Assembly (NCBI GenBank): GCA_964649615.1
Contig: CAZYPW010000006.1
Coordinates: 12,635 to 76,634, forward strand
Length of the DNA: 64,000 nucleotides
Reading direction: 5' to 3'
DNA from: an uncultured Gammaproteobacteria bacterium
Lineage (GTDB): Bacteria; Patescibacteriota; Microgenomatia; Daviesbacterales; UBA10151
The notes below the pieces were generated by a model. The model ran no database searches and was not told the DNA's origin. It saw nothing but the letters and a program-made list of their open reading frames with translations. The translations under genes were made by a program, and so were the position numbers. Positions 1 through 64,000 of the stretch are shown here, piece by piece. Positions within the stretch are counted from its first letter, which is position 1. Every line of letters starts with the position of its first letter.

Positions 1-1
1 T

Positions 2-961
2 ACAGCTATTTCTGCTTCAGTTGACCAGAGATTGGAAACTTCTACCAGGGTCACTGTGACTTTGGATGATGGAAAAACTGTGGCTGATAACTGTGCTGTT
101 AATACCACCACCCTTACTTTTACAGCCAGAAACCAGTGCATCAAAGACAATAATTTTGCAGCTTCTAATGTGGATGTAAAAATCTTTGAAAATGGTTCAG
201 AACCAATCTTTAGGCAACAAATCAGGTTGGATAAAGATGGCAAGCCTCAAAGCTTTGCTCCTAAGCTGGAAAAAAATAAAAAATATACCATGCTTCTTAA
301 AGCTCCTGGAGCTTTAGCTAAAAAAGTAGAATTTAATACAGGATCAAATAATACCACCATTATTGATCCATTTACTTTGGCTGTAGGAGACATCTATCCC
401 AGGAATAATCCTGATGGATCAGTGAATAACTTTGATATTTCTGAGTTAAAAAGGCAGTGGGCTCCCACTAAAGATACCCAAACTAATGCAGATTTAAATA
501 ATGATGGCAGGGTGAATAATGTAGATTGGTCCTGTTTAAGGCTTAATGTGGGTAAATCAGATGAGGAATTCACTCCTTCTCAAACTTCCCCTCAAACTGT
601 CAAAATAGGCAATAAAGGCAAAGTATTTATGGATACTAATTTGGATAAGGCTCTAAGTTCAGGAGAGCAAACAATTGCTGGAGCAGTAGTTAAGTTTTTG
701 AAAGTGCCAGACAGCCATGTGGTTGGTGAGAAGTTAACTGCCACAGAGCTTGCTGCCTCCTTAGTTTTAGCCCAGGCTACCTCAGATGCTTCTGGTTCTG
801 TTGATATTCAAGTTTCCAGGACAGCTCCGGTAGTGGGGAATTTTAGCTTTGTAGTGGATCCTGGAGCAAATACTGGAAAAGGCGGTGAATTAGATTGGAA
901 AATACTGGAACCTCTTAATGCAGATTCAATCCAGTCTTTTAATATAGCTGTTGAGCCATAA
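2..961 (+). CDS. Secreted dockerin-containing protein, probably 5'-partial. The frame is open back to the window start and the first in-frame start is TTG at 32
   Basis: Two tandem Ca-binding dockerin repeats, NPDGSVNNFDISEL and NNDGRVNNVDWSCL, at about nt 404-557. Ser/Thr-rich, no TM. Confidence 0.55.
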   Translation, partial: TAISASVDQRLETSTRVTVTLDDGKTVADNCAVNTTTLTFTARNQCIKDNNFAASNVDVKIFENGSEPIFRQQIRLDKDGKPQSFAPKLEKNKKYTMLLKAPGALAKKVEFNTGSNNTTIIDPFTLAVGDIYPRNNPDGSVNNFDISELKRQWAPTKDTQTNADLNNDGRVNNVDWSCLRLNVGKSDEEFTPSQTSPQTVKIGNKGKVFMDTNLDKALSSGEQTIAGAVVKFLKVPDSHVVGEKLTATELAASLVLAQATSDASGSVDIQVSRTAPVVGNFSFVVDPGANTGKGGELDWKILEPLNADSIQSFNIAVEP

Positions 962-1004
962 ATAATATGTTGCAAACAAAGCATAAATAGCTTAGTCTAA
1001 AATT

Positions 1005-1595
1005 ATGGATAATATAAAAAAATTATTAACCAAAAAAGTAATCTTGGGAATATTTGCGGTCGTTATTGGGATAGAGTTAATTTGGGCAGCTACTGTTTTA
1101 TTTAAACCCACTTCTCAACCATCTTTGGTAACAAATCAAACAGTTAACAAACAATCAACCACTATTAAATTAGAAACTCAAACACCCCAAGTTAAAGTAG
1201 GCAGCAAGTTTACTGTTTCCATTCAAATGGTTTCAGATAAATTTACAGATGGTGCAGATATATTACTTAGTTATGATCCTAATGTTTTATCTTTAGATCC
1301 AGCGGGAAAAGAGGCTGTGCCGGTGATTTTGGGCGGGCTTTATAATGAATATCCTCTTAACACTGTGGACGCCAAGTTAGGCAAGGTGGCTGTCTCAGGG
1401 ATTGCCACAGAAGATAGTGGAATTTTAGCTAATGGGTTATTTGGTTCGATGGTATTTACTGCAAAAGTAGCAGGCAACAGCCAAATTAGTGTAGATTTCA
1501 CAGAGGGTTCTACCAAGGATTCAAATGTAATAGAAACAGGTACAGGAGAAGATATTTTAAGTAAAGTTGAGAATTTGGAGGTAAATATAGAATGA
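1005..1595 (+). CDS. Cohesin-domain protein with N-terminal TM anchor
   Basis: N-terminal hydrophobic helix. The central domain matches type-I cohesin sequence features (LSYDPNVLSL; ATEDSGILANGLFGSMVFTAKV), as in CipA-type cohesins. Confidence 0.6.
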   Translation: MDNIKKLLTKKVILGIFAVVIGIELIWAATVLFKPTSQPSLVTNQTVNKQSTTIKLETQTPQVKVGSKFTVSIQMVSDKFTDGADILLSYDPNVLSLDPAGKEAVPVILGGLYNEYPLNTVDAKLGKVAVSGIATEDSGILANGLFGSMVFTAKVAGNSQISVDFTEGSTKDSNVIETGTGEDILSKVENLEVNIE

Positions 1596-2398
1596 AACTC
1601 AAAGCTCAAAACTCAAAGCTCAAAACTATAACAACACACCTAATTAAACTAAAGTTTAATTGCAAAAAGTTAAAACTTTTTAGTCTTACACTGTTGCTTT
1701 GCACTTTAACTTTTACACTTTCAGCTTTTCCAGCTTATGCCCAGTCTGCTACCCTGTCCCTCTCCCCTTCCACTGGGACTTATAACAAAGGCTGCAACTT
1801 TCCTTTGGAAGTTAAATTAAATACCGGGGGTGCCCAAACTGATGGAACTGATGCCATTATTTTGTATGATACCTCCAGAGTTTCTGCTACCTCAATAAGC
1901 CCCAATCTGTCTGTTTACCCAGACTTTCCAGGCAACAGCATTGATGAGGGGTCTGGCAAAATTATTATCTCCGGGGTTGCTTCTATCTCTGGATCATTTT
2001 CTGGAAATGCTACTTTAGCCACTATTCAATTTAGCGTTAAAGAAAATGCTTCAACTGGTGCTACTCAGATCAGGTTTGATTTTGATCCTAATGATAAAGC
2101 TAAAACCACAGATTCAAATGTAGTAGAAAGAGGCACTGTAGCTGATATTTTATCTTCAGTTGTGAATGGGAACTATACCATTGGAACTGGAGCTTGTGAA
2201 GCAACAGGTACTGGCACAGGAACTGGAACTGGTACCGGGACTGGATCAAAAGGAGGAGTAGAAGATTCAACTCCCTCTGCTGAGTTTATTCCCCTTAAGC
2301 AGCTTCCTCCTGCAGGATCTGAGCAGCTAACTTTTACGCTAGCCATAGTGGGGATGGTTTTAACTATCTTAGGTGTCTTGGGATTGGCTCTACTGTGA
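1592..2398 (+). CDS. Cohesin-domain surface protein with signal peptide, (Thr-Gly)n linker and C-terminal TM anchor
   Basis: Signal peptide ending AYAQS. Cohesin-like core (ILYDTS; IQFSVKENASTGATQI). GTGTGTGTGTGTG linker. C-terminal LPPAG plus a hydrophobic helix. Confidence 0.55.
   Translation: MKLKAQNSKLKTITTHLIKLKFNCKKLKLFSLTLLLCTLTFTLSAFPAYAQSATLSLSPSTGTYNKGCNFPLEVKLNTGGAQTDGTDAIILYDTSRVSATSISPNLSVYPDFPGNSIDEGSGKIIISGVASISGSFSGNATLATIQFSVKENASTGATQIRFDFDPNDKAKTTDSNVVERGTVADILSSVVNGNYTIGTGACEATGTGTGTGTGTGTGSKGGVEDSTPSAEFIPLKQLPPAGSEQLTFTLAIVGMVLTILGVLGLALL
2205..2246. repeat. ACNGGN hexamer repeat encoding (Thr-Gly)7
   Basis: Linker in the cohesin surface protein. Confidence 0.85.
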
Positions 2399-4296
2399 AG
2401 ATACTAATATTCTTATTTATATTTTTCTTGCTTCCCTCAAATGTTTTTGCCCAAAATGCACCTTGTGCAGCAGAAACTACCAAATGCGGGCAGCCTTCAT
2501 ATGCTAATTGTTCTTCTGTCCAATATGAAACTGATGGCAGGGCTTTTTATACCTGCACCCAATCAAATAACCCAAACTGTGCAGGGACTATATATTGTGC
2601 TTCTGAAAATAAATCAACTTACCAGCCTCCTGTAGCTGTTCCTGCTTCTGCTGTTTGTACACCCAACGCTTTTGATGCTTCCTTATGCAGAAGGTGTGCC
2701 TCAGATGGAAGCAGATGGGGTACCAACGGTTCTGATTTTGGCACTAATTATGGTTCAAAAGCGTGGTGCAGTTGTGCCAAGCAATATGATCCTTCTGTCT
2801 ATGGGCAATCATGTAATCAGCCACCAACTGGGGTAGGAACGACCAATCCGCCTTCAGAGCCAGTGGGAGTAGGAAAAACCACGCCTGTATCTGTCCCACC
2901 AATTACTGTTACCAAAATACAAATTAATGGGCAGGATTTAGATCTAAATGGCAGTTTAAAACTCACTCTGCCAGAAACAATAAAAGAATCTGATGTACAA
3001 AATAAAATTGATGTGACTTACTCAGACAATTCAACAAAATCCTTCTTTATTACCTTTCATTACACACCAAAAATTGATCCAGTTATAGAAGCAGAAAATC
3101 AAACAAAAGATGTAGGTGTATTAGTTTTAAAATATTTCCCATTGGATAGTAGCGGTGCAAATCTTAATTCAAATATTACCGGCATGAGCACCAGTTTGGC
3201 GGCTATTAAGCAATATGTTAATACCCTAACTTTGAAGTCCTTGAATGTCCTAACGGAGGCGAGTATCTACCATGGTTTCAAAAGCAAGTCAACCCCTGCA
3301 TTGAAATATAAACTGGTAGATACAAAGGAGTATCAATTACCCCTGCCTGTTTCGTCAGATAGAGTTCCCTGGAATACTGATAGCTTTAGGCCAGATTACA
3401 AAAAAATGTTAAATGATATAAATATCTGTGATTATGTTGAAAATAGAAATGTTAAACAAGTTTGGGTGTGGGGTTATCATACAAAGGTTATAGAACCAGC
3501 AGAGTCAAATATGTCTATGGGCAGAGATTCAAGCTCATTTTGGCCACAACAAACTTATGGAGATATTAGTAATAGTGAAAGAAGTGATGATTTACCGATT
3601 TGCCAAAAAACCTATGTACTTTATAACTATAATTATGAACGTGGGCTTGGCGAGGTTTTAGAAGACCACGGCCATCATATAGAAGCTGTTTTAAGTTATG
3701 TTAATTACGATCTTTTTTGGAATTACTTCGTTAGGCCTCATGGAACTCAAGACGGGGTGAATAATTGTGGATGGATGCATGCTCCTCCTAATGTAACAGA
3801 TGAAGATCAATATAACTGGACAAGTAAGTTTAGGGTTCAGTCTGCTTGCTCAGACTGGAAGCCGGACGGATCTGTATCAACCAAAAGCATCGACTGTACT
3901 ACTTGGGCGGGAGCAGACTGTACTAATGATATGGGGGCTAGTTTTAAGGTTTGGTGGATGCAGAATTTACCTGGAATGGATAATGGTTTAACTTATCAGG
4001 GAAGAAAGTTAAGGAACTGGTGGGTTTTTATTGGTGATTTTGATAATGCCATAGCTTCTGGAAAAGCCTTAACTGCTAAAACTCCAACTGAAGCAAGGAC
4101 ACTTTTTAGAACTCAATCAGCGCATACAGAAACCCAATATATCCCTCCTGCTTCCCTGCCGCATCCTCACGAACCGGTTGAGATACCTGAAGTACCCAGT
4201 GCACCTGAACCTTTAGAATTAATAGATTTTAACAGTGATGGGCAGATCAATGTTTTTGACCGGATTATATATGTTAGAAAACAGTTAGGGTTATGA
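2395..4296 (+). CDS. Large Cys-rich secreted protein with C-terminal dockerin-like repeat
   Basis: GTG start overlapping the upstream stop. Signal peptide, many Cys in the N-terminal 150 aa, C-terminal DFNSDGQINVFD Ca-loop motif. The passenger domain is unassigned. Confidence 0.5.
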   Translation: MKILIFLFIFFLLPSNVFAQNAPCAAETTKCGQPSYANCSSVQYETDGRAFYTCTQSNNPNCAGTIYCASENKSTYQPPVAVPASAVCTPNAFDASLCRRCASDGSRWGTNGSDFGTNYGSKAWCSCAKQYDPSVYGQSCNQPPTGVGTTNPPSEPVGVGKTTPVSVPPITVTKIQINGQDLDLNGSLKLTLPETIKESDVQNKIDVTYSDNSTKSFFITFHYTPKIDPVIEAENQTKDVGVLVLKYFPLDSSGANLNSNITGMSTSLAAIKQYVNTLTLKSLNVLTEASIYHGFKSKSTPALKYKLVDTKEYQLPLPVSSDRVPWNTDSFRPDYKKMLNDINICDYVENRNVKQVWVWGYHTKVIEPAESNMSMGRDSSSFWPQQTYGDISNSERSDDLPICQKTYVLYNYNYERGLGEVLEDHGHHIEAVLSYVNYDLFWNYFVRPHGTQDGVNNCGWMHAPPNVTDEDQYNWTSKFRVQSACSDWKPDGSVSTKSIDCTTWAGADCTNDMGASFKVWWMQNLPGMDNGLTYQGRKLRNWWVFIGDFDNAIASGKALTAKTPTEARTLFRTQSAHTETQYIPPASLPHPHEPVEIPEVPSAPEPLELIDFNSDGQINVFDRIIYVRKQLGL

Positions 4297-4297
4297 T

Positions 4298-4558
4298 ATG
4301 AACCAAAAAGGGTTAGCACATATTATTTTAATAATTATCCTGGTAATAGGTTTAATTGCTGTCCTGTATTTAGTGCAGCATCCTCAAATCTTCAAACCAA
4401 AAGCATCTTCAAATCCTGTTTTGGATGCTTTTGAGATCAAAGATGCTGAAGGTAATTTGCTCACCTGTGATAGTAATGCTAGTCCTCCAGTCTGTACTAC
4501 TTCTACAGAAGAGGTAACTATTACAGTCAAAGATTTAGAGGCTTTAATACCAGAGTAA
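4298..4558 (+). CDS. Small membrane/secreted protein, hypothetical
   Basis: N-terminal TM helix. Tightly coupled downstream of the dockerin protein. Confidence 0.4.
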   Translation: MNQKGLAHIILIIILVIGLIAVLYLVQHPQIFKPKASSNPVLDAFEIKDAEGNLLTCDSNASPPVCTTSTEEVTITVKDLEALIPE

Positions 4559-4580
4559 TTTGTCGTACAATATTTTTTAG

Positions 4581-5504
4581 ATGGCTGCCCAACTATCCTC
4601 CTTAATTACTGATTTTTTAGAATACTTAGAATTAGAACGCAATGCTTCTCAACTGACTATTAAAAACTATAGCCATTATTTAAAGAGATTTTTACTCTTT
4701 GCAGGAGATATTACACCTTCAGAAATTGATTTAAGTTTGGTCAGAAAATATAGGCTGTATCTGGCCCGTTTTACTGATCCTCAAACACACAAAGGCTTAA
4801 AAAGAATTACCCAAAATTATTTTATGATTGCTCTAAGGGCATTTTTAAGGTATTTAGCCAGAGTTGATATTGATACCATATCTCCAGAGAAAGTAGAGCT
4901 TGGCGGGTCAGATCCCAGGCCGCTAAAAGTGTTAGATGAGGCTCATTTAAAATCTTTGCTAGAGGCTTCAGATACCACTAAAAAAGATGGAATCAGGGAT
5001 AGATGCATACTGGAGATGCTATTTTCCACAGGTTTGAGGGTTTCAGAGCTAGCTTCTTTAAATAGGGATACTATTAATTTAAATAGAAGAGAGTTTGGGA
5101 TAGTTGGTAAAGGTGGCAAAGAAAGAGTGGTTTTTATCTCTGGCTCCGCTGCAGGTTGGTTAGAAAAATATTTAAATGTCAGGAAAGACAGCTTTAAACC
5201 TTTATTTATCAGATTTCAAGGAAAGGTAGATCCTTCTAATAATGGTGAAGCTATGAGGCTAACACCAAGGTCTATAGAAAGAATTGTAGAAAAATATGTG
5301 AAAAAGTTAGGGCTTCCTATTAAAGCTACTCCCCATACCTTAAGGCACTCTTTTGCTACAGATTTATTAATCAATGGAGCAGATATCCGCTCTGTCCAGG
5401 AAATGCTGGGCCACTCCTCTATCCAAACCACCCAAATTTATACCCATGTCACCAATCAACACTTAAAAGACGTCCACAAAGCATTTCATTCAGGAAATAA
5501 ATGA
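4581..5504 (+). CDS. xerC: Tyrosine recombinase XerC/XerD family
   Basis: Phage-integrase catalytic motifs: HTLRHSFAT, LLINGADIRSVQEMLGHSSIQTTQIYTHV. Confidence 0.85.
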   Translation: MAAQLSSLITDFLEYLELERNASQLTIKNYSHYLKRFLLFAGDITPSEIDLSLVRKYRLYLARFTDPQTHKGLKRITQNYFMIALRAFLRYLARVDIDTISPEKVELGGSDPRPLKVLDEAHLKSLLEASDTTKKDGIRDRCILEMLFSTGLRVSELASLNRDTINLNRREFGIVGKGGKERVVFISGSAAGWLEKYLNVRKDSFKPLFIRFQGKVDPSNNGEAMRLTPRSIERIVEKYVKKLGLPIKATPHTLRHSFATDLLINGADIRSVQEMLGHSSIQTTQIYTHVTNQHLKDVHKAFHSGNK

Positions 5505-5525
5505 CTTTCTGCAATGAACTACCCC

Positions 5526-5903
5526 TCATTTACCTAGCCTAACTTTTTGTAAATCTATAAGCACTGAATTTAAGACTGTTGAAACAACAGCCAAAACTAT
5601 GCTGGCTAAAATGGCTGGGACCCATCCAGCTATCATTACTCCTGGCACCACTGCTGAGACAATAAACAGCATGACTGCATTTACCACAAAGGTAAAAAGC
5701 CCTAAAGTAACTACAGTTAAAGGTGCTGTCAAAAATGCCAAAACAGGCCTAATGAAAGTATTAACAACACCCAAGACTATCGCAGCAAGCACTGCTGTGG
5801 TGAAGTTGTCAACGCTAAATCCAGGAACTACATAAGTAGTAGCCATTAAAGCTAGCGCATTTAAAACTAAAGCAATAACAATTTGCAATTTAATCACCTC
5901 CAC
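5526..5903 (-). CDS. DUF360 / phage holin family 4-like membrane protein
   Basis: Four TM segments with a VVPGF...NTFIRP pattern typical of the YvlD/DUF360 family. Confidence 0.6.
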   Translation of the reverse strand: MEVIKLQIVIALVLNALALMATTYVVPGFSVDNFTTAVLAAIVLGVVNTFIRPVLAFLTAPLTVVTLGLFTFVVNAVMLFIVSAVVPGVMIAGWVPAILASIVLAVVSTVLNSVLIDLQKVRLGK

Positions 5904-5964
5904 TTCTTACCTTAATCATTACTTAAATAAGAAGAAATTGTCAAATCTCTGATACAATATATTT

Positions 5965-6519
5965 ATGGACAAAAAAGCCAGAAGCATTCTTTTAAAAACC
6001 TTAGTTTTTATATTTAGTATAAGTTTAGCATGGTTTTTAGTTAAAAGCGGTTATTTGCACAGCTGGGTGGAGACAGTTCTTCCCCACCAGTTTATAGGAG
6101 AGTTTATAGCTGGCGCCCTTTATACTTCATTTCTTACCTCACCAATTGCAGTTGCTATGTTTTTAGTGATTGCTCAAGAGAGTAACCCGATCATAATAGC
6201 TCTAGTAGGAGGTTTAGGGGCAGCTTGTGGAGATATTTTAATTATAAAATTGTTTAGGGATAATTATAAAAATGATGTTGATAATGTTTCTAAACAATTG
6301 CACTTAAAAAGAATAAGTATATTTTTAAGGCTGTTTCATTTTGAATTTATCATTCCTGTGATCGGGGCAATAATTATTGCCTCCCCTTTCCCAGATGAGA
6401 TTGGACTATTAATGCTGGGAGTCTCCAGGCTTAAATATGGAGAGATTGCCAAGATAAGTTTTGTACTAAACTCCGCAGGAATTTTGTTGATTGCAGCACC
6501 GATTAATTTACTTACATGA
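5965..6519 (+). CDS. Integral membrane protein, hypothetical
   Basis: Multiple TM helices. No recognisable catalytic motif. Confidence 0.4.
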   Translation: MDKKARSILLKTLVFIFSISLAWFLVKSGYLHSWVETVLPHQFIGEFIAGALYTSFLTSPIAVAMFLVIAQESNPIIIALVGGLGAACGDILIIKLFRDNYKNDVDNVSKQLHLKRISIFLRLFHFEFIIPVIGAIIIASPFPDEIGLLMLGVSRLKYGEIAKISFVLNSAGILLIAAPINLLT

Positions 6520-8888
6520 CAGGATTAACAAGCGCTGAAGCAAAACAAGCTTTGGAAAAATTTGGGCCCAATCTTCTCCCTCAAAAAGGCGGTATCTCTA
6601 TCCTAAATATTTTTATCAACCAAATCAAAAACCCTTTTACTATTGTTTTAACTACAGCTATTGTACTTTCCTTCATTGTGGGAGACAAAATTGATGGCAT
6701 CCTGATTGGAGCCATACTGGTTTTAAATACCTTTTTGGGGTTTTGGCAGGAATACAAAGCTTCAAAAGAGCTTGAGGCTTTGAGAAGCCTTGAGGTTTTA
6801 ACCTCCAGAATAATAAGGGATGGCCGTGAAGTGGAAATATCAGCTTCAGAGATAGTACCTCAAGATGTGGTTATTTTAGAAGCTGGAGATAAAGTTCCAG
6901 CAGATGGAAAATTATTAGAAAGTTATTCTTTGCAGGTTAATGAATCTATTTTAACCGGGGAATCCTTGCCTGTTATTAAGAGCCGAACACATCCCTCCTT
7001 CGGAGGTAAAAATGATGAGGACCAGCTTTTTTTTGGAACCACTGTGATTTCAGGAAGAGGAAAGTTTCTTTGTTTACAAACAGGCCTAAATACCCGTTTT
7101 GGCAAAATTGCCCAAACTTTGGCGGAGGTTAAAAGCGAGCAAACACCCCTGGAGATTTCTTTATCTAAGTTAATAAAAGGTGTCAGTTTAGTGGTAATAA
7201 TTGTGACCATCCTAGTGTTTTTGGTGAGATTTTTCCAAGGGTTTGAATTAGCTGAGGTGTTGCTGTCAAGTATTGCCTTAATGGTAGCAGCTGTGCCAGA
7301 AGGGTTGCCTGCAGTGGTGACTATAGTTTTAGCTTTGGGGGTGAGAAAAATGTATCAAAGAAAGGCTTTGGTTAGGAAGATGATTGCGGTGGAGTCTTTA
7401 GGTGCTGCCACAGTTATTTTATCTGATAAAACAGGCACTTTAACTAAAAATGAGATGAGGGTGCAAGTTACAAAGGTAAACAAAGGTTCAGAGGGTGATT
7501 TACTTAAATGTGCAGTGCTTTGTAATAGTGCTAATTTGGTGCTCAAAGAGGACCCGCTTCGCCCGCGACTTGCGTCGACGCAGGTGCGAAGCGAGGCGAG
7601 TGGTTTTGATATTTTAGGAGATACCACTGAGGGGGCTTTACTTCTATGGGCAAAAGACAAAGGTGAGGAGATAGAAGCTTTAAGGTCTGAGGGAAAGCTG
7701 CTTGAGGAAATCCCCTTTTCACTGCAGACTAGAAAGATGACTGTGATCTGGGAACATTCTGGGAAAAAAGCAGCATATACCAAAGGGGCTCCTGAAGTCA
7801 TTTTAAAAGAAGTTAAGCTGCCTGAAAAAGAATTTCTGGTTTGGGAAAAAGAATACCAGAAAATGGCCTCAAAGGGCTTAAGGGTTTTAGGTTTCTCTAA
7901 AGATGAAAAATTCTTAGGGTTAATTGGTATTGCTGATCAGATAAGGGAGGAGGCTAAGGAGGCCATCAGGCTAGCCAAAGGGGCTGGAATTAAAGTCTGT
8001 ATGGTTACAGGAGATAATGAGCTGACAGCTAAAGCAGTCTCTGAACAGTTAGGCTTGCTTGAGGAAGGAGATGAGGTTTTAACAGGGGCTCAACTTAATT
8101 TACTATCTGATGAACAGCTGAAGGAAAGAATAGATAAAATTAAAGTTTATGCCAGGATTGAGCCTTTGGATAAATTAAGAATAGTAAAGATATACCAAAG
8201 CATGGGAGAAGTGGTGGCAGTAACTGGAGATGGGGTTAATGATGCTCTGGCTTTAAAACAGGCCCAGATTGGGGTTTCTATGGGCAAAATTGGCTCTGAT
8301 GTTTCCAAAGAAGCTTCAGACATCATTTTATTAGATGATAACTTTGCTACTCTTGTTTCTGCTGTGGAACAAGGCAGGGTTATTTATGCAAATATCTTAA
8401 AAGTAATTAAATTTTTATTAACTGGGAATTTATCAGAAATTTTACTGATAAGTGTGGCCTCATTTTTAGCTCTTCCCACTCCCCTTCTGCCTACCCAGAT
8501 CCTTTGGATAAACTTTGTTTCAGATGGGCTGCCTGCGCTGTCTTTAGGATTTGATAACCCTTCCTCACATATCATGAGAAATTCTCCTAGAAAGGGCAAT
8601 AATATTTTGGGGGTATCTATGGTAAGATATGTGCTTTTAGGTGGGATATCAATTGGGGCAATTTGTCTATTAACTTTCTATTATATTTATCAAAACTTTG
8701 GGGTAGAGTTAGCCAGGACTATAACTTTTACTCTACTGGTACTGCTGCAGATGATTTTACCTTTTATTATCAGAAGGCATCACTCTATTACTTCCAACAA
8801 AGTGCTTTTATTGTCTGTAATTTTAGTATTAATTATGCAAGCATTAATTCTAACTGTGCCTCAGTTAAGATCTATTTTTAAGATCTAA
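6516..8888 (+). CDS. P-type cation-transporting ATPase (Ca2+/P2-type)
   Basis: DKTGTLT phosphorylation motif, TGDGVNDALAL hinge motif, N-terminal Cation_ATPase_N-like region. Carries a GC-rich in-frame insert at 7553-7603. Confidence 0.9.
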   Translation: MTGLTSAEAKQALEKFGPNLLPQKGGISILNIFINQIKNPFTIVLTTAIVLSFIVGDKIDGILIGAILVLNTFLGFWQEYKASKELEALRSLEVLTSRIIRDGREVEISASEIVPQDVVILEAGDKVPADGKLLESYSLQVNESILTGESLPVIKSRTHPSFGGKNDEDQLFFGTTVISGRGKFLCLQTGLNTRFGKIAQTLAEVKSEQTPLEISLSKLIKGVSLVVIIVTILVFLVRFFQGFELAEVLLSSIALMVAAVPEGLPAVVTIVLALGVRKMYQRKALVRKMIAVESLGAATVILSDKTGTLTKNEMRVQVTKVNKGSEGDLLKCAVLCNSANLVLKEDPLRPRLASTQVRSEASGFDILGDTTEGALLLWAKDKGEEIEALRSEGKLLEEIPFSLQTRKMTVIWEHSGKKAAYTKGAPEVILKEVKLPEKEFLVWEKEYQKMASKGLRVLGFSKDEKFLGLIGIADQIREEAKEAIRLAKGAGIKVCMVTGDNELTAKAVSEQLGLLEEGDEVLTGAQLNLLSDEQLKERIDKIKVYARIEPLDKLRIVKIYQSMGEVVAVTGDGVNDALALKQAQIGVSMGKIGSDVSKEASDIILLDDNFATLVSAVEQGRVIYANILKVIKFLLTGNLSEILLISVASFLALPTPLLPTQILWINFVSDGLPALSLGFDNPSSHIMRNSPRKGNNILGVSMVRYVLLGGISIGAICLLTFYYIYQNFGVELARTITFTLLVLLQMILPFIIRRHHSITSNKVLLLSVILVLIMQALILTVPQLRSIFKI
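7553..7603. repeat. Family-5 GC-rich nested palindrome CGCTTCGC..TGCGTCGACGCA..GCGAAGCG
   Basis: In-frame in the P-type ATPase (DPLRPRLASTQVRSEAS). About 70% GC in a 35% GC gene. Confidence 0.75.
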
Positions 8889-9270
8889 ATATGCCCTATA
8901 GTTTGACATAAAATATCCTCCAGGAGTATAATTCCTAATATGTCAGAAAGAATTAATCCTTCAGAAGATCCTAGTCTATTAGATCTATGAAAGATAGTGT
9001 TATGGAGATTTGGGGCTTTATTCATCAGCCAGATTTTAGCGATTGGTTAGTTAATCATAAAGGCCAGGTGGCAAGAAAATTATTACTTCTAGGAGGATTA
9101 GGAATAGTCACCCTATTTGGTTTTAAGACACTAAAAGATACTTATAATCACTAGCAGAAAACCCCGCTTTCTTAAAACGGGGATGAATGCTAAAGTGATT
9201 ACAGTCTTCCGCGGGATAGGTGGTATATAATCCAACTAGTCCCACCTCCGAGGTAGGAGTGATCGGACAC

Positions 9271-9768
9271 CTAGGGTTTTCTCAGTGATTTTAAGATATC
9301 TACATTTTCTTTGTCTGGACCATTATCTGCAAAACCTGGGACTTCTAAAATAAATGGTAGCTCTTTTAAGGAAGGATTATTTAATAAATTCTCAAAGCCC
9401 TCTCTGCCTATCATTCCCTCCCCTATATTAGCATGCCTGTCTCTTTTAGAACCTAACTCAAATTTAGAATCATTAGCATGCACTACTGCTAAATTTTCTA
9501 GCCCTATCTCTTCCTAAAATTCTTCCAAAGTAGATTTTAAGCCAATTGGAGTTTTTATATCATAGCTTGAGGTGAAAGCATGGCAGGTATCTAAGCAAAC
9601 CTTAACCGTATTCCCACTTCCGATGTGGGAACGCACTCCTTTGCCTGCGATCGCATATGATTTTGTCAACACTTCTGCAGCTGCTAAATTCATGGCATAA
9701 ACTAACCATTCTATAGATTTTTGTAGGTGAGCAGGATTAGTAGAAACATGAGCTCCTACCTTTGTCAT
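9271..9768 (-). pseudogene. nfo: Endonuclease IV (nfo) remnant with internal deletion and frameshift
   Basis: The N-terminal ORF (9514-9768) has MTKVGAHVS and VCLDTCHAF but lacks about 130 core residues. The C-terminal motifs HANDSKFELGSKRDRHANIGEG are in another frame (9271-9483). The palindromic element at 9611-9631 lies inside. Confidence 0.55.
9611..9631. repeat. Family-1 palindrome TTCCCACTTCCGATGTGGGAA
   Basis: Inside the nfo remnant. Read as SHIGSGN on the minus strand. Confidence 0.9.
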
Positions 9769-9925
9769 AGAGCTAGATTATATCGAACACCGTATTTTTC
9801 TGGGTTAGTCTTTAAATTATCCATAGAAGTTTCCCAGCCTGCAAATTGGGGATTATTATTGATTACTTGGGCAAATCTTTTTTGTAGTTTTCAGATCAAA
9901 TTGCATTGACAACTAAAATTACCTA

Positions 9926-10978
9926 ATGTACTATGGGCAATACTGCTCTTCTGATATGGCCAAAATTGACTTAACTATTCCTTCCCTAGGATCTAGATTT
10001 GTTGATATTAGAGAAACAATTTCAGGTGATTCTTTTAATTGGAGTTGGACTAGGCCGCTGTCTCAGGTGGTTTTTTTGGCAATTCACCACACAGCTGGCC
10101 CAGACAGCCAAACCCCAGAACAAATTGCTAACTTTCATATTAGCTCTAATGGTTGGGGTGGAATTGGTTATCATTTTCTGGTTGACAAAAATGGGATTGT
10201 TTATTATGTGGGTGATATTTCAACAGCCAGGGCTAATGTAGCTAATTTAAATGACCAGGTTATTGGGATTTGTTTGATTGGCAGTTTTATGTCTGGAAAA
10301 GAGCCTACTGATGCCCAGATTAATTCTGCTAAAATCCTGTGTGATTTTTTTATTAATAATTATCCTGATTTAGCTAATTTAAATTCCTATGATCAGGTTA
10401 AAGGTCATAAAGAGCTTCCAGGCCAATCAACTGCTTGCCCAGGGGAAACATGGCCTTTATGGAAAACTAAGATTACCTCAGCCCCGATTGAATCGGGGTC
10501 AGGCAGCCCTACTCCACTTCCTACCTCAACTCCAGTAAGCGATAGAGGTGCCAAAATTACAGAAAGCTATAGAAAAGTATTAGGCAGGGATCCAGATATG
10601 GGTGGGCTGCAAACTTATACCAACGGGCTGTTGAGCATTGATCAGATAGTTTGGTCTATGGTGGCCTCAGAGGAGCATCAAAATTTAATAATGCTGGCTA
10701 AAGAAGCAGAAGATTTGAAAAACCAGGTGGATAACATGCAGACCTCTTTAACTTCTGTAAATCAACAATTGCTGATTTTGCAAGAAAGCCTAAGAGACAA
10801 AGATGAAGAAATTAACCGCTTGAGAGCTCAAAGCAGCCACGCTCCCAGCAATGGCAGCCCCCAACCTCCTAAGAGTGTGGATAATACCTTGACTATCGCT
10901 GATCTTTTTATTAATTTATACAAGTTCATATTTCCGTCCAGAAAGGAAGCCCCGATTAAATCGGGGTTGATTAAATAG
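9926..10978 (+). CDS. N-acetylmuramoyl-L-alanine amidase (Amidase_2/PGRP) with DUF4214-like region and coiled-coil tail
   Basis: VFLAIHHTAG and GHKELPGQSTACPG Zn-amidase motifs. KVLGRDPDMGGLQTYTNGL matches DUF4214. C-terminal heptad-rich region. Confidence 0.75.
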   Translation: MYYGQYCSSDMAKIDLTIPSLGSRFVDIRETISGDSFNWSWTRPLSQVVFLAIHHTAGPDSQTPEQIANFHISSNGWGGIGYHFLVDKNGIVYYVGDISTARANVANLNDQVIGICLIGSFMSGKEPTDAQINSAKILCDFFINNYPDLANLNSYDQVKGHKELPGQSTACPGETWPLWKTKITSAPIESGSGSPTPLPTSTPVSDRGAKITESYRKVLGRDPDMGGLQTYTNGLLSIDQIVWSMVASEEHQNLIMLAKEAEDLKNQVDNMQTSLTSVNQQLLILQESLRDKDEEINRLRAQSSHAPSNGSPQPPKSVDNTLTIADLFINLYKFIFPSRKEAPIKSGLIK

Positions 10979-10979
10979 G

Positions 10980-11273
10980 TTGGAAGGATTTAATTTGTCT
11001 CCAGTGGTAGCTATTTTTGCTTTTACAACTTTAAATGAATCTATCATTGAATATCTATTTGGTAGTGTTAAGCAGTTGCACCCTTATCTGCCATTGCTTT
11101 CACTCTCATCTGGGATTTTATTGGCTTTTTTGTATCAAATAAATATATTCAGTAGTGTATTAGGAGTAGAAAGTGGCAGCCCATTTTTAGATTTTCTGCT
11201 TTCTGGTTTTGTCATATCCCGCGGTTCTAATTTTGTTAATGATTTTGTCAGAAAAATTTTAGGAAGCAAATAA
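10980..11273 (+). CDS. Small 2-3 TM membrane protein (holin-like position)
   Basis: Hydrophobic 97-aa ORF immediately downstream of the amidase. Confidence 0.35.
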   Translation: MEGFNLSPVVAIFAFTTLNESIIEYLFGSVKQLHPYLPLLSLSSGILLAFLYQINIFSSVLGVESGSPFLDFLLSGFVISRGSNFVNDFVRKILGSK

Positions 11274-11275
11274 TT

Positions 11276-11515
11276 TTATACAGGTTTGCCGGCCAGGCCA
11301 TAGATTAATAAATCCTGCACAAACCCTATTGCCTGAAATGGCCAAGTTATAATTACTGAGTAAAATCCTGGGGAAAGAAAAGAAAGAACAGGCCATCTGT
11401 AGTAAGCTGCAAAAATGATGGCAAAGACAAAACCAATCATAAAATATCCTATGGCAATTGTGGACAAGAGTTTTTCTTTAGACATGAGATTTTTCTGCTT
11501 GCTCAGCTTTTTCAT
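11276..11515 (-). CDS. Small membrane protein, hypothetical
   Basis: Two predicted TM helices. Overlaps the gyrA stop by about 38 nt, so it may be spurious. Confidence 0.25.
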
Positions 11516-13946
11516 TGGATGAAACAGTTGTAGCTGCAGCTACTTTCTCTCCTGGCCTGGTTCTCATTAAAATAACTCCTTGGGTTTGTCTTTGCAGTGT
11601 AGGCACCTGTTTTAGCTCCATTTTAATAAGCTGTCCTTTAGTAGAGGTTAAAACTAAAGTATCCAAACTTTTATCTAAAACCTGGGCTGTCACAATATTG
11701 CCAGTTTTAGCAGTAATTTGGGCTGCTTTTACTCCCTGCCCGCCTCTTCCTTGTCTGCTCCAAGCAGAGGTGGCAGTCTTTTTGCCCAAACCATTTTCCA
11801 TAATTACCAAAAGTGTTCCTTCCTCCTTGCCCACTATGTTTAAAGACACAACCTGGTCATCGCTACCCAGCCTAATCCCTCTGACTCCTGAGGTATCTCT
11901 GTGGGTGGGTTTTACTCCCTTTTCAGAAAATCTAATGCTTTTGCCCTTTTTGGAAACAATGATTACATCACTCTCCCCGTCAGTAGGGCTTACCCAACCC
12001 AGTTCATCTCCACTATCTAATTTAATAGCTACTAATCCATTTTTTCTAATATTGGCATATTCTTCTATAGCTGTTTTTTTAACCGTGCCACGGGAGGTGC
12101 ACATAAAGAAATACTTGGCTTTTTCCCCTTTGCCTCTGGTGGTTAAAACAGCAGTCACCTTTTCTCCCTGTTCTACATTAATTAGGTTAACAATAGCTTG
12201 GCCTTTGGCTGCCCTTTGAGTTTCTGGGATGTCCCAAACCTTAATTTGAAAAACCCTGCCTTTGTCTGTAAAAAATAAAATACTATCATGGGTTTGGGTA
12301 TAGAAAATATGGGAAACAGCATCTGTTTCTTTGGTAGAGATGCCCATTACTCCTTTGCCGCCTCTGGCTTGAGTCCTAAAAGAGTGTGGTGATTGCCTTT
12401 TAACATAGCCTCCTTCTGTAATGGTAACTATGGTGATTTCATTTGGCACCAAATCTTCTTCTGAAAACTCTCCCACTTTTTGCTGGTAAACTCTGGTTTT
12501 TCTAGGATCAGAGTATTTTTCTTTAATTTTGGAAATCTCATCTTTAATTACTTTTAAGATCTTTTCTGGATGGGCTAATAAATCCTCCAAGTAAGCAATT
12601 AATTCTTTAACCATTTTTAACTCTTCTTCAATCTTTAATCTTTCCAAAGCAGCTAAGCGCCTTAATTGCATATCCAAAATAGCTACCGCTTGAATTTCTG
12701 ATAATTTAAACTTTGCCATTAAATTTTTCCTGGCTTCTTCTGCATCTTTAGATTTTTTGATAGTTTCAATCACTGCATCAATATTTGCTACAGCAATCAT
12801 TAGGCCTTCTAAAATATGCTCACGGGCTTTAGCTTCTTTTAATTCAAACTCAGTCCTTCTTTTGATAATTGTTTGCCTGTGTTTAATAAATTCTTCCAAA
12901 ATATGCTTTAAGGTTAAAAGGTGCGGCACTCCATCCACTAAAGCCACCAAATTTACATTAAAAACAGACTGCATGGCTGTGGATTTATATAAATTATTTA
13001 AAAGGGCTTGGGGTTTGGCGTCTCTTTTTAGATCAAAAACAATCCTGACCATCTGTTTTCTATCTGATTCATCCCTTAAATCTGCTATTCCTTCTAATTT
13101 TTTGTCTTTTACTAAATCTGCAATTCTAGCAATCAGGGTGGCTTTATTAACTTGGTAAGGCAGTTCTGAGACAATAATTTGCATTTTGCCTTGTGGGGTT
13201 TCATCAATCTCTACTTTGGCTCTCATCACAATCCTGCCTTTGCCTGTCCCGTAAGCTGCTGTTATTTCTGTCTGGTCATAAATTGAAGCTCCAGTGGGAA
13301 AGTCAGGGCCTTTGACAAATTTCATCAAATCTTCAACAGTAGCCTCTTTATGCTCTATCATGTAAATCAATGCCTCACAAACTTCTCCCAAATTATGGGG
13401 AGGGATTTGAGTAGCCATCCCAACAGCAATGCCTGAGGCTCCATTAAGCAGCAGGTTGGGAATAACTGAAGGAAGCAAAGTGGGCTCCTTAACAGTTCCA
13501 GAATAATTATCTACAAAATCAACTGTATTTTTAGAAATATCCCTTAATAGCTCATCAGCTATGGCAGATAACCTGGCCTCTGTATACCTCATGGCTGCAG
13601 GAGAATCCCCATCTATTGAGCCATAATTTCCTTGGCCATCTATCAACATATATCTAAGAGAGAAATTTTGGGCCATTCTAACCATAGCCTCATAAACTGG
13701 GGCATCACCATGGGGATGCAAATTTTTCAAAACTTCACCCACCACAGCAGCACTTTTTTGGTATCTTGAGGTATGGTGCAAATTTTGCTCATGCATAGCA
13801 AAAACAATTCTTCTCTGGACTGGTTTTAGCCCATCTCTCACATCAGGCAGGGCACGGGAAACAATTACAGACATGGCATAATCCAAATAGGATTTCTGCA
13901 TCTCATCAATTATTGGGGCTGGCTGGATTTTACCAATGTTACTCAT
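11478..13946 (-). CDS. gyrA: DNA gyrase subunit A
   Basis: [10 protein letters not shown] and [10 protein letters not shown] active-site region. C-terminal beta-pinwheel repeats. Confidence 0.95.
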
Positions 13947-14028
13947 CTAGAAAATTTAAAAAAGAGCTTAAAAGCTCTTGGATTATTATGCCTTATGATA
14001 GGAAAAAGTGCAAGGTTGATTAGGAGAA

Positions 14029-14487
14029 TTATCTACCTCTAGGCCTATTAATTCTGGCTGCAACAGCTTCATTTTTGAAATACTCATTTAAAGCGCCTGA
14101 AGGGTTTATAACTCTAGGAGACAATGGTTGTCCTTGATCATTTGTCTCAAAAATTATATGGCTACCGTTCAATATATAACCTCTAGTGGAGACAAATTGG
14201 AATCTTTCAGTAACAATTTGGGATTTTTTAGCAGCAAGCTCTAAATCAGGTATTTCATCTTCGGTGGCAGTAGGTACCATTTTAACTTCCCAGTATGGCG
14301 TCTCTTTGTTCGGAGTTAAAAGTGGGCTTTTACATTCGATAACATAATATATGCCTGTTCTAGGTTCCCCTTCCATATCTGGCGTATCATAACCTAAATG
14401 GAGTATTTTTGCTATGAATTCTTTGTTTATTGCTTGAGCAGCAGCATCTGCAGTGTCTTTACCATCAGCTTCATTAAATTTGCCCAT
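14029..14487 (-). CDS. Hypothetical protein
   Basis: 152-aa ORF with no recognisable motif. Paired with the next gene. Confidence 0.4.
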   Translation of the reverse strand: MGKFNEADGKDTADAAAQAINKEFIAKILHLGYDTPDMEGEPRTGIYYVIECKSPLLTPNKETPYWEVKMVPTATEDEIPDLELAAKKSQIVTERFQFVSTRGYILNGSHIIFETNDQGQPLSPRVINPSGALNEYFKNEAVAARINRPRGR

Positions 14488-14663
14488 GGCTTATATCTAT
14501 AATTAAATATATTGTTTAACATTTCAAGTGGCAGAATTCTTATTTAAACATTCGGCTAATAATGTTTTGAATCTTTTTGGAGTTAATTTGTGAAGGAGAA
14601 ATTTTCTTAGATTTTTTTGTTTCTAGAAAAATCTTTGCGCCTGTTCTACTTCAGCTGGATTAC

Positions 14664-15434
14664 TCATATTCCAAAAGTCAGACCTTGCTTAGGATGTCTA
14701 TCTCCTCCTAAAATAATTGTTTGCTGAATCTCAGCTAAAGTAGGCATATCTTGTTCCAAACCCTTAGGTTTATATCTTAGATATATATCATTGAAAACTA
14801 GAGTTTTAAAATCTGGATAACTTAATGGTAAGGGTAAAAAACGCCATTCTCCAAAGTTACGTCTATTTCCATCTTCTGGTTTTTGGAAACCTACAAAAAG
14901 GAGACGAGTATGTTCATCAAAAAGATCAGGATGCCCTGATCTATCAAGTCTGAGTCGACCCTGGACGCTGGCTAAGTCTGTACCCATCCCTAAAACAGTA
15001 CAAAGTCCTGCAATACGGTTACCATTTTCTCCATGTTGAATGATAAGAGCGTATGGAAAAGAAACAGGATTACCATCTGGATGAAGATTTTGATAAACAG
15101 CAGAAGTAGGAACAGGCGGAAGAACTGTTGCATTAGGATCCAGTTGTCCCTGCACCCAAGTTAAAGCTAAATCAGAATATACAGATCTTAGTAATTGTCG
15201 TACAAGTTGAACAGGATTTAAAGCGGGATTAAGGCTTTCTCGCATGCTTTGCCTATATACTCCTCTAAAGCCTCTGGTTCTTTTGTAGGCAGCAATCATA
15301 TCCCCTGCAGTTTCTTGTGTAGCAACAGCTCGTGCAAAAGCTCGAGTTTTCGGCGAGATTTCACCAGCCGAAATTATAGGTTGCACCATTCGGTAGGTTT
15401 GCTCTCTATGCTCTGGAGTTGTCGTTATTATCAT
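14664..15434 (-). CDS. Hypothetical protein (higher-GC, possibly acquired)
   Basis: 256-aa ORF. GC content is visibly above neighbours. No recognisable motif. Confidence 0.4.
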   Translation of the reverse strand: MIITTTPEHREQTYRMVQPIISAGEISPKTRAFARAVATQETAGDMIAAYKRTRGFRGVYRQSMRESLNPALNPVQLVRQLLRSVYSDLALTWVQGQLDPNATVLPPVPTSAVYQNLHPDGNPVSFPYALIIQHGENGNRIAGLCTVLGMGTDLASVQGRLRLDRSGHPDLFDEHTRLLFVGFQKPEDGNRRNFGEWRFLPLPLSYPDFKTLVFNDIYLRYKPKGLEQDMPTLAEIQQTIILGGDRHPKQGLTFGI

Positions 15435-15470
15435 TCCAATAATATACCCTAAATTCAGGAGAATTGCAAA

Positions 15471-16403
15471 CTATGGGGTTATTTTTAAGGCTGATTTGAT
15501 AATTTTATCTAAGAGTTGGGGAAATTCTAAGCCAAAAGCTTGAGCTGCTTTGGGCATTAAGCTTTGAGAGGTCATCCCTACCCCACAAGGAGGATTAACT
15601 TCTAACACAAATGGAGTGTTATTTAAAACAATCATATCTGTTCTGGAATATGGGTTAAGAGATAAAGTTTGGTGAAGTTTTAAAGCAATTTGCTGGGCTC
15701 TATTTTTAGTCTTTTCATCCAAAGATGGAGCTCCTACTATTTCTTTGCTTTCTCCACTATATTTATTTTTATAATCAAACCAGCCTTTATCTGGTGGAAT
15801 TATTTCTATAACAGGCAAAGCTTGATTGGAAAATACCCCTACAGTAATTTCTATTCCTTTAACATATCTTTCCACTAAAAAATAATCATCTAAGGAAAAA
15901 ATCTTTTTCACCAAAGGATTTTTTAAATCTTTTTCAGAAAGTAAAATCACTACTTCTTTAGATGAACCACCTCTGGCTGCTTTTAGCACACAAGGAAATC
16001 CAAACTTTTTAATATCCAGAGTATTTTTTACAACTTTCCACTCTGGCTTGGGGATTTCATTTTGGTCACAAAACTGATTAAACAGGATCTTATCAAAAGC
16101 TATTTCAGTAGATTTTGGGCCACAACCCACAAAAGGTTTATTTAATTTTTTCAGGAAAGTATAAAGAGTGCCATCCTCCCCTTCTTTACCATGAATCACA
16201 GGAAAGATTAGATCAAAATCTTGTGAGATTTTTTTAAGCTCAGAAAAGCCTTTTTTTAAATCAAAAAGCTTAACTTTATAAGCGGAGCTTACAGCTTGCT
16301 GATATCCCACCTCTTCCAGGCCCTTTTTAACATTTTCAGCAGAGATTAAAGAAATCTTTCTTTCAGAAGATGTTCCCCCAGTTATAACTAATATTTTTTT
16401 CAT
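15471..16403 (-). CDS. ddl: D-alanine--D-alanine ligase
   Basis: N-terminal MKKILVITGGTSSERKISL and an ATP-grasp C-terminal half. Confidence 0.85.
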   Translation of the reverse strand: MKKILVITGGTSSERKISLISAENVKKGLEEVGYQQAVSSAYKVKLFDLKKGFSELKKISQDFDLIFPVIHGKEGEDGTLYTFLKKLNKPFVGCGPKSTEIAFDKILFNQFCDQNEIPKPEWKVVKNTLDIKKFGFPCVLKAARGGSSKEVVILLSEKDLKNPLVKKIFSLDDYFLVERYVKGIEITVGVFSNQALPVIEIIPPDKGWFDYKNKYSGESKEIVGAPSLDEKTKNRAQQIALKLHQTLSLNPYSRTDMIVLNNTPFVLEVNPPCGVGMTSQSLMPKAAQAFGLEFPQLLDKIIKSALKITP

Positions 16404-17563
16404 ATAACTATTCTCTTTGTAGATTCTGCTAAATTAACTAGCAGTTCATAAGGAATGGTTTGGCAGATTTTAGCACAGTTTAAAATAGAATTTTTGCCCC
16501 TTGGATTATCGGAATAAACTATTACTTCTTGTCCAATATATGGTTTAGATACTTTGGTAATATCTATGGTGGTAATATTCATGCTGACTCTGCCTATGAT
16601 TGGACATTCAATACCATCAACAAAAACTATCCCTTTGTTAGATAACCTCAAATCAACTCCCTCATAGTAACCTAGTGGCAATATACCTACTGTCAGATTT
16701 CTTTTGGCAGTATAAAGACTCTCGTACCCTACCTTATCCCCTTTTTTTAGTTCTTTAATTTGAATAATCTTAGTTTTTAATTTTAAAACAGGTTTTAAAT
16801 CTACATTCCCACTTCGGATGTGGGAATTCGATATGCCATAGAGAGCAAGACCTACTCGGGCTATATTTACGTTGCAACCTCGAAGGTGGAATCGTAATAA
16901 TCCATCTGAGTTTTGGATATGAATATACTTTGGATTAAAACCAGCCTTCCTAACAATTTGTTGTACGTGCTTCAAATTGTTAATTTGCTTAAGATTCAAT
17001 CCATTCTTGGGATCATCTGCACAAGCAAAATGTGATATCAAACCTTCCACTTTTAAGTATTTTAGCCCTTTTAGTTCTTCTAAAAATAGTGGTAAATCTT
17101 TCATTTGAATGCCTTCTCTGCTCATACCAGTATCTACAAAAATATGAACACTACATTCTGGTTGATATTTACTTAAAACTTTAGCTGTTTTCAAATCATA
17201 TAAAGCAAAAGAAAAAGGCAGTTTTTTAACTTTAAAATTTTCAGGATTTGTATATCCCATTATTAAAATTTTAGTTTTAATCCTTGCTTTTAGTAATTCA
17301 TATGCTTCATATAAAGAATCAACACAAAAAAATGGTGCATTAACTTGGTCTAAAATTTTTGCTATCTCAACTATTCCATGCCCATATCCATTACTTTTTA
17401 TGACAGGGGCAACTTTAATTTTTTTAGTGCGCGAAGCGCGCGAGCTTTGCTCATTTAAAGAAGATAAATATTTGTAGTTATGAATTAAATTTGCTTTCGA
17501 CACCTCAATTAGATTTAAGGTTTGGTAATCTTTTTTAAATATTTTTAGAATTTTGCTTAACAT
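16400..17563 (-). CDS. alr: Alanine racemase
   Basis: PLP-lysine motif VIKSNGYGHG. Carries in-frame element insertions at 16806-16826, 16871-16890 and 17427-17447. Confidence 0.85.
   Translation of the reverse strand: MLSKILKIFKKDYQTLNLIEVSKANLIHNYKYLSSLNEQSSRASRTKKIKVAPVIKSNGYGHGIVEIAKILDQVNAPFFCVDSLYEAYELLKARIKTKILIMGYTNPENFKVKKLPFSFALYDLKTAKVLSKYQPECSVHIFVDTGMSREGIQMKDLPLFLEELKGLKYLKVEGLISHFACADDPKNGLNLKQINNLKHVQQIVRKAGFNPKYIHIQNSDGLLRFHLRGCNVNIARVGLALYGISNSHIRSGNVDLKPVLKLKTKIIQIKELKKGDKVGYESLYTAKRNLTVGILPLGYYEGVDLRLSNKGIVFVDGIECPIIGRVSMNITTIDITKVSKPYIGQEVIVYSDNPRGKNSILNCAKICQTIPYELLVNLAESTKRIVI
16806..16826. repeat. Family-1 palindrome
   Basis: In alr. Read as SHIRSGN. Confidence 0.9.
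16871..16890. repeat. Family-2 palindrome CAACCTCGAAGGTGG
   Basis: In alr. Read as FHLRGCN. Confidence 0.6.
17427..17447. repeat. Family-5-like GC hairpin GTGCGCGAAGCGCGCGAG
   Basis: In-frame in alr (SSRASRTKK). Confidence 0.6.
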
Positions 17564-17960
17564 TTTAGGAAAACTAATTATACATTATCCAATTTCTGAT
17601 TATTTCATTGGTTTTTATGGTACAGACATGTTTTATGTTTATGGAAGCTTTGGTTTAGTTGGGTTGATTGGTTTATGGCTGCGGTCACACAAAAGGCCTC
17701 TTTTTGTGATTAGCGGAGCTCTCTCCTCTTCCGTATTATTTTTTATCATCACTAATTTTGGAGTTTGGGCACCGCCAAATAATTGGTATCCCCATAATTT
17801 AAATGGCTTAATTAAAAGCTATACAATGGCATTGCCCTTTTTCAAAAATAGTCTAATTGGAGATGTTGGCTACACTATTATTTTATTTGGAGGATATGAA
17901 CTAACTAAAATATTTTCCAAGAAATACACCCCCCAAAAACTTTTTCAATTGCTCTACTGA
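17553..17960 (+). CDS. Membrane protein, hypothetical
   Basis: Four hydrophobic segments. Confidence 0.35.
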   Translation: MLNILGKLIIHYPISDYFIGFYGTDMFYVYGSFGLVGLIGLWLRSHKRPLFVISGALSSSVLFFIITNFGVWAPPNNWYPHNLNGLIKSYTMALPFFKNSLIGDVGYTIILFGGYELTKIFSKKYTPQKLFQLLY

Positions 17961-17997
17961 TTGGATTTCCCCATATTGCACAGGTATAATTTAGCAT

Positions 17998-20352
17998 ATG
18001 ACTTTTGAGGATTTAAGAAAAAAACATCCTGAGTTTATATATCATGGGTTTGAAAAAAAATTTGAAGATCAAACATTAAAAATCTATTTTGATTTTGAGA
18101 TATCTCCAAACATTAAATTCAGACCGGAAATTATTCTCCCAAACGTGTTCCCACATCGGATGTGGGAAGGCAAATTGGATAATTTGGTTTTTAATTTAGG
18201 AATGGTTGAGCTGATAAGTTACTGGAAAGCAACTTGTTCTCCAAAAATTACTATCAAAGCAGGTTTTTTAGATCAGGAACAAATTAAATTTTGGAAAAAA
18301 CTTTTAATAAAAGGCCTGGGAGAATTTTTTTATACAAACAGAATAGATTTTACCCAGGATGGGCTAGTTAATTTTGAAGTACGTTCCCACATGTCAAGTG
18401 GGAAGCCATTTGAGGGGATTTTGAAAGATAGAGATTTAATACTTGTTGGTGGAGGTAAGGATTCTGTTGTTACTTTGGATTCTATTTCCAAATCAGGTAA
18501 AGAATTTAACTGTCTGCTTTTAAATCCAACAGATGCAGCTATTAAAATTGCAGAAATCGGTGGGTGTAAAAATCCAATAATAGTGAAAAGAACAATAGAT
18601 CCTAAACTTTTGGAATTAAATGAGCAGGGTTATTTAAACGGCCATACTCCTTTTTCTGCATATCTTGCGTTTTTATCAATGCTATCTTCTGTAATTTATG
18701 ATTATAAAAATGTTGTTGTTTCTAATGAGTCCTCATCTAATGAAGGAAATGTGATTTGGATGGGTAAAGAAATAAATCATCAGTATTCTAAATCAGAGGA
18801 ATTTGAAAAAGACTTTAAAGAATATAGTCAAAAATATCTAGCTCCTGTTAATTACTATAGTTATTTAAGAGAATTAAATGAATTGGAAATTGCCAGAATT
18901 TTTTCCAACTTAGAAAAATACCACAAGGTTTTTAGAAGTTGTAACAAGGGTTCAAAACAAGGGAGTTGGTGTGGCAAGTGCTCAAAATGCCTATTCACTA
19001 ATTTAATTCTTTATCCGTTTTTAGGAAAAAAAATAGAAAGAATTTTTGGCAAAGATTTACTTGATGATGAAACTTTATCTCCAGTTATGGAAGAGCTTTT
19101 GCATTTGCCGGGTAAATTTAAGCCGTTTGAATGTGTTGGCACAAAAGAGGAAATTGAATATGCAATGTTGCTGGGCATTTTAAGAAGCAAGAGAAAATTA
19201 TTAGAAAGATATAAAGATCAGATATCAATCCTAATTTTGGGAATGGGCAGAGAAGGAATAGCAACAAGTAATTTTTTGCAAAAAAATAACATAAATTTCT
19301 CAACCTCTGATCAAAAAGAGGGGAAAAATTATCTTGATAAGTTAAAAGATTATGACGTGATTATTAAATCTCCCGGCATCCCCTATTTGATAGAAATTAA
19401 AAAAGCCAAAGAAAATGGAAAAATCATTTCATCTAGCACGCAAATTTTTTTTGATCTTTGCCTTGGGAAAATAATCGGCGTCACCGGTACCAAGGGCAAA
19501 AGCACCACCACATCCATGATTTATGAAGTCTTAAAATCAGGAGGCTTAGATGTTTACCTGGTGGGGAATATTGGTCAGCCAGCGCTGGATTTATTAGATA
19601 ATCTTAAGAAAGATTCTATAGTAGTTTATGAATTATCTTCATTCCAGCTAGCTGATCTTAAGAAAAGTCCTCAGATTGCAGTGATAACCAATATTTATCC
19701 GGATCATTTGGACTGGCATGGCAGTTTTGAAGATTATAAAAAAGCCAAAGAAAATATCAGTAGGTTTCAGACAAAAAATGATATTCTTATCTCCAATAAA
19801 AGAGGTGCTGAAGCTGCAAAAATTATTGGAAAATTATTTAAAATAAGTGAAGAAAAAATAAACAAAGCAATTAAGAATTTTAAGCCACTCCCACATCGGT
19901 TAGAATTTGTTGCAGAAAAAAATGGAATTAAATTTTATAATGATTCCCTGGCAACTAATCCCCATGCCACCATTTTTGGGTTAAAGACTTTAGGAGAAAA
20001 AGTAGAGACTTTAATAGCCGGAGGGCTTGACCGCGGGGTTGATTATTCCATTTTAGGACCGGTAATTGCCAATTCAAAAATAAAAAATCTAATTTTATTT
20101 CCTGATACAGGTAAAAAAATAGGAGAGGTCGTCAGTTATCAGCCCGCTTCGCTGCGAGGCGAGTCATCAGCTATCAGACAATTTCATGTTAATAATATGG
20201 AAGAGGCTGTTAAAATTGCTTATGAAAATACTTCCCCTGGAAAAATTTGCCTGATGTCCCCTGCCTCAGCCAGTTTTAATATGTTCAAAGACTATGAAGA
20301 TAGAGGAAATCAGTTTAGGAGTTGGGTTGCCAGATTAGGAAGAAGACACTAG
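17998..20352 (+). CDS. murD: Fusion protein: N-terminal PP-loop-like ATP-pyrophosphatase-type domain plus C-terminal MurD-type Mur ligase
   Basis: The C-terminal 400 aa have GVTGTKGKSTTTSMI (P-loop), NIGQPALDLL, DHLDWHGSFEDY. The N-terminal 400 aa have LVGGGKDSVVTLD (SGGxDS-like) and WCGKCSKC. Two in-frame palindromic elements at 18148-18168 and 18384-18404. Confidence 0.7.
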   Translation: MTFEDLRKKHPEFIYHGFEKKFEDQTLKIYFDFEISPNIKFRPEIILPNVFPHRMWEGKLDNLVFNLGMVELISYWKATCSPKITIKAGFLDQEQIKFWKKLLIKGLGEFFYTNRIDFTQDGLVNFEVRSHMSSGKPFEGILKDRDLILVGGGKDSVVTLDSISKSGKEFNCLLLNPTDAAIKIAEIGGCKNPIIVKRTIDPKLLELNEQGYLNGHTPFSAYLAFLSMLSSVIYDYKNVVVSNESSSNEGNVIWMGKEINHQYSKSEEFEKDFKEYSQKYLAPVNYYSYLRELNELEIARIFSNLEKYHKVFRSCNKGSKQGSWCGKCSKCLFTNLILYPFLGKKIERIFGKDLLDDETLSPVMEELLHLPGKFKPFECVGTKEEIEYAMLLGILRSKRKLLERYKDQISILILGMGREGIATSNFLQKNNINFSTSDQKEGKNYLDKLKDYDVIIKSPGIPYLIEIKKAKENGKIISSSTQIFFDLCLGKIIGVTGTKGKSTTTSMIYEVLKSGGLDVYLVGNIGQPALDLLDNLKKDSIVVYELSSFQLADLKKSPQIAVITNIYPDHLDWHGSFEDYKKAKENISRFQTKNDILISNKRGAEAAKIIGKLFKISEEKINKAIKNFKPLPHRLEFVAEKNGIKFYNDSLATNPHATIFGLKTLGEKVETLIAGGLDRGVDYSILGPVIANSKIKNLILFPDTGKKIGEVVSYQPASLRGESSAIRQFHVNNMEEAVKIAYENTSPGKICLMSPASASFNMFKDYEDRGNQFRSWVARLGRRH
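18148..18168. repeat. Family-1 palindrome TTCCCACATCGGATGTGGGAA
   Basis: In the PP-loop::MurD fusion. Read as FPHRMWE. Confidence 0.9.
18384..18404. repeat. Family-1 palindrome, variant B TTCCCACATGTCAAGTGGGAA
   Basis: Same gene. Read as SHMSSGK. Confidence 0.9.
20143..20166. repeat. Family-5-like CCCGCTTCGCTGCGAGGCGAG
   Basis: In-frame in the MurD part (PASLRGES). Shares CCGCTTCGC and GAGGCGAG with the 7553 copy. Confidence 0.6.
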
Positions 20353-21684
20353 CTTTCTGGGAAGCTTATCTATATCTCCTGCTCCCATAAAAAATACCAC
20401 ATCTCCATTTTTAACTTCTGCTTTTACCTCATTTAAGATTTGATTAATTGGTACCATTTTTACGCTATTGCGCACTTTTGGTACCACTTCACTATTTATA
20501 CTTTCCACAAGCTGTTGGCTGTTTACCAAACCTGTATCTACTTCTCTGCTGGGATAAATATCTGTAATTATGATTTTATCTACAGGAAGTTCCTTAAATA
20601 CTTTGACAAAGTCATCAAAAAGGGCTTTAGTTCTTGAAAACATGTGAGGTTCATAAATAAGAATTATTCTGTTATTAGGAAATTTTTGTCTGGCAGCTTC
20701 CATGGTAACTTTTATTTCTGTTGGGTGATGACCAAAATCAGAATATACTTTTGCATTATTATAATCCCCTAAATATTCAAACCTCCTGCCAACTCCAGAG
20801 TAGTTTTGCAGGCTTTGTCTAATAGTTTGTGGATCAATTTCTAGAAGTAGACCAACCTGCATAGCTGCTTGAGCATTTAACTTATTAAATTCTCCAGGGA
20901 TTTGCATTGGAAAATGCAGCTCATTCCTAGAATAATCTAAATATTGGACAAAATCATCATGATCGGAATGTTTTTGTCTAGGAGTTTTCATTACATGTTT
21001 AACTACTTCAGCTACATTTGAGTCAGATAAATTTGCCACAATGGTTTGTTTGCTTTGCAAAAGAAATTTTTCAAAGCTTTCTTTATAAGATTCAAAATCC
21101 TTAAAATATTCCGGATGGTCCATCTCTATATTTGTAACAACTGTAATATCCGGTTTAAGATGCAAAAAATTATCATTAAACTCATCTGCTTCAATGGCAA
21201 AGTACCCACGGCCGTTAGTAGTTTGTCGCTGGATTCTATAGTTTGTGCCCCACTTTGGGTGTATTGCTCCAAGTAAAACCGTTGGGTCTAAATTAGCATC
21301 TTCCAGCATTTGGGCAATCATGGCTGTAGTAGTTGTTTTGCCATGTGTTCCGCAAACAGCAATTACAAACTTATCATTAGTTAAATATTCACCTACAAAC
21401 TGTTGCCAAGTTATTACAGGAATTTTTTTTTCTTTGGCTGCTAGAAGTTCTGAATTATTTGGATCCAGTGAAAAAATTGCCGGTGTAACTGCCAATATAT
21501 CTACCTTCCCACTTCCGATGTGGGAAGCTGAATGGCCTTTTTCTAACTTTACACTTCCGATGTGTAACGTAAACTTGTTATTGGGTTCTAAATCACAACC
21601 AGTTATTTCATAACCTTGAGCTTGAGCGATAGCAGCAGCAGCAGACGCTCCAGACCCACCAATTCCTAAAAAATGAATTTTCAT
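20335..21684 (-). CDS. murC: UDP-N-acetylmuramate--L-alanine ligase
   Basis: Start MKIHFLGIGGSGASAAA at 21684 (the 78-aa upstream extension in the ORF track is rejected). Mur ligase GTHGKTTTTAM. In-frame element at 21506-21526 plus a degenerate copy at 21551-21569. Confidence 0.85.
   Translation of the reverse strand: MKIHFLGIGGSGASAAAAIAQAQGYEITGCDLEPNNKFTLHIGSVKLEKGHSASHIGSGKVDILAVTPAIFSLDPNNSELLAAKEKKIPVITWQQFVGEYLTNDKFVIAVCGTHGKTTTTAMIAQMLEDANLDPTVLLGAIHPKWGTNYRIQRQTTNGRGYFAIEADEFNDNFLHLKPDITVVTNIEMDHPEYFKDFESYKESFEKFLLQSKQTIVANLSDSNVAEVVKHVMKTPRQKHSDHDDFVQYLDYSRNELHFPMQIPGEFNKLNAQAAMQVGLLLEIDPQTIRQSLQNYSGVGRRFEYLGDYNNAKVYSDFGHHPTEIKVTMEAARQKFPNNRIILIYEPHMFSRTKALFDDFVKVFKELPVDKIIITDIYPSREVDTGLVNSQQLVESINSEVVPKVRNSVKMVPINQILNEVKAEVKNGDVVFFMGAGDIDKLPRKLVSSS
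21506..21526. repeat. Family-1 palindrome (with degenerate second copy at 21551-21569)
   Basis: In murC. Read as SHIGSGK, and the degenerate copy as LHIGSVK. Confidence 0.85.
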
Positions 21685-21748
21685 TGCTAAATTATATGAT
21701 TTTTGATCTTTTAATGCCAGAAAATTAGCAAAAAGGACAGGTGCCAAG

Positions 21749-21792
21749 TCTTCGACTCTGAGGTCTGAGACCTCATCACTCAGACTCGAAGA
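21749..21792 (-). terminator. Rho-independent terminator-like hairpin downstream of the regulator gene
   Basis: TCTTCGACTCTGAG...CTCAGACTCGAAGA inverted repeat with an inner GAGGTCTGAGACCTC palindrome, followed on the minus strand by CTTTTTGCTAATTTT. Confidence 0.5.
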
Positions 21793-21805
21793 GCTATTCC
21801 ACCTT

Positions 21806-22360
21806 TCAGGTGGTCTGAGTTGAATTGTCAGATATAGGGGGACTGAATGAGTAACCAATGTTCGTGTGTCCAATAATAATAGAATGTTGTTGTTTGTCTC
21901 TAGAGTTTCCATCTCCAAGCTTTCGTCTTAAGTGGGATACGCTACTTCTAAGATATGCTAAATCATCTGTAATGTCGCTATCAGGGTTTATACACCGTAA
22001 TAGAACTGAGTAAGGAATCCTCTTTGTTGGGTTTGCAATTAAAGGATGGAATAAAGCCCCTTCTACTTTGGATAGTATTACGGTTGATTGATCAGGTTTT
22101 GTAACCTCTTTTATTTCAGGATCATAACTCCAACCACCATATTTATAAATAGGGAGGGAAAGACCCAAAATCATCTCTCTATGTGCGCTTGTAGCGCCCC
22201 AAAATCTTAGAAAATGACCATCTTCTAGAATTTTACTTAAAAGTTCCTCAGGTGTTAATAAGCCGAATGTTTGGGCGACTGCTCTGTAGGCTTCGAGTAT
22301 CTGTCTTCTTGCGTGAGATAATGGATCTTCCTGTGGAGTTTTTTCTCCTTCAATGCGCAT
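21806..22360 (-). CDS. Winged-helix (OmpR/PhoB trans_reg_C-like) DNA-binding protein without receiver domain
   Basis: C-terminal LAYLRSSVSHLRRKLGDG...HSIIIGHTNIGYSF resembles the OmpR C-terminal wHTH. The N-terminus has no receiver-domain Asp pocket. Confidence 0.5.
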   Translation of the reverse strand: MRIEGEKTPQEDPLSHARRQILEAYRAVAQTFGLLTPEELLSKILEDGHFLRFWGATSAHREMILGLSLPIYKYGGWSYDPEIKEVTKPDQSTVILSKVEGALFHPLIANPTKRIPYSVLLRCINPDSDITDDLAYLRSSVSHLRRKLGDGNSRDKQQHSIIIGHTNIGYSFSPPISDNSTQTT

Positions 22361-22416
22361 ATTTGTAAATTATACCAAAGTAATTGTTAAAAGTAAACTA
22401 TAGGTTAGCAGTTGGA

Positions 22417-24381
<1,965 letters not shown>

Positions 24382-24430
24382 TTATTTTAGGGCCAAGCTA
24401 TGCTTAGCCATTTAAAGTATTATCTTACCA

Positions 24431-25105
24431 TTATTTTTGAGGCATGACCAGCATTAAATATTCTAAAATTGCCCTAATATTAACATTCTGATTTTGCCAC
24501 TGTTCAGCCTGCATAAGCTCTTTTAAAAGGTTTACGTTCCCACTTGACATGTGGGAAGCTAGATTTTTATGGAAATATGTAACCAGGGCAGGTAATAATT
24601 CTGCTCTATCTTTTAATTTTTCTATATATTCAAACCTTTGCTCAATACTGAAATCTAATAATTTTTCTATATCTTCTAAGTAGTTGGTAGTTGGCTTGCC
24701 TCGCTGAGTTGGCGAAGCGGGTAGTTGGTAGTTGGTAGTAGAAAGATGCTCAATATGGCAGCGTGACAGGACTGTTGGTAAAAATTTAGCATCAGAATCT
24801 GCGCCTAAAATAAATAAACCATTCTCAGGTAATTCCTCCAGAGTTTTAAGTAAAGCATTTTGGCCCTCAGGAGTTAAATCTGACCCATTTTCTAAAACCA
24901 CTACCCTGCCTTTGGCTGAGTATGGTTTTAAAGAAAAATGTTCTTTGATTTTTCTGGCTTGTTCTATGCCTAATTTGGAATCAACTGGATAGTATAAAAC
25001 ATCTGGATGGTTCGTGTTCCCACTTCCGATGTGGGAAGCTATAGTTTGTTGAATTTCCTGTTTCCTATCTTCTAAATTAGGTGAAATTAAAAGCCTTGCA
25101 ATCAT
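24431..25105 (-). CDS. holB: DNA polymerase III delta-prime-like subunit
   Basis: VVVLENGSDLTPEGQNALLKTLEE and the LSRC sensor motif. Three in-frame repeat insertions (24537-24557, 24681-24740, 25017-25037). Confidence 0.7.
   Translation of the reverse strand: MIARLLISPNLEDRKQEIQQTIASHIGSGNTNHPDVLYYPVDSKLGIEQARKIKEHFSLKPYSAKGRVVVLENGSDLTPEGQNALLKTLEELPENGLFILGADSDAKFLPTVLSRCHIEHLSTTNYQLPASPTQRGKPTTNYLEDIEKLLDFSIEQRFEYIEKLKDRAELLPALVTYFHKNLASHMSSGNVNLLKELMQAEQWQNQNVNIRAILEYLMLVMPQK
24537..24557. repeat. Family-1 palindrome variant B
   Basis: In holB. Read as SHMSSGN. Confidence 0.9.
24681..24740. repeat. GTAGTTG tandem heptamers flanking GC hairpin CTTGCCTCGCTGAGTTGGCGAAGCGG
   Basis: In-frame in holB (TTNYQLPASPTQRGKPTTNY). 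Confidence 0.7.
25017..25037. repeat. Family-1 palindrome
   Basis: In holB. Read as SHIGSGN. Confidence 0.9.
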
Positions 25106-25142
25106 GGGCCAATTCTAACATAATGGATTATATACAAATAAT

Positions 25143-26849
25143 ATGTTTCAAGCTCCTGCCCAAAATACAATTGAGGACATCCTTTTTAAAGAAGGCCTGC
25201 TGTCTAAAGAACAACTGGCAGCTATCAAATTAGAAAGTATTAACTTGGGTCAACCTATTGATAAGTTAATCCTGCAGCACAATTTAGCTCCCATAGACAG
25301 AATTATCCAGGCTAAAGCCCAGTTGTTGAATGTCCCTTTTATGAAGCTGGAAGGAAAAGCTATCTCTGCTGAGGTTTTAAACCTGATTCCTGAGGCTGCA
25401 GCCAGGCGTTATACCATCATCCCTTTTGAGAAACAGGGTGATGAGCTTTGGGTAGCCATGGCAGATCCCTTAGATATTCAAATAATCCAGTTTATAGAAA
25501 AAAGATCTGGCAAAAGAGTTAAACCCTATTTAGCTTTGCCTGAAGATATTTTAAAAGCCATCTCTGACCAATATGCCCAAAATTTAACCTCTGAAGTTAC
25601 TTCTGCTTTAAAGGAAGTTCAATCAGTAAAACCTGAGGAAGAAATCTCAACTGGCCCTCAAATAATCAGAGAAGCTCCAGTTACTAACATTGTTAACCAA
25701 CTTTTGGAATATGCTATTAAAACCCGCTCATCTGATATTCACATCGAGCCCCAGGAAGATAGGACCAGGGTTAGATATAGGATTGATGGGATTTTGCAGG
25801 AAAAAATCCTTCTTCCCAGGGGAGTTCATGATGCTTTAGTTTCTAGAATAAAAATCTTGTCTGTTTTAAAGATAGATGAAAGAAGATTGCCCCAGGATGG
25901 AAGGTTTACTTTTACCTTGGGTGAAAATGAGGTAGATCTGAGGATTTCCACAGTTCCTACTGTTTTTGGAGAAAAAGTAGTGATGAGGCTATTGCCTAAA
26001 TCCACCAATGCCCCTACTCTTTTAGAATTAGGCTTAAGAGGCAGTTCTTTAAAAGCTTTGGAGACTCAACTCTTGCGCCCTCATGGCATCATTTTAGTTT
26101 GTGGTCCTACAGGTTCTGGAAAAACTACTACTTTGTATTCAGTTTTAACTAAAATTTCCACCACCAAAGTTAATGTAGTGACTGTGGAGGACCCTGTTGA
26201 GTACCAGATTCCAGGTGTTAATCAGGTTCAAGTGAATCCTACAGTTGGCCTGACTTTTGCCTCAGCCCTGCGTTCATTTTTAAGGCAGGATCCAAATATT
26301 ATTATGGTAGGAGAAATCAGAGATACAGAAACAGCTGATTTGGCAATACAAGCTGCCTTAACTGGCCACCAGGTTTTTTCTACTGTTCATACTAATTCTG
26401 CCTCAGGTGCTCCTCCTAGGCTTTTGGATATGGGGGTGGAGCCATTTTTATTAACCTCCTCTTTAAATGCAGTGGTTGGGCAAAGAGTAGTCAGAAAAAT
26501 TTGCCCCCACTGTAAAATGGAATTTCCAGCCCCACCTGAGGTGGTGGAAAATATTAAATCAGTTTTGGGGAATTTTTTGCCAAAATCATTAGGCCTAAAT
26601 TTGAAGCTTTTTAAAGGGCAAGGTTGTGCCCAATGTGTTAAAACAGGTTATTTGGGCAGGGTGGGGATTTTTGAAGTGTTGGTGGTGACAGATTCTTTGG
26701 CCAAATTGATTTTAGAACATGCTTCCAGCACTGCCATTGAGCAGCTGTCAGTTTCCCAAGGCATGGTGACTATGAAACAGGATGGCTATTTGAAGGCATT
26801 GGAAGGTGTGACTACTATGGAGGAGGTGTTGCGCGTAGCGCAAGATTAA
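25143..26849 (+). CDS. pilB: Type IV pilus assembly ATPase PilB/GspE
   Basis: N-terminal T2SSE_N-like domain, Walker A VCGPTGSGKTTT, and a CxxC...CxxC tetracysteine. Confidence 0.9.
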   Translation: MFQAPAQNTIEDILFKEGLLSKEQLAAIKLESINLGQPIDKLILQHNLAPIDRIIQAKAQLLNVPFMKLEGKAISAEVLNLIPEAAARRYTIIPFEKQGDELWVAMADPLDIQIIQFIEKRSGKRVKPYLALPEDILKAISDQYAQNLTSEVTSALKEVQSVKPEEEISTGPQIIREAPVTNIVNQLLEYAIKTRSSDIHIEPQEDRTRVRYRIDGILQEKILLPRGVHDALVSRIKILSVLKIDERRLPQDGRFTFTLGENEVDLRISTVPTVFGEKVVMRLLPKSTNAPTLLELGLRGSSLKALETQLLRPHGIILVCGPTGSGKTTTLYSVLTKISTTKVNVVTVEDPVEYQIPGVNQVQVNPTVGLTFASALRSFLRQDPNIIMVGEIRDTETADLAIQAALTGHQVFSTVHTNSASGAPPRLLDMGVEPFLLTSSLNAVVGQRVVRKICPHCKMEFPAPPEVVENIKSVLGNFLPKSLGLNLKLFKGQGCAQCVKTGYLGRVGIFEVLVVTDSLAKLILEHASSTAIEQLSVSQGMVTMKQDGYLKALEGVTTMEEVLRVAQD

Positions 26850-26947
26850 ATATTAAAAATCAAAATGCAAAATGACAATGTAGAATTTAAAATTTTAAAT
26901 TTTAATCTGTCATTTTTATTTTTTAGTTCTAATCTTTACATTTAATA

Positions 26948-28000
26948 ATGAACATACAACAATTATTAGATCTGACAATTTCGCGGAATGCTTCTGATTT
27001 ACATTTATCTGTAGGTTTTCCTCCCCTGTTGCGCATTCATGGTGAGTTAATACCTGTGGCTGGAGAAAGTGAGGTTACTCTTGAGGGAATCAGCAGTTTA
27101 ATCTTCCCTATGCTCAACCAAGTCCAAAAAAATATTTTTGACCAATCATATGAGCTGGATTTTTCCTTTGAATTTGAGGGAAAAGGCAGATTTAGGGTAA
27201 ATATTTATAAGCAAAAAAATTACCCTGCAGCATCTTTGCGGTTAATTCCTCTTTCAATTCCTCCTTTAGAAGCATCAGGATTGCCTCAAAACTTATTTAA
27301 AATAGCTGAGTTAAAACAAGGATTAATTTTAGTAACAGGCCCCACAGGGCATGGAAAATCCACCACCCTGGCTTCATTTATCAATAAAATAAACCAGACC
27401 AGAGCAGTGCATATAATTACCATTGAGGATCCTATTGAGTATGTCTATCCTAAGGCCAAGTCTTTAATTGACCAAAGGGAGATGTATAGAGATACCAAAT
27501 CCTGGAATAATGCGCTAAGAGCTGCTCTAAGGGAGGATCCAGATGTAGTTTTAGTAGGTGAGATGAGAGATTTTGAAACTATTGCCTCAGCCATGACTAT
27601 TGCAGAAACTGGGCATTTGGTTTTTGCCACCCTCCATACTAATTCTACAGCCCAATCCATTGATAGGATTGTGGATGTTTTTCCTGATATTCAACAAGCC
27701 CAGATAAAATTGCAGCTGGCAGCCACCCTGGAGGCCATTATTTCCATAAGGCTGATCCCAACTATTGAGCCAGGCAGGACTTTAACCTCAGAAGTGCTCC
27801 TAGCCACTCCTGCTGTGAGAAATATTATTAGGGAAGGCAAATCTCATTTAATTGATAACATCATAGAAACTTCAGCAGAATACGGCATGCAGATTTTGGA
27901 AAAATCTTTAGCAGATTTGGTAAAAAATGGCAAAATCACCTCGGATGTAGCTTTAAGCTATGCTCTAAGGCCAGAATTTTTGAATAAACTTCTAAAATAA
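26948..28000 (+). CDS. pilT: Twitching motility ATPase PilT
   Basis: VTGPTGHGKSTTLAS Walker A and the AIRNLIREGK PilT motif. Confidence 0.9.
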   Translation: MNIQQLLDLTISRNASDLHLSVGFPPLLRIHGELIPVAGESEVTLEGISSLIFPMLNQVQKNIFDQSYELDFSFEFEGKGRFRVNIYKQKNYPAASLRLIPLSIPPLEASGLPQNLFKIAELKQGLILVTGPTGHGKSTTLASFINKINQTRAVHIITIEDPIEYVYPKAKSLIDQREMYRDTKSWNNALRAALREDPDVVLVGEMRDFETIASAMTIAETGHLVFATLHTNSTAQSIDRIVDVFPDIQQAQIKLQLAATLEAIISIRLIPTIEPGRTLTSEVLLATPAVRNIIREGKSHLIDNIIETSAEYGMQILEKSLADLVKNGKITSDVALSYALRPEFLNKLLK

Positions 28001-28022
28001 ATGGCAGAAAGGATATATAAAA

Positions 28023-29225
28023 ATGGCGGATTTTGTCTATAAAGCAAAAGATAGGCAAGGCACATATTCAGAAGGTGTTATCCAATCTCCAGATAGCCAT
28101 TCTGCTGCTTCAATTTTACGGAAAAAGGGATTAATTGTCATATCACTTATTAATAAGGGTGATTCTTCCTTTAAATTTTTAGAAATCTTATTAAATAGAG
28201 TTTCTGCCAACACCATAGTGATTATGACCAGGCAGCTGGCTACTATGGTTTCATCTGGTTTGGTTTTATCTGAAGCCATAGATATTTTGCAGGAACAGCA
28301 AACTAATAAAACGCTGCAAAAAGCCCTGGAGGAAATATCAGAGGATATTAAAGGCGGGTTAACACTAGCCCAGGCTTTATCTAAATATCCCCATATCTTC
28401 CCCAAATTATATGTTAATTTAGTTAAGTCAGGCGAGGCTTCTGGAAAGTTAGACCAGGTTTTGGTGCAGATGGCTGATTCTTTGGAAAAGGATAGGGAAT
28501 TTAGAGCCCGCGTCCGCGGGGCCATGATATATCCCATGGTGGTTATAGCCATGATGCTGGGAGTAATTGTGATTATGATGGTTTTTGTCATCCCCCGTTT
28601 GGTGGGTTTATATGAACAATCCACAATTGAGCTCCCTCTTCCTACCAAAATTCTGATTCTTACTTCTAATCTTTTTATCAACTTTTGGTGGTTGGGGATC
28701 ATAATTTTGATAGGTTCGGCTATTGCTTTAAACCGTTGGAACAAAACTCCTCAAGGGGCTTATTTTATAGGTAAATTCCTCTTAAAGACGCCCTTAGTTG
28801 GTGTTATTATTTCTAATGTGACTTTAACTAATTTCTGCAGAACTTTTGGGCTTTTAACTTCTGCTGGAATACCTCTGCTGGAATCTATTGCTATTGTGTC
28901 AGATTTAACAGATAATCCAGTTTATAGGAAGGCGCTAAAAGATGCATATTCCGGAGTGGAGCGGGGCCTGCCTTTTTCTTCACTTTTAACTCCTACTGTA
29001 TTTCCCAAAATTGTCCCCCAAATGATTAGAGTGGGTGAAGAAACAGGAAAAGTAGATGAGATTTTTTTCAAACTAGCAGAATACTTTGAATCAGAATCTG
29101 ACCATTTAGTCAAAAACCTAACAGTGGCCATAGAACCGATTATTTTAATTATTTTAGGTATTGGAGTAGCTTTTTTGGTGCTATCCATAATTCTGCCAAT
29201 CTATAAGCTCACTACGTCATTCTGA
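28023..29225 (+). CDS. pilC: Type IV pilus platform protein PilC/GspF
   Basis: Two T2SSF repeats and three TM segments. Confidence 0.85.
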   Translation: MADFVYKAKDRQGTYSEGVIQSPDSHSAASILRKKGLIVISLINKGDSSFKFLEILLNRVSANTIVIMTRQLATMVSSGLVLSEAIDILQEQQTNKTLQKALEEISEDIKGGLTLAQALSKYPHIFPKLYVNLVKSGEASGKLDQVLVQMADSLEKDREFRARVRGAMIYPMVVIAMMLGVIVIMMVFVIPRLVGLYEQSTIELPLPTKILILTSNLFINFWWLGIIILIGSAIALNRWNKTPQGAYFIGKFLLKTPLVGVIISNVTLTNFCRTFGLLTSAGIPLLESIAIVSDLTDNPVYRKALKDAYSGVERGLPFSSLLTPTVFPKIVPQMIRVGEETGKVDEIFFKLAEYFESESDHLVKNLTVAIEPIILIILGIGVAFLVLSIILPIYKLTTSF

Positions 29226-29252
29226 CTTCGTGAGCTTGCGAGTACTGCGTTT

Positions 29253-29277
29253 GCTCTTTTGATCGTTGTCAAAGAGC
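29253..29277 (+). terminator. Hairpin after pilC
   Basis: GCTCTTTTGATCGTTGTCAAAGAGC stem-loop 28 nt after the pilC stop. Confidence 0.35.
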
Positions 29278-29396
29278 AACTTCGTACTTTTAAATTAACT
29301 ACCTCTTTCTAAGAGGTACTTGACTTACTATCTGCCTTTATGAATAGAATAGATTAGATCGGAAAATAGATAAATCCTGAAGGGGGGTGAATAATT

Positions 29397-29936
29397 TTGA
29401 TAAAATCTGCTCACAGAGGGTTCACCTTGGTGGAACTTTTGGTTGTTATTGCAATTATTGCCATTTTGGCAGCTGTGGTGGTTTTAATTATTAACCCGCT
29501 TGAATTAACAAGAAGAGGCAGGGATGCAGCAAGGCTGACAGATCTTGCTAATCTTCAAAATGCTATTAATGTAGCAGTTCAAGAATCCACAGGTTCATCT
29601 GCTGTAGCTGTTTTGTGTGTAGGATCTATTGACTATCCATGTAATGGGTCATCTCACACAGGCACAAGAGCTGCTGATGGAACAGGATGGGCTAAGGTTA
29701 ATTTGTCTTCATCACAAAGCGTTTCAGTGCCTACCTTACCACAAGATTCAACTAACTCAACTACTCTTCATTACACATACTGTGCTGATGATGATGCTTG
29801 GGAAATTGATACTGTGTTGGAGTCTGACCAACAAAAAGGTAAGATGTTGACTGATGGCGGGAATGAGGATGATAAATTTGAAGTAGGTTCCAACTTGCAG
29901 CTGATAGCTGCTTCAGGTGGAAGCTGCACATACTAA
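29397..29936 (+). CDS. pilA: Type IV pilin (probable major pilin)
   Basis: Prepilin leader and GFTLVELLVVIAIIAILAA N-methylation/cleavage motif. C-terminal Cys pair. Confidence 0.8.
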   Translation: MIKSAHRGFTLVELLVVIAIIAILAAVVVLIINPLELTRRGRDAARLTDLANLQNAINVAVQESTGSSAVAVLCVGSIDYPCNGSSHTGTRAADGTGWAKVNLSSSQSVSVPTLPQDSTNSTTLHYTYCADDDAWEIDTVLESDQQKGKMLTDGGNEDDKFEVGSNLQLIAASGGSCTY

Positions 29937-29949
29937 AGGCCAGGTTTGA

Positions 29950-30882
29950 ATGATTGTACTTTTAGGTTTTAGTTTGGGAATAGTTTTAGGTAGCTTTGTT
30001 AAGGCGCTAGCTGATAGAAGCCTATCTAATAAATCTTTTTGGGGAAGGTCGTACTGTTTAAATTGTAAGAAGAAATTACAATGGTACGACCTTTTTCCAA
30101 TACTTTCTTATCTAACTCTACAAGGCAGATGCAGATATTGTGGCAAAAAAATTGGGTTAGAGTATTTAGTGGTAGAAATTAGCATGGGAATATTAGTAGG
30201 ATTTCTGTTTTGGCAAAATCTGATTAATTTTCAATTTCTAATTTCTGCCTCCGAAGGAGGGGTGAATTATTTTCATTCAATTATCAATTATCAATTATCA
30301 ATATTTATCATTGATCTTCTGATTAAAATCTTTTTTATAAGTGTTTTAGTTGCTTTGGTATTGACAGATTTAAAGAAAATGTTAATCCCTGATCGGATAA
30401 TACTTCCAGCAATTACCCTAGGCTTTATCATGGCTGGATTGTTAGCCGCTTATAAGATTGGGTATTTATATTATCATCTATTAAATCATCCAGTAGGCAA
30501 ATATTTGCTTTTCCCCCATTCTGATTATTTTGGGCAACATGCCTTAGAATTATTGCATCCGTTTTTAACCGGTGTTTTTTCAGCTTTATTAATAGGTGGA
30601 TTTTTCTATCTTCTTATTATTATTACTAAAGGCAAAGGAATGGGTGGAGGGGATGTTAAACTGGGAGCATTCATAGGGCTAATGTTAGGTTTCCCCAACT
30701 CTTTGGTGGCTCTGATTTTGGCCTTTTTTTCTGGGGCAATAGTTTCTATACTACTGCTTGCATCAGGCAGGAAAAAAATTGGCCAGGTTATTCCCTTTGG
30801 GCCATTCTTAGTAATAGGGGCTTTAATTGCCCTTTTTTGGGGAGATAAAATATTTAACTGGTATATAAAGCTTGGGTCTTGA
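29950..30882 (+). CDS. pilD: Prepilin peptidase (A24 family)
   Basis: N-terminal CLNC...CRYC zinc motif. Eight TM segments. GGGDVKL catalytic Asp region. Confidence 0.85.
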   Translation: MIVLLGFSLGIVLGSFVKALADRSLSNKSFWGRSYCLNCKKKLQWYDLFPILSYLTLQGRCRYCGKKIGLEYLVVEISMGILVGFLFWQNLINFQFLISASEGGVNYFHSIINYQLSIFIIDLLIKIFFISVLVALVLTDLKKMLIPDRIILPAITLGFIMAGLLAAYKIGYLYYHLLNHPVGKYLLFPHSDYFGQHALELLHPFLTGVFSALLIGGFFYLLIIITKGKGMGGGDVKLGAFIGLMLGFPNSLVALILAFFSGAIVSILLLASGRKKIGQVIPFGPFLVIGALIALFWGDKIFNWYIKLGS

Positions 30883-30927
30883 CAAGAGATTTTGTTTATG
30901 ACAATGATTAGTATGTTAGTTAAATAA

Positions 30928-31377
30928 ATGAAAAGATTGCTGCCCAAATCAATTAATAATCCTGCTGGTTTTACTCTGGTTGAACTGCTGGTGGTAATAA
31001 CCATTATTGCTATTTTGTCTGTGATTGGCATGGCAGTATTTACAAATGTCCAGAAAAATGCCAGAGATGCAAGAAGAAGATCAGATATAGATGCTATTGC
31101 TAATGCTTTGGAAGTGAATAAAACAGCAACTGCTTATGTAGCTTTAGCTACTACCCACTTTTCTGATGGAGTCATACCGCAAGATCCGTTAAATGTTGCC
31201 TACTGTGCTAACACTACAGTAGATGGGCAACCAGGTAATATAACTGCCAGGGATTGCAGTGCTCCTACAGGGTGGGGTGAAGCTGGAACAACGAACCCTC
31301 CAACAGGAACTGCCTGGAAAATCTGTGCTTACCTGGAGAATCCAGTATCAGCCTATTGTAGAGTTAATGCCCAGTAA
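30928..31377 (+). CDS. Type IV pilin
   Basis: AGFTLVELLVVITIIAILS prepilin N-terminus. Confidence 0.8.
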   Translation: MKRLLPKSINNPAGFTLVELLVVITIIAILSVIGMAVFTNVQKNARDARRRSDIDAIANALEVNKTATAYVALATTHFSDGVIPQDPLNVAYCANTTVDGQPGNITARDCSAPTGWGEAGTTNPPTGTAWKICAYLENPVSAYCRVNAQ

Positions 31378-31380
31378 AAA

Positions 31381-31459
31381 CATTCCTATTTTACGAAGTG
31401 CTGGTTTTACCCTGGTTGAACTTTTGATAGTTATAACTATCATTGCTGTTTTATCTTAA
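31381..31459 (+). pseudogene. Orphan 5' fragment of a pilin gene (prepilin leader plus N-terminal helix only)
   Basis: Encodes ...SAGFTLVELLIVITIIAVLS then a stop. The last 25 nt are identical to 32522-32547 of the intact pilin gene at 32473. Confidence 0.55.
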
Positions 31460-31460
31460 A

Positions 31461-31489
31461 TTTGTAGTTTTAGGCACTTTGTCGTATAC
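31461..31489 (+). promoter_or_regulatory. Candidate sigma70-like promoter for the inserted two-gene cassette
   Basis: TTGTAG-N17-TATACT located 8 nt upstream of the ATG at 31497. Confidence 0.25.
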
Positions 31490-31496
31490 TTAAATC

Positions 31497-31790
31497 ATGC
31501 AACAAGCATCCATGAACAAGTTCGCGCCTTCGGCACTAAAACAAGCATTTTGGGATTATAACTTTAGCGAACGTCAGCTCCTGCAAAAGCTGGAAAAAGG
31601 TACAAAAGAGGAAAAGATATGGATTATAAGAAGAATTCTGGAAAATCTCCCCTTTAAATCTATATGGAGATATACAACACCTGCACAAGTAAAAGATCTC
31701 TTCCCTTATCTTCATCTCCGTCCCAAATTTAAACAAATTTGGAGTTATACTTTGTCTTTGTGGGGAAAATATGAAAAAACCTCTCACTAA
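31497..31790 (+). CDS. Small hypothetical protein, candidate antitoxin partner of the AbiEii-like gene
   Basis: 97-aa ORF that overlaps the downstream nucleotidyltransferase gene by 20 nt. Confidence 0.4.
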   Translation: MQQASMNKFAPSALKQAFWDYNFSERQLLQKLEKGTKEEKIWIIRRILENLPFKSIWRYTTPAQVKDLFPYLHLRPKFKQIWSYTLSLWGKYEKTSH

Positions 31791-32427
31791 GCTTCAAGAA
31801 GAGGTTCTTAAAAACTTTTTTGCCCAACCAATCGGAAAATCCTACTTCCTTACTGGTGGGACTGCGCTTTCTGGATTTTACTTTTACCATCGTGAGAGTA
31901 TTGATCTTGACCTTTTCACCTTTGAAACTATTGAAATTGAGCCTGTAAGACAGATATTTCAGGCTATTGCCACAAAAGCCCGTTTACTTCTTGATCACCG
32001 TGTTGCAACAGATGGATACCATAAATTTTTCCTGACAGGCAAAAATGAGGGGCTTAAAATAGACCTAGTCCAAGATCAAAAAGTGCATTTCGGTCATATT
32101 AAGACTTTTGGAAATATAAGGGTAGATTCAATAGAAAACATTGGCAGCAATAAAATTACCGCAATTTTTGGCAGAACCGAAGCGAAAGACTTTATTGATC
32201 TTTATTTTATTCTCAAAAAAAAGCTATTTACCTTCCAAAAACTATTTCAGGATGCTAAAAAAAAGGACTTGGGTCTTTCTGAATTTTATCTAGCCCACAT
32301 GCTTCTTGAAGTAAAAAATCTAAAATATTTTCCTAAAATATTAGTTTCTTTTAACAAAGAGGACTTGGAAAACTATTTTGTCTCCATGGCCAACAAACTT
32401 CTGCTAGAAACAAAACCTAAGGAATAA
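31771..32427 (+). CDS. AbiEii/AbiGii-family nucleotidyltransferase toxin (DUF1814-like)
   Basis: N-terminal FLTGGTALSGFYFYHRESIDLDLFT is the GGTAL...RxSxDxDhF signature of this family. Confidence 0.65.
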   Translation: MKKPLTKLQEEVLKNFFAQPIGKSYFLTGGTALSGFYFYHRESIDLDLFTFETIEIEPVRQIFQAIATKARLLLDHRVATDGYHKFFLTGKNEGLKIDLVQDQKVHFGHIKTFGNIRVDSIENIGSNKITAIFGRTEAKDFIDLYFILKKKLFTFQKLFQDAKKKDLGLSEFYLAHMLLEVKNLKYFPKILVSFNKEDLENYFVSMANKLLLETKPKE

Positions 32428-32472
32428 AGTGAGTTATGGCATTAGTAAGCCATAATATGTTACTTTTAAAGT

Positions 32473-32919
32473 ATGCACTCTGCCCGTGGTTTTACCTTGG
32501 TGGAACTTCTTATTGTGATAACTATCATTGCTGTTTTATCTTCCATTGGCTTGGCTACTTATACTACATTTAATAAAAATGCCAGGGATGCCAAAAGAAA
32601 AACAGATGCCAATTTTATTCAAAGCGCCCTGGAGCAATATTTTGCAGACCAGACATTTTATCCTTTAGCAGGATCAGGTAATTGTCCAACAGATGCAGAT
32701 GGGCAGTTAAGGTTTGGCTGCTCTCTAACCAATCCTGATGGATCTAAAATTTATCTTACTACTGTGCCTTCTGATTCTGACCCCAGCTCTCCTTATATTT
32801 ATGTCCCTTCTGGTAATTCTTATTGCCTTTTTGCCCAGATGGAAATTCCAGCTAATGCCAAAATTACTTCTCCCTGTACTCCCCCTGCAGGATATAACTC
32901 CTCTGTAACTAGACCATAA
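32473..32919 (+). CDS. Type IV pilin
   Basis: RGFTLVELLIVITIIAVLSS prepilin N-terminus. Confidence 0.8.
   Translation: MHSARGFTLVELLIVITIIAVLSSIGLATYTTFNKNARDAKRKTDANFIQSALEQYFADQTFYPLAGSGNCPTDADGQLRFGCSLTNPDGSKIYLTTVPSDSDPSSPYIYVPSGNSYCLFAQMEIPANAKITSPCTPPAGYNSSVTRP
32522..32547. repeat. 25-bp direct repeat ATAACTATCATTGCTGTTTTATCTT (partner at 31431-31456)
   Basis: Identical copies bracket the AbiE-like cassette. Confidence 0.85.
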
Positions 32920-33076
32920 GCTTTGGATATGCTACGCTAATCTTATGCCCACTAAGAGTTCAAAACTCAAAACTCAAAACTCAAAATTTTGGAAGAATTT
33001 ATATAATAAGTTTTCAAAGAAAACTACCAACACTTTTAACTTTAAACTTTTAACTTTTAACTTTTGGCGCAGCCAA

Positions 33077-33589
33077 ATGGGATTTACCCTCGTTGAGATT
33101 CTGGTTGTGATTGCAATTATCGGTATCATCGGGGCATATATTTTTGTTAACTTCCAAAGCAGCAAAGAAGAACAAAAGGTCCAAAAAGAACTTCTGCAGA
33201 TACAATCTACCCTTAAATTAGCTCAATCTAATGCTTCTGCTTCTGTTGTTTGTGATGATTTAGGCGGAGGTGCCCTGTGGCAAGTGGAACTCAACCCTTC
33301 ATCAGAAACAGTTAAAATAGGTTGTTTAAAAGAGGGAGAAGATCTAAGGCCTAAAAAAACCTATGCTTTAGAAACTGGTGTAAATATGACCTTTTTTTGT
33401 CCTGGGACAGGAAGCAGTTTTAGCTCAATTGTGACCATCACTTATGCCCCCTTTTCTGGTTTGCCTGCATTTGCTGGTGGAGATACTTGTGGTGTAGCAG
33501 GGTTAGGGGTTAGATTCCAAAGCGAAAAGGATTCAGCAATTTTTAAACAATTTACCATATCCTCCGGAGGAGCAGTTCAGGCAAAATAA
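33077..33589 (+). CDS. Type IV pilin / pseudopilin
   Basis: MGFTLVEILVVIAIIGIIG. The upstream part of the ORF-track ORF (32945-33076) is low-complexity AAACTCAAA repeats and was excluded. Confidence 0.7.
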   Translation: MGFTLVEILVVIAIIGIIGAYIFVNFQSSKEEQKVQKELLQIQSTLKLAQSNASASVVCDDLGGGALWQVELNPSSETVKIGCLKEGEDLRPKKTYALETGVNMTFFCPGTGSSFSSIVTITYAPFSGLPAFAGGDTCGVAGLGVRFQSEKDSAIFKQFTISSGGAVQAK

Positions 33590-33598
33590 AAATTCAAA

Positions 33599-34141
33599 AT
33601 GCAAAAGTTAAAATTACAATTCAAAAATCAAAATGGCCAGAGCCTGGTGGAACTGATTGTGGTAGCAACTGTAGCTGTAATTGTGGTGGGTGCTCTCACT
33701 TTTGCCACCATTGCAGCTTTAAGAAATGCTGCTTTCTCTAAAAACCAAACCAAGGCTACTAAGCTGGCCCAAGATGGATTAGAGAGGGTGAGGACTTCCA
33801 GGGATAGAGGCTTGGAAGTAGATCTTTTAGGCAATCCTGATAAGAAATTTTCAGATCTTTGGGGCTTGTTTTTAACAAGAGACTCTTGTAGCGATAAGCC
33901 CTGCTTGTTTGAACTAACTGCAACTGGCAGCTTACAACAAATAAACATCCCAACAGATGTGCAAGAAGTTGAGGGCCTAAGAAGATATATTGAAATTTCA
34001 GATCAAGCAGCCTGTCCCCCTTTATCTTCAAATGAATGTTATAAATTTCAAAAACAAATATCCGCTGTCGTTACCTGGACAGATTTTTCAGGTCCACATG
34101 AATCCAGATTAACAACCATTTTAAGGAACCAAAATATATGA
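33599..34141 (+). CDS. Minor pilin-like protein
   Basis: Leader MQKLKLQFKNQNG, then QSLVELIVVATVAV. Confidence 0.55.
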   Translation: MQKLKLQFKNQNGQSLVELIVVATVAVIVVGALTFATIAALRNAAFSKNQTKATKLAQDGLERVRTSRDRGLEVDLLGNPDKKFSDLWGLFLTRDSCSDKPCLFELTATGSLQQINIPTDVQEVEGLRRYIEISDQAACPPLSSNECYKFQKQISAVVTWTDFSGPHESRLTTILRNQNI

Positions 34142-34752
34142 GCAAGAATGCTTTCACATTGGTTGAAGTTTTAGTAGTATTGGGAGTTTTGTCAATTTTG
34201 GGCTTAATTGTACTGACAATTTTTACCAGATCCTTGCGGGGAACAAATAAAACTCAAATAATCCTTTCCATCAAAGAAAACGGCCAATCTGTTTTAGAAA
34301 ATATTGATAAAAATATTAGGAATGCTGATAATTTAGTCTGTGTTTCTTCTAATACTGTAGTACTATTTAAAGAAGGCACTTATACCAGATATAGAATTAG
34401 TGAGCCTCAAGATTCTTCGACCTCTCCTACATGTTCAGAGAATGGTTGCATTGCTTTTGATTCTCCCCAACCTCTTCCAGAGGAAATTACACCGGAGGAA
34501 TTTATCAACAGATTAGGCCAAAACAGAATTTGCAGTTCAACTGACCCACTTCTATCCCCCACCATCTTAACTGATACAGATGAAGAAAAAGGAGTTTTGG
34601 TAAGTAATGGCCTATTTGAATTAGACAGAAAAGAGGGTTTTAAGGATTCACTTAATGTAAAATTTACATTGGAGGCGCCGCCCGGGGCACCTGAAGCCCT
34701 AAGAGGCCAAATAGATCCTGTTATTTTTGAAACAACCATTCAATTAAGGTAA
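34138..34752 (+). CDS. Minor pilin / pseudopilin
   Basis: NAFTLVEVLVVLGVLSIL prepilin motif. Confidence 0.7.
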   Translation: MSKNAFTLVEVLVVLGVLSILGLIVLTIFTRSLRGTNKTQIILSIKENGQSVLENIDKNIRNADNLVCVSSNTVVLFKEGTYTRYRISEPQDSSTSPTCSENGCIAFDSPQPLPEEITPEEFINRLGQNRICSSTDPLLSPTILTDTDEEKGVLVSNGLFELDRKEGFKDSLNVKFTLEAPPGAPEALRGQIDPVIFETTIQLR

Positions 34753-34761
34753 GATGATTAT

Positions 34762-35634
34762 ATGAGTAAAAAAGGGCAATTAATTCTAACGCTGATTTTG
34801 GTAATGTCTGTGGCTTTAGCAGTAGGGTTATCAATAATTCAAAAAAGCCTGGTGGATATTTCCACCTCCACCAAAGTTGAGCAGTCATCCCGGGCTTTTT
34901 CTGCAGCTGAAGCAGGCATAGAAAAAGCCTTGCAGGTGGGAACTACCAGTGTTGAGTTTGAGAATAAGTCTAAGGCTGATGTAGTGGACTCTAATTTAAT
35001 TCCTTGTGTACCAGGTTCCTCCTCAACTTGTCCTCCCGGGCAGCAAGCTCCTTTGGAGTTCCCTCCCTTATCCAAAGAAGAAATAGCTCAGGTATGGTTG
35101 GCTGATTATAACTCACCTACCAATCCCCCGGCTTATCATTATAAACAAACTAGCCTGGATGTATATTGGGGTAATTCTGATGTAGATAGGGCAGCTTTAG
35201 AGTTAACTTTAGTTTATTATGATGGCAGCAAATATGACAGCAGAAAATGGTATTTAGATCACACATCTGCAAACAGAAATCCAGCCAATGGTTTTGAGGC
35301 GCTAGCTTGCAATGGCTATGATTTAGCTGGAACAGCCTATCAGTGCAAAAAAACAATTGGAGTTTCACCTGGCCTATCATTACCTGCAAATTTGATTCTT
35401 ATTCGGGCAAGAATGTTATATAACACAAACTCCCAGCCTTTTGCAGTGCAAGCTTCCTGGCCTTGTAGTATTAACCCTGTTATTAACTGCTATCTTCCAC
35501 CTCAGGCCAGAAGTTTTACTTCAGTTGGGTCCTCAGGTGAGACTCAAAGAACTGTTAAATTATTTCAGCAAAGCAAGGTAATTCCTCCTTACTTTGATTA
35601 CGCCATCTTTTCTGCTGGTGAAATAAAAAAGTGA
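34762..35634 (+). CDS. PilX-like minor pilin
   Basis: Leader MSKKG, then QLILTLILVMSVALAV, with a Cys-containing C-terminal domain. Confidence 0.5.
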   Translation: MSKKGQLILTLILVMSVALAVGLSIIQKSLVDISTSTKVEQSSRAFSAAEAGIEKALQVGTTSVEFENKSKADVVDSNLIPCVPGSSSTCPPGQQAPLEFPPLSKEEIAQVWLADYNSPTNPPAYHYKQTSLDVYWGNSDVDRAALELTLVYYDGSKYDSRKWYLDHTSANRNPANGFEALACNGYDLAGTAYQCKKTIGVSPGLSLPANLILIRARMLYNTNSQPFAVQASWPCSINPVINCYLPPQARSFTSVGSSGETQRTVKLFQQSKVIPPYFDYAIFSAGEIKK

Positions 35635-35638
35635 CAGT

Positions 35639-36037
35639 ATGAATGAACGAGGTTTTTCTTTGCTTGAAGCAATTTTAGTTATCTTTGTATCAGGAGTACT
35701 GATACTTCTAGTTGCCAACCTACCCAATGCTTTTAATTTAGTGGGAAAAAGTAAAAATGCCTCTATTGCCAGGGAAATTGCTGTTAAGCAAATTGAGGAT
35801 TTAAGGTCTATCAGTTATGACAATTTAGCCCTAGGTTCAGATGATATTACAGATAACAGAATAGCTTTATTACCCCAAGGGAACGGATCTTTTACTATTG
35901 AAGACTGCAACATCGAATTATGTGCCAATGGAGAGGAGATAAAGATGATTAAAGTTTCAATTAGTTGGAAAGAGAATACAAAAGACCAAAAAGTAGATTT
36001 AACTACTTTAATATCGCAGGGAGGCCTAAACCAATGA
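35639..36037 (+). CDS. Pseudopilin (PilV/GspH-like)
   Basis: RGFSLLEAILVIFVSGVL. Confidence 0.65.
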   Translation: MNERGFSLLEAILVIFVSGVLILLVANLPNAFNLVGKSKNASIAREIAVKQIEDLRSISYDNLALGSDDITDNRIALLPQGNGSFTIEDCNIELCANGEEIKMIKVSISWKENTKDQKVDLTTLISQGGLNQ

Positions 36038-36609
36038 AAAGTGTGGGTTTTACCCTTGCTGAAACATTAGTAGTGGTCAGTATTATTATAGTGGCAGGAC
36101 TTCTTTTGATGGGAGTGGTGGTTAATTTTACAGGGATAAGTGTTACTCAATCATCTAAAGTTTCTCAGGGAGTAAATGTTAATGATAGCTTTATGAAAAT
36201 TAGGGAAGCTGTTAAATCAGCCTCAGCCATTGCTTCCTCCTACCCTGAGAGTGGGAGTCCCATCTACACTAGTTCTTCCACCCAGTTAGTTTTAAAGCTT
36301 CCAGCAATTGATTCATCAGGCAATATTATAGAGGCAAGTTTTGATTATTTTGTTTTTGTGGTGGAAAGCAGCAGCCTGCTTTTTAAGATCTTCCCAAATG
36401 CTTTTAGCTCAAGAACTGCTCAAAATCAGGTTTTAACCACTGCTTTAGATAGTTTGCTTTTTCAGTATTTTGATAATTCCATTCCTCCACAAGAGGTTGT
36501 TCCTAATCTCTCATCTAAAATCAGGACCACTATCAACTTAAGGCAAAAAATAGGCATAGATTATCAAACATCAATTGCAACATCTGAGGCAAATTTAAGA
36601 AATGATTAG
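36034..36609 (+). CDS. Pseudopilin
   Basis: MKSVGFTLAETLVVVSIIIVAG. The ATG at 36034 is preferred over the ORF-track start at 35965. Confidence 0.65.
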   Translation: MKSVGFTLAETLVVVSIIIVAGLLLMGVVVNFTGISVTQSSKVSQGVNVNDSFMKIREAVKSASAIASSYPESGSPIYTSSSTQLVLKLPAIDSSGNIIEASFDYFVFVVESSSLLFKIFPNAFSSRTAQNQVLTTALDSLLFQYFDNSIPPQEVVPNLSSKIRTTINLRQKIGIDYQTSIATSEANLRND

Positions 36610-38452
36610 ATTAGTTCGTAGTTTTGAGTTCGTAGTTCGTAGATTTTTTACTATGAACTATGAACTAATAACTCATAACCAAAAAGGCCAGATATTGCTG
36701 ATTATTTTTGTGGTTTTAGCTGTGGTTTTATTTAGCATACTATTTATAGTTACTGGTTCTCAAATTTATTATACAAATAGTACTTACTCTAACAATGTTG
36801 AGGCAGCTAATAATTTAGCTGAGGCAGGAGTAGATAAAGCCTTAGAATCATTGAATAAAACTGGAGGTACTTATAGTGGTGAAGATGAAACTAATCTAGG
36901 AGATGGTTCTTTTTCTGTCCAAATTACCTCTAAAGATGCAGGAATAAAAATTATAGAATCAACAGGTTATATCCCTAACAAAACCAATCCAAAGGTCAAA
37001 AGAACAATCAAAATAGAAACTTCAAAAGGAGTAGGAGCGTCTTTTATCTATGGAATTCAGGTTGGAGAGGGAGGATTGGAGCTTGGCAATAATAATACAG
37101 TTTCGGGTTCAATTTATTCCAATGGAAGCATAATCATGGGTAATAATAATGACATCACCGGAGATGCTTGGGTGGCAGCCGGTATCCCTCCCACCTCTGA
37201 TCAACAAACAGATTGCCTAACATGTGTTGACTACCTTTTTGGTAAAACAATAGATGGCCAAACTAGGCTTGATGTTGCACAAAGCTTTAAACCTTCTATT
37301 ACAGATAAAATCAGGAAGGTAACTCTTAAGATTAAAAAAATAGGTAACCCTCCTGATGCCACAGTTAGAATTATGGGTGATGATAATGGAAAGCCTAAAA
37401 AGCAGGATGTATTTGCAACAGGAACTCTTTCAGGCAGTTTGGTGACAAGCGAATACGGGTGGATAGACGTAACGTTTTTCACAAATCCTACGTTATCTGC
37501 TGATACTACTTATTGGATTATGATTGATACATCATCTGATATTAATAACTTTTGGTCCTGGCAAAATGACCTTGCTCAAAGTTATAACGGTGGTGTGCCC
37601 AAATGGTCACCTAACTGGAGTGCAGGTAATCCTACCTGGAACTCTTTTTCCGGAGATTTAAGCTTTAAAACATATATGGGCGGAACAACTAATTTTATCC
37701 TATCCGGGAATGGCACCACGGTAGTAGGTGATGTTCACGCAAATACCATCGACAGGTTAATAATTGGTAAAGACGCATATTATCAAACCATCACCAATTC
37801 AACTGTCAGCGGTAGTTCTTGCCCCAATGTGAATTGTCATCCAGGATCCGAGGATCCGCCTCCCAAAACCTTTCCTATTTCAGAAGCAAACATATTAGGG
37901 TGGAAAAATGAGGCAGCCATATCAGGTTCTTTAACACAACCAACTTGTGGATCCCAAACTGCCTGGGGGCCGGGTAAATTTACCGGTAGCTTAACTTTGG
38001 GCAATCAGTGCATTATTAAGGTAAAAACCCCCATCTGGATAACTGGAGATATCACCATGGGAAATGAAAATAGGTTTATTCTTGATTCCTCTTACGGGAC
38101 AAGTTCAGGAATAATTATTACTGACGGACAAGTAGATATGGGGAATCAGAATAAGCTTTTAGGTACGGGGGAGGGAAACAGCATTTTGGTGCTTCTTTCC
38201 ACTTATGATTCAAGAACCAATAACAACAGCACCATCACAATTGGCAATATAGGCAATACAGGAGTATTTTATGCAGATAAAGGGATTATTGATCCGGGTA
38301 ATAACAACCAATTTAAGGAGATAACAGCTTGGAAAATAAAAATAACCAATGATTCAATAATAGATTATGAAACAGGTTTAGCTTCTATTCTTTTCTCATC
38401 AGGCCCTTCTGGGTCTTATTCTTTGATCAAAGGAACTTATCAGGTAAAATAA
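36602..38452 (+). CDS. Large pilin-like tip adhesin with N-terminal prepilin-type helix (possible true start at 36653)
   Basis: Leader ...NYELITHNQKG, then QILLIIFVVLAV. About 560-aa Gly/Asn/Thr-rich domain with beta-helix-like repeats (GNNN, ITGD). The first 17 codons derive from a TTCGTAG tandem repeat. Confidence 0.55.
   Translation: MIRLVRSFEFVVRRFFTMNYELITHNQKGQILLIIFVVLAVVLFSILFIVTGSQIYYTNSTYSNNVEAANNLAEAGVDKALESLNKTGGTYSGEDETNLGDGSFSVQITSKDAGIKIIESTGYIPNKTNPKVKRTIKIETSKGVGASFIYGIQVGEGGLELGNNNTVSGSIYSNGSIIMGNNNDITGDAWVAAGIPPTSDQQTDCLTCVDYLFGKTIDGQTRLDVAQSFKPSITDKIRKVTLKIKKIGNPPDATVRIMGDDNGKPKKQDVFATGTLSGSLVTSEYGWIDVTFFTNPTLSADTTYWIMIDTSSDINNFWSWQNDLAQSYNGGVPKWSPNWSAGNPTWNSFSGDLSFKTYMGGTTNFILSGNGTTVVGDVHANTIDRLIIGKDAYYQTITNSTVSGSSCPNVNCHPGSEDPPPKTFPISEANILGWKNEAAISGSLTQPTCGSQTAWGPGKFTGSLTLGNQCIIKVKTPIWITGDITMGNENRFILDSSYGTSSGIIITDGQVDMGNQNKLLGTGEGNSILVLLSTYDSRTNNNSTITIGNIGNTGVFYADKGIIDPGNNNQFKEITAWKIKITNDSIIDYETGLASILFSSGPSGSYSLIKGTYQVK
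36613..36642. repeat. TTCGTAG tandem heptamer array
   Basis: TTCGTAGTTTTGAGTTCGTAGTTCGTAG at the 5' end of the adhesin ORF. Confidence 0.7.
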
Positions 38453-38603
38453 TCTCAAAACTCAAATCGCAAAACATCAATACTGCCTTCGGCAGAACAA
38501 AACTACAACTAAAAGCTTAAATCTTTAAAGTTTTAATATTTAAGATTTAGATTTGCCATTTGACATTTAACATTTGAGATCTGACAATGAATATACTGTC
38601 CAT

Positions 38604-39638
38604 ATGGGAAAAATAACGGTTGGTTTAGATATTGGTTTTTCTTCAATAAAAGTAGTTGCCTTGTCTAAGGATAAGCAGTTTAAATTAGTTTCCTTGGGTT
38701 CAATCCCCGCACCCTCACCTGGTATGATATCAGATAGTGACCCGGATTTAGAGGCAGTGGCTGTAGCCATTAAAAGATTGCTTGATGATACCAAAATAGA
38801 AGATAAAGAGGTTGTTGTGGCACTTCCTGAATCAAAGGTTTTTACCAGAGTGATTGATGATTTGCCATACTTAACAGATGCAGAGCTATCTTCTGCTATC
38901 AAATATGCCTCTGAAGAGTTTATACCTATGCCCTTAACTGAGGTAAATTTAAACTGGCAAGTTTTGCTTAAGTCCAAAGACCGTAGTAAAGATACCAAAA
39001 CAGTAGTTTTGGTGATTGCCTCACCTAAAAATGTAGTTTCCAAATATGTCAAGGTTTTATCTATGGCAGCTTTGCATCCTAAGGCACTAGAAACAGAAAC
39101 AATCGCTGTCACCCGCTCTCTGGTAGGAAATAATCCTTTCTCCCCCAGCAGTTTAATAATTCAACTTGGGGCCACTACCACTGATTTTGCCGTAGTTTCC
39201 AAGGGCTTGATTTGGTTAACCAGGTCAATTTCAACAGGAGGATCTGCTCTAACTCGCTCTCTGGCCCAAAATTTCAATTTTGAATTCCCTCAGGCAGAAG
39301 AATATAAAAAAGTATATGGGCTAATGGAAGACCAGCTTGAAGGAAAAGTGCTTGAGGCTTTGCGCCCTATTGTAGAAATTATCGCCACAGAAGCTAAAAG
39401 AGTCATTCAGTCTTATGAAACAAAATATCCAAATGATCCAATCAAAAGAGCAGTTTTATCCGGAGGCGGTGCCAAGATGCCTAGGTTTGTGATCTATTTG
39501 GCAAACAGGATGGCTTTAGAAGTTCAGGAAGCAGATCCCTGGTACTCTATAGAAAAAGATAAGGGATTAATTTCTAAATTATCACAAGATGCCCCTTCAT
39601 ATTCAGTTGCAGTAGGGCTTGCACTTAGGGAGGAGTAA
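38604..39638 (+). CDS. pilM: Type IV pilus assembly protein PilM
   Basis: Actin-like ATPase fold motifs ITVGLDIGFSSIKVV and LSGGGAKMP. Confidence 0.8.
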   Translation: MGKITVGLDIGFSSIKVVALSKDKQFKLVSLGSIPAPSPGMISDSDPDLEAVAVAIKRLLDDTKIEDKEVVVALPESKVFTRVIDDLPYLTDAELSSAIKYASEEFIPMPLTEVNLNWQVLLKSKDRSKDTKTVVLVIASPKNVVSKYVKVLSMAALHPKALETETIAVTRSLVGNNPFSPSSLIIQLGATTTDFAVVSKGLIWLTRSISTGGSALTRSLAQNFNFEFPQAEEYKKVYGLMEDQLEGKVLEALRPIVEIIATEAKRVIQSYETKYPNDPIKRAVLSGGGAKMPRFVIYLANRMALEVQEADPWYSIEKDKGLISKLSQDAPSYSVAVGLALREE

Positions 39639-39640
39639 TT

Positions 39641-40183
39641 ATGGCTTATATTTCTATCAACCTTTTGCCAATAGAATTTAGAGAAGAGCAGTTAAAGGCA
39701 AGCAGATTCTATAGAATTCAGGCTATAGGAATATCCATAATTTTACTGACAGTTTTCTTTGCTTCCTTGACTGTGGCTTTAAAAATTCTGCAAAGCCAAG
39801 CTGTAGCTTCTGCCCAAAGCCTGGTTTCTCAAAGGCAAAGAGCAGTGGAAGATTTTAAGACTATCCAGGCTTCCCTCTTGCTTTTGGAAAATAGGCTCAA
39901 AACTGTTAGCCAATTTGCTGGTGTACCCTCAAAACAAAATTCCACCTATCAGGATTTAACTAAGGTGATCCCTCCCGCTGCCTCAATTAGCTCCTTGAGT
40001 ATTGATAAGGAAGGAAATGCTTTAATTGTGGCTGCAGTTTCAGATCTAAACACTCTAGATATCATGTTTACAAACATGATTGATGAAGAGATGGGCCGTT
40101 TTTCAGAGGTTTCAATTGAGAGCTTATCTCGGGCCAGAGATGGCGTATTCAAGGTCAGTTTGAAACTTAAACCTAAAGAATGA
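39641..40183 (+). CDS. pilN: PilN-like inner membrane protein
   Basis: INLLP motif near the N-terminus, a single TM, and a coiled coil. Follows pilM. Confidence 0.7.
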   Translation: MAYISINLLPIEFREEQLKASRFYRIQAIGISIILLTVFFASLTVALKILQSQAVASAQSLVSQRQRAVEDFKTIQASLLLLENRLKTVSQFAGVPSKQNSTYQDLTKVIPPAASISSLSIDKEGNALIVAAVSDLNTLDIMFTNMIDEEMGRFSEVSIESLSRARDGVFKVSLKLKPKE

Positions 40184-40887
40184 AAAACAGCCAGGTTTTA
40201 TCAATTATTTACTCAAAATATAAACTAATAATTTTTCCTATGGTGGTGGCAATTTCTTGCTTGATCTTAATTTTTTTTGTTATATTCCCCCAATTTTTAA
40301 GCCTTATATCTGCTCATACAGCTGCTGGTGAATTAAGCAGTAAAGCCAAGTTTTTAGAGGTAAAAGCTCAAGCGCTGCAAAATTATAATGAAGAAGATTT
40401 GAGCTCAAAAGTAAGTTATGCTTTAAGCGCCTATCCAGAGGACAAAGATTATGCAAATGCCCTGTCTGCACTGCAAGGCATTGCTTCAAAGTGGGGTTTT
40501 GTGATAACTGCTTTTGCTCTTTCTGGTGGTGAAGTCAAAATAAAAGGAGCTCAAAGTTATGTGATAAAGCTGGATATAACTGGGAGCAGGGCACTCCTTC
40601 CTTCTTTTTTGAATGAAATTGAGATTTCTAATAGGCTGATGAGAGTAAATGGGTTAGAAGTTTCATCAGGCAGGGATACTGCTGCAGTTGAAAGCTCACT
40701 TACTATTTTAGCTTTTTATGCCCCTGTTCCTACTACCTTTGGCAGTGTTGATTCTCCTTTGCCTACCTTATCTTCAGAAGAAGAAGAAATTATTACCAAA
40801 TTATCCTCAAATGCTCCAGTTCAACTCCCTAGTGAGGAGCCTCAAGAGGTAATTATTCCTACAGGAAAAGCTAATCCTTTTGAATGA
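40180..40887 (+). CDS. pilO: PilO-like protein
   Basis: Single N-terminal TM and coiled coil. Third gene of the pilMNO arrangement. Confidence 0.55.
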   Translation: MKNSQVLSIIYSKYKLIIFPMVVAISCLILIFFVIFPQFLSLISAHTAAGELSSKAKFLEVKAQALQNYNEEDLSSKVSYALSAYPEDKDYANALSALQGIASKWGFVITAFALSGGEVKIKGAQSYVIKLDITGSRALLPSFLNEIEISNRLMRVNGLEVSSGRDTAAVESSLTILAFYAPVPTTFGSVDSPLPTLSSEEEEIITKLSSNAPVQLPSEEPQEVIIPTGKANPFE

Positions 40888-41551
40888 GATTAGGCCTTAT
40901 GGCTTGTGTCTTTTCTATAGATTTTTCTTTTCGCCATTTAGCTATTTCAGCGTGGTTTCCAGAAAGCAAAACTTTGGGAACTTTATCTCCTTCAAAAATA
41001 TCTGGCCTTGTATACTGGGGATGTTCTAGCAGATGTGGATCAGAGAAAGATTCATCTAAAGTTGCCTGATCTTTTAAAACCCCATTAATAAGCCTGACTA
41101 CACTATCAACTATCACCATGGCAGGGATCTCTCCTCCTGTTAAAACATAATCACCTATGGAGATTTCCTCATCCACATATTTATCAATAAATCTTTGGTC
41201 CACCCCCTCATAGTGCCCACAAATAATGATGAGGTGATCTAGTTTAGATAATCTCCGGGCATCTTTTTGCTTATAGGGAGTTCCTGAGGCTGAAGTTAAA
41301 ATGACTTTTGACTTTTGACTTTTGACTTTTGACTTTTTCAGCGCAGCTGAAAGTATGTCTGCCCGAAGTAACATCCCTACTCCTCCTCCATAAACTCTTC
41401 CATCTACTACTTTGTGTTTCCCTTCCCCAAAATCTCTTAAATTTATAAGCTCAAATGAGACTTTTTTTTTAATTTGGGCAGCTTTTATGATACTGGAATT
41501 AAAGATTGGTTCAAAAACTTCTGGGAAGAGGGTGATAATTGATATTTTCAT
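40871..41551 (-). CDS. trmD: tRNA (guanine37-N1)-methyltransferase
   Basis: ISIITLFPE N-terminus and the SPOUT knot GGEIPAMVIVDSVVRLI. Contains an in-frame AAAAGTC heptamer x4 (41303-41337). Confidence 0.85.
   Translation of the reverse strand: MKISIITLFPEVFEPIFNSSIIKAAQIKKKVSFELINLRDFGEGKHKVVDGRVYGGGVGMLLRADILSAALKKSKVKSQKSKVILTSASGTPYKQKDARRLSKLDHLIIICGHYEGVDQRFIDKYVDEEISIGDYVLTGGEIPAMVIVDSVVRLINGVLKDQATLDESFSDPHLLEHPQYTRPDIFEGDKVPKVLLSGNHAEIAKWRKEKSIEKTQAIRPNLIQKD
41303..41337. repeat. GACTTTT x4 heptamer SSR
   Basis: In-frame in trmD (KKSKVKSQKSKV). Confidence 0.85.
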
Positions 41552-41796
41552 TGCCCACTTTGTTGTGGATCATTTAGCTGTAGATTAACCCTGATATTTT
41601 CAGCAATAGCTCTAACTGTTAATAGTTTTCTAATAGCTCTGATTGTTTTCCCCATCTTTCCAATCACCAGTCCCATATCCTTGGGATCAACAGTTAAGAT
41701 CAGGTTTATTTCACCATCATTTTTATCCTCAGTAATAGAAACTGCATCAGGATTTGAGACTAAACTGGTAACAATATAATTAAGCAGGTCTTTCAT
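41548..41796 (-). CDS. KH-domain RNA-binding protein (YlqC/UPF0109-like)
   Basis: MKDLLNYIVTSLVSNPDAVSI...VIGKMGKTIRAIR GxxG KH motif. The start was trimmed to the ATG at 41796. Confidence 0.65.
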   Translation of the reverse strand: MKDLLNYIVTSLVSNPDAVSITEDKNDGEINLILTVDPKDMGLVIGKMGKTIRAIRKLLTVRAIAENIRVNLQLNDPQQSGQ

Positions 41797-42157
41797 CAGT
41801 ATTTTCCTTTGTAGCTTTCTCTTCTTTGGAAGCTTCTGCTGGAGTTTGTTCTTCTGCAGGCTGTTGGTTGGCAGCTGGTGGCTGCTCAACTTTTTTCTCC
41901 TTTTTTGGTTTTCTAGGTGGCCTTTGCTTGGCCTTACCAATCATCCTTAAAAATCCATCAGACATTTGAGCTCCCTGTTTTATCCAATAGTCAACCCGAT
42001 CTTGTTTTAATTTAATATCTTTGGGTTCTGTTAAGGGATTGTAGCTTCCTAAAAGCTCAATATAAGCTCCAGATCTTTTGCTTCTTTCATCAATTACCAC
42101 TACCCTATAAAAGGGCTTTTGTTTAGTTCCAAGTCTGGTTAAACGAATTTTTAACAT
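41780..42157 (-). CDS. rpsP: 30S ribosomal protein S16 with Lys/Glu-rich C-terminal extension
   Basis: MLKIRLTRLGTKQKPFYRVVV. Confidence 0.9.
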   Translation of the reverse strand: MLKIRLTRLGTKQKPFYRVVVIDERSKRSGAYIELLGSYNPLTEPKDIKLKQDRVDYWIKQGAQMSDGFLRMIGKAKQRPPRKPKKEKKVEQPPAANQQPAEEQTPAEASKEEKATKENTDERPA

Positions 42158-42198
42158 AGTTTAAGCGAAGCTAAGTATATAGAATTAAGATATGCTCG

Positions 42199-42888
42199 TC
42201 AAGGAAGCAACATTTTAAGGGCTTTTTGGGCTGCTATTTCTTCTGCTTCCTGTTTAGAAGATCCTACCCCTTCCCCATGTTGTTTCCCACCTATATATAC
42301 TCCCACCACAAATTCCTTAGCATGGTCTGGGCCGCGGGTATTCAAAATTCTATATTTGGGAGATTCTTTAAATTTTTCCTGGACTATTTCTTGCAGGTTT
42401 GACTTAGCATCTTTAGGCGGGCCTGATTTTATTTCCTTCTCAAATAAGGGGAAAAGAGTTTTAGAGATGACTTTTTTTACTCCCTCTAGGCCTTGGTCTA
42501 AATAGATTGCTCCCAGCAGTGCCTCATAAGTATTAGCTAGCAGCTGAGGATTATTTTGCCCGCCTGAGAGTGACTCACCTTTAGAAAGTTTTAAGAAATC
42601 TCCTAAGCCTAAATCAGAAGCTGCCTGGGCTAAAGATTTGGTTTTAACAATGTAGGCCCTTAAATTAGTTAAATCTCCTTCTGCATCTTCCCTTCTTTGG
42701 TCATAAAGATAATTTGAAACCACTAAGGACAAAACAGAATCACCCAAAAATTCCAATCTTTCATTGGAGGCAAAATTGCCCCTAGTTTCATTTAAATAAG
42801 ACCTATGGGTAAAAGCTTGTTGCAATAAATTAAGATTTTTAAAATTTAACTGCAGCTTTTTAAGTAAGGAACTAAAATTTTCTGTCAT
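42199..42888 (-). CDS. rnc: Ribonuclease III
   Basis: ERLEFLGDSVL catalytic signature and a C-terminal dsRBD. Confidence 0.9.
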   Translation of the reverse strand: MTENFSSLLKKLQLNFKNLNLLQQAFTHRSYLNETRGNFASNERLEFLGDSVLSLVVSNYLYDQRREDAEGDLTNLRAYIVKTKSLAQAASDLGLGDFLKLSKGESLSGGQNNPQLLANTYEALLGAIYLDQGLEGVKKVISKTLFPLFEKEIKSGPPKDAKSNLQEIVQEKFKESPKYRILNTRGPDHAKEFVVGVYIGGKQHGEGVGSSKQEAEEIAAQKALKMLLP

Positions 42889-43124
42889 TAACCAATCAAG
42901 TTATCCTCAATTAAACTCACTAAATCATCAACTGTTTCTATTTTATCTATCTCTTCGGGAGCTAAAGTCACATCAAATTTTTCAGATAGTGTATTTAACA
43001 AATCATTTAGCTCAATTGGGCCTAGATTTAAATCTTCTCTCAGGAGTGCCTGCCTGTCTAAATCTTCAGGATTTAAGGTAAGATGCTCTGCTACTACTTT
43101 AGTAATATCTGAAACTGCAACCAT
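42888..43124 (-). CDS. Acyl carrier protein-like protein lacking the phosphopantetheine-attachment serine
   Basis: ACP fold-like 78-aa acidic protein. The motif reads DLNLGPIELNDL where canonical ACP has DLGADSLD, with Pro replacing the conserved Ser. Confidence 0.55.
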   Translation of the reverse strand: MVAVSDITKVVAEHLTLNPEDLDRQALLREDLNLGPIELNDLLNTLSEKFDVTLAPEEIDKIETVDDLVSLIEDNLIG

Positions 43125-43162
43125 AGAGTATAGCGTATAGTTAATAGCTTAAAAAAGCAATA

Positions 43163-43528
43163 TCAAATTTTAATTTCTTTTAGCTTTACTGCTTGGCCTA
43201 AGACTCCATTGATAAAAGAAAATGAAGAGTCAGAACCAAATTCCTTGCCCAGTTCCACAGCTTCATCTATCACTACTTTGGGAGGGGTACCATGTTGGAA
43301 GATTAGCTCAAAGATGGAAAGGCGCAATATAGCCAGGTCTATTCTATTAATTTCTCCAATGGGCCTATCTGGAGCGCACTGGGAAATTATTCCATCAATT
43401 TGTTGCAAATTCTTCACAATTTCTGGAATATTTTTAGGGATCCTGCGTTTAGGGCTAAATTGAAAGGAAAATAAATCTTTCATCAGCTTGATGCGTTTTA
43501 AGTGCCTGGGGTCTTTAGATGTTTTCAT
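43163..43528 (-). CDS. nusB: Transcription antitermination factor NusB
   Basis: AILRLSIFEL...KVVIDEAVELGKEFGSDSSFSFINGVLG. Confidence 0.75.
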   Translation of the reverse strand: MKTSKDPRHLKRIKLMKDLFSFQFSPKRRIPKNIPEIVKNLQQIDGIISQCAPDRPIGEINRIDLAILRLSIFELIFQHGTPPKVVIDEAVELGKEFGSDSSFSFINGVLGQAVKLKEIKI

Positions 43529-43566
43529 TGGATGAGATCCTTCGGCTCGCTTCGCTCGCTCAGGAT

Positions 43567-43588
43567 GACTAAGGCCTAGGCCTTAGTC
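43567..43588 (-). terminator. Perfect 22-nt palindrome downstream of rpmF
   Basis: GACTAAGGCC TAGGCCTTAGTC, preceded by GC-rich GGCTCGCTTCGCTCGCTCAGG. Confidence 0.4.
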
Positions 43589-43773
43589 ACTTTAACTTGC
43601 TCTTTTCCTACAGATTTAGAAGCGTAGTAGCCACATTCTTTGCAAACAATATGTGACAGCGTGGGTTTGCCACAGTTTTTACAAGCTATCAGATGAGGAA
43701 CAACTTGAGAAATTGCAGCTCTTCTGGTTCTTTTTCTTGATTTGCTATGTTTTCTTTTAGGTTCACCAGCCAA
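43576..43773 (-). CDS. rpmF: 50S ribosomal protein L32
   Basis: MAGEPKRKHSKSRKRTRR and a CxxC...CxxC zinc ribbon. Confidence 0.85.
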   Translation of the reverse strand: MAGEPKRKHSKSRKRTRRAAISQVVPHLIACKNCGKPTLSHIVCKECGYYASKSVGKEQVKVTKA

Positions 43774-43860
43774 TCGGAACGCCCCTTTCTATGGCGCGGG
43801 ATCCACTTGCAAAAATGCGAATAAGCATTTTTGACAAGGGTACAAAGCTCATGATTTATC

Positions 43861-45897
43861 CTAATCTGGATTTACTTCACGAGTAATATTTTGTAATCTT
43901 GCCTTAAGTAAGGGATATTTGTCAAGAGAAGGATCCAAATTTAGCAAATCTGCAGCTGCTTTTTTAGTTTTTTCAACCATTTGTATATCAGAAAAAGAAG
44001 CTATCTTAAATTCAAATCTGCCGGATTGCCTGACCCCAAAAATTTCTCCCCCTCCCCTGATTTTTAAATCAAGCTCTGCTAATTTTAATCCATCAAAGGT
44101 GTTTTCCATATATTTTAACCTGCGCCTATCACTTGACACATCCGATGTGTAAAGTAAACAGTAGGACTCTTTGGTACCCCTGCCTACTCTGCCTCTAAGC
44201 TGATGCAGTTGGGCAAGCCCAAACCTTTCTGCTCCCTCAATTACTATAATAGTGGCATTGGGAATATCCATGCCTACCTCAACAACAGAGGTGGAGACTA
44301 AAATTTGCACTTTACCTTCTTTAAATTCTGTTAAAACCTGCTCTTTTTCTTTACTCTTCAATCTGCCATGCAGCAAGCCTAATTTAAGGTTGGGGAAAAT
44401 TTTACCTAATCTTTCGTACTCCACCTTAACAGCCTTGACTGTAGTTAATGTTTCAGAGGCTTCTATAAAAGGTGTGATAATATATGCCTGATCCCCCTCC
44501 TTTACCCTTTTTTCTATAAATTTGTAAGAATCAGCCCTCTTTTTTTCTGGAACCAAATAAGTTTTTACCACAGGCCTGTTTTTAGGCATTTCATTGATCA
44601 CAGATAAGTCCAAATCACCATACAAAGTTAGAGCTACAGTTCTGGGGATGGGGGTAGCAGTGGTTGTTAAAAAGTGAGGTGGTTTGGCTTTTGCTCTCAA
44701 GATAGTTCTCTGTTCCACCCCAAACCTTTGCTGTTCATCAACTACTACCAGTCCCACATCGGCAGCGATTAGTTTTTCAGAAAGAAGAGCGTGAGTACCG
44801 ACAATTACCTCACTATCTTTGGCTTCTTTTTTAGATCCTGTATATATCCCCACTTTTATTTCAAAAGGTTCTAAAAGATTGGAAAGGGTAGAAAAATGCT
44901 GGAAAGCTAAAATTTCTGTAGGAGCCATAAAAAGAGTTCTTAATTTATTTAAGTGAATAAGGTAGGCAATGATTGCTACCACCACTGTTTTTCCTGATCC
45001 TACCTCACCCTGGATCAGCCTATTCATTGGTTGGCCCTTTTTCAAATCCTCAATTATTTCTGCAATCACTTTTTTTTGAGCGGAGGTCAGTTTAAATGGT
45101 AAGGATTTTAGAAAATAATTTAGATCATTTTTATTAATATCTAGTGGTGCTATGGGAGGTTTTTTCTTCCATTCCATCCTTGCTTTTTGGGTGGCTAAAG
45201 AAATGTAAAACAATTCATCAAAACCTAATCTTTCCCTGCTCTTTTCTATATCATCCCAACTTTCTGGGTAGTGAATCTTCCTGATAGCATCTTTTAAACT
45301 CAGCATTTCTCCTCTAATAAAACCAGGCATAGGATCTGTTAGTTGATTTTCTACTTGCGGCAGTAGTTGATCGATTTTAGTTCTTACCCATTTTGAGCTT
45401 AGCCCTTCAGTTTCCGGATAAACAGGGATTAATCCTCCTGTATGTAACCCTTTTTGATCCGTGTTCCCACTTGACGAGTGGGAACGTAGATTGATGTCAA
45501 GTTTTTCCCATTTCGGTACGATAATGGAAAGTCTACTTTTGTATTTGGTTAATTTTCCAGAAATTTGTAGCCTGTCACCTGTTGCTATTTGCTTAGTCAG
45601 CCAGCTCTGATTGAACCAGGTCAGATTTATCGGTGAGGTGCCATCATTAAATATTGCCTGGGTTAATATTTTTCTGGACCTGGTGTAAATATTTTTAATA
45701 GACCAGATTTCGCCTTGCAAGGTGACTACTTGCCCAATTTGAGTCTCTTTAGCAGTGGAGATTTGGGAAAAGTCATCATACCTGAAAGGAAAATGGTAAA
45801 TTAAATCCTCCACAGTATTTAGATTTAATCTGCCCAGTTTATATAAGAGGCCTGGGCCGGTACCAGCCAGTTTGGATAAAGGAGTGTTAAGTTCCAT
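43861..45897 (-). CDS. recG: ATP-dependent DNA helicase RecG
   Basis: Wedge domain, helicase motifs GEVGSGKT, DEQQRFG, QLRGRVGRG. In-frame elements at 45464-45484 and a degenerate copy at 44130-44154. Confidence 0.9.
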   Translation of the reverse strand: MELNTPLSKLAGTGPGLLYKLGRLNLNTVEDLIYHFPFRYDDFSQISTAKETQIGQVVTLQGEIWSIKNIYTRSRKILTQAIFNDGTSPINLTWFNQSWLTKQIATGDRLQISGKLTKYKSRLSIIVPKWEKLDINLRSHSSSGNTDQKGLHTGGLIPVYPETEGLSSKWVRTKIDQLLPQVENQLTDPMPGFIRGEMLSLKDAIRKIHYPESWDDIEKSRERLGFDELFYISLATQKARMEWKKKPPIAPLDINKNDLNYFLKSLPFKLTSAQKKVIAEIIEDLKKGQPMNRLIQGEVGSGKTVVVAIIAYLIHLNKLRTLFMAPTEILAFQHFSTLSNLLEPFEIKVGIYTGSKKEAKDSEVIVGTHALLSEKLIAADVGLVVVDEQQRFGVEQRTILRAKAKPPHFLTTTATPIPRTVALTLYGDLDLSVINEMPKNRPVVKTYLVPEKKRADSYKFIEKRVKEGDQAYIITPFIEASETLTTVKAVKVEYERLGKIFPNLKLGLLHGRLKSKEKEQVLTEFKEGKVQILVSTSVVEVGMDIPNATIIVIEGAERFGLAQLHQLRGRVGRGTKESYCLLYTSDVSSDRRRLKYMENTFDGLKLAELDLKIRGGGEIFGVRQSGRFEFKIASFSDIQMVEKTKKAAADLLNLDPSLDKYPLLKARLQNITREVNPD
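44130..44154. repeat. Degenerate family-1-like palindrome ACTTGACACATCCGATGTGTAA
   Basis: In recG. Read as YTSDVSSD. Confidence 0.6.
45464..45484. repeat. Family-1 palindrome TTCCCACTTGACGAGTGGGAA
   Basis: In recG. Read as SHSSSGN. Confidence 0.85.
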
Positions 45898-45909
45898 GAA
45901 GGGATTATA

Positions 45910-45955
45910 TCGCGAAGCGGTACAGGAAGTGTAGTGGCGAAGCCACGAAACGATT
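45910..45955. repeat. Family-5-like GC-rich segment TCGCGAAGCGG...GTGGCGAAGCCAC
   Basis: Intergenic, upstream of the recG start. Confidence 0.45.
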
Positions 45956-46119
45956 ATACAAATTAATTAGAAAGCTGATAGCAGTGGAAGGAAGGAAAAG
46001 ATAATTATAGAAATTCCAGCAATTACAGAAAGGATGATCCAAACAATTTTGAACTTTTTAGAATACATCATACTTAATATGTATCACAAAACTTGAAAAA
46101 CTAAAAGTATAAAGTATAA

Positions 46120-47253
46120 TTATTTATTAGTTAATTTTTCAATCTCTTTCAAAGCAGAATTTCTTTTTGGATTTTCAAAATACTTTCTGGCCGGTTCCAG
46201 CTTTTTAATTAACCAATCAGCCACTGCATTTTTTAAATCCTGAGGGTGTAAATTTTTAGCCATATAATCTTTTTCTAAATCTTCATAATTTGTGTAACTT
46301 AAATCCCCTCCCCATTTTGGTTCTCGTTTTATGTTGAGGTGCGACCTTTGTTGAGGTGCGACCTTTGTTGAGGAAGGACCTGAACGGGCGTAGAAAATAA
46401 GGTGTTTTACCCAGTCTAAGATGGGATTAAACTCTACTATTCCTTCAGGTGCATAAGCATTATTTACTTTCCTATTAATCTCATCTGGACTATCATGAAT
46501 AAAAACAGCAGAATCTGGTTTTGACTTGCTCATTTTTAAAGCCAGTTTTACTGCTTCCTCATCCTCCCCTCCTGAAATCTCAGGTTTTAAAAGTCCTTGC
46601 AGCAGGTGATGATGAATTGCTACTGGTTTTTTATGTTGCAAGTCCCCTGATGCATCTCTTGCCACCACATGTACATTTCTTTGGTCAGTTCCTGCATGAG
46701 TAATTGTAATACCCATAGCAAAAATATCTGCAGACTGCATAGCAGGATAAATTAACATAGCAGAGTCTGAAATCTCAGACTCTTTTCTGCCCATGATGGT
46801 GGTTGATCTTAACATTCTGGCTAAAGTTGTAGCTTTGGAAACTTTAATAACTGTTGCCCAATATTCATTACTTTGCTTGCCGTATAGTTCTGATCCCAAA
46901 ACAAACTCAATTTTGTCTGGGTCTGCTCCTACGCACAAAGCTGCAGCTTTTAAACCCTCTTCAAAGTACTCACGAGCCATTCTTCTGGCTGTTTGGAGTG
47001 TGCCATCTAATTTTTTATTAAGCCAGGTATGCCAGTCAGCCAGAAAAATAGTAGTTTGTACCCCAGCCTCTTGAAGATCTTTAATCTTTAACATGCTAGC
47101 TAAACCAGTTCCTAAATGGACTTTTCCAGAAATCTCAAAACCAATGTAGTGTTTTAAAGGAGTATCACTATCAATTAAATGTTTTAATTCATCAATAGTT
47201 AAAACTTCTTCTAAATTTCTGGTGATTAATTTAAGTTTTTCCTCAGTTGCCAT
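46120..47253 (-). CDS. tyrS: Class I aminoacyl-tRNA synthetase, archaeal/eukaryotic-type TyrRS (or TrpRS)
   Basis: YIGFEISGKVHLGTG (HIGH) and KMSKSKPDS (KMSKS). 377 aa. An in-frame 17-mer tandem lies at 46333-46385. Confidence 0.65.
   Translation of the reverse strand: MATEEKLKLITRNLEEVLTIDELKHLIDSDTPLKHYIGFEISGKVHLGTGLASMLKIKDLQEAGVQTTIFLADWHTWLNKKLDGTLQTARRMAREYFEEGLKAAALCVGADPDKIEFVLGSELYGKQSNEYWATVIKVSKATTLARMLRSTTIMGRKESEISDSAMLIYPAMQSADIFAMGITITHAGTDQRNVHVVARDASGDLQHKKPVAIHHHLLQGLLKPEISGGEDEEAVKLALKMSKSKPDSAVFIHDSPDEINRKVNNAYAPEGIVEFNPILDWVKHLIFYARSGPSSTKVAPQQRSHLNIKREPKWGGDLSYTNYEDLEKDYMAKNLHPQDLKNAVADWLIKKLEPARKYFENPKRNSALKEIEKLTNK
46333..46385. repeat. TTGAGGTGCGACCTTTG 17-mer, about 2.5 tandem copies
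   Basis: In-frame in the aaRS gene (STKVAPQQRSHLNIK). Confidence 0.8.
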
Positions 47254-47294
47254 AGTTCGTCTACTTCTGTGATAATATTACCATAGGTAAATAA

Positions 47295-48866
47295 ATGAGC
47301 AAACAACTAACAAAATTATCTCAAGCTTTAATTGCAGCTTATGATAAAGATTATAAGCACAGCTTGGATAACACCATTTCTGTAAATCCTGTGGTGGCAG
47401 AACTGGCTGCCTGGTATGAAAAATTCAGGACTGCCATGGATTATCGGGATGATGAAGTTATCTTGCGCTCAGCCATTGAACGAATTTTAAAAAGAAGATT
47501 GATGATGTCAAATACTGGTGTAGCTATTGCTGCACCCTTAATTCGTGAACTTGTTTGGGCCAGATACTTTCCTGATGCATCAGTTTCTGAGTCTTCTGTT
47601 AACAAAGTAGCCCAAGCTATAGATTTATATGTCAAGCTTGAAGAAGAAATAAATAAAAAACACCGGATTAATAAGATGATAGTTTCTGAATGGATTATTC
47701 ACTTGCTTTCATCAGAGATAGAGGATATTTTAAAGCCTTCTCCAGAAAAAAATATGATGTGCAATTTTATTTTTAATATTTTTAAAAGCAGAGTTACTAT
47801 TTTGGATGATACAGATGAAATAAGGGATATTCAAGTTTTTATTGCAGTGAGGCGGGCCTTTGCTTATGATGACTTAGCTCTTTTAAGATTTCATTTATTC
47901 AGGCAATACTTTGGCCATTTAAATGCCCATAATTTAGACAAAATATCTACTGATTTTATGGATGGGTATAAAAAGATTGAAGAACAATTTAATTATCCAT
48001 CCAAAGATAAAATTCATAGCTATATTAAGGATCAGATGATCCCCTTTTTAATCTTGGATGATGTTTTAAGAAAATACAAAGGAAAGCTTCACTCTTTAAT
48101 TTCAGATGAAGAGCAGTTAAATTTAGCAATTTTAGAAGCATGCTCCTCAAGATATAAAACTATTGTGGGTAAAGTGAGAAGGGCTATTGTTAGAAGTGTC
48201 ATTTTTATCTTTTTTACCAAAGCAATTTTTGCCCTTTTTGTAGAAGGAGCTTTTGAGAGACTTTTATATGGAAGAATCGTTTGGCCCTCTATTGCCTTAA
48301 ATACTTTAACTCCACCAGCCTTAATGGTTTTAGTTGGGGTTTTTGTTAAAACTCCCGCAAAAGATAATTCTTTTAAAATTTCCCACAAAATAAGTACTAT
48401 TCTTTTTGATGAAAATCCTAATTTAGAAGTTCCTTTGCAAGTTAAAAAAAGGCCTTCCAAGATAGACCCCATAATTTGGATTTTGTTTATGAGTTTGTGG
48501 TTTACTACTTTTGTGTTAAGTTTTGGAGCTATTATTTTTCTTCTGACCAAGTTGGAGGTAAATCCTCTGTCTCAAGCTGTGTTTATATTTTTCTTAGCTA
48601 TAGTTTCTTTTGTAGGTTTTAGGGTAAACAGAACTGCCCATATGTATATTTTAAAAGATAAAAGAGAATATTTAGGATCCATACTTTTTGACTTTTTCTT
48701 TATGCCTTTTATCCAAGTAGGGAGAAGGTTAACGGCCTATGTTTCCCAAATAAATATCATTTTATTTGTCTTTGATTTTATTATTGAAGCTCCCTTTAAA
48801 GGAATAGTAGCCTTTTTAGAACAGTGGCTGCTCTTTTTAAGGACTCAAAGGGAAAAATTAGATTAA
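47295..48866 (+). CDS. Membrane protein, hypothetical (C-terminal multi-TM)
   Basis: 523 aa, with a soluble N-terminal half and 5-6 TM helices in the C-terminal half. Confidence 0.45.
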   Translation: MSKQLTKLSQALIAAYDKDYKHSLDNTISVNPVVAELAAWYEKFRTAMDYRDDEVILRSAIERILKRRLMMSNTGVAIAAPLIRELVWARYFPDASVSESSVNKVAQAIDLYVKLEEEINKKHRINKMIVSEWIIHLLSSEIEDILKPSPEKNMMCNFIFNIFKSRVTILDDTDEIRDIQVFIAVRRAFAYDDLALLRFHLFRQYFGHLNAHNLDKISTDFMDGYKKIEEQFNYPSKDKIHSYIKDQMIPFLILDDVLRKYKGKLHSLISDEEQLNLAILEACSSRYKTIVGKVRRAIVRSVIFIFFTKAIFALFVEGAFERLLYGRIVWPSIALNTLTPPALMVLVGVFVKTPAKDNSFKISHKISTILFDENPNLEVPLQVKKRPSKIDPIIWILFMSLWFTTFVLSFGAIIFLLTKLEVNPLSQAVFIFFLAIVSFVGFRVNRTAHMYILKDKREYLGSILFDFFFMPFIQVGRRLTAYVSQINIILFVFDFIIEAPFKGIVAFLEQWLLFLRTQREKLD

Positions 48867-48872
48867 TCCGTA

Positions 48873-48893
48873 TTCCCACTTGACATGTGGGAA
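48873..48893. repeat. Family-1 palindrome variant B immediately 5' of the RAYT gene
   Basis: Lies between the stop at 48866 and the RAYT ATG at 48915. Confidence 0.9.
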
Positions 48894-49352
48894 CGTAGTT
48901 GGGACTATGGAATTATGGCAAATCCTCCTTTTGCTTCTGGCGAGTTTTATCATATTTATAACCGTGGTGTAGAAAAAAGAAAAATTTTTCTTGATAAGTG
49001 GGATTATTTAAGATTCTTAGAGACCCTAGATTTTTACCGCAAATCCCCCAACCCAATGAAACTATCGGATTTTAGAAGAGGTGTAATTAAACTTAAAAAG
49101 AATGAAGATCAGAAGGAAATAGTCAGAATTTATTGTTATTCTCTAATGCCGAATCACTTTCATCTGTTAGTTCAACAACTGGAAGAATCTGGAATTACTC
49201 AATTTATGAGAAAATTATCTGATAGTTATACCAGGTTTTTTAATACCAAGTATGAGAGGGTGGGTTCTCTTTTTCAGGGAAGCTTTAAGGCAAAATTAAT
49301 TGAAACTGATGAATATTTACTTCAGCTTTCAAAATATATTCATCGAAACGCG

Positions 49353-49373
49353 TTCCCACTTAAGATGTGGGAA
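49353..49373. repeat. Family-1 palindrome TTCCCACTTAAGATGTGGGAA inside the RAYT ORF
   Basis: Read as FPLKMWE. Confidence 0.85.
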
Positions 49374-49566
49374 GGTAAAGTTTATCCATATTCCTCCTAC
49401 GGGTATTATCTAAACGGGGAGAAACATCTATTCTGTGACACAGAATTTATAGGGGCATTTTTTTCTAAAACAAATCCTAAACTAAGCTATAAATCTTTTG
49501 TAGAGGAAACAGAGTTTGGGGATCCAATAGCAGTTTATAATCTCTCCATAGATAATGATGAATGCG

Positions 49567-49587
49567 TTCCCACATCGGATGTGGGAA
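49567..49587. repeat. Family-1 palindrome at the RAYT 3' end
   Basis: Encodes the C-terminal VPTSDVGS plus the stop. Confidence 0.9.
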
Positions 49588-49599
49588 GCTAAATAATAG

Positions 49600-50448
49600 T
49601 TAGGTTTTGTAGGGGTAAGGTCTGTTTCCAACAACTGGTGGATTTGCTATAAATCTGTAATAAACCATTGCTCTTATTTCTTGAGTTGGATATTCTGGAA
49701 ACCCATTATCTGGAGTTGGTAAAGAAAACATCCATGCCATAACTCCGGCTGGAAAAGCTCCTGATCCTTCTAAGGCATATAAAACTCTGACTGCTTGTGA
49801 GGCATGAGCTACAACACCTATCTCATCTCCTGATTGGATTTGAAGATTCAAAGGTAAGCTAAATGTTTGTATTTGATCCAAAAGATTATATTTTTCAGTG
49901 TTAAATCTGGGATGATCCACAGGATTAATAATAGAGACTCTATCAGGAGGGTATCCTAAGCCTTCAGGAATTCTAAACCAGGGAACCTTTGCTGCTTCTA
50001 TCAAATGAGCATTTTCATCTGATCTTCCATTATAAATTATTATTGGGCCATATTTTCTAATTAAATCTAATTCAGATGGAATATTTCCTGTAATTTCTCT
50101 TCCAGCTCTAATCTCAGCTAATCTTCTGGCCACTTTAAACCCATAATTTATCCTTCTCCTATCCGCCCAATGGGCCCACTCCTTATTTGCATATCTATCT
50201 TTTTTGTTTCTTTTAAAATATGTGCCTGGTGCAGATATTACCCAAATTGCTTTTATTCTGTCTGCATCTTCTTGGTTGAGGTTAAGTTGGGATCCTTGAG
50301 CAGCTTCTTCCAGTTGTTGATAAGTTCTGACAGCTTCATCTAAGAATGAACTTACTTCATGCAAGTCTTTTTCTTTCAGGGCTTCAGCCCACAATTCAAC
50401 TTGTTTAATGCTTTGTAAAACTGCTTGAGGGGTAATTACTTCTTTCAT
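49600..50448 (-). CDS. Hypothetical protein (possibly DUF218/YdcF-like)
   Basis: 282-aa ORF. Weak resemblance (VVAHASQAVRV) only. Confidence 0.35.
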   Translation of the reverse strand: MKEVITPQAVLQSIKQVELWAEALKEKDLHEVSSFLDEAVRTYQQLEEAAQGSQLNLNQEDADRIKAIWVISAPGTYFKRNKKDRYANKEWAHWADRRRINYGFKVARRLAEIRAGREITGNIPSELDLIRKYGPIIIYNGRSDENAHLIEAAKVPWFRIPEGLGYPPDRVSIINPVDHPRFNTEKYNLLDQIQTFSLPLNLQIQSGDEIGVVAHASQAVRVLYALEGSGAFPAGVMAWMFSLPTPDNGFPEYPTQEIRAMVYYRFIANPPVVGNRPYPYKT

Positions 50449-50548
50449 AAACTTAAATTATACTATAATTTAGGCTCATAGCAAATTTAGTGTTGACTGA
50501 TTTTGAAATCCTCTTGTAAAATAATCTATTAAACTTGATAATTAATAT

Positions 50549-51286
50549 ATGGAACATGAAATTGTTTTAGCTCCGGAAGTATTGGGTTTTTATAATACCT
50601 TTCCTATTACTAATACCCTGCTTGTTTCCTGGATAGTAATGGTTGTTTTAATTGTAATAAGTTTACTCACCACCTGGAAGATCAGAGCAGTGCCTTACAT
50701 TTTGCAAAACTTTTTTGAAGCTATAATTGAAACAGGATATAAAACAGTAGAAGATTTAGCAGGATCACAAAAAGCTAAAGTCTTTTTCCCAATTTGTTTT
50801 ACCTTCTTTTTATATATTATTACTGCCAACTGGTTAGGATTATTCCCAGGTTTTGCCACTATTACTTATAAACACCAACCTCTTTTAAGGTCTATTAACT
50901 CAGATTTAAACATGACCTTGGCTTTAGCTTTAATCTCTGCCTTTTTAACCCATGCTTTTGCAGTAAGATACTTAGGTCCCGTAGGTTATTTAAAAAGATG
51001 GTTCTCACTGCAGCTTTTTCCTGTTTTCTTGTTTGTAGGATTTTTAGAAATTATCTCTGAGTTTACAAAAGTGGTCTCGCTTTCTTTTAGGCTTTTTGGT
51101 AATATTTTTGCCGGTGAGGTGGTTTTGACAACTGTGTCTGGAATATCTAAATTTAGCGCCTTTTTAGTACCGCTTCCTTTTTATTTGTTGGAAATTGTTG
51201 TAGGATTTGTACAGGCTGCTGTTTTTATGATGTTAACACTGGTATTTATGGTGTTACTAAGTGAGAAACATGAAGCTTCTCATTAG
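50549..51286 (+). CDS. atpB: F0F1 ATP synthase subunit a
   Basis: Five TM helices and the LSFRLFGNIFAGE motif with the essential Arg. Confidence 0.85.
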   Translation: MEHEIVLAPEVLGFYNTFPITNTLLVSWIVMVVLIVISLLTTWKIRAVPYILQNFFEAIIETGYKTVEDLAGSQKAKVFFPICFTFFLYIITANWLGLFPGFATITYKHQPLLRSINSDLNMTLALALISAFLTHAFAVRYLGPVGYLKRWFSLQLFPVFLFVGFLEIISEFTKVVSLSFRLFGNIFAGEVVLTTVSGISKFSAFLVPLPFYLLEIVVGFVQAAVFMMLTLVFMVLLSEKHEASH

Positions 51287-51317
51287 GTAACTAGTAACTA
51301 ATTACTAGTGCCTTTGA

Positions 51318-51539
<222 letters not shown>

Positions 51540-51618
51540 AGTCAAGTCGTTAGAGTCGAGAGTCAAGTGAAATTCTTATTGATTCTTCCTAGACTCTAGA
51601 ATCTAGACTCTAGTCACT

Positions 51619-52113
51619 ATGGATATACTTAATCAGTTTGGTATAAATCCAGTGCTTTTGGCAGCACAAACAATTAATTTTTTAATACTTCTGTTTTTAC
51701 TGAGGAAATTTTTATATGGCCCAATTTTAAGGGTTTTAGAAACCAGAAAGAAAAAAATTGAAGAGAGTTTAAAAAATGCAGAGGAGATTGAAAGAAAGCT
51801 ACTTTTAACTGAGGAGGAAAAAGAGAAGATTTTGGCTAAAACAGCAATTGAAGCAGGTAAACTCATAGATGATACCAAAAAAGAGATAGAGTTAATGAAG
51901 CAGGAAGGTAGAGTACAGGCAGAAGCATTGGCTGCACAAATAATCAAAAAAGGTGAAGCGAGTGCTAAAGCTGAAATGGAAAGGATGCAATCGGAGGTAA
52001 TGTCGCATTTATCAGAGATTATTGCTTTGGGTATGCAAAAAATTACTGGAAAGGCCTTAAATAAAAAAGAAGAGAGAGAATTGATTGAAAAGGAGGTTAG
52101 AAATTTGTCATGA
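51619..52113 (+). CDS. atpF: F0F1 ATP synthase subunit b
   Basis: N-terminal TM followed by a long charged helix. Confidence 0.8.
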   Translation: MDILNQFGINPVLLAAQTINFLILLFLLRKFLYGPILRVLETRKKKIEESLKNAEEIERKLLLTEEEKEKILAKTAIEAGKLIDDTKKEIELMKQEGRVQAEALAAQIIKKGEASAKAEMERMQSEVMSHLSEIIALGMQKITGKALNKKEERELIEKEVRNLS

Positions 52114-52505
52114 AAAAAAGCAATGACCTAAAAAAGTTAGTTGAAAAATGCTGCATATATTGTTGTTCTGATGGAAGGATTAACGAAAAAAAGGTTACCA
52201 GCGTTATTAAAAATCTTAAATCCCTTCCCAGATCTCAGGCTATTTTTGCTATATCAGAGTTCTTGAAGACTTTAAAAAAACAAATGAGTAAAACAACTTT
52301 AATTGTGGAATCCTCGTTGCCTTTATCAAAACTGCAACTTAACAGTATAGCTAAAAAGCTAAAAAGTGATTATATTATCAGCGATGTAAAAAATACTCTT
52401 AACCCTAAACTACTGGGAGGTTTTAGGGTGAAAATCGGTGATATGGTTTCTGATTTTTCTCTGCAGAATAGAATTTTACAGTTGAAGGAAGCTATAATAG
52501 CTTAA
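52110..52505 (+). CDS. atpH: F0F1 ATP synthase subunit delta (short OSCP-like)
   Basis: Position between atpF and atpA. 131 aa. Confidence 0.6.
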   Translation: MKKSNDLKKLVEKCCIYCCSDGRINEKKVTSVIKNLKSLPRSQAIFAISEFLKTLKKQMSKTTLIVESSLPLSKLQLNSIAKKLKSDYIISDVKNTLNPKLLGGFRVKIGDMVSDFSLQNRILQLKEAIIA

Positions 52506-52508
52506 AAT

Positions 52509-54104
52509 ATGAATATGGATATTATTTCCAAGATTGAGAGGGATATTAAGGAGCTAAAATTTAAAGCGCAAAAACAAAATGTAGGTTATGTGAGTGAGAT
52601 TGGTGATGGGGTGGCAAAAATAGACGGGCTTTCTGATGTGCAATATTCTGAGCTTTTGGATTTTGGCTCCGGGGTTAGAGGACTGGCTCTTAATTTGGAA
52701 CAATACTCTGTTGGAGCTGTTATTTTTGGAGATTATACCAAAATTAAAGAAGGGGCTGAAGTTAAAACAACAGGCAAAATTTTGGAGGTGCCGGTTGGTG
52801 AAGCACTTGTTGGAAGAGTGGTTAACGGCTTAGGAGAACCAATTGATGGAAAAGGAGCTATTAAAGCTTCTGCCAAATATCCGGTTGAGAAAATTGCCAC
52901 GGGTGTAATTAGCAGGCAGTCTGTTAATACCCCGCTCCAGACAGGCATTAAAGCCATAGACAGCATGATTCCAATTGGCCGTGGGCAGAGGCAGTTAATT
53001 ATTGGGGATAGAAATACGGGTAAAACAACTATTGCGATTGATACGATTGTAAACCAAGGGAGAGTTAATAGTTCACAGTTAGTTAGTTCATCGCCAAAAG
53101 CAAATCGAACTAACGAATTAACCAATCACGATAAACAAGTTATATGTATCTATGTGGCTATTGGCCAGAAAACTTCTAAAATTGCTCAATTGGTGGCTAA
53201 GTTAGAAGAACACGATGCCATGAAACACACTATCATTGTGGCTGCTTCTGCATCTGACAGCGCTACTATGCAATATATTGCCCCATATGCAGGAGTAGCT
53301 ATGGGTGAGTATTTTATGGACTTGGGCAAAGATGCTTTGATTATTTATGATGATTTGAGCAAACATGCCTGGGCTTACAGACAGGTGTCTTTGCTTCTGC
53401 GAAGGCCATCTGGCCGTGAGGCTTATCCCGGGGATGTGTTTTATTTGCATTCCAGGTTGCTTGAGCGGGCAGCCAGATTAAACAAAGATTACGGTGGCGG
53501 ATCGCTGACAGCTTTGCCTATTATAGAAACTCAGGCCGGAGATGTGTCTGCTTATATTCCAACTAATGTTATTTCTATCACAGACGGGCAGATTTATCTG
53601 GAATCTGATTTATTTAACTCCGGATTCAGGCCTGCTTTAAACGTTGGAATCTCTGTATCCAGAGTTGGAGGAGCAGCGCAAACAAAAGCTATGAAGTCGG
53701 TTGCAGGACAATTAAGGTTAGATTTAGCCCAGTTTAGAGCCTTACAGGCTTTTGCCCAATTTTCCTCTGATTTGGATCCGGAAACCAGATCCAGGATTGA
53801 AAGAGGCAGAAGAATTCAGGAGATACTAAAACAACCTCCTTACTCCCCTGTTAGCTTAGAAGAGCAGGTTGTTTCTTTATGGGCAGTTATAAACGGGCAT
53901 CTGGACGAGATTCCGGTTGAAAATATCCGTGATTTTGAACAAAAGTATCTAGAATACCTTAAATTAAGAGAGAAAAAGCTGCTTTCTGAGATAGCTTCTA
54001 AAAAAGAGTTGGACGAGAAGATGGTAAAAGAGCTAGAAAAGGTTACTAAGAGTTTTGTGAGTACTTTCGCAAAATCAAATATCAAAAATAAAAATGAAAA
54101 ATGA
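52509..54104 (+). CDS. atpA: F0F1 ATP synthase subunit alpha
   Basis: [16 protein letters not shown]-loop and a [42 protein letters not shown] block. Contains a roughly 26-aa in-frame insertion at 53061-53138. Confidence 0.95.
53078..53123. repeat. Family-4 inverted repeat GTTAGTTAGTTCATC...CGAACTAAC
   Basis: Inside atpA. The insert encodes [17 protein letters not shown]. Confidence 0.75.
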
Positions 54105-54141
54105 CAGATTAAAATGTAAAATGTTTACTTAAATTAAAACT

Positions 54142-56372
<2,231 letters not shown>

Positions 56373-56374
56373 AG

Positions 56375-57319
56375 CTATTTAGTAACTGTGCTTGTTACTG
56401 CCCTTGCAGAATCTTTTAGCATATTCCAATATTTTCTTGCCATATGGTCTGCAGATCTTTCAGCTTGGAAAGAGTAATAAACTTTTTCTGCTTCAATATT
56501 AGTTCTTACAAGATTCGTTGCATCCACAGGAGTTCTTATAGAATGCAACATTTCTCTAATTCTCCTGATTGGAGTAATCATACTGTCATAATCCACAACT
56601 TGTAGGATCTGTCTTACCGATGAATCTAATTCCCTTTCAGCATTAGGGCTATTTGGGTGAAATGAATTATAAGCAAGATATGGAAAGTTTCCAGAGATCC
56701 AAAGTCTGGAACTAGTATTAGGAGACATATAACTTAACCAAGCCTTCATCTTATCTGCTTTCCTTCGAATTAAGCGGTCTCCAAAACCCTTTCCTGCAGT
56801 TATGTGATCGGTAGGCACGCTTACTACAGTGTCATATACGGCGAATCCAAAGACGGTTCTAGCCTCCAAAATTCTCTGCGCAGGATGAACTCCAGATAGC
56901 AACATTTGTTGCTGGGATTGATTGGCTTGTGCTTCTATCCTAGCCTTATAATTTTGAGATAATTCTACCTGGTATCTGTCGGCTCTTTCTTGATACTGTT
57001 TCAGTTGGTCGCCCCATCTCCTCCAAACTTCGTAATTAGAGAACTCGTGGGTTAACTCGTCTCTATATAAGCTGGGATCAAAAGAGGGTAAATGTATTCC
57101 AATATGACTTTGGTTATCTACTGTATTTACTGCTGGCATAAAAAACATGCCAGTAAAATCATCTGGAAGGTCCTTTCCTTGAAGAAGCTCTGGTTTAGCC
57201 GTGGCAAATTTAAGCCTAGTGTATTCTTCCCTATCGGATGTTGCACTGACAGTTAAATCAGTTGTTTTATAAGTAGCCTTTAACTCATCTATGATTGTTT
57301 GAATATCTCTTTCAGGCAT
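56375..57319 (-). CDS. Hypothetical protein
   Basis: 314-aa ORF on the opposite strand immediately after the atpD stop. No recognisable motif. Confidence 0.45.
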   Translation of the reverse strand: MPERDIQTIIDELKATYKTTDLTVSATSDREEYTRLKFATAKPELLQGKDLPDDFTGMFFMPAVNTVDNQSHIGIHLPSFDPSLYRDELTHEFSNYEVWRRWGDQLKQYQERADRYQVELSQNYKARIEAQANQSQQQMLLSGVHPAQRILEARTVFGFAVYDTVVSVPTDHITAGKGFGDRLIRRKADKMKAWLSYMSPNTSSRLWISGNFPYLAYNSFHPNSPNAERELDSSVRQILQVVDYDSMITPIRRIREMLHSIRTPVDATNLVRTNIEAEKVYYSFQAERSADHMARKYWNMLKDSARAVTSTVTK

Positions 57320-57407
57320 AAATTTATTACAAAGTATACCATAATTCTTTCCTTAAACTACCTTCCCACGCTTCATATCTTCTTAAAGTTAAACAAGATC
57401 CTTCTTT

Positions 57408-57432
57408 GTGCCTCAACCTTCGAGGTTGCAAC
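57408..57432. repeat. Family-2 element TTCTTTGTGCCTCAACCTTCGAGGTTGCAACC
   Basis: Palindrome CAACCT-TCG-AGGTTG. Left flank of the atpD-fragment copy. Confidence 0.8.
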
Positions 57433-57486
57433 CTATTTTTCCGGCAGAAAAGGAAAATACGTGCCGATTAAAGAAACAATGAAAAT

Positions 57487-57514
57487 GTGCCTCAACCTTC
57501 GAGGTTGCAGGCTA
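57487..57514. repeat. Family-2 element TGCCTCAACCTTCGAGGTTGCAGGCTAAA
   Basis: Right flank of the atpD-fragment copy. Confidence 0.8.
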
Positions 57515-57520
57515 AACATT

Positions 57521-57880
57521 CTACGGAATATCTGACATTAAAGGCATTCCCAGATGAGTTTTAATTTCATCAATTTCTCTTTTGTTTCTGGAATGGAACA
57601 GTCCCTCTTTGTCTCTAATTCCTTTAACATCCATATGAAGATTTTCTATATCTCCTCTGGCTGCATCAACATTTTCACTCATTTCCTTTACATCTTTTTT
57701 AAGACCATCGACATCTTCCCTAAGAGCATTCACATCTCCCCTTGCTTCCTTAATCTCCTTTTTAACTGTATCAAGTCCTTCTTCAACATTCCCAAGTCTT
57801 TTATCTATCGGTTTTAATTCCTCTTTGACTATAGTGGTAACTTCTTCTTTAATTATTTGACGAAATTGTTTTGGATCCAT
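57521..57880 (-). CDS. Coiled-coil protein with repeated DV..L..DV motifs
   Basis: 119 aa, with periodic EARGDVNALREDVDGLKKDVKEMSENVDAARGDIENLHMDVKGI repeats. Confidence 0.45.
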   Translation of the reverse strand: MDPKQFRQIIKEEVTTIVKEELKPIDKRLGNVEEGLDTVKKEIKEARGDVNALREDVDGLKKDVKEMSENVDAARGDIENLHMDVKGIRDKEGLFHSRNKREIDEIKTHLGMPLMSDIP

Positions 57881-57980
57881 GAATTAATTTTAATACTGAC
57901 CTATATGGAAAACAATATAGCTTTTGTACTCCAGTTAAGCAATATGTTCAAAGACGCTATCAAGATGAAATGAAACCACG

Positions 57981-58001
57981 TTCCCACATCGGATGTGGGA
58001 A
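57981..58001. repeat. Family-1 palindrome, intergenic copy
   Basis: Lies within the atpD/atpC island. Confidence 0.9.
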
Positions 58002-58463
58002 TATGGATGAAGTAAGTTATTCTTCAATATAAACAAATTGGCCTTTTTCATCAAATTTTATGGATTTAAACAGATTAAAGAACCCGTCTCTTCCTAAAAT
58101 TGGAATATTTTGTTTAACACTGAAGTCTGCATCTGTTTCATAACTTTTATTTCCCAACCAAATCTGATCCAGAATCCAGTAAAGCATCAAATTTGGGGAA
58201 ATCGGAGGAACATATGAATATCAAGTTATTTTAGACATTACATTGATAAATGACCATCAAAAGGTGGAACATAATGAAGAATAACCTCATCCTTCTTTTT
58301 TCCAGTTAATCTTTTGAGTAAAGAATCCAATGATTGTGTTGAATTAACTACCCTTGTTCTTTTTTTGTCAAGAGCAACCCATTTATTCTCATAGTTTAAA
58401 AGGAAGCATGACTCCAATCTTTCTACATGATTGGGACCATTGATGAGGTAAAGGAATAACTAT

Positions 58464-58943
58464 TTACCCTCTTTTAGGCGGGTTAAAAGATGGATTGTCT
58501 GGCAAAACACCCGCTTCCAAGTATCGAACATTGATAGATAAGCCATTAGCTATTAAAATTTTTTGTAAGTCATGTATTCCTCTTTTAATCTTGCCATTTT
58601 CTAAAGCTGATAAGTAAGCTTTAGTTATAGGGGGACCAGACCTTTTTGCTAACTCTGTAAGTGAAAGAGCTCTCTCATTTCTCCATGCTCTTACAACTAG
58701 GCCTGGAGAGTAATGTGAGCCATGGATTTGTAAACTTCTATTCATAAAGTCTTCGTCTTGAGGAAAAAGTCTAGCATTCTCAATAAATCTTCCTAATAGG
58801 ATGATTTCTTCTTCTAAATTGCTATGATATCGCTCTGGATAACGTTGGATAATATATGATACTCCCTCTAGAAAATACCTGGTTTGACCTGGAGATAACT
58901 GATCTAGTTCCCTTGTTATAGCATGTTCTAATTCGTTAAACAT
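58464..58943 (-). CDS. XRE-family HTH domain protein
   Basis: C-terminal LSLTELAKRSGPPITKAYLSALENGK helix-turn-helix. Confidence 0.55.
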   Translation of the reverse strand: MFNELEHAITRELDQLSPGQTRYFLEGVSYIIQRYPERYHSNLEEEIILLGRFIENARLFPQDEDFMNRSLQIHGSHYSPGLVVRAWRNERALSLTELAKRSGPPITKAYLSALENGKIKRGIHDLQKILIANGLSINVRYLEAGVLPDNPSFNPPKRG

Positions 58944-59012
58944 AGGAATAATTTTAACAGAAAATTAGGAATAAATCAAACTATGGGACTTTTGGAGTTT
59001 GTGCTTTTTGAA

Positions 59013-59318
59013 TTAAAATTTCAACCCCGCCTTGGTTTTAATTCTATTTCCTTTTTGTCCCACTACACCATATGATGTATTAGACATCTCCATAAACCCC
59101 ACATCAATTTTATAATTTTTGCTACCAATTTTAATACGCAGTGTATGGATATAAATATTTTCAGGGAAACCTACAATTCCACTAACTTGTAATTTTATGC
59201 CTTTTAATAAATTAATCCCTAAAACTTCAGTTACTTGTGCATTAAAGATACAGATATCTGCACCTGAGTCAATTAGTACTTCATATGGGGATAACGGGAC
59301 GTAAAGTATCAGTACCAA
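59013..59318 (-). CDS. Retropepsin-like aspartic protease (clan AA)
   Basis: VLIDSGADICIF contains the D-S-G-A catalytic signature of retroviral-type aspartyl proteases. 101 aa. Confidence 0.6.
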   Translation of the reverse strand: MVLILYVPLSPYEVLIDSGADICIFNAQVTEVLGINLLKGIKLQVSGIVGFPENIYIHTLRIKIGSKNYKIDVGFMEMSNTSYGVVGQKGNRIKTKAGLKF

Positions 59319-59340
59319 ATTCCTTATATTTAAACTTCAT

Positions 59341-59392
59341 TTCTTTGTGCTTCAACCTTCGAGGTTGCAGGCTAGAGGTTGCAGGCTAAAAT
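59341..59392. repeat. Family-2 element with duplicated GAGGTTGCAGGCTA arm
   Basis: TTCTTTGTGCTTCAACCTTCGAGGTTGCAGGCTAGAGGTTGCAGGCTAAA, between the retropepsin gene and the Cys-rich gene. Confidence 0.8.
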
Positions 59393-59446
59393 TTCATCAC
59401 TATATTCTCGGTCTCGAATATAATTTTTACTAACAAATGGTGCAGA

Positions 59447-59692
59447 TTAAGCTGCCGGTAAAACTGGTTCTCCTCCTCCTGTACTAACTGTTACTGGTGG
59501 ACAGCTACATTTGCTTTCAGCCTCATTACAGGGGACGCATTTTTTAACACAATGCTCTCCTCCACAAGCATGTTGTTCATCATGCATATCTGACTCTGCC
59601 CCGCACATATCACATTTATACCCTGTGGTACCTTGGCCACACCTGGTACACATAGCAGCTGTAGGATTATTATTTCGATCCATTTTTATCAC
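59447..59692 (-). CDS. Cys/His-rich metallothionein-like small protein
   Basis: 81 aa with 14 Cys in CxxC/CxC arrangements plus His (CTRCGQ, KCDMCGAES, HACGGEHCVKKCVPC, CSCPP). GC content above local background. Confidence 0.5.
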   Translation of the reverse strand: MIKMDRNNNPTAAMCTRCGQGTTGYKCDMCGAESDMHDEQHACGGEHCVKKCVPCNEAESKCSCPPVTVSTGGGEPVLPAA

Positions 59693-59744
59693 CTCCTTGT
59701 TTCTATGGTAACTAATAGGGTCTGTATGGTCAATATCTCAATTA

Positions 59745-60107
59745 CTAGACAAGATGGGTAAAGGCACCATCTAGGTGAAGATAATAAGCTTCAACTTCTA
59801 AATTTGGATACTTTCCCAAAACCTTAGCTCTGGCATTTTTTAAATCCTCTGCATGTTTTTGGGGAGAAGACTCTTTCCCATAAGCCCCACAATCTTCGTG
59901 GTTTATCAGGATTACTTTTTTAATGTGATGCAGCTTTACCGCAATATCAATTTGCCCCAAGATGACCTCTAAATTTTTCACTCCACCTGCCAAAGCCACC
60001 CGATCAAAAATTTTAGGCCTGATATGTTGAGAGATCCATTTATTTATGGTCTTTTGAAACCGAAAGTCGATACAAGTAACAATTATGCCTTCTGTTTGGT
60101 GATTCAT
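59745..60107 (-). CDS. Beta-carbonic-anhydrase-like protein (CxDxR ... HxxC zinc-site spacing), truncated fold
   Basis: VTCIDFR and INHEDCGAY lie 58 residues apart, matching the beta-CA Cys/Asp/Arg and His/Cys ligand spacing. Only 120 aa. Confidence 0.35.
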   Translation of the reverse strand: MNHQTEGIIVTCIDFRFQKTINKWISQHIRPKIFDRVALAGGVKNLEVILGQIDIAVKLHHIKKVILINHEDCGAYGKESSPQKHAEDLKNARAKVLGKYPNLEVEAYYLHLDGAFTHLV

Positions 60108-60132
60108 AATATGATATTATACAATATGTTTT

Positions 60133-60543
60133 ATGGCTCAGTTGCATTTAAAAGTTGTTACTCCGGAAAAACTTTTGCTGGATGAAGAGGTTTCTCAAGT
60201 TAATGTGTCCACTGAACAAGGCCAAATAGGGATTTTGCCAAATCATGCAAACTTAATGGCCAAGTTAGAGCCAGGTGAGCTGGTTATAAAAAAGGGTGGG
60301 AAAGTGGATACTTTGGCTGTGGGAGATGGATTTTTGCAGGTTGCAAATAATACCCTGACAGTGATGACTGATCTGGCTACATATGCTGTGGATATAGATG
60401 AAAAGACTGTTGAGGAGGCTAAAAAAAGAGCTGAGCAGGCTTTAGAACAAACTTTATCGGATGAAGAATATGCAGAAACATTTGCCAATTTACAAAAATC
60501 CCTGGCCCAGCTTCATGTTAAAAGAAGACACAGAGTAAGGTAA
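60133..60543 (+). CDS. atpC: F0F1 ATP synthase subunit epsilon, displaced from atpD
   Basis: QGQIGILPNHANLMAKLEPGELVIKKGG...GDGFLQVANNTLTVMTDLA...DIDEKTVEEAKKRAEQAL is the typical epsilon beta-sandwich plus C-terminal helix. Confidence 0.8.
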   Translation: MAQLHLKVVTPEKLLLDEEVSQVNVSTEQGQIGILPNHANLMAKLEPGELVIKKGGKVDTLAVGDGFLQVANNTLTVMTDLATYAVDIDEKTVEEAKKRAEQALEQTLSDEEYAETFANLQKSLAQLHVKRRHRVR

Positions 60544-60559
60544 TTGATACAATTACTAC

Positions 60560-61486
60560 ATGGTAAAAGCACCTGATCTTTCGATAATAATTCTTAACTA
60601 TAATGTTAAGGAACTATTACTCAATTGTTTAGAGTCTATTTTTAAAAACAAGGGTAAGGAGGATAAGTGGCAGGTAGTTGTGGTGGATAATGCTTCAATA
60701 GACGGCTCAGTAGAAGCAGTTAAACAACTACGTTCCCACATGTCAAGTGGGAACACAGTTGATATTATAGAAAACAGGGAAAATATGGGATTTGCCAATG
60801 GTAATAATGTGGCTATTCCTAAAGTTAAAGCGCCTGTAGTTTTATTTTTAAATCCAGATACCAAAATTGTGGGAGATGTGATTCAAAAATGTTTAGATAA
60901 ATTGCTTTCTAATCCAGATCTCGGGGCAATTAGCCCAAGAGTAGAATTGCCCGATGGCAGATTGGATTACTCCTGTCACAGAGGTTTCCCTACTCCCTGG
61001 AATTCTTTGATGTATTTTTCAGGAATTTCAAAGTTATTTCCTAAAATTAAATTATTCTCAGGGTACACTGCTTCATATTTAGATACTCAGACAGAACATG
61101 AAATAGATTGTATTACTGGAGCTTTTTTGATGGTTAGAAAAATTGCTGGGGATCAAATTCACTGGTGGGATAAGGATTATTTTTTTAATGGTGAAGATAT
61201 TGAATTTTGTTTTTCTTTAAAAGAAAAGGGTTGGGAAATTTATTATTACCCAAAAGTAAAAATAATCCACTACAAGGGTTCTTCTTCAGGATTGTGGTCT
61301 ACTGCTAAAATTCAAGTTTCTAAAGAATCCAGGTTGAAATCCGCAAAACATTCCACAGGAGCCATGAGAATTTTTTATATGAAGCATTATTATAAAAAAT
61401 ATCCGGTTTTTTTCAGGGACTTGGTTTTGCTGGGAATAAAGTCGCTGGAGCATTACAGAAAGGCAAAAATATGGATCTCTCGGTAA
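60560..61486 (+). CDS. Glycosyltransferase family 2
   Basis: LSIIILNYNVKELL, VVDNASIDGS, and a DxD-like region. In-frame palindromic element at 60733-60753. Confidence 0.8.
   Translation: MVKAPDLSIIILNYNVKELLLNCLESIFKNKGKEDKWQVVVVDNASIDGSVEAVKQLRSHMSSGNTVDIIENRENMGFANGNNVAIPKVKAPVVLFLNPDTKIVGDVIQKCLDKLLSNPDLGAISPRVELPDGRLDYSCHRGFPTPWNSLMYFSGISKLFPKIKLFSGYTASYLDTQTEHEIDCITGAFLMVRKIAGDQIHWWDKDYFFNGEDIEFCFSLKEKGWEIYYYPKVKIIHYKGSSSGLWSTAKIQVSKESRLKSAKHSTGAMRIFYMKHYYKKYPVFFRDLVLLGIKSLEHYRKAKIWISR
60733..60753. repeat. Family-1 palindrome variant B
   Basis: In the GT2 gene. Read as SHMSSGN. Confidence 0.9.
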
Positions 61487-62370
61487 TTATTTTAAGTTAT
61501 AATACTAAGGAAATAACGGATGAATGTTTAAATAGACTTCAGCAATCAGTCGCCAGCTGTCAGACAAAATTAAAAAATAAAATAGAAGTAATTGTTTTGG
61601 ATAATGCATCCAGTGACGGGTCTTTGGAAATAATCAAGCAGAATCACCCCTGGGTAGAATTGATAGAATCCAAAGAAAATACCGGTTTTTCTAAGGGTAA
61701 CAATTTAGCAATAAAACAGTCCATCAACCCGTATGTTTTATTTCTTAACTCTGATGCCTATGTGGAAAATGATACCCTGGAAAAGGCTATGCAGTGTTTT
61801 AAAAATCCTGATTGTGACGCTTTAGGCCCAAAATTAGTTTTTGAGAATGGGGACTTTCAGCCATCAGCCGGTAATTTACCAAATCCTTTTAATATTCCTC
61901 TTTGGATTTTGGGATTATCTTTGATTCCAGGTATAAATAAGCTAAATTCCTACCATCCAAAGCATAAAGAATTTTTTAATAAGATGAGACAGGTTGGTTG
62001 GGTGACCGGGGCTTTTTTTATGCTTAGGAAAAAGGTTTTAGATAAAGTAGGCTTATTTGATGAAAATTTATTTATGTATAGTGAAGAAATTGAGCTTTGC
62101 AAAAGGATTAAGAACGCAGGATTTAAAATTTGGTATATTCCAACGATTATCGTTACCCATCTTCACGCTGCTTCATCTAGTTTTGACACCTCCCTTGCAT
62201 TTATAAATGAACTAAAGGGCCTTAAATATTATTTTGGCAAATACTATCCTTCTTGGTATTTTTTAGTCAAATTATTTTTAATATTGGGTTTGATTTTAAG
62301 AGTTATAGCTTTTTCGCTCCTAAAACCTTCAAGAGCCAGGGCGTACATAAAAGGTTTATCAGTTATATGA
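61471..62370 (+). CDS. Glycosyltransferase family 2
   Basis: LSVIILSYNTKEIT...VLDNASSDGS. Confidence 0.8.
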   Translation: MDLSVIILSYNTKEITDECLNRLQQSVASCQTKLKNKIEVIVLDNASSDGSLEIIKQNHPWVELIESKENTGFSKGNNLAIKQSINPYVLFLNSDAYVENDTLEKAMQCFKNPDCDALGPKLVFENGDFQPSAGNLPNPFNIPLWILGLSLIPGINKLNSYHPKHKEFFNKMRQVGWVTGAFFMLRKKVLDKVGLFDENLFMYSEEIELCKRIKNAGFKIWYIPTIIVTHLHAASSSFDTSLAFINELKGLKYYFGKYYPSWYFLVKLFLILGLILRVIAFSLLKPSRARAYIKGLSVI

Positions 62371-64000
62371 AATTAGCAATTATTACTGTTAATTATAATG
62401 GAAAAGATGATAGTCTAGAGTTTTTAGGTTCCTTAAAAAAACTACGAACAACACACCGCCCCTTCGGGGCAACGAACTACGAACTACGAACTATATTAGT
62501 GGATAATGCATCAAGCGATGAATCAGTTTCTGCTATTCATAAGCAATTTCCTGAAGTGGATATTTTACAAACTGGTTCTAATTTAGGATTTTCCGGAGGG
62601 TTTAATAAAGGTATAGAATACGGTCAAATCTGGGGAGCAGATTATTTCCTACTAATAAATAATGATTGCTTAATTAAAGATTCTGGTTTATTAGATGAGT
62701 TAATTAAAACATTAAAATCAGATGAAAAAATTGGTTTAGTTTCTCCGAAGATTTATTTTGAAAAAGGATATGAATTTCACAAGAATAGATATTCTAAACA
62801 GGATTTAGGTAAAGCGATTTGGTTTGCCGGAGGAGAATTTGACTGGAATTTTGTGGGAAATAAACACAGAGGAATAGACGAAGTTGATTCTGGAAAATAT
62901 GATTTAGTAGAGCAACAGAATATTTTTTCCGGTGCTTGTGTACTTATAAAAAAAGAAGTATTTGAAAAAGTTGGCATGTTTAATGAAGATTATTTTTTAT
63001 ATTTTGAGGACTCTGAGTTTGCCAAAAGAGCAACTGATGCTGGATTTAAAACTTATTATAATGGCCAGGTTTCCATCTATCATAAAGTCTCCCAGTCAAC
63101 TGGAATTGGTTCTAAAATTACAGATTATTATCACACCAGAAACAGGTTAATTTTTGGAATGAAGTATGGAGGTTTAAGAACTAAATTCGCATTACTCAGA
63201 GAAGCCATAAAATTATTCTTATTTGGTAGGCCCGTTCAAAGGCAAGGAATATTAGATTTTTATTTAGGAATAAGAAGAGGTGCCAACGTAATCCACCTGG
63301 AGGGTGGTCTAGGTTGGCACCCTCAAGTAGAATATCCGCTTAAACTATCTATAGGTATAGTAAACTATAACACTGCTGATTTAACCAAAAAATTATTAGA
63401 CAGCATTTTTGAAACACGTTCCCACATGTCAAGTGGGAATACGGATGATGTGGAAGTAATTGTCCTAGACAATGGTGATATTGATCCCTGTAAAGACAAA
63501 ATAAAAGAATATTTGCCTAGGATAAAATATCTTAAAAATGAAGAAAATGAGGGATTTTCCAAAGGTTATAACAAAACAATTAGATACTCTTTGGGTGAGT
63601 ATTATTTAATGCTAAATTCTGATATTGAAGTATTGGAGAATGGGTTATCTGAATTAGTAAGGGTGGAAGATGAGTTTAAAGGTGAAGCAGTGTTGGGTGG
63701 GAAATTAGTTTTTCCAGATTTAAGCAAGCAAGATTCTGCATTCCATTTACCCACTTTAACTGGAGCATTTAAGGAATATTTTTTAGCAAAAAAAGGATCT
63801 TATTTTATGTATCAGCCTGAAAGTGATAAACCCTCAAAAGTGGATGGGTTGGTAATGGCTTGTTTGTTAATTCCTAAGAAAGTATTACAAAAAGTAGGGC
63901 TTTTGGATGAAGGAACTTTTATCTTTTTTGAGGATATTGAATATTGCAGGAGGTTGAAAAAATTTGGTGTACCACTATATTTTGTACCATCTGCCAAATT
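62367..64000 (+). CDS. Tandem two-domain GT2 glycosyltransferase, 3'-partial (runs off the window; absent from the ORF track for that reason)
   Basis: ATG overlaps the upstream TGA. The first GT2 domain is MKLAIITVNYNG...LVDNASSDES. The second is LSIGIVNYNTADL...VLDNGD. The frame stays open to nt 64000. Repeat insertions at 62456-62492 and 63419-63439. Confidence 0.7.
   Translation, partial: MKLAIITVNYNGKDDSLEFLGSLKKLRTTHRPFGATNYELRTILVDNASSDESVSAIHKQFPEVDILQTGSNLGFSGGFNKGIEYGQIWGADYFLLINNDCLIKDSGLLDELIKTLKSDEKIGLVSPKIYFEKGYEFHKNRYSKQDLGKAIWFAGGEFDWNFVGNKHRGIDEVDSGKYDLVEQQNIFSGACVLIKKEVFEKVGMFNEDYFLYFEDSEFAKRATDAGFKTYYNGQVSIYHKVSQSTGIGSKITDYYHTRNRLIFGMKYGGLRTKFALLREAIKLFLFGRPVQRQGILDFYLGIRRGANVIHLEGGLGWHPQVEYPLKLSIGIVNYNTADLTKKLLDSIFETRSHMSSGNTDDVEVIVLDNGDIDPCKDKIKEYLPRIKYLKNEENEGFSKGYNKTIRYSLGEYYLMLNSDIEVLENGLSELVRVEDEFKGEAVLGGKLVFPDLSKQDSAFHLPTLTGAFKEYFLAKKGSYFMYQPESDKPSKVDGLVMACLLIPKKVLQKVGLLDEGTFIFFEDIEYCRRLKKFGVPLYFVPSAK
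62456..62492. repeat. GC hairpin CGCCCCTTCGGGGCAACG plus CGAACTA x3 tandem
   Basis: In-frame in the GT2 gene (HRPFGATNYELRT). Reverse complement of the TTCGTAG array. Confidence 0.7.
63419..63439. repeat. Family-1 palindrome variant B
   Basis: In the two-domain GT2 gene. Read as SHMSSGN. Confidence 0.9.

Follow-up and report, generated by a model that had tools for sequence, protein, structure and literature searches.

How has a gene pair resembling a toxin-antitoxin module come to lie inside an array of type IV pilin genes, between the broken-off beginning of one pilin and an intact one? Type IV pili are among the few conserved surface machines of the CPR/Patescibacteria, with suggested roles in attachment to hosts, in motility and in the uptake of DNA. 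The window studied here, that is, the whole stretch of 64,000 nucleotides of a Daviesbacteria genome that was analysed, had been described in an initial annotation as carrying an AbiE-like cassette inserted between 25-bp direct repeats by recombination at conserved pilin N-terminal coding sequence. If pilin arrays do collect mobile toxin-antitoxin modules, this would bear on how accessory genes are gained and retained in tiny genomes, on the pressure that phages exert at what is likely a receptor, and on the stabilisation of repeat-rich arrays.

The cassette and its pilin neighbours

The features of the locus are collected in Table 1. The cassette is a discrete unit of about 970 bp (31458-32427), made of an upstream block, the 97-aa gene and the 218-aa AbiEii/DUF1814 gene. 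It is preceded by a pilin stub, which the source annotation records as a 30-aa N_methyl gene and which is cut off exactly at the cassette start, and, before the stub, by pilin A, whose stop codon overlaps the stub ATG (AATGCCCAGTAA) and whose orthologues are located after PilD in loci L003, L025, L041 and L044. The start/stop overlap with pilin A, AATGCCCA(A/G)TAA, is the same in the stub and in the intact B gene of L041; thus, on this shared arrangement, the stub is the native 5' end (first 30 codons) of pilin B. Downstream of the cassette, intact pilin B consists of a second 5' end (MHSARG/FTLVELL...) joined onto a B-type body, and has 49-64% identity to the B pilins that occur singly in L041, L025, L044 and L047. 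That the MHSARG leader is foreign to B-type pilins was considered and rejected, as MHSxxG and MPxK.IP.. leaders are both found among B homologues.

Table 1. Features of the pilin locus, in window coordinates
Feature	Position	Strand	Remarks
Pilin A, intact prepilin, 149 aa	30928..31377	+	Pfam N_methyl, E 6e-8
Pilin B 5' stub, complete 30-codon ORF	31367..31459	+	MPSKNIPILRSAG/FTLVELLIVITIIAVLS-stop; whole leader and cleavage site
Exact 25-nt tract, copy 1	31433..31457	+	ATAACTATCATTGCTGTTTTATCTT, encodes ITIIAVLS; in the stub
Conserved upstream block	31458..31496	+	AAATTTGTAG...TATACTTAAATC; near-invariant in 7 to 9 loci
Inserted segment with respect to cassette-free relatives, 1085 nt	31458..32542	+	Cassette, 45-nt spacer and new pilin 5' end including the tract
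Small partner gene, 97 aa	31497..31790	+	All-helical, FWDYNF motif; putative antitoxin
AbiEii/DUF1814 nucleotidyltransferase, 218 aa	31771..32427	+	Overlaps the small gene by 20 nt; putative toxin
Hairpin after the toxin stop	32433..32456	+	Weak, terminator-like; not conserved at other loci
Pilin B, intact, 148 aa	32473..32919	+	Pfam N_methyl
Exact 25-nt tract, copy 2	32518..32542	+	ATAACTATCATTGCTGTTTTATCTT; within intact pilin B

An orphan pilin 5' end sharing 25 identical nucleotides with the intact pilin at 32473 had already been noticed; both are present, with the coordinates of the stub corrected to 31367-31459. The two copies of the tract are spaced 1085 nt apart, with mismatches directly at both edges, and the wider homology around them extends over 61 nt at 87% identity. 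When 60 pilin N-terminal segments of 57 nt from 11 loci were compared with each other (1770 pairs), the stub and pilin B gave the longest in-register exact run, 25 nt, followed by runs of 23 and 21 nt, and only 12 of the 1770 pairs reached 20 nt or more. Moreover, the stub and pilin B show 6 differences, all of them synonymous and all in the 10 codons before the tract, versus 0 in the 8 codons inside it (Fisher p ~0.01, hand calculation). From the ranking of run lengths and the split of the synonymous differences it follows that the tract exceeds ordinary pilin N-terminal conservation, though not by orders of magnitude. The copies were also considered as a target-site duplication, which we rejected because they are pilin coding sequence and the leaders upstream of the two copies differ completely. 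As to its length, the 25-nt run is extreme, yet close to the background maximum of 23.

The junction falls exactly on the end of the tract: homology of the cassette to other loci starts at 31458-31462, right after the tract, and stops at the toxin stop codon, and the sequence 5' of the upstream block is unrelated from locus to locus. The block contains the promoter-like element TTGTAG-N17-TATACT pointed out in the initial annotation (-35-like hexamer at 31462-31467, -10-like hexamer at 31485-31490), nearly invariant across loci, as well as the direct repeat TTTGTAG/TTTGTCG, and we regard it as a putative promoter and operator. A sigma-70 consensus scan did not report the element, since its first hexamer matches the consensus at only 3/6 positions; promoter and terminator scans returned sites not more numerous than in shuffled sequence. 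No Rfam families or tRNAs were found in the window, and no GC anomaly was seen across the cassette.

Two pairs of relatives with the same gene order (L044/L045 and L046/L047) carry PilT-PilC-pilin-PilD-A-B-C...PilM, with neither cassette nor stub. On either side of the inserted segment of Table 1 the window runs collinear with L044 and L047, which hold no counterpart to the segment itself. The clean A-B-C arrangement of these syntenic relatives, which is the pilin-pilin junction predicted at the outset, indicates that the cassette is an insertion.

The nucleotidyltransferase and its small partner

The 218-aa ORF matched Pfam AbiEii (PF08843) with 53.7 bits (gathering score 22.5; E 3.7e-14) and 12 PADLOC AbiEii models (best E 5.1e-16). 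The motifs were defined as in PMC3985639, namely hG[GS]x9-15DhD plus the family Arg for motifs I/II, a Lys flanked by hydrophobic residues, KLxAaxxR-like, for motif III, and +DxxD for motif IV. They read LTGGTAL-x-HRESIDLDLF (FLTGGTALSGFYFYHRESIDLDLF), including the family Arg, for motifs I/II and, from the translation, NKITAIFGR and KDFID for III and IV; they align with those of PDB 4o8s, and the protein aligns to 4o8s/4ok0. On these profile and motif matches the protein is a bona fide member of the AbiEii/DUF1814 family, so both the family assignment proposed earlier and its GGTAL/DxD motif stand. Its dN/dS of ~0.08-0.18 indicates purifying selection. The best PDB match by sequence had an E value of only 0.01.

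The identification of the 97-aa ORF as AbiEi/COG5340, on the other hand, did not survive. Pfam, NCBIfam and PADLOC gave no AbiEi match even with E values of up to 1 allowed, and the AF2 model (pLDDT 82), with six helices and no strands, had no fold or sequence match in the PDB and no recognisable DNA-binding or antitoxin fold. Homologues are 43 close ones and 102 representatives by profile search; most relatives are 89 aa long, the window copy having an 8-aa N-terminal insertion, and the dN/dS of ~0.14-0.3 points to purifying selection here too. A distant likeness is to the DUF6922 family (PF21956), for which we found no paper in the literature searched. It shares the N-terminal motif F/YWD(Y/V)D/N with the cassette protein, and at L038 a true DUF6922 gene is paired with AbiEii in a pilin array of this kind; however, the cassette protein scores only 13.3 bits (E 0.058) versus a gathering score of 27 bits, over a match that spans only ~30 residues. 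Similarly weak matches occur in 19 of 22 relatives (best E 0.02), and more distant relatives reach 19-22 bits. A ribbon-helix-helix domain in the N-terminal extension of the ~143-aa relatives was also considered and dropped, as Pfam gave no confirmation except a weak DUF6290 match in one member.

The layout with the small gene first and the toxin gene second is kept at all loci, and the 20-nt overlap of the two genes is conserved across them. Relatives of the small protein pair with AbiEii outside the CPR too, e.g., in Myxococcales (L021), and in one natural protein (P0069) the small domain and AbiEii are fused in frame. By these comparisons the small protein is a separate family, distantly DUF6922-like and consistently paired with AbiEii. 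L009-L014 have lost the toxin gene except for its last ~74 nt, with the small gene and the upstream block intact, and L020 is a decayed remnant; a toxin gene without the small gene was found at no locus. The loss of the toxin with the small gene kept, never the reverse, together with the patchy, apparently horizontal distribution, fits a toxin-antitoxin module, in which the nucleotidyltransferase would be the toxin and the small protein the antitoxin. The family (~89 aa, FWDYN motif, no solved homologue) would then be a new partner family for DUF1814 toxins, whose antitoxin mechanisms are under active study (PMC11375011).

With AbiE (PMC3985639) the cassette shares a bicistronic overlapping operon with the small gene upstream and the DUF1814/AbiEii nucleotidyltransferase downstream, the four nucleotidyltransferase motifs, a location on horizontally moving DNA and a conserved promoter-proximal block compatible with autoregulation. 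It differs in the partner, which lacks the COG5340 winged-helix domain, is 89-97 aa long instead of the ~200-300 aa of AbiEi and has no detectable similarity to it; in the block, which has short direct repeats instead of the 23-3-23 inverted repeats of AbiE; and in the toxin, which is shorter (218 aa). A second likeness is to MenAT of Mycobacterium tuberculosis, especially MenA1-MenT1, in which the antitoxin of a DUF1814 toxin is a very small helical protein that is no relative of AbiEi; the toxin family is thus seen to recruit diverse small partners, which possibly bind the toxin or induce its auto-phosphorylation (PMC10435456, PMC11375011). The small protein of the cassette, however, has no sequence or fold similarity to MenA1.

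Recurrence and divergence of the cassette

Of the 15 independent loci whose flanks are long enough to judge, about 12 have the cassette in a type IV pilus pilin array, where it occupies no fewer than 7 distinct positions and both orientations (opposite in L015). Three loci have it outside any pilus locus. Its neighbours elsewhere include groES/EL, LytR/VirB4-like genes and a kinase/RecG region, and a Myxococcales MAG carries the gene pair with no pilins nearby. Across the loci sampled, the association with pilin arrays is therefore recurrent among CPR lineages and not a one-off. Near-identical copies of the pair recur in the pilus loci of many CPR bacteria that are only distantly related, so that such loci appear to be favoured landing sites for selfish or defence modules. 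In the literature searched we found no link between AbiEii or toxin-antitoxin genes and CPR pilin loci.

The cassette dS is 0.35-1.05, against values >2 or saturated for PilT, PilC and PilD, and the cassette proteins are 70-87% identical between loci, including L027, whose PilD is only 36% identical. A cassette dS so far below that of the flanking pilus genes argues for horizontal spread.

The succession of stub, cargo and intact pilin is found again in L025 (twice, the second cargo being a DUF3800 gene), L015, L023 (three stubs) and L038. In the five loci with pilin stubs abutting cargo, the cargo begins 0-90 nt past the end of pilin homology, and the junction falls at codon ~30 of the pilin in the window, at ~50-55 and 40 in L025, at ~16 in L015 and at ~25 in L038; as these codons differ, no single recombination joint has been propagated. 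The stub pattern is biased, in that only 5' stubs are recognisable, the 3' parts of pilins being hypervariable. Most copies in pilin arrays are without any stub. It follows that the 25-bp direct repeats, which do flank the cassette in the window, as first described, are not part of it. A gene pair without the pilin fragment in related genomes had been named as an observation that would speak against insertion; this arrangement is what most loci have, and the insertion reading is not overturned by it. Between loci, the right flanks have no convincing similarity and the pilin 5' end that follows the cassette differs, so that these comparisons do not bear out co-transfer of the cassette with a pilin 5' end. 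The flanks are too diverged between loci for recombination tracts to be mapped; at the window joint the 25-nt tract is suggestive.

Routes of insertion

We favour, with a probability of about 60%, the reading that a mobile toxin-antitoxin module was captured by recombination at conserved pilin N-terminal coding sequence, as proposed in the initial annotation. The module would be self-contained, its two genes, for the small helical protein and the AbiEii/DUF1814 nucleotidyltransferase, being coupled in translation and preceded by a conserved promoter/operator block of their own. If the nucleotidyltransferase behaves like AbiEii and the MenT toxins, it would stop growth by adding nucleotides to a target in the cell, most likely the 3' ends of tRNAs, and the small protein would neutralise it, in the role of AbiEi but from a different family and with a size nearer to that of the small antitoxin MenA1. 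The module would move horizontally among CPR/Patescibacteria, landing preferentially in type IV pilus pilin arrays. In the Daviesbacteria genome it would have arrived together with a pilin 5' end and recombined inside the conserved N-terminal segment of pilin B, leaving the native first 30 codons of B as the stub and re-fusing the B body to the incoming 5' end, with the identical 25-nt tract as the mark of the crossover. This would be an insertion-duplication, arising through either a single crossover of the Campbell type or recombination with transformed DNA anchored by homology; cultivated Saccharibacteria, the only CPR group tested, are naturally competent (PMC10633639). Once embedded, the module would most plausibly act as an addiction or abortive-infection element in a repeat-rich, fast-evolving surface-structure locus.

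A rather unlikely alternative, which nevertheless keeps some weight, is duplication followed by decay: an ancestor A-B1-cassette-B2, with the cassette in an intergenic position, would have lost the 3' part of B1, and the 25 identical nucleotides would stem from gene conversion or from the likeness of paralogues, not from an insertion joint. In fact, a full-length B lies directly 5' of the cassette in L041, and this locus, the longer stub of L025 (~50-55 codons) and the shorter one of the window resemble a decay series; junctions differ at every locus, exact 20-23-nt runs of pilin N-terminal sequence occur between unrelated genomes, and selection against deletions that enter an addiction module could account for their halt at the cassette edge. 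On the other hand, the cassette-free relatives and L041 have only one B gene, so that three events (duplication, insertion and deletion) would be needed. The closeness of the cargo to the end of pilin homology, within 0-90 nt, holds in 5/5 stub cases, and two independent joints, in the window and in L025, lie at the same cassette end, AAATTTGTAG, without any pilin 3' remnant. Furthermore, the cassette dS with respect to L025 and L041 is 0.4-0.7, far below that of the host pilus genes, which argues that the three cassettes were not simply inherited in place.

A dedicated role of the pair in the CPR type IV pilus, as an accessory or regulatory module that modifies a pilus component or controls pilin transcription and is neither selfish nor defensive, appears improbable. 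It would explain why the pair is strongly and repeatedly co-located with pilins, mostly with a pilin immediately 3' of it on the same strand, why in L030 and L035 the pair follows pilD in a direct fusion and has no -35 element of its own, and why in L009-L014 the small gene and the upstream block were kept before a pilin after loss of the toxin. However, close syntenic relatives have complete pilus loci without the pair, which also occurs near groES/EL, LytR/VirB4-like and kinase/RecG genes and in the pilin-free Myxococcales MAG region; its orientation is opposite in L015 and its position in the array varies, the divergence pattern points to horizontal spread, and classic toxin-antitoxin or defence genes (HepT-MNT, DUF3800, a second AbiEii type) sit in the same arrays. 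An artefact, either metagenome mis-assembly at a shared k-mer, which a MAG contig with pilin N-terminal sequences repeated many times within 6 kb might invite, or a chance likeness of pilin N-termini, is scarcely credible, given that a mis-join would require a second molecule with the tract and then the cassette, i.e., the same structure, that common assemblers end on k-mers longer than a 25-nt repeat, that equivalent stub-cargo layouts are found in independent assemblies from other samples (L015, L023, L025, L038) and that the stub/pilin-B pair is the top match of 1770.

Capture by recombination at pilin N-termini recalls the minimal mobile elements of Neisseria, in which transformation and homologous recombination exchange the cargo that lies between conserved flanking genes (e.g., PMC1538595, PMC3082526). 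In the CPR pilin arrays, too, the cargo has no mobility genes, relatives (L044-L047) show empty sites and equivalent sites hold alternative cargos, a pattern consistent with exchange of this kind, and the presumed vehicle, natural transformation with host recombination, is the same. The CPR case differs in that the homology would be a conserved coding segment of ~60-120 nt repeated many times in one locus, not two unique flanking genes, in that insertions leave truncated stubs and in that competence of Daviesbacteria is only presumed. A transposon or insertion sequence was rejected, the unit consisting of two ORFs with no transposase and with no terminal inverted repeats conserved in four loci.

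More tentatively, and with more doubt than confidence, the conserved pilin N-terminal segment of CPR might be a portable, recombinase-free integration site, and the pilin arrays integrase-less integrons gathering cargo. In the chromosomal superintegrons of Vibrio, small toxin-antitoxin modules are likewise scattered through a repeat-rich gene array, whose deletion they may oppose. Unlike them, the cassette has no integrase, attC-like sites or terminal inverted repeats, and the repeats are coding pilin N-termini; no structured inverted repeat is conserved at the cassette 3' end, and no integrase was found among the genes within 10 kb. If the idea holds, an orphan 5' stub would remain and an intact pilin would be restored whenever cargo with a pilin 5' end is inserted, toxin-antitoxin modules would protect the repeat-rich array from deletion and they might couple pilin expression to their autoregulated promoter. 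The stub architecture offers a model for gene capture via short coding-sequence homology. A perfect 31-nt direct repeat on both sides of the cassette in L015 was considered as an att site or target-site duplication and rejected: it is a duplicated promoter region and belongs to two tandem modules of small gene and AbiEii.

The gene pair and its upstream block

The cassette is set in the type IV pilus (T4P) locus of a CPR/Patescibacteria (Candidatus Daviesbacteria) MAG, whose genes run in the order PilB, PilT, PilC, pilin, PilD, pilin A, the feature, pilin B, about seven minor-pilin-like genes and PilM. All the elements reported in the initial annotation, that is a pilin stub, a direct repeat, two genes and promoter-like hexamers, were confirmed in the sequence; the orphan pilin 5' end is present, but its extent had to be corrected to a complete 30-codon ORF, the ATG of which overlaps the pilin A stop codon.

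Coordinates of features in the window and in comparison loci from other genomes (L numbers)
Feature	Location	Remarks
Pilin A	30928-31377	
Pilin stub	31367-31459	complete 30-codon ORF, MPSKNIPILRSAG followed by FTLVELLIVITIIAVLS and stop; also annotated as gene in source
Exact 25-nt repeat	31433-31457 and 32518-32542	spacing 1085 nt
Small gene, 97 aa	31497-31790	overlaps toxin gene by 20 nt
8-aa insertion in small gene	31512-31535	MNKFAPSA, near N-terminus; common only to L015 copy (L015 6001-6294)
AbiEii/DUF1814 nucleotidyltransferase, 218 aa	31771-32427	
Pilin B, intact	32473-32919	
Heptamer tandem repeats	32960-32986, 33032-33065; also 33581-33634, 38451-38580	
Remnant cassette	L009 2764-3141; also L010-L014	intact 89-aa gene and upstream block directly upstream of pilin
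Cassette fused directly behind pilD	L030 ~200-233; L035 ~5960-6000	
Tandem small+AbiEii modules	L015 6001-6928 and 6980-7863	toxins ~32% identical
Perfect 31-nt upstream sequence	L015 5954-5984 and 6932-6962	shared by the tandem modules
Region of second truncated pilin	L025 6904-7939	downstream of cassette
HepT-MNT (HEPN/minimal nucleotidyltransferase) pair	L003 5003-5825; L004 2244-3066	reverse strand, between pilin A and cassette
Small GIY-YIG nuclease genes	L015 5664-5909 (-); L020 5708-6046 (+)	intact in L015, decayed in L020; adjoin AbiEii modules
Decayed module	L020 6001-6400	Levybacteria MAG; small-protein remnant survives

The assignment of the 218-aa ORF to the AbiEii/DUF1814 family was borne out by a score of 53.7 bits against PF08843 (cut-off 22.5) and by matches to 12 PADLOC AbiEii models. 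The GGTAL/DxD motif expected of such a protein is retained: motifs I/II read LTGGTAL...HRESIDLDLF, with the family-specific Arg included, motif III is NKITAIFGR and motif IV is KDFID (definitions of Dy et al., PMC3985639), and the motif residues align with those of the solved DUF1814 protein 4o8s/4ok0. The toxin role of this protein, like every function given here for the cassette, is one that we infer from homology and context.

The 97-aa protein is not an AbiEi: no match was found in Pfam, NCBIfam or PADLOC, and its AlphaFold model (six helices, pLDDT 82) has no winged-helix element; a PDB neighbour was not found by fold or by sequence. Its family consists mostly of 89-aa proteins that show 63-84% identity and share a KQAFWDY motif without variation; when 1.84 billion representatives were searched with a profile, only 102 relatives were recovered. 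About 20 of ~143 aa have an additional ~65-aa N-terminal extension; residues 1-9 of the window protein are modelled by AF2 with low confidence (pLDDT <50).

Several lines of evidence suggest that the small protein is the partner of the toxin: (i) in a GC-rich Myxococcales MAG, too, its relatives are encoded upstream of AbiEii genes; (ii) the homologue P0069 (339 aa), from a GC-rich organism, is a natural in-frame single-chain fusion of a small domain (~24-99) and an AbiEii domain (132-286); (iii) 19 of the 22 family members match DUF6922, all below threshold, and a bona fide DUF6922+AbiEii pair was found in L038; (iv) in L009-L014 the toxin gene is cut to its last ~74 nt and the small gene and upstream block are intact, which is the decay asymmetry expected of a toxin-antitoxin pair; (v) both genes are under purifying selection (dN/dS ~0.1-0.3). 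What is left in L009-L014 would be an orphan antitoxin or, alternatively, a promoter that was kept.

By BLASTN against other loci, ~77-82% nucleotide identity extends from window position 31458-31462 to the toxin stop codon, and the left edge, AAATTTGTAG, is the same in the window, L025, L017 and L041, with unrelated adjoining sequence in each. No transposon or integron features were found at the cassette. The 39-nt upstream block (TTGTAG-N17-TATACT plus a TTTGTAG/TTTGTCG direct repeat) is almost invariant and is, for this reason, a putative promoter and operator; a consensus promoter scan did not call its TTGTAG-N17-TATACT. In L030 and L035 the -35-like half is replaced by the pilD 3' end and TTTGTCGTATACTTAA alone is left, implying probable co-transcription of the cassette with pilD. 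In L015 the shared 31-nt sequence takes the place of the TTGTAG...TATACT block of other loci; this suggests that promoters have been swapped between module types.

The stub and the proposed splitting of pilin B

The closest B-type pilins on long contigs (63-64% identity) are those of L044/L045 and L046/L047, which are collinear with the window over the PilT-PilM interval. The initial annotation had anticipated a clean pilin-pilin junction in relatives lacking the cassette, and here the order is indeed A-B-C, with neither cassette nor stub between PilT and PilM. Moreover, in L041, which has a single intact B followed by the cassette, the ATG of B overlaps the pilin A stop (AATGCCCAATAA), and the same kind of overlap is seen at the stub start in the window (AATGCCCAGTAA). 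This overlap, together with the A-B-C relatives, indicates that the original first 30 codons of B stayed in place, and we read the cassette as an insertion and the stub as the native start of pilin B. A second start and leader (MHSARG) precede the body of B, which is found 1085 nt further downstream. Only the 25-nt tract at the joint is exactly common to the stub and the B 5' end; around it, identity is 87% over 61 nt.

As a chance test, 60 pilin N-terminal 57-nt segments from 11 loci were compared in register (1770 pairs). The longest exact run was that of the stub and pilin B (25 nt), followed by 23 and 21 nt, and only 12 pairs reached at least 20 nt. The two copies differ at six positions, 6/6 synonymous, all in the ten codons preceding the tract. 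Given the top rank of this run and the clustering of the synonymous differences, the identity appears to exceed normal pilin N-terminal conservation, if not overwhelmingly.

One recombination event inside the conserved pilin N-terminal coding segment would account for the stub, the cassette and the re-started B, the incoming DNA having the order cassette, spacer, pilin 5' end. Possible donors are common, as in most loci a same-strand pilin directly follows the cassette. Host recombination at this conserved sequence would capture the module, here by an insertion-duplication splitting pilin B. We put at about 60% the probability that the cassette is a mobile toxin-antitoxin module of the AbiEii type whose partner family is new, and that host recombination at pilin N-terminal sequence led to its capture in pilin arrays. 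A transformation and recombination route is plausible by analogy with Saccharibacteria, for which natural competence is described in PMC10633639.

Stubs recur in other loci. L025 has two, one exactly abutting the cassette edge and one (MNKKGFTLIELL...NARDAR) before a reverse-strand DUF3800 gene (263 aa, E 1e-7), which is followed by an intact B-type pilin, so that the stub-cargo-pilin pattern is repeated with another cargo. In L015 one stub matches the next intact pilin at 27/28 nt, and two opposite-strand modules separate them; L023 has three stubs in a row; in L038 a stub abuts a reverse DUF6922/AbiEii remnant, and an intact B-type pilin follows. The non-pilin cargo begins 0-90 nt past the end of pilin homology in every case, and the junction codons vary from locus to locus, pointing to independent events rather than to one propagated joint.

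These varying joints would also fit the main alternative, namely that an ancestor had the order B1-cassette-B2 and B1 later lost its 3' part by deletion, as would the L041/L025/window series and the restriction of recognisable pilin remnants to 5' ones. However, this route requires more events, the relatives carry one B gene, and two independent joints fall on the cassette edge; we regard it as unlikely, with perhaps one chance in five. That the architecture is an assembly artefact is very improbable, since equivalent ones occur in independent assemblies.

P0145 and ~10 other B-type pilin homologues have long leaders with a relic 'GFT..' prepilin motif before the true cleavage site (as in ...NPKGFTLVRSEG before FTLVELL), suggesting that in these lineages pilin 5' ends are often partially duplicated or recombined. 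Perfect or near-perfect heptamer repeats (TCAAAAC x3.9, ACTTTTA x4.9) separate pilin B from the pilin that follows it, partly within the long predicted leader of ORF 32945-33589, and tracts of a similar kind, translating as 'KLQFKIQ', are found before pilins in L006.

Recurrence in pilin arrays and probable horizontal spread

Among loci with enough flank, near-duplicates collapsed, the cassette lies inside T4P pilin arrays in ~12 of 15, a small count taken without phylogenetic correction and from related contigs that are mostly short. It occupies at least seven different positions. In L030 and L035 it directly follows PilD; in the window and L025 it follows pilin A and a stub, in L003 HepT-MNT, in L018 five pilins, in L006 a cupredoxin gene, and in L041 and L038 an intact B. 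The L015 copy is in reverse orientation. The three loci outside pilin arrays are beside groES/EL, beside LytR/VirB4-like genes, and beside a kinase and RecG. Other toxin-antitoxin or defence-type genes occur in the same arrays, namely a second AbiEii type (L006, L015, L038), HepT-MNT (L003) and DUF3800 (L025), and the array of L015 additionally contains the small GIY-YIG nuclease gene.

The dS of the cassette against 14 loci was 0.35-1.05, whereas for the same pairs of genomes PilT, PilC and PilD gave dS >2 or saturated; for L027, PilD is 36% identical to that of the window, yet the toxin is 85% identical (dS 0.66). The history of the cassette is thus decoupled from that of its hosts, which means horizontal transfer or allelic replacement. 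This signal, the empty sites in relatives and the non-pilus contexts all speak against the gene pair being a dedicated pilus-accessory module, a reading that we consider improbable. The MAG records of L015, L017, L018 and L019 are titled 'uncultured Gammaproteobacteria', yet carry CPR-type pilus loci and the cassette, with proteins up to 87% identical to the Daviesbacteria copy, and their taxonomic labels therefore look unreliable.

It is established that AbiEii/DUF1814 toxins have diverse antitoxins and are mobile (PMC3985639, PMC7450476, PMC11375011), and the presence of AbiE in CPR genomes is on record (PMC8080830). The toxin family is known and the partner family uncharacterised; our literature search found no paper on DUF6922, and none of the papers retrieved ties such modules to pilin loci or describes CPR pilin stubs. 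As a genomic behaviour, capture that is preferential for T4P pilin arrays and happens repeatedly appears to be undescribed.

The HepT-MNT pair of L003 and L004 holds the position of the stub in the window. In L020 an 804-aa membrane/TPR protein has the first ~60 AbiEii residues (FFLTGGTCLSAFYLAHR) fused to its N-terminus.

Follow-up and report, generated by a model that had tools for sequence, protein, structure and literature searches.

A probable REPtron-like unit, with a RAYT-type enzyme and a cognate palindrome, in Candidatus Daviesbacteria

Why should one and the same palindrome stand before, inside and at the end of a transposase-like gene, and again in housekeeping genes nearby? The question is raised by the window analysed here, a stretch of 64,000 nt (64 kb). 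RAYT (TnpA_REP) enzymes and REPtrons (Bertels & Rainey 2011, PMC3116915; Messing 2012, PMC3479197; Quentin 2018, PMC6006769; also Nunvar 2010 and Ton-Hoang 2012) are the best-studied example of a domesticated transposase that coexists with many short repeats, and work on them has dealt almost entirely with Proteobacteria and with extragenic repeats. Our analysis indicates that the window, which comes from a CPR bacterium (Candidatus Daviesbacteria), probably holds a REPtron-like unit, in which a RAYT-type enzyme is paired with a cognate palindrome of ~35 nt. The same kind of pairing would then occur in CPR genomes, which are ultra-small and leave very little space between genes.

The RAYT-like protein and the palindromes at its gene

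The sequence-only reading had recognised a RAYT-like (TnpA_REP-like) gene in the ORF at 48915–49592 (+ strand; 225 aa) by the motifs MPNHFHLL and SKYIHRNA, and both proved to be invariant in 56 homologues. Within the first lie the HUH residues (H81-F82-H83; codons at 49155–49163, + strand), and N80-H81-F82-H83 is unchanged throughout that set; the second contains the putative catalytic motif Y141-I-H-R-N145 (49335–49349, + strand; Y141 codon, 49335–49337), in which Y141, H143 and N145 do not vary. An AF2 model of the protein (pLDDT 80) places Tyr141 on helix 132–144, and both motifs align to ISDra2 TnpA. The invariant F120-Q121-G122 resembles what we take to be the W-Q motif of E. coli TnpA_REP, with GTAG-recognition residues W94, Q95 and R104. 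The expected match to Y1 and RAYT models was borne out in part: Pfam Y1_Tnp (PF01797) covered residues 65–145 at 39 bits (GA 23; E=1e-9), and the best PDB match found with Foldseek was 4ER8, the E. coli RAYT–REP complex (E=4e-5; TM 0.65 normalised by target), but the score against the NCBIfam RayT equivalog NF047646 (REP_Tyr_transpos), 38.3 bits, fell below the cut-off of 80. All 22 PDB matches with E ≤ 0.001 were RAYT or IS608/ISDra2/IS200 TnpA structures, with 4ER8 ranked first and the IS608/ISDra2/IS200 TnpAs following. Because the sequence profile did not detect 4ER8, the link to E. coli RAYT rests on the comparison of folds. By motif comparison, Y141 and N145 correspond to Y115 and N119 of E. 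coli TnpA_REP (PMC3479197). Motifs, profile and fold together identify the ORF as encoding an HUH/Y1 enzyme, which is predicted to cleave and ligate single-stranded DNA.

Homologues number 4121 and come mostly from CPR Microgenomates where the source names the organism. The conserved N-terminus of the family, M-x-N-P-P-F, favours the ATG at 48915 as the start codon; the database protein P0001 (235 aa) instead begins at the ATG at 48885, inside the upstream palindrome. A tblastn search of the window for further copies of the gene, a search that had been suggested for the genome, found this one alone in the 64 kb. The adjoining ORFs gave no Pfam match, and there is no TnpB partner. A 224-aa ORF with two palindromes at 24431–25105 was considered as a second RAYT gene and rejected, since it encodes DNA polymerase III delta'.

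The palindrome has a 21-nt core, TTCCCAC-N7-GTGGGAA, with a perfect 7-bp stem. Conservation reaches ~7 nt past each arm, which extends the element to ~35 nt, and the feet on both sides of the stem share the consensus C-R-Y-R-G-W-T. Exact copies of the core number 15 in the 64-kb window, against 0.17 expected from shuffles, and the copies fold as single-stranded DNA hairpins at −6 to −9 kcal/mol. Of 92 half-sites, 16 have GTAG one base to the 3′ side of the stem, and the canonical REP arrangement, in which the foot of an imperfect hairpin carries a 5′ GT[AG]G, is absent. A known RNA family was rejected, as no Rfam model matched at gathering thresholds anywhere in the window; so was a terminator. 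Around the RAYT gene there is no terminator-like and no convincing promoter-like site.

Three of the copies fall within 720 nt at the RAYT gene (P ~7e-4 given the window density), with 12 more elsewhere in the window, and exact cores lie at the upstream, internal and terminal sites where they had first been noticed. The upstream copy (48866–48900) has feet ATCCGTA and CGTAGTT around the core TTCCCAC-TTGACAT-GTGGGAA (48873–48893). It starts 7 nt beyond the stop codon of the preceding gene, and its core lies 21 nt, rather than the 22 nt originally given, ahead of the RAYT ATG; orthologues and paralogues have an equivalent copy 12–70 nt upstream of the gene. The 3′ copy (49567–49592; core, 49567–49587; loop ATCGGAT) is read in phase 1 as VPTSDVGS, and its conserved 3′ foot GCTAA supplies the stop codon TAA (49590–49592), which agrees with the proposal that the palindrome forms the last codons and stop of the gene. 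This palindrome-derived C-terminal tail is also present in homologues P0002, P0003, P0007, P0010 and P0075, and is disordered in the AF2 model. The 5′ and 3′ copies do not, however, make up the REPIN-like doublet that had been envisaged: they are ~700 nt apart, their loops belong to different variants, and orientation can be read from the loops alone in a perfect palindrome. No REPIN doublets occur among the window copies at all, the smallest spacing being 214 nt; doublet-like composite palindromes are present with other paralogues (L044 and L074).

The internal copy (49353–49373; loop TTAAGAT) comes after the catalytic Tyr and is read in phase 0 as F147-P-L-K-M-W-E153, in a lower-confidence loop of the AF2 model. 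The view that it is an insertion in this genome did not hold: FPLxxWE is conserved across the family, and it replaces the classical NPVRAGLV stretch, or the ancestral NP[IV]xSxLVKDL, at equal length. Judged from the family alignment, the internal copy is a conserved segment and no recent insertion in this genome. The synonymous sites of its stem codons do not vary (4/4 fixed, against 17/110 elsewhere), and the copy uses the rare codon TTC. This equal-length replacement is left unexplained by simple insertion.

Pairing of enzyme and palindrome in related genomes

If the enzyme is paired with the palindrome, other copies of the gene should have palindromes beside them, as the sequence-only reading anticipated. 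Such palindromes are present at orthologues L001–L004, L008, L011 and L082, and paralogues carry palindromes of their own at the same upstream, post-Tyr and downstream positions. Orthologues of ≥ ~70% identity have the TTCCCAC-N7-GTGGGAA palindrome, L006 and L007 (61–64% identical) have a TTCCCACCT variant, and paralogues (~45% identity) have others, for example TGGCAGGGT, CCTTCCGGGA, TAGCTTCGCAAGGC, CCTGCAAGGA, TGACAAGGG and TGTTCGAAGT. Stem changes between related subfamilies are mirrored upstream, internally and downstream (CCTTCCGGGA / CCTGCAAGGA / TTACAGGGA). The internal site contains one arm of the hairpin that flanks the gene at that locus in 17 of 51 loci (33%), in 9 families, compared with 1.6% in the other-family control, and elsewhere in the locus own-family copies are ~40 times commoner than other-family copies. 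The full architecture with perfect stems is found at only one third of loci; many paralogues, including L021, L028, L034 and L039, have hairpins at the flanks only and retain the canonical peptide inside. The flanking hairpins are often in direct orientation (L004, L006, L015, L021, L028, L037 and L048). These sequence data support the conclusion that each enzyme subfamily forms a cognate pair with its palindrome, and at least nine such pairs with co-evolved specificity would be useful for understanding how HUH enzymes read single-stranded DNA hairpins, and possibly as HUH tags.

The recurrence of the internal site 1–5 residues after Y-x-H-x-N, in 9 palindrome families, could also reflect a function of the hairpin itself. 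One such explanation, which we consider unlikely, is that RAYT recognises the hairpin as a cis element in the gene or mRNA that encodes it, so as to regulate itself or to link its specificity to its repeat, or that the hairpin is the source from which palindrome families spread outward, with copies perhaps overwriting resident sequence. The fixed position would fit this, as would the synonymous freezing of the stem codons, the replacement of NP[IV]xSxLVKDL with no net insertion and the stem changes mirrored in all three copies; in addition, the post-Tyr residues and C-terminal tail of E. coli TnpA_REP are located at the active site and have a regulatory role (PMC3479197). However, the paralogues that have flanking hairpins but no internal one (L021, L028, L034 and L039) indicate that the internal hairpin is not required for the arrangement, loops in host genes have likewise been recolonised by different palindromes, so that no special function is needed, and homogenisation among nearby copies could freeze the codons. 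We also advance, tentatively and as an improbable case, the idea that the hairpin within the RAYT gene is a maintained cis element that changes with the repeat family, either because the enzyme reads its own substrate (autoregulation or specificity coupling) or because palindromes overwrite resident sequence at equal length via RAYT-mediated strand exchange. Overwriting by strand exchange would, if true, amount to site-directed rewriting of coding DNA, and nucleotide-level upkeep of a hairpin in the enzyme's own gene offers a testable lead to self-regulation.

The position of the RAYT gene after p523 is conserved in seven genomes, those of the window, L001, L003, L004, L011, L082 and L068 (inverted in the last), and its identity to orthologues is 71–86% (aa), against 61–73% for housekeeping neighbours. 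The single window copy, the conserved locus and the high conservation suggest domesticated-like behaviour. The gene is missing from the p523 site in L081, L083 and L084, and the segment 48867–50492, which comprises REP-RAYT-REP and p282, is absent from L081 and L083. At the right edge of this segment lies a relic (50493–50545, + strand) that is 87% homologous to the last codons of the upstream gene p523 (TTGACTGA) and the p523–atpB spacer of L081. A target-site duplication around the cassette was rejected: in L082 the cassette is bracketed by an 18/21 direct repeat that barely exceeds shuffles, and no comparable bracketing repeat was found in the window, L001 or L011.

Presence or absence of the cassette at the same junction in related genomes is what an autonomous IS200/IS605-type insertion sequence would leave, in which the gene and two subterminal hairpins move together, solo palindromes being either unrelated to it or by-products. 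The Y1_Tnp domain, the hairpins at both ends, often direct as in IS200/IS605, the L082 repeat and the p523-end relic in the window could be accommodated in the same way. We nevertheless regard this as very unlikely, since there is a single copy in 64 kb and the locus after p523 is the same in seven genomes whose neighbouring genes are only 61–73% identical; a constant locus in such diverged genomes points to one old event followed by losses. Moreover, TnpB is lacking and the neighbours have no Pfam match, solo palindromes greatly outnumber the gene, the fold is nearer to RAYT than to the IS TnpAs, and the L082 repeat hardly rises above shuffles, while Y1 transposition gives no target duplication.

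Palindrome density in syntenic loci of ~20 kb is linked to the presence of the gene: there are 6 copies (in 20.8 kb) in L082, which has RAYT, and 2 in L081 and 0 in L083 and L084, from which RAYT is absent. Both L081 copies are intact, with no RAYT in the 20.9-kb locus, and the RAYT-bearing L003 and L011 have zero dispersed copies within 10 kb on each side. Intact copies without the enzyme, RAYT-bearing loci without nearby dispersed copies and the ancient, vertical inheritance of host-gene copies described below would be expected if the palindromes belonged to the host and had nothing to do with the enzyme (as binding sites, mRNA hairpins or products of templated mutation, for instance) and the RAYT gene were just another tolerant landing place. 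Several observations make this very unlikely: the three copies in 720 nt, the three-position architecture repeated with different palindromes in 9 families, the 40-fold own-family enrichment, the lack of any copy in RAYT-less L083 and L084, and the fact that the closest structural relative binds exactly such hairpins.

Copies in host genes and a proposed mechanism

Long ORFs contain 12 of the 15 copies in the window, and another is in a degenerate, endonuclease-IV-like pseudogene (9611–9631; VRSHIGSGNTV on the − strand). On the + strand, the genes concerned encode a 784-aa Mur-ligase-family protein with two copies (18148–18168, phase 0, FPHRMWE; 18384–18404, phase 2, RSHMSSGK), ATP synthase gamma (54441–54461, phase 2, ASHIGSGN), a GT2 glycosyltransferase (60733–60753, phase 2, RSHMSSGN) and a tandem-GT2-like ORF that runs from 62367 to the window end (63419–63439, phase 2, RSHMSSGN), whose GT2 identity we infer from the orthologous gene in L081 and L082. 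On the − strand they encode alanine racemase (16806–16826, phase 2, NSHIRSGN, where the N- and C-terminal domains meet), a 527-aa Mur ligase (21506–21526, phase 2, ASHIGSGK), DNA polymerase III delta' with two copies (24537–24557, ASHMSSGN; 25017–25037, ASHIGSGN; both phase 2) and RecG (45464–45484, phase 2, RSHSSSGN). The RecG copy is orthologous to a copy in L001, and L081 RecG also holds one (position 3345). A further exact core match lies amid short ORFs only (57981–58001). Among the proteins that harbour repeats are essential ones (ATP synthase gamma, RecG, Mur ligases, DNA polymerase III delta' and alanine racemase). The repeats provide a natural map of insertion-tolerant loops in them, and account for some of the puzzling short peptide insertions, and for some wrongly called gene starts and ends, in annotated CPR genomes.

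Among host-gene copies, 15 of 17 are in one phase. Phase 1 is excluded internally because the feet of the element carry stop codons in this phase; phase 0 encodes a bulky F-P-x-x-x-W-E, and phase 2, the commonest, encodes a hydrophilic L-[RA]-S-H-x-x-S-G-N. The peptides observed agree with these predicted translations. This reading-frame bias is consistent with selection, which, rather than the insertion mechanism, probably sets both phase and orientation. Strand-specific insertion coupled to replication or transcription was considered as the cause of the orientation bias; the host-gene copies flip with gene orientation, which rules out replication direction. The one loop variant that avoids Cys both ways, TTGACGA/TCGTCAA, occurs in both orientations. 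This favours codon selection, although the sample is small and a transcription-coupled mechanism could still account for the bias.

Simple insertion in host genes was also set aside. The copies add no length relative to PDB homologues and some orthologues; among 120 gamma orthologues, decayed copies that have kept their length account for this, and the short forms are only 2–5 residues shorter. The site in ATP synthase gamma is intact in 23 of 116 orthologues and decayed in many others, and is, by this comparison, ancient; the host-gene copies as a whole are ancient, vertically inherited and mostly decaying. In ordinary host genes, too, different palindromes have repeatedly colonised one and the same permissive loop.

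A mechanism is proposed for the REPtron-like unit in which a chromosomal HUH/Y1 single-stranded DNA endonuclease-ligase of the TnpA_REP (RAYT) type pairs with the ~35-nt [foot]-TTCCCAC-N7-GTGGGAA-[foot]. The palindrome would fold to a hairpin in single-stranded DNA and be bound by the enzyme, which would cut and rejoin beside it via Y141 and the H81/H83 metal site, and this cutting and rejoining would copy or maintain the palindrome population. Because the genome has almost no intergenic space, most insertions would land in genes, and only insertions into tolerant surface loops that leave the frame intact would survive. As for the RAYT gene, its three copies (5′ leader, post-Tyr-helix loop and 3′ end with stop) could reflect preferential action near its own gene combined with few permissive sites. 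We infer from association that the enzyme binds, cleaves and mobilises the hairpins, with a preference in cis. The sequence-only reading had pointed to it as the source of the in-frame copies; the same palindrome is indeed found in housekeeping genes, and the source role is suggested by that association.

The evidence counted against this explanation comprises the RayT score below the cut-off, the failure of the sequence profile to detect 4ER8, the GTAG that is 3′ and not 5′, the age and decay of most host-gene copies, the lack of dispersed copies near the gene in L003 and L011, the two copies kept by L081, the full architecture at no more than a third of loci and the equal-length replacement at the internal site.

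Comparison with known systems

RAYT/REP systems, intragenic REPs (PMC3733652) and REPs that flank and lie within tnpA_REP genes (PMC6006769) have already been published, and what is new here is the CPR lineage and a set of unusual features. Among the papers searched, none linked RAYT or REP to CPR taxa. The enzyme shares with RAYTs the HUH and single-Tyr core and a fold closest to 4ER8; as in REPtrons, short palindromes flank the gene and are also dispersed, palindrome families are specific to enzyme subfamilies, and a genome may hold several paralogues, each with its own repeats. The strong sequence conservation is likewise shared; the gene is a single copy in the 64 kb, at a locus that is conserved in seven genomes but lacks the gene in L081, L083 and L084. 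It differs in missing the cut-off of the NCBI RayT model and in its CPR/Patescibacteria host. The repeats differ in being symmetric hairpins with conserved feet on both sides and GTAG 3′ of the stem, in contrast to a 5′ GT[AG]G, in occurring as singlets without REPIN doublets and in lying mostly within genes, not between them.

With the TnpA of IS200/IS605 elements (IS608 and ISDra2), the system shares the HUH/Y1 fold, a hairpin close to each end of the gene, often in direct orientation, and the recognition of single-stranded DNA hairpins, which is predicted here. It differs in its single, syntenic copy in the window, the lack of TnpB, the identical cores at the ends and inside the gene, and the many solo hairpins.

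Rickettsia palindromic elements (RPEs) are much longer elements inserted in frame in genes, and we know of no cognate enzyme for them. As in RPEs and in the intragenic REPs described by Di Nocera et al. 2013 (PMC3733652), short palindromes occupy tolerant loops of housekeeping genes, including those for replication and repair, and related species can share the site that is hit. Intragenic copies are a minority among those REPs, whereas here long ORFs hold 12 of 15, and a single phase accounts for 15 of the 17 copies in host genes.

The closest precedent for the internal copy is TnpA_REP subclass 2.4 (PMC6006769), which also has frame-keeping REPs in a peripheral variable region of the transposase gene; 'double-foot' REPs are described in the same study. 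Here, in contrast, the copy lies 1–5 residues past the Y motif and replaces an NPVxxGLV-type segment at about equal length, and it is conserved in the orthologue group, shows no synonymous change and varies together with the flanking copies in 9 families.

A Y1 transposase gene with three palindrome copies

The sequence-only reading described a RAYT-like gene with a palindrome upstream, inside and at its stop, and this arrangement is real. The ORF at 48915–49592 (+) is accompanied by exact copies of TTCCCAC-N7-GTGGGAA at 48873–48893 (last base 21 nt before the ATG), 49353–49373 (coding for F147–E153) and 49567–49587, the last of which codes for the final residues and supplies the stop codon from its 3' foot. 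Dinucleotide-preserving shuffles predict 0.17 exact copies in the window, against 15 observed, and three within 720 nt have P ~7e-4 at window density. The copies fold as ssDNA hairpins (−6 to −9 kcal/mol), match no Rfam family and do not resemble terminators; no other G+C-containing hairpin family is abundant in this window. Conservation reaches ~7 nt past each arm, giving a unit of ~35 nt with the foot consensus C-R-Y-R-G-W-T (variants CGTAGAT, CACGGAT and GCTAGAT); of 92 half-sites, 16 have GTAG one base beyond the stem on its 3' side, and the canonical 5' GT[AG]G is not matched.

The encoded 225 aa protein, the only RAYT-like gene product in the window, contains MPNHFHLL (HUH = H81-F-H83) and SKYIHRNA (Y141). 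Interpretation as a RAYT/REP-type pairing was largely correct in kind but failed in three details, the first being the model match: Pfam Y1_Tnp recognizes the protein (39 bits; threshold 23), whereas the curated NCBIfam RayT model scores 38 bits, under its cut-off of 80. A search of 5.8 billion proteins returned 4121 relatives, the best 120 of which are 64–100% identical and ~215 aa long; where a source is named, it is Candidatus Daviesbacteria, Levybacteria, Microgenomates or Patescibacteria. H81, H83, Y141, H143 and N145 are invariant in the 56 relatives compared. Profile comparison with solved structures gave a weak match to ISDra2 TnpA (E=0.13), in which both HUH and Tyr line up. An AlphaFold2 model (pLDDT 80, pTM 0.80) best matched the REP-hairpin-bound E. 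coli RAYT (4ER8; E=4e-5), followed by the IS608, ISDra2 and IS200 transposases. In this model, helix 132–144 carries the catalytic Tyr; of the two palindrome-encoded stretches, residues 147–153 form a loop of lower confidence and the C-terminal tail is disordered.

Database models of five of these proteins (P0001, which is the window's own, P0010, P0015, P0016 and P0047) begin inside the 5' palindrome or before it (MWER..., MWEY..., MTSGNT...), the window gene starting at 48885 in the database versus 48915 here. Palindrome-derived tails, C[IV]PTSDVG[RS], close several homologous models, and the palindromes seem to distort where genes are called to start and end in these genomes.

Cognate pairing and the internal copy

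From species-representative genomes, 79 loci that encode relatives were fetched. Orthologues with at least about 70% identity have the same palindrome, two at 61–64% (L006 and L007) have the variant TTCCCACCT, and ~45%-identity paralogues have quite different ones, including TGGCAGGGT, CCTTCCGGGA, TAGCTTCGCAAGGC, CCTGCAAGGA, TGACAAGGG, TGTTCGAAGT, TGACAAGG and TGTACACCT, at the same positions: 5–70 nt upstream of the start and at or just after the stop. Many loci feature a further palindrome inside the ORF, 1–5 residues past Y-x-H-x-N. This internal site contains an arm of the locus's own flanking hairpin at 17 of 51 loci, whereas pairing flanks and sites across loci of different families gave 1.6%; the 17 span nine distinct palindrome families. 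Elsewhere in a locus, its own flanking palindrome occurs at 0.043 per kb and palindromes of other families at 0.001 per kb, a roughly 40-fold difference, and the window holds the densest population seen. Loci anchored on ATP synthase gamma provide a natural comparison. The RAYT gene is present in L082, together with all three copies and three more dispersed; it is missing from the syntenic junction of L081, a locus with two copies; and L083 and L084 have neither gene nor palindrome. We infer that the RAYT-like enzyme mobilizes the palindrome.

The proposed REPIN-like doublet was not found; the window copies are singlets. In contrast, flanking and internal repeats of some distant paralogues, such as those at L074 (1479–1522, 2641–2680, 3177–3218) and L044 (917–950, 1612–1645), are composite, REPIN-like doublets in which two small inverted hairpins make up a larger palindrome of 34–44 nt. 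Some paralogues also have a cognate palindrome at a second, N-terminal site in the ORF (L022 10122–10146 and L058 10123–10145, aa ~41; L074 2641–2680, aa 53–60).

The third detail to fall was the internal copy as an in-frame insertion in this genome. The peptide FPLxxWE is almost invariant across the orthologue group, and the copy is not a recent insertion. Paralogues without an internal hairpin have NP[IV]xSxLVKDLxxYxWS at the same place, which our own motif comparison equates with the NPVKHGWV-type segment after the Tyr of E. coli TnpA_REP, whose metal site receives Y115, N119 and H123 (PMC3479197). The segment is about equally long with and without a hairpin, thus indicating that the palindrome replaces sequence and does not add to it. 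The internal hairpin is maintained at the DNA level: degenerate stem codons are identical at 4/4 positions in six orthologues (TTC-CCA-CTT...GAA), compared with a single codon at 17 of 110 invariant-residue columns elsewhere, and Phe is rarely encoded by TTC in these genes (11, against 67 TTT).

Inheritance of the locus and copies in host genes

The RAYT gene directly follows p523, a conserved membrane-protein gene, in the window, L001, L011 and L082, and follows it with extra genes between in L003 and L004; the p523–atpB junction lacks it in L081, L083 and L084. Among Daviesbacteria, the RAYT-containing segment is thus variably present at this junction, with the coordinates 48867–50492 (window), 6620–6705 (L081), 6596–6670 (L083) and 5130–5930 (L082). 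Window positions 50493–50545 are 87% identical to the p523 end and spacer of L081, which indicates that 48867–50492 acts as one indel; the p523-end relic TTGACTGA (50493–50500) marks its right edge. The REP-RAYT-REP cassette of L082 lies between direct repeats of the p523 end that agree at 18/21 positions, barely above shuffles. The RAYT-like protein is 71–86% identical to its orthologues (L001, L003, L004, L011), versus 61–73% for housekeeping neighbours, which implies strong purifying selection or else a more recent exchange of this gene between lineages. We read this distribution as a single old acquisition of the gene followed by losses, rather than ongoing transposition.

Neither neighbour has a Pfam family: p523 (47295–48866, +; 523 aa) is apparently a membrane protein, 66–69% identical in relatives, and p282 (49600–50448, −) encodes 282 aa. 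Many relatives' MAGs, including L001–L003, L005 and L009, are titled Gammaproteobacteria, Pseudomonadales or Planctomycetales ('uncultured Gammaproteobacteria ... binchicken'); their loci have Daviesbacteria gene order and 60–86% identical proteins, and these titles are probably wrong.

Long ORFs hold 12 of the window's 15 copies, the genes concerned being those for alanine racemase, two Mur-ligase-family proteins, DNA polymerase III delta' (two copies), RecG, ATP synthase gamma, two glycosyltransferases and RAYT (two copies). Another (9611) lies in what is probably a pseudogene, a shortened endonuclease-IV-like gene (9271–9768, −; motifs recognized by eye) broken by an in-frame stop at 9514–9516. 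Of 17 copies in host genes from five genomes, 15 share one phase, encoding [LV]-[AR]-S-H-x-x-[SG]-G-[NK]; their last loop base is never T, which would encode Cys and is common in non-coding or other-phase copies. Translation of the consensus element in all phases accounts for most of this bias: read in phase 0, it yields F-P-x-x-x-W-E; in phase 1, a stop arises in foot A or C (...VGT*, ...VGS*), exactly as at the ends of the RAYT ORF and several homologues; and the phase 2 peptide is hydrophilic and equals those observed at every residue.

The ATP synthase gamma copy is ancient. Its peptide is intact in 23 of 116 Daviesbacteria orthologues; many are decayed at the same length (ASHAGYGN, ASNPGGSS, ASDLTSGN, SSGLISGN, ASNLPADT, SSDLPADT) and a minority are 2–5 residues shorter. 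The gamma, RecG and GT2 loops (window sites 54441, 45464 and 60733) hold other palindromes in other genomes. L001 gamma (11579–12526) has TCCCTGC-GAAT-GCAGGGA and ATTCCCGC-CTGC-GCGGGAAT ('DSRLRGND'), RecG of L002 (1139–78) and L003 (5706–3670) has CCCACAC-N3-GTGTGGG in a different frame, and GT2 of L011 (19512–20447) and L068 (1559–648) has AGCCCTTCGAC...GTCGAGGGACT. L001 RecG has a 12-nt insertion nested within the loop of a TTCCCAC copy. Another decayed repeat-derived insertion could be the segment 'LRTTHRPFGATNYELRT', which lies in the first of the glycosyltransferase-like domains of tandem ORF 62367–63998 (+).

Comparison with known RAYT/REP systems

Earlier work has established RAYT/REP (REPtron) systems, including the rule that each enzyme has one repeat family (PMC6006769), and has described REPs within housekeeping and repair genes as well as in-frame RPEs in Rickettsia (PMC3733652). 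Our literature search found no paper tying RAYTs or REPs to CPR bacteria. What differs here is the CPR lineage, copies that are mostly intragenic singlets with a strong phase bias, and an element that, unlike the canonical REP, is symmetric with GTAG feet on the 3' side. In-frame internal REPs of subclass 2.4 tnpA_REP genes lie between HuH and Y (PMC6006769), whereas the internal copy described here occupies a fixed post-Tyr position, has frozen synonymous sites and co-varies with its flanks across nine families.

Follow-up and report, generated by a model that had tools for sequence, protein, structure and literature searches.

What separates atpC, the gene for the epsilon subunit, from the rest of the ATP synthase operon in this Candidatus Daviesbacteria genome, and how did the intervening DNA come to lie there? 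In the window (the whole 64,000-nt stretch that was analysed), Pfam matches and coordinates bear out the layout proposed by the first-pass annotation: atpBEFHAGD is contiguous and atpC appears only at 60133. Between the atpD end (56372) and the atpC start (60133) are six minus-strand ORFs, all of them present where that annotation had placed six genes, and the beta-carbonic-anhydrase-like (CA-like) protein that it named is backed by a Pro_CA_2 match.

50549-56372, plus strand: contiguous atpB-E-F-H-A-G-D (Pfam ATP-synt_A, _C, _B, OSCP, _ab, ATP-synt)
50549-51286, plus strand: atpB (Pfam)
55005-56372, plus strand: atpD (Pfam)
56375-57319, minus strand: o314, orphan ORF, 314 aa, stop 2 nt from the atpD stop
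57521-57880, minus strand: cc119, coiled coil, 119 aa, generic coiled-coil matches only
58464-58943, minus strand: XRE-family HTH protein, 159 aa (HTH_3, 1.7e-8)
59013-59318, minus strand: retropepsin-like protein, 101 aa, TTG start, DSG motif kept (Asp_protease_2, 6e-5)
59447-59692, minus strand: Cys-rich small protein, 81 aa (68 aa from a later ATG), weak DZR match only
59745-60107, minus strand: mini beta-carbonic-anhydrase-like gene, 120 aa (Pro_CA_2, PF20393, 8.5e-17)
60108-60132, unstranded: divergent spacer of 25 bp with overlapping -10-like boxes
60133-60543, plus strand: atpC, epsilon subunit (Pfam ATP-synt_DE_N, 4.4e-26; ATP-synt_DE, 1.1e-9)

The split had been called unusual, and among 80 AtpD relatives from species-representative genomes we found an atpD-atpC gap above ~230 bp only in the three closest (6.8, 1.25 and 1.9 kb). 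The other relatives with a detected atpC have it contiguous with atpD, as does a Woykebacteria relative with 78% AtpD identity. Whether relatives keep the two genes together, the synteny question attached to the earlier claim, has a divided answer: the more distant ones with a detected atpC do, but the relatives within the clade share the split.

In a comparison of 30 metagenomic clade loci (L numbers below), the CA-like gene adjoins atpC on the minus strand, divergent from it, in ~22 of the 30, and C12, D14, R16, H70 and C73 of its product are invariant in 7 orthologues. In L081 the order is atpD, CA-like gene, atpC, with no other gene between. The CA-like gene is kept beside atpC, and alone in L081; hence, the separation of atpD and atpC is inherited and ancestral to the clade, and the split is a feature of the Daviesbacteria-like clade. 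In the sequence of events that we propose, the clade ancestor gained the 120-aa CA-like gene between atpD and atpC, head-to-head with atpC, a step that these loci document.

The 25-bp spacer between the two divergent genes holds a TACAAT box for atpC (plus strand) and a TATAAT box for the CA-like gene (minus strand), and, independent of which gene precedes atpC, 24 of 26 clade loci have a TAnAAT box that begins 6-17 nt before its start codon. This recurrence supports a promoter-like element belonging to atpC itself, and the spacer is a putative bidirectional promoter. From the conserved sequence, atpC would have been transcribed from its own promoter ever since the gain of the CA-like gene; with its -10 box ~7 nt from the ATG and overlapping that of the CA-like gene, its mRNA, like the opposite transcript, would be leaderless or nearly so.

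What lies between atpD and the CA-like gene is another matter. Across the related loci the segment from atpD to the CA-like gene measures anything between 0 and at least 6 kb, and hardly any of its genes are shared. The 17 atpD-atpC intervals used for protein clustering range from 0.4 to 6.8 kb; besides the atpD tail we found 46 protein clusters in them, 32 of them singletons. The cargo includes XRE and HTH_17 regulators, Fic, MOSC, glyoxalase, methyltransferase, glycosyltransferases, transporters and, judged by eye only, a RelE-like toxin pair. As an accessory island, then, the interval of the first-pass annotation stands in that most of it differs between close relatives, and falls short in that its CA-like gene is conserved. 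This segment turns over fast, nearly every genome having different small accessory genes, as the 17 intervals attest.

The cargo of the window illustrates this range. The o314 protein has no match in Pfam, NCBIfam or PHROG, only 3 proteins represent it in 5.8 billion (13 representatives in 1.84 billion), and its AF2 model (pLDDT 83, mostly helical) has no fold match in the PDB; a homologue in L118 (62% identical) likewise lies beside the atpD 3' end. We consider o314 strain-level cargo. Homologues of cc119 occur in the atpD-atpC interval of six or seven relatives (L002, L088, L090, L094, L099, L108), with the stop 8 nt from the atpD stop in L002, and cc119 is a semi-conserved resident. The retropepsin-like protein scores 24.1 bits against Asp_protease_2, just below the 24.3 cut-off, and is N-terminally short relative to its 137-148-aa homologues in L087 and L095-97, with which it clusters. 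The Cys-rich gene (four clusters in 5.8 billion proteins, elsewhere in unrelated contexts) is a rare accessory gene. Cargo at non-atp loci of other lineages was seen in part: the Cys-rich gene and a more distant, 33%-identical o314 homologue.

A copy of the atpD 3' end had been reported within the interval, relic A in the list below; we found a second one, relic B. The three family-2 palindromes and one family-1 palindrome reported there are all present, and the decayed ORF fragments at ~57900-58460 proved to be the remains of a retropepsin-like and DUF5678 gene pair that is intact in L087.

56289-56372, plus strand: live atpD tail, codons 429-455 and stop, 'GGLEDLK' type, matching the 84-bp unit duplicated in L087
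57402-57435, plus strand: family-2 palindrome P1, at the left edge of relic A
57436-57488, plus strand: atpD relic A, codons 412-428 (89.6% identity over 48 nt to 56242-56289; blastn E 1.8e-13)
57481-57514, plus strand: family-2 palindrome P2, in place of relic A codons 429-455
57976-58006 (shorter span 57981-58001), unstranded: REP-type (family-1) palindrome GTTCCCACATCGGATGTGGGAA
58017-58417, minus strand: decayed retropepsin-like gene (58017-58190) and DUF5678 gene (58206-58417), orthologous to the L087 pair
58402-58459, plus strand: atpD relic B, codons ~435-439 and 443-455 with one extra codon and a stop, encoding '...KHDS..QSFYMIGTIDEVKE' up to the stop
59341-59388, plus strand: family-2 palindrome P3, with a 14-nt tandem duplication (GAGGTTGCAGGCTA twice)

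The decayed pair matches L087 4528-4698 and 4956-5132 with 70% and 53% identity by tblastn (82% and 72% by blastn), and its DUF5678 part is recognised by Pfam (1.8e-5). In L087 itself, exactly codons 429-455 and the stop (84 bp) form a direct repeat on either side of 1.4 kb, which holds an excisionase-type HTH_17 gene and an XRE gene. The two repeat copies, at 3650-3733 and 5154-5237, share 88% identity (E 6e-25), and the second, which begins exactly at codon 429, is the intact orthologue of relic B. Relic B, a colinear relic, is a fossil of a former tail. Similar relics lie 0.7-0.9 kb downstream of the live atpD stop in L082 ('MVGTIDEVK' and stop) and L088 ('IGPEDLK'). We judged relic A and the L087 repeat by blastn E-values and the three short relics (relic B, L082, L088; 20-38 nt cores) by a shuffle test, in which 0 of 500 shuffles reached the observed score for each. 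The relics support a reading as insertion footprints; they were found in only 4 of ~13 distinct genomes, the window and three relatives.

The tails also differ in type. In the window the live tail is of the 'GGLEDLK' type versus 'GTIDEVK' for the fossil downstream, and 'GG.EDLK' and 'GTIEEVK' types are interspersed on a neighbour-joining tree of AtpD codons 1-405, a tree without support values. The live tail is plausibly a replacement brought in with inserted DNA. Sliding-window identity along atpD gave no clear recombination breakpoint.

We consider it probable, though well short of certain, that genes are exchanged throughout the clade at a hot spot in the atpD-atpC interval, with the atpD 3' end as its anchor, atop the older inherited split. 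Minus-strand ORFs stop 0-10 nt from the live atpD stop in the window, L002, L081, L082, L087, L088, L092 and L094, and 1-4 nt from fossil atpD stops in the window (the XRE gene, 4 nt from that of relic B), L087 and L082. Such abutment, with almost no intergenic space, points to insertion inside the atpD tail. From the relics and this geometry, new DNA would enter within the last ~30-45 codons of atpD, carrying a homologous replacement tail and the abutting gene or genes, and the old tail, its former neighbour still abutting, would be pushed downstream to decay. At least two such events would have occurred in the window: of the tails still visible, relic B with the XRE gene would be the oldest, relic A (together with cc119 and the decayed pair) a later one, and the present tail with o314 the latest, with REP-type and family-2 palindromes added or lying at junctions. 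Three candidate enzymatic routes are a site-specific recombinase acting in trans, a single crossover of the Campbell type that takes in a circular fragment, and illegitimate recombination helped by homology once DNA has been taken up. Relic A, at codons 412-428, falls short of the stop, and the hot-spot reading needs an extra deletion there, or replacement by P2. Counted against this reading are the scanned intervals free of recombinase genes, the non-foreign composition, the lack of a clear atpD breakpoint, the tail-type tree without support values, and the small number of genomes with relics, three of which are short.

Alternatively, small integrative elements might use the last 84 bp of atpD (codons 429-455 with the stop) as their attachment site, their recombinase, encoded elsewhere or lost, cutting at codon 428/429 and each element bringing a tail copy as tRNA-gene-targeting elements do. 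We regard this as possible but doubtful. The L087 repeat spans exactly codon 429 to the stop, the end of relic A is 0-4 nt from the boundary between codons 428 and 429, the L087 element has its excisionase-type and XRE genes, and the nesting of the relics suggests that one site was used repeatedly. However, no scanned interval has an integrase, no viral contig was found to carry an atpD tail on its own, the boundary has no obvious dyad symmetry (by eye only), just two independent boundaries coincide, and the left edge of relic A, codon 411/412, is a different breakpoint.

A purely vertical history, in which an ancestral multi-gene interval was differentially lost and decayed in each lineage with no DNA import, is unlikely. 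The host-like composition, the conserved CA-like and cc119 genes and the visible gene decay at 58017-58417 agree with it, but 32 of 46 clusters occur at a single locus, the o314 and Cys-rich families have almost no members among 5.8 billion proteins and sit in other contexts elsewhere, and duplicated atpD tails of different type require an insertion event.

The reading we began from, insertion of mobile DNA as a single, recently acquired ~3.7-kb island between atpD and atpC, did not survive and is now very improbable. Six genes all on the opposite strand, the palindromes and atpD copy, and the extreme rarity of o314 and the Cys-rich gene speak for it. Against it, the CA-like gene holds the same position clade-wide and cc119 recurs there, internal fossil atpD ends and decayed genes imply several layers, and L081 and ~20 loci with the CA-like gene alone or other cargo contradict it. 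We found no integrase or recombinase, transposase or phage gene among the interval ORFs of the window or of the other loci scanned; the sole tyrosine recombinase of the window is an Xer-like gene 50 kb away. Nor is foreign GC or GC3 seen: the island has a GC of 0.362 and the window as a whole 0.371, z-scores of gene GC3 run from -1.8 to +1.6, and only the tetranucleotide distance is mildly high (3rd of 65). The composition of the island is host-like. Conserved intervening genes and uniform composition, which would speak for vertical inheritance, characterise part of the interval and not the rest.

The family-2 palindromes are hard to credit as the cause, whether as integron attC-like sites or as a two-repeat CRISPR-like unit with an atpD fragment as 'spacer' driving cassette capture. 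P1 and P2 are direct repeats 79 nt apart around the atpD fragment, the left flank of P1 and the right flank of P2 together give P3, and the hairpins are stable; on the minus strand, where it lies just downstream of cc119, P2 is a hairpin (DNA fold -10.1 kcal/mol, z -4.45) with a T-rich run after it. The family-2 palindrome CAACCTTCGAGGTTGCA occurs at 57414, 57493 and 59353, and once more, with 1 mismatch, at 16873 (4 matches versus 0.01 expected). These are just three copies, found among all loci compared in the window genome alone; the fourth, mismatched one sits inside an alanine racemase gene. They match no CRISPR or other RNA family in Rfam and show no attC R''/R' core consensus (by eye), and no intI or cas gene was found among the scanned window ORFs. 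Copies of the family-1 palindrome number 15 across the 64 kb, with one inside the island and several in frame inside genes, and a RAYT-like Y1 transposase at 48885-49592 is palindrome-flanked. Such a flanked transposase and in-frame copies inside genes resemble REP/RAYT and Rickettsia-type palindromic elements, unlike the family-2 palindrome, which has no associated enzyme. We take REP/RAYT to be a bystander of the island, not its cause.

An assembly or binning chimera joining atpD and atpC contigs through repeats is barely conceivable, even for a MAG with repeats in the interval, given that 55610-57586 (from atpD into cc119, with o314, P1, relic A and P2 between them) is 100% identical in four independent Logan assemblies, that the Cys-rich gene is also on ~91-kb contigs from two sources, and that both the CA-like/atpC junction and the retropepsin/DUF5678/relic arrangement recur in relatives.

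Islands and integrative elements are known to enter a conserved gene (tRNA, tmRNA, or a protein gene such as guaA or rlmH/orfX) at its 3' end, supply a new end and leave direct repeats. The locus resembles them in direct repeats of the gene tail, 84 bp long in L087 and present as relics in the window, L082 and L088, which span an internal point to the gene end, in nested relics that imply repeated use of the site, and in cargo of small accessory genes (XRE and HTH_17 regulators, toxin-like). It differs in that the scanned instances have no integrase or recombinase, the elements are only ~1-2 kb with no compositional signature, and the target is the ATP synthase beta-subunit gene, within an operon.

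Chromosomal integration hot spots between core genes often have no recognisable mobile elements and are thought to turn over by recombination in flanking genes. Here too the same two genes flank very diverse accessory families everywhere, with no mobility genes and host-like composition, but the site is inside a normally single essential operon, and simple double-crossover replacement would leave no fossil copies of one flank.

Split ATP synthase clusters are known as two atp operons in cyanobacteria and chloroplasts and as scattered atp genes in some thermophiles. Unlike in those, only epsilon is apart here, 0.4-7 kb from atpD and head-to-head with a CA-like gene; as in those, the F1Fo genes are spread over more than one transcription unit, and the distal subunit gene has its own predicted promoter.

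We compared the window with 80 AtpD relatives from species-representative genomes and found that atpC lies 7-231 bp after atpD in every locus with a detected atpC, except in the three closest relatives. In these, the atpD-atpC gap is 6.8 kb (L001, 90% AtpD identity to the window), 1.25 kb (L002, 86%) and 1.9 kb (L003, 84%, labelled Candidatus Daviesbacteria). In a Woykebacteria genome, which follows next with 78% AtpD identity, atpD and atpC are contiguous. The first-pass annotation had called an insertion of mobile DNA into the ATP synthase operon unusual; the split itself is unusual, being confined to the three closest of 80 relatives. In addition, window positions 55610-57586 were matched at 100% identity in four independent Logan assemblies. 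Hence, the arrangement of the interval between atpD and atpC is not an assembly chimera.

No F1Fo ATP synthase gene is missing from the window: Pfam identified 8/8 subunits (a, c, b, delta, alpha, gamma, beta and epsilon). As first annotated, atpBEFHAGD is contiguous and atpC is distant, and we found the six minus-strand genes reported in the interval as six ORFs between 56375 and 60107:

50549-56372, plus strand: atpB, E, F, H, A, G and D, uninterrupted (Pfam)
56375-57319, minus strand: o314, a 314-aa orphan
57521-57880, minus strand: cc119, a 119-aa coiled-coil protein
58464-58943, minus strand: XRE-type HTH protein
59013-59318, minus strand: short retropepsin-like protein
59447-59692, minus strand: Cys-rich protein, 81 aa
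59745-60107, minus strand: Pro_CA_2 protein, 120 aa (PF20393, 8.5e-17; PF00484, 4e-5), here the CA-like (beta-carbonic-anhydrase-like) gene
60133-60543, plus strand: atpC (Pfam)

The delta (OSCP) subunit gene (52110-52505) encodes 131 aa that match the Pfam model at positions 68-171 of 172 only (the C-terminal part), which suggests an N-terminally shortened delta subunit in the window.

The other features reported for the interval were also recovered, namely three copies of the family-2 palindrome CAACCTTCGAGGTTGCA (57414, 57493 and 59353; 0.01 expected), one family-1 palindrome TTCCCACATCGGATGTGGGAA (57981), decayed ORF fragments and a copy of the atpD 3' end. The decayed ORFs (58017-58417) are the remnants of a retropepsin-like and DUF5678 gene pair. 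The atpD copy, relic A (57436-57488), spans 48-53 nt and corresponds to atpD codons 412-428. We found a second, colinear atpD fossil, relic B (58402-58459), which encodes '...QSFYMIGTIDEVKE*', the extreme AtpD C-terminus and a stop codon, at a score reached by 0/500 shuffles.

In the related locus L087, a second copy of the last 27 atpD codons and the stop (3650-3733) lies at 5154-5237. These 84-bp copies are 88% identical (E 6e-25), start exactly at codon 429 and end exactly at the stop. They enclose 1.4 kb with HTH_17 (excisionase-type), XRE, retropepsin-like and DUF5678 genes; the orthologous arrangement in the window consists of relic B and, next to it, the decayed DUF5678 and retropepsin genes. 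About 60 nt have been lost at the left edge of relic B. The motif 'TTTAAA' at 58394-58399 was considered as codons 429-430 of relic B and was rejected because the L087 alignment places TTTAAA in the DUF5678 coding sequence. Hence, the left edge of relic B is lost, and the codon-429 boundary comes from L087 alone. Relic A ends 0-4 nt from the codon 428/429 boundary, where the L087 repeat begins; with two events only, this boundary may be a preferred exchange point.

Shorter fossil tails are also present in L082 ('MVGTIDEVK*') and L088 ('IGPEDLK'), 0.7-0.9 kb downstream of the live atpD stop, and each scores above 500/500 shuffles. In the window, L002, L081, L082, L087, L088, L092 and L094, the distance between the atpD stop and the end of a minus-strand gene is 0-10 nt; between the fossil stop and such a gene end it is 1-4 nt in the window (58459 versus 58464), L087 and L082. 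Hence, there is essentially no intergenic target after atpD. The old atpD tail is still joined to its old neighbour, and the new tail and its new neighbour lie upstream. In the window, the live tail reads 'GGLEDLK' and the fossil tail 'GTIDEVK', and on a neighbour-joining tree of codons 1-405, which carries no support values, loci with one type are intermixed with loci of the other. The tail types support replacement of the tail. When atpD was compared with 13 relatives, nucleotide identity in sliding windows was too noisy for breakpoint placement.

As the most likely mechanism, we propose that incoming DNA would enter the last 30-45 codons of atpD. It would bring a homologous tail that replaces the old one and keeps this essential gene intact, and the displaced tail would decay downstream. 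On this model the window would hold at least three layers. The oldest would be relic B with the XRE gene; the middle one would combine relic A, cc119 and the decayed retropepsin/DUF5678 genes, and P2, one of the family-2 palindrome copies, would now occupy the missing part of its tail; the newest would be the current atpD tail with o314. The observed product would be given by a site-specific recombinase acting in trans, by a single crossover of a circular fragment with the atpD tail, or, after DNA uptake, by homology-facilitated illegitimate recombination anchored in atpD. A bolder version, which we put forward tentatively and consider rather improbable, is that the last 27 atpD codons serve Daviesbacteria-like bacteria of the Candidate Phyla Radiation (CPR) as a portable attachment site. 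On this reading, small integrase-less units, each made up of a replacement tail and one to four convergent genes, would travel between genomes, either as circles that recombine at codon 428/429 or by means of a recombinase in trans, and would stack to leave nested fossil tails. If true, an essential energy-metabolism gene would underlie a system of cassette capture in these bacteria.

We found extreme variability between the constant flanks, which in all loci are atpD on one side and the CA-like gene or atpC on the other. Interval length ranges from 0.4 to 6.8 kb with differing contents among close relatives, i.e. presence/absence polymorphism. With the atpD tail set aside, 17 intervals contain 46 protein clusters, and 32 of these occur in one locus only. 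Among the genes carried are XRE and HTH_17 regulators, Fic, MOSC, glyoxalase, methyltransferases, glycosyltransferases and transporters, along with a toxin pair recognised as RelE-like by eye only. Two items alone recur, cc119 homologues (six or seven loci) and the retropepsin/DUF5678 pair (L087 and L095-97, with the decayed copy in the window). The DUF5678 gene lies directly 5' of the retropepsin-like (Asp_protease_2) gene in L087 (4507-5198), L096 (7785-8521) and the window (58017-58417), and this two-gene module might be an addiction-type or otherwise selfish pair.

The orphan o314 has three homologues among 5.8 billion proteins and 13 representatives by exhaustive HMMER search, and one homologue, 62% identical, again adjoins an atpD 3' end (L118). 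It had no match in Pfam, NCBIfam or PHROGs, and its confident AF2 model gave no Foldseek hit against the PDB below E 0.8; o314 is recognisable neither as a recombinase nor as any other enzyme. The Cys-rich protein falls in four clusters among 5.8 billion proteins, in unrelated contexts elsewhere.

Part of the interval is not cargo. An AtpC metagenome scan yielded 30 same-clade loci (AtpC identity 67-90%), and in approximately 22 of these the CA-like gene lies on the minus strand immediately upstream of atpC. In L081 it is the sole content between atpD and atpC (atpD stop at 2592, CA-like gene at 2599-2964, a 25-nt spacer and atpC at 2990), the empty state of the hot spot. Hence, the operon split and the CA-like gene are inherited clade features, since about 22/30 loci share them and L081 has nothing else. 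The first-pass view of one mobile island is thus only partly right: the accessory cargo and the atpD relics fit insertion, and the CA-like gene and the split itself do not.

The CA-like protein has the beta-CA zinc-site motifs (Cys-x-Asp-x-Arg and His-x-x-Cys) as C12, D14, R16, H70 and C73, all unchanged across 7 orthologues, and its best PDB sequence matches are beta-CAs (E 0.09); it has only 120 aa, whereas a full-length beta-CA fold has about 200 aa. The close, clade-wide pairing of this minimal gene with atpC hints at a functional link, and the clustering of CA-type genes at atpC may reflect a CA-ATP synthase connection in CPR; full-text literature searches returned no description of such a linkage in CPR. 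Other loci vary: in L088, a gene for a CDCA (zeta-CA) repeat protein (9263-9976) separates the CA-like gene from atpC, and two more distant CPR genomes (L013 and L023) have Pro_CA_2 homologues just 3' of atpC (approximately 12030-12390). L001 has no Pro_CA_2, and two large paralogues with a 'CIDGR' motif adjoin its atpC (14971-16494 and 16562-18196). These 507- and 544-aa proteins were rejected as CAs because neither their similarity to the CA-like protein nor their Pfam and PDB matches were significant.

We found a TAnAAT box beginning 6-17 nt upstream of the atpC start in 24/26 clade loci, mostly about 12 nt ahead of the true atpC ATG, and it is kept irrespective of which gene, the CA-like one or another, lies upstream. 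In the window, the 25-nt spacer (60108-60132) contains TACAAT for atpC, overlapped on the opposite strand by TATAAT for the CA-like gene, which suggests a bidirectional promoter that would give leaderless or near-leaderless mRNAs. Start-proximal -10-like boxes lie 5-10 nt from the start codon in 13/55 long ORFs of the window, and Shine-Dalgarno-like motifs precede only 9/55; these motif counts suggest that leaderless transcription may be widespread. The essential operon probably tolerates its permanent interruption because the distal gene gained a putative, probably leaderless, promoter of its own.

The proteins encoded in the intervals of the window, L001, L002, L003, L082, L087, L088, L092, L094, L096, L098 and L105 gave no Phage_integrase, Resolvase or transposase hit. 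The sole tyrosine recombinase gene of the window is Xer-like (4581-5504), and tblastn with an Xer-type recombinase matched 4560-5492 only. The interval GC is 0.362 versus 0.371 for the window, and gene GC3 z-scores are within about 2 sd. The GC and codon-usage check proposed in the first-pass annotation thus did not reveal foreign DNA, as GC, GC3 and the tetranucleotide profile carry no foreign signature. The host-like composition fits exchange among related genomes or long residence.

The locus resembles genomic islands at gene 3' ends in its duplicated tail present as direct repeats (L087, relics A and B of the window, L082 and L088), nested relics, accessory cargo and presence/absence polymorphism. 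It differs from integrase-mediated genomic islands, since the window locus has neither an integrase nor deviant composition, and it matches core-gene-flanked integration hot spots in its constant flanks, extreme cargo diversity and lack of mobility genes. A phage or viral origin of the cargo was rejected: the L087 retropepsin-like protein has no viral relatives, cc119 gave one weak coiled-coil match, and viral contigs contained no isolated atpD tail, degenerate atpD-tail patterns matching an ordinary atpGDC operon only. An integron array was rejected because there is no intI among scanned ORFs, the palindromes have no RYYYAAC/GTTRRRY cores by inspection, and they follow only 2/6 ORFs, whereas attC follows each cassette in integrons. 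A CRISPR array was dismissed, as only one pair of repeats (79 nt apart) and a third, isolated copy are present, with no cas among scanned ORFs.

The atpD 3' site adds to a known kind of genome plasticity an example from a little-studied phylum with an unusual target; full-text searches found no atpD-targeted island in the literature. To our knowledge, few CPR mobile elements or integration sites have been described, and CPR mobile elements are almost unknown, so CPR horizontal gene flow is poorly understood. In the atpD locus, one specific site has taken up insertions repeatedly; its layers (the fossil tails) are datable, and it is traceable across dozens of metagenomic relatives.

The family-2 palindrome is absent from the other related loci fetched and is specific to the window genome among the loci examined. 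It was not accepted as an attC site, CRISPR repeat or canonical terminator; it has no attC cores, and Rfam returned no family match at E<=1 over the interval region. The family-1 palindrome is a bystander of the interval. It is of REP type, with the form GTTCCCAC-N5-7-GTGGGAA(C), and is present as 15 full copies in the 64-kb window, where its 9-mer core occurs 17 times versus 0.7 expected:

48885-49592: RAYT-like Y1 transposase gene (PF01797, 1e-9; NF047646, 1e-9)
9611, 16806, 18148, 18384, 21506, 24537, 25017, 45464, 48873, 49353, 49567, 54441, 57981, 60733 and 63419: REP-type palindrome copies

The copies at 48873 and 49567 flank the RAYT gene, and palindrome and Y1 transposase together look like a REP/RAYT system in a CPR genome. 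Two ORFs (47295-48866, plus strand, 523 aa, and 49600-50448, minus strand, 282 aa) also flank the RAYT gene just 5' of atpB and had no Pfam or NCBIfam match. In-frame copies of the REP-type palindrome, encoding 'SHIGSGN' or 'SHMSSGN', occur in coding sequences, namely in atpG (54441-54461), in the glycosyltransferase gene 60560-61486 (60733-60754), in an alanine racemase gene (16806-16826) and at 63419. These in-gene copies resemble Rickettsia palindromic elements in behaviour. In the glycosyltransferase, the copy adds about 6 aa that most orthologues lack, in a loop of variable length, and L094 also has this insertion. The alanine racemase gene is on the minus strand (16400-17563), and at 16806-16889 it contains one family-1 palindrome and, 47 nt from it, a family-2 palindrome with one mismatch.

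Follow-up and report, generated by a model that had tools for sequence, protein, structure and literature searches.

The window analysed here, the whole 64-kb stretch of metagenome-assembled Candidatus Daviesbacteria (CPR/Microgenomates) DNA, taken from a contig of 91.7 kb, carries an F-type ATP synthase operon on its plus strand, in which atpD and atpC are separated by a 3.7 kb island (Table 1). All island ORFs are encoded on the minus strand, in the order ORF314, ORF119, a 57-aa remnant ORF, DUF5678, HTH_3, an Asp_protease_2-like gene, a Cys-rich ORF and Pro_CA_2. Positions 55610–57584 and 57557–63152 are reproduced at 100% by Logan contigs from several SRA runs of one sample series, all contigs of which break at 57557–57586; with identical assemblies obtained from several runs, the structure is not an assembly artefact, and a chimeric origin was ruled out. 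Neither atpD nor ORF119 had an exact match in the contig index, and no known RNA family was identified within 54000–61000 (Rfam).

Table 1. Features of the atpD–atpC locus and of related elements in the window, with coordinates, strand and supporting evidence
Feature	Coordinates	Strand	Evidence
Partial and diverged pal2, in frame within alr (FHLRGCNV); pal1 copy at a distance of ~40 nt	16866–16897	-	14-nt exact run CCTTCGAGGTTGCA; nhmmer E 4e-4
Live atpD (ATP synthase beta, 455 aa, G-type C-terminus)	55005–56372	+	Pfam ATP-synt_ab E 6e-76; 100% to Ca. Daviesbacteria NCBI protein
Recombinant 3' segment of atpD, of ancestry other than that of the first 1185 nt	56190–56372	+	Informative sites vs L022/L007; identity to L007
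A0, live-gene counterpart of relic A1	56237–56289	+	Repeat search and base count
ORF314, conserved helical protein between the live atpD end and the relic	56375–57319	-	AF2 pLDDT 83
pal2 copy 1, core 57409–57430, left flank homologous to that of copy 3	57382–57435	+	Sequence comparison
Relic A1, probable left piece of a displaced atpD 3' end	57436–57488	+	46/53 to 56237–56289; tblastn E 4.5e-7
pal2 copy 2, core 57488–57509 plus GGCTAAA; 5 nt from ORF119 stop	57486–57516	+	DNA hairpin -8.2 kcal/mol, z -3.7
ORF119 (coiled coil), belonging to the 914-nt block	57521–57880	-	87.7% nt identity to L007 10650–10844; Pfam coiled-coil noise only
pal1 (REP-like, other family) inside the inserted block	57974–58013		Homologous position in L007 9858–9898, L010 9852–9892
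Remnant of L007 ORF142 homologue, internally deleted	58017–58202	-	84–86% to L007 9926–10071, 10193–10234
DUF5678 gene	58238–58417	-	Pfam DUF5678 E 1.8e-5; 87.9% to L007 10323–10413
Relic B1, probable right piece of a displaced atpD 3' end, T type (..KHDS, 10-nt deletion, QSFYMIGTIDEVKE, stop)	58403–58459	+	Repeat search; translation; tblastn; gapped alignment
HTH_3 (XRE-type) regulator directly past the relic stop codon	58464–58943	-	Pfam HTH_3 E 1.7e-8
pal2 copy 3, core 59348–59369 (1 mismatch), unsplit module form	59341–59395	+	Sequence comparison
Pro_CA_2 gene 59745–60107 (-) and atpC 60133–60543 (+), far border of the variable island	59745–60543		Pfam

A near-copy of the atpD 3' end had been described in the initial annotation at a distance of 1.15 kb downstream of the gene. 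The copy, relic A1, is confirmed: 46 of its 53 bases are identical to those of its live counterpart A0 (87%, above the 70% below which the resemblance was to be attributed to chance), and the atpD C-terminus used as a tblastn query finds a match at 57419–57487 (E 4.5e-7). The corresponding stretch of atpD, formerly placed at 56233–56283, is however displaced by ~4–6 nt from the real match, and A1 starts 1065 nt past the atpD stop, a shorter distance than that claimed. A perfect core of 25 nt, CCGGCAGAAAAGGAAAATACGTGCC, is shared by A1 and A0. A1 covers atpD codons 412–428, of which seven are changed, five synonymously and two conservatively (T>S, I>M); the predominance of synonymous changes suggests that A1 and A0 diverged as working atpD genes in separate lineages, and such a substitution pattern would not be expected from recent copying within one genome. 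Homology does not extend leftwards into the adjoining palindrome, where an in-frame comparison gives 8 of 21 identities, close to random. A short string, TTCGAGGTTG, resembles atpD TTCGTGGGTG at 8 of 10 positions, but no matching sequence follows it.

A second, collinear atpD fragment, B1, had been overlooked in the initial annotation. The last 39 nt of atpD are paired by repeat search with 58415–58453, which translates as QSFYMIGTIDEVKE followed by a stop codon, and gapped alignment extends the fragment to its full length as AAGCATGACTC, a 10-nt deletion, and CAATCTTTCTACATGATTGGGACCATTGATGAGGTAAAGGAATAA. B1 is found with a T-type tblastn query (E 0.002), its gapped alignment scores highest against the T-type relatives L010 and L022 (..GTIEEVK tail), and CATGACTCC is common to B1 and these two relatives and absent from the live atpD; the predicted B1-encoded tail is the alternative C-terminus found in related Daviesbacteria. 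B1 covers atpD codons ~438–455 and lies on the same strand as A1, in collinear order. Between the two fragments ~25 nt of the gene are missing, their place being occupied by 914 nt (57489–58402) that comprise ORF119, the ORF142 remnant and the DUF5678 gene. Given this collinearity, and with no palindrome beside B1, A1 and B1 are read as pieces of one displaced 3' end and not as cargo of an element. As part of the explanation favoured below, which as a whole we hold with moderate confidence, they would be the two surviving pieces of a former T-type atpD 3' end (..FYMIGTIDEVKE, stop), a relic of ~110 nt in total, itself split, that lies promoter-less downstream of atpD on the same strand. The HTH_3 gene that follows is possibly the original downstream neighbour of the old atpD tail.

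The live atpD is itself a mosaic. Informative sites shared with L022 (T type) and with L007 (G type) stand at 123:99 to the left of ~56190 and at 4:35 to the right (Fisher p 6e-8, uncorrected for the breakpoint scan), and identity to L007, 77.1% across the first 1185 nt, reaches 90.2% in the final 177 nt (a segment of ~180 nt), the largest jump among all pairs compared. Control triplets among the relatives are also mosaic, indicating that mosaicism is general among these genes and that a breakpoint of this kind is not unique to the window genome. Two tail types, each a multi-residue block, were defined on the 120 closest atpD homologues: a G type, K[LM]F..FYMIGG[LPV]EDLK, and a T type, K[GA]F..FYM[VK]GTI[ED]EVK. 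Mapped onto a neighbour-joining tree of the same 120 homologues built from residues 1–405 only, tail type requires 20 Fitch steps, against a mean of 34.7 and a minimum of 28 after shuffling, indicating that it is partly inherited but repeatedly swapped; the scattered C-terminal types and the mosaic control triplets together suggest that swapping of 3' ends is recurrent in the clade. We infer the direction of transfer, that is, which of the two tails is foreign, from the mosaic test and from modest N-terminal affinities, P0005 and P0007, both of G type, coming nearly as close as the T-type proteins. The closest atpD relatives, at ~91% protein identity (none >92%), have unrelated island contents, and neither an empty site nor an intermediate state was found.

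No integrase, transposase or recombinase domain was detected in the island ORFs (Pfam, PHROGs), and a phage origin of the island was discarded with no similarity to phages by blastn. ORF314, for which no Pfam or PHROG match was obtained and whose all-helical AF2 model (pLDDT 83) has no PDB fold match, was rejected on these grounds as a hidden recombinase. Its homologue in L013 (62%) adjoins atpD, and a third, more distant homologue lies away from atpD. L007 lacks ORF314, and a single L007-like donor is therefore not demonstrated. Identity to L007 is 84–88% across ORF119, the ORF142 remnant and DUF5678, as against 79% for atpD and 74% for Pro_CA_2, and the closer affinity of the accessory genes than of the housekeeping flanks points to recent transfer. 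The order of the block in L007 is pal1, ORF142, DUF5678, ORF119, and that in the window is ORF119, pal1, ORF142 remnant, DUF5678, a circular permutation of the former. The TTG start and first five codons of the DUF5678 gene are the antisense of B1, with TTG opposite a CAA codon of the relic, implying that the original 5' end of this gene was lost at the joint, where an AA(A/G)G microhomology is possible.

A1 is enclosed by two exact copies of a 22-nt palindrome, pal2 (TGCCTCAACCTTCGAGGTTGCA; 24 nt with TG), for which 0 matches are expected in shuffles. Both copies had been thought to carry GGCTAAA; the palindrome is indeed exact on both sides (57409–57430 and 57488–57509), but GGCTAAA follows the right copy alone. 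Copy 1 is followed instead by ACCTA, which yields AGGTTGCAACCT, a perfect 12-nt palindrome that differs by two bases from the canonical AGGTTGCAGGCT. The reappearance of the element at 59341–59392, also described in the initial annotation, corresponds to a genuine third copy with one mismatch in its core, which holds a perfect 14-nt tandem duplication (59361–59388); the copy ascribed to alr does lie in frame within an intact alr ORF, but is diverged, inverted and partial, with an exact run of 14 nt. The right flank GGCTAAA is common to copies 2 and 3, and ~27 nt of left flank are common to copies 1 and 3, on which basis copies 1 and 2 look like a single module of the copy 3 type. The interruption of this module consists of ACCTA and A1 (a 57-nt filler), with duplication of the 24-nt hairpin (TGTGCC..TGCA). 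The two edges of A1 coincide exactly with the two bases of one and the same hairpin; A1 ends, and copy 2 begins, with a common TGT (3 nt), and the left joint (GCA/ACCTA/TTTTTCC) has no clear microhomology. Slippage or template switching at the hairpin is indicated by the split module, the shared TGT, AGGTTGCAACCT and the 14-nt duplication. The left flank shared by copies 1 and 3 overlaps the apparent 5' end of the Asp-protease-like gene.

Within the 64 kb, pal2 is represented by three full copies, all in direct orientation within one 2-kb stretch, and one partial copy. Elsewhere, exact pal2 was found at one locus in 185,579 species genomes and at two metagenome loci, one of which (L017) is maybe a chance match; the location of the latter inside pheS was set aside as evidence, a chance 21-mer match being possible given the size of the collection. 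Another Daviesbacteria genome (L012) carries exact pal2 twice, and the metagenome contig L016 carries it 1 kb downstream of its atpD, between two opposite-strand genes, so that further copies of the palindrome do exist, as the initial annotation required. Degenerate versions are present in the atpD–atpC gap of L007, L010 and L022, and another lies upstream of the L013 homologue of ORF314; the lineages with pal2-like modules in this gap number at least five (the window, L016, L007, L010 and L022). The GGCTAAA side lies 0–5 nt from the stop codon of an opposite-strand gene in four of five clear cases, and the next gene begins 30–90 nt beyond the hairpin. Judged from these sequence contexts, pal2 is a conserved, low-copy intergenic hairpin module of gene boundaries, not a proven mobile element, and it may serve as an mRNA 3' stabiliser or as an operator. 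A promoter and terminator scan of the pal2–A1–pal2 unit gave nothing above chance, and hand-read -35/-10 matches around pal2 are poor, except for those of the degenerate L007 version. The abundant palindrome of the window is pal1, with 15 copies in 64 kb, which flanks a RAYT-like Y1 transposase gene (48885–49592) and which agrees with REP/REPIN–RAYT systems in both copy number and RAYT flanking.

The explanation that we consider the most probable, albeit with moderate confidence, is illegitimate recombination anchored by homology, or template switching, with a hairpin base as the site of the joints and C-terminal displacement as the outcome. DNA of another Daviesbacteria lineage, carrying a G-type atpD 3' end and at least ORF314, would have recombined into the chromosome, probably after natural transformation, with one end paired by homology inside atpD (crossover near 56190) and the other end, which had no homology, fused by illegitimate recombination to a point of the resident gene ~47 nt beyond, the joint lying at the base of the pal2 hairpin. 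Such an event would leave atpD intact with a new tail, and the old tail would be pushed ~1.2 kb downstream as dead DNA. The L007-like block of ORF119, ORF142 remnant and DUF5678, likewise ending in a pal2 hairpin, would have replaced ~25 nt midway along the old tail, either in a later event or within the same event, by template switches from the donor to resident A1, back to the donor and on to resident B1. The one-event and two-event versions are about equally likely; the single-event version would account for two pal2 copies that sum to one module and for the L007-like character of new tail and block alike. In either version pal2 would have acted as a break or stall point and not as a transposon. 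As with the direction of transfer, we infer the route of uptake and the number of events from the arrangement of the locus; Patescibacteria are reported to carry islands as well as genes for competence and recombination, and their gene exchange is mostly with one another (PMC12455944).

A different history of A1 is conceivable, though unlikely, in which ~57 nt were copied from a T-type atpD tail into a single pal2 between ORF314 and ORF119, as a filler or templated insertion at a replication intermediate stalled or broken at the hairpin, which was then re-copied, such that A1 would not be in its original place. This would be consistent with the flanks that copies 1 and 2 share with copy 3 (~27 nt on the left, GGCTAAA on the right), with a duplicated unit of exactly the 24-nt hairpin, with the TGT microhomology at the joint, with the 14-nt slippage duplication in copy 3, and with the conversion of AGGTTGCAGGCT into the perfect palindrome AGGTTGCAACCT by ACCTA, as fold-back copying would produce; joints at both bases of one hairpin would also follow more naturally if a single pal2 had received an insertion than if two joints had formed independently. 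A T-type template would, however, be needed in the same cell, presupposing a displaced tail or a donor, and it would be a coincidence that A1 and B1 are nearly contiguous, in order and on one strand, unless all arose in one multi-switch event, at which point the filler merges with the displacement favoured here. The initial annotation had proposed a footprint of recombination or element-mediated capture at the insertion site. The recombination footprint is supported by the A1 edges at the hairpin bases; capture by the element is opposed by the collinear B1 without a palindrome, by a pal2 that is not demonstrably mobile and by the lack of transposase or integrase in the island. Direct-orientation hairpins are the end architecture of IS200/IS605 elements, and a mobile REP/MITE-like or IS200/IS605-type pal2, two direct copies of which captured and could mobilise the atpD fragment, would also be in keeping with the RAYT-like Y1 transposase gene in the window and with partial copies inside coding sequences (alr; possibly a pheS-like ORF in L017). 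Its probability is nevertheless very low, with a RAYT gene flanked by pal1 and not pal2, full copies confined to one 2-kb stretch and scarce elsewhere, and no second pal2–A1–pal2 unit. Whether other copies carry captured gene fragments was a question raised in the initial annotation, and none was found at either L012 copy, at L016, at copy 3 or at the degenerate copies of L007, L010, L013 and L022. A weaker form of capture may still apply, the split pair being consistent with a template switch at the hairpin.

The direct repeats A0 and A1, with their identical 25-nt core, bracket a complete gene end and ORF314, as attL and attR might if a site-specific integrative element had entered the atpD 3' end with its own replacement tail, and the ORF314 homologue again lies beside atpD in L013. 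The elements e14 and phage 21 integrate into icd in this way, duplicating the 3' end of the gene, and islands in tRNA genes are a comparable case; as in icd, the inserted DNA brings a slightly divergent 3' end, the gene remains functional and the old end is left as a pseudogene fragment. Unlike those elements, the island has no phage genes or phage similarity, and no integrase, recombinase or transposase is encoded in its ORFs (Pfam, PHROGs), ORF314 being all-helical without a PDB fold match and having a third homologue away from atpD. The crossover is also not of att type inside the repeat, since L007-like sites dominate from ~56190, 47 nt upstream of A0, and the identical core is the most conserved coding stretch in all relatives. 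An e14/icd-like element is weakened by the missing integrase and by the ancestry switch outside the repeat, and appears improbable. Comparably improbable is a dedicated, integrase-less cassette site in the atpD–atpC gap of Daviesbacteria, at which small opposite-strand genes, each with a conserved hairpin module (pal2 and others) at its end, would be excised, circularised and reinserted at hairpins, through the action in trans either of the Y1/RAYT protein, whose gene lies 6 kb upstream, or of a structure-specific nuclease of the host, with pal2–A1–pal2 as a minimal cassette of captured atpD DNA; if this were true, the circular permutation of ORF119, ORF142 and DUF5678 relative to L007 would be the trace of a circular intermediate. 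A functional role for the unit, as a minus-strand small RNA antisense to atpD mRNA or as a CRISPR-like repeat–spacer–repeat, is the least probable of the readings. The neighbouring genes are all transcribed on the minus strand, from which the relic is probably transcribed in antisense, and its complementarity to atpD mRNA (25 nt perfect, 46/53 overall) lies between stable hairpins, but promoter and terminator signals do not exceed chance, the z-score of the RNA fold is only -1.9, and the arrangement is present in one lineage alone. A CRISPR mini-array was rejected: the window holds no array, two repeats only being present around A1, the 'spacer' matches the self gene at 87% and not 100%, other pal2 copies are solitary, and B1 has no repeats.

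Orphaned 3' regions in rhs and T6SS loci are attributed to homology-facilitated illegitimate recombination (HFIR) and C-terminal displacement (PMC5361080), and orphan 3' modules are described for rhs, cdiA and T6SS effector–immunity loci (Jackson et al. 2009, as cited in PMC5361080; Kirchberger et al. 2017, PMC5361080). The displacement favoured here resembles that of rhs, cdiA and T6SS genes in its constant 5' part, in a new 3' end of other ancestry that arrives with downstream gene(s), in old 3' fragments left promoter-less downstream in the same orientation, in the proposed pairing of a homologous anchor with an illegitimate joint, and in 3' types scattered over the phylogeny and discordant with the gene tree. 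It differs in affecting a core housekeeping gene, the tails of which are equivalent variants and not toxin domains, with no immunity logic, in its short and split relic and in its CPR host. Orphan atpD fragments, a further mark of such displacement, were found at 0 of 9 other distinct Daviesbacteria loci, a small sample, and displacement with a leftover tail is therefore not demonstrably recurrent. HFIR has been studied in naturally transformable bacteria (de Vries & Wackernagel 2002; Prudhomme et al. 2002; Meier & Wackernagel 2003, as cited in PMC5361080), in experiments also cited in PMC3240628. The present locus would share with these a net gain of foreign genes, a short microhomology (TGT) at one joint, and a one-sided anchor, which the ancestry switch inside atpD would fit, the far side being non-homologous at the relic joints a short distance downstream. 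It departs from them in joints that coincide with a palindrome, one of them without clear microhomology, and in an extra patch of recipient DNA between duplicated hairpins. As in REP/BIME elements with their associated RAYTs (PMC2817692, PMC3116915), pal2 is a short, GC-richer palindrome near gene ends that can sit in frame inside genes, with a RAYT-like gene in the same window; unlike them, it is low-copy and without inverted pairing, and the RAYT gene is flanked by pal1. Nor does the island conform to an integron cassette array, being bounded by atpD and atpC without an integrase, and by inspection pal2 does not fit the RYYYAAC/GTTRRRY attC cores.

Recombination scars of this kind are known, and the present one, although it lies in a housekeeping gene, does not represent a new kind of system. 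The scar shows a streamlined CPR genome gaining accessory genes inside an essential operon without breaking the operon, the incoming DNA bringing its own gene end and the old end remaining as a datable scar. The atpD–atpC gap holds different genes in every relative examined, over 0.6 to 6.8 kb, including methyltransferases, HicAB, HTH proteins and unknowns; together with tail swapping and the recurrent hairpin, this variability identifies the gap as a recombination hotspot, a wider pattern that may matter more than the 50-bp copy itself. The gap thus offers a concrete locus for studies of gene flow among uncultured Patescibacteria, and the atpD 3' end is not a clean phylogenetic marker in the Daviesbacteria clade. 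At the far border of the gap, the order Pro_CA_2–atpC is also found in L007, L010 and L018.

The interval between atpD and atpC (56373-60132) is a hypervariable hotspot within the ATP synthase operon, clade-wide: its counterparts in Daviesbacteria relatives and metagenome contigs (loci L005, L007, L009, L010, L013, L016, L022 and L023) hold 0.6-6.8 kb of accessory genes, mostly on the opposite strand, which differ in every Daviesbacteria relative examined. Small additional ORFs are present in the neighbouring atpG-atpD interval of L022 and L023.

In the block formed by ORF119, a copy of the palindrome pal1, the remnant of ORF142 and the DUF5678 gene (57521-58417), the order is a circular permutation of that in L007 (9858-11048); this arrangement fits either passage through a circular intermediate or a tandem duplication with later deletions. 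In each of five different SRA runs the Logan contigs stop, on both sides, at 57557-57586, a sequence with no repeat within the window, and these shared ends may reflect structural variation at the population level or a repeated copy in another part of the genome. Further along the island, the Asp_protease_2-like gene may be frameshifted, because an ATG situated 7 nt from copy 3 of pal2 (the low-copy hairpin module flanking the atpD relic) is out of frame with the ORF. The 5' region of the same ORF has a homologue in the sequence flanking pal2 copy 1 on the left (57382-57408), which suggests a partial duplicate of the gene start upstream of ORF314. An unrelated metagenome contig (L017, 412-438) also carries a 27-nt pal2-like sequence within a pheS-like reading frame, although given the size of the collection this may be a chance match.

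The second palindrome family of the window, pal1 (TTCCCAC-N7-GTGGGAA), is abundant, with 15 copies in 64 kb at sites spread over 9611-63439. Copies are closely associated with an IS200-like/RAYT-like Y1_Tnp gene, homologues of which occupy the equivalent position, upstream of the atp operon, in L007 and L010; together, pal1 and this gene resemble a REP/RAYT system, here in the genome of a CPR bacterium. In-frame copies also lie inside intact protein-coding genes (atpG, alr and the RAYT gene), reminiscent of the Rickettsia palindromic elements. No pal1 was found in L010 atpG, the sole L010 blastn match to the atpG copy lying elsewhere in the locus.

Coordinates of mobile-element, palindrome, motif and repeat features (window positions unless a locus is named)
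Feature	Position	Remark
Y1_Tnp (IS200-like/RAYT-like) gene	48885-49592	pal1 copies directly before, within and at 3' end
In-frame pal1, atpG	54441-54461	reads ..ASHIGSGNV..
In-frame pal1, alr	16806-16826	reads ..SHIRSGNV..
In-frame pal1, RAYT gene	49567-49587	
Asp_protease_2-like ORF	59013-59341	start codon TTG
TTGGAGTTTGCC motif	L007 ~10578; L010 ~10556; L016 ~2540	
Heptanucleotide tandem repeats	41302-41337; 32960-32986; 30277-30302; 33032-33065; others	

Several lineages share a further conserved motif in the intergenic stretches that separate island genes, consisting of TTGGAGTTTGCC with a hairpin after it. The window also contains, at scattered sites, several heptanucleotide tandem repeats that are perfect or nearly so, such as TGACTTT x5.1.
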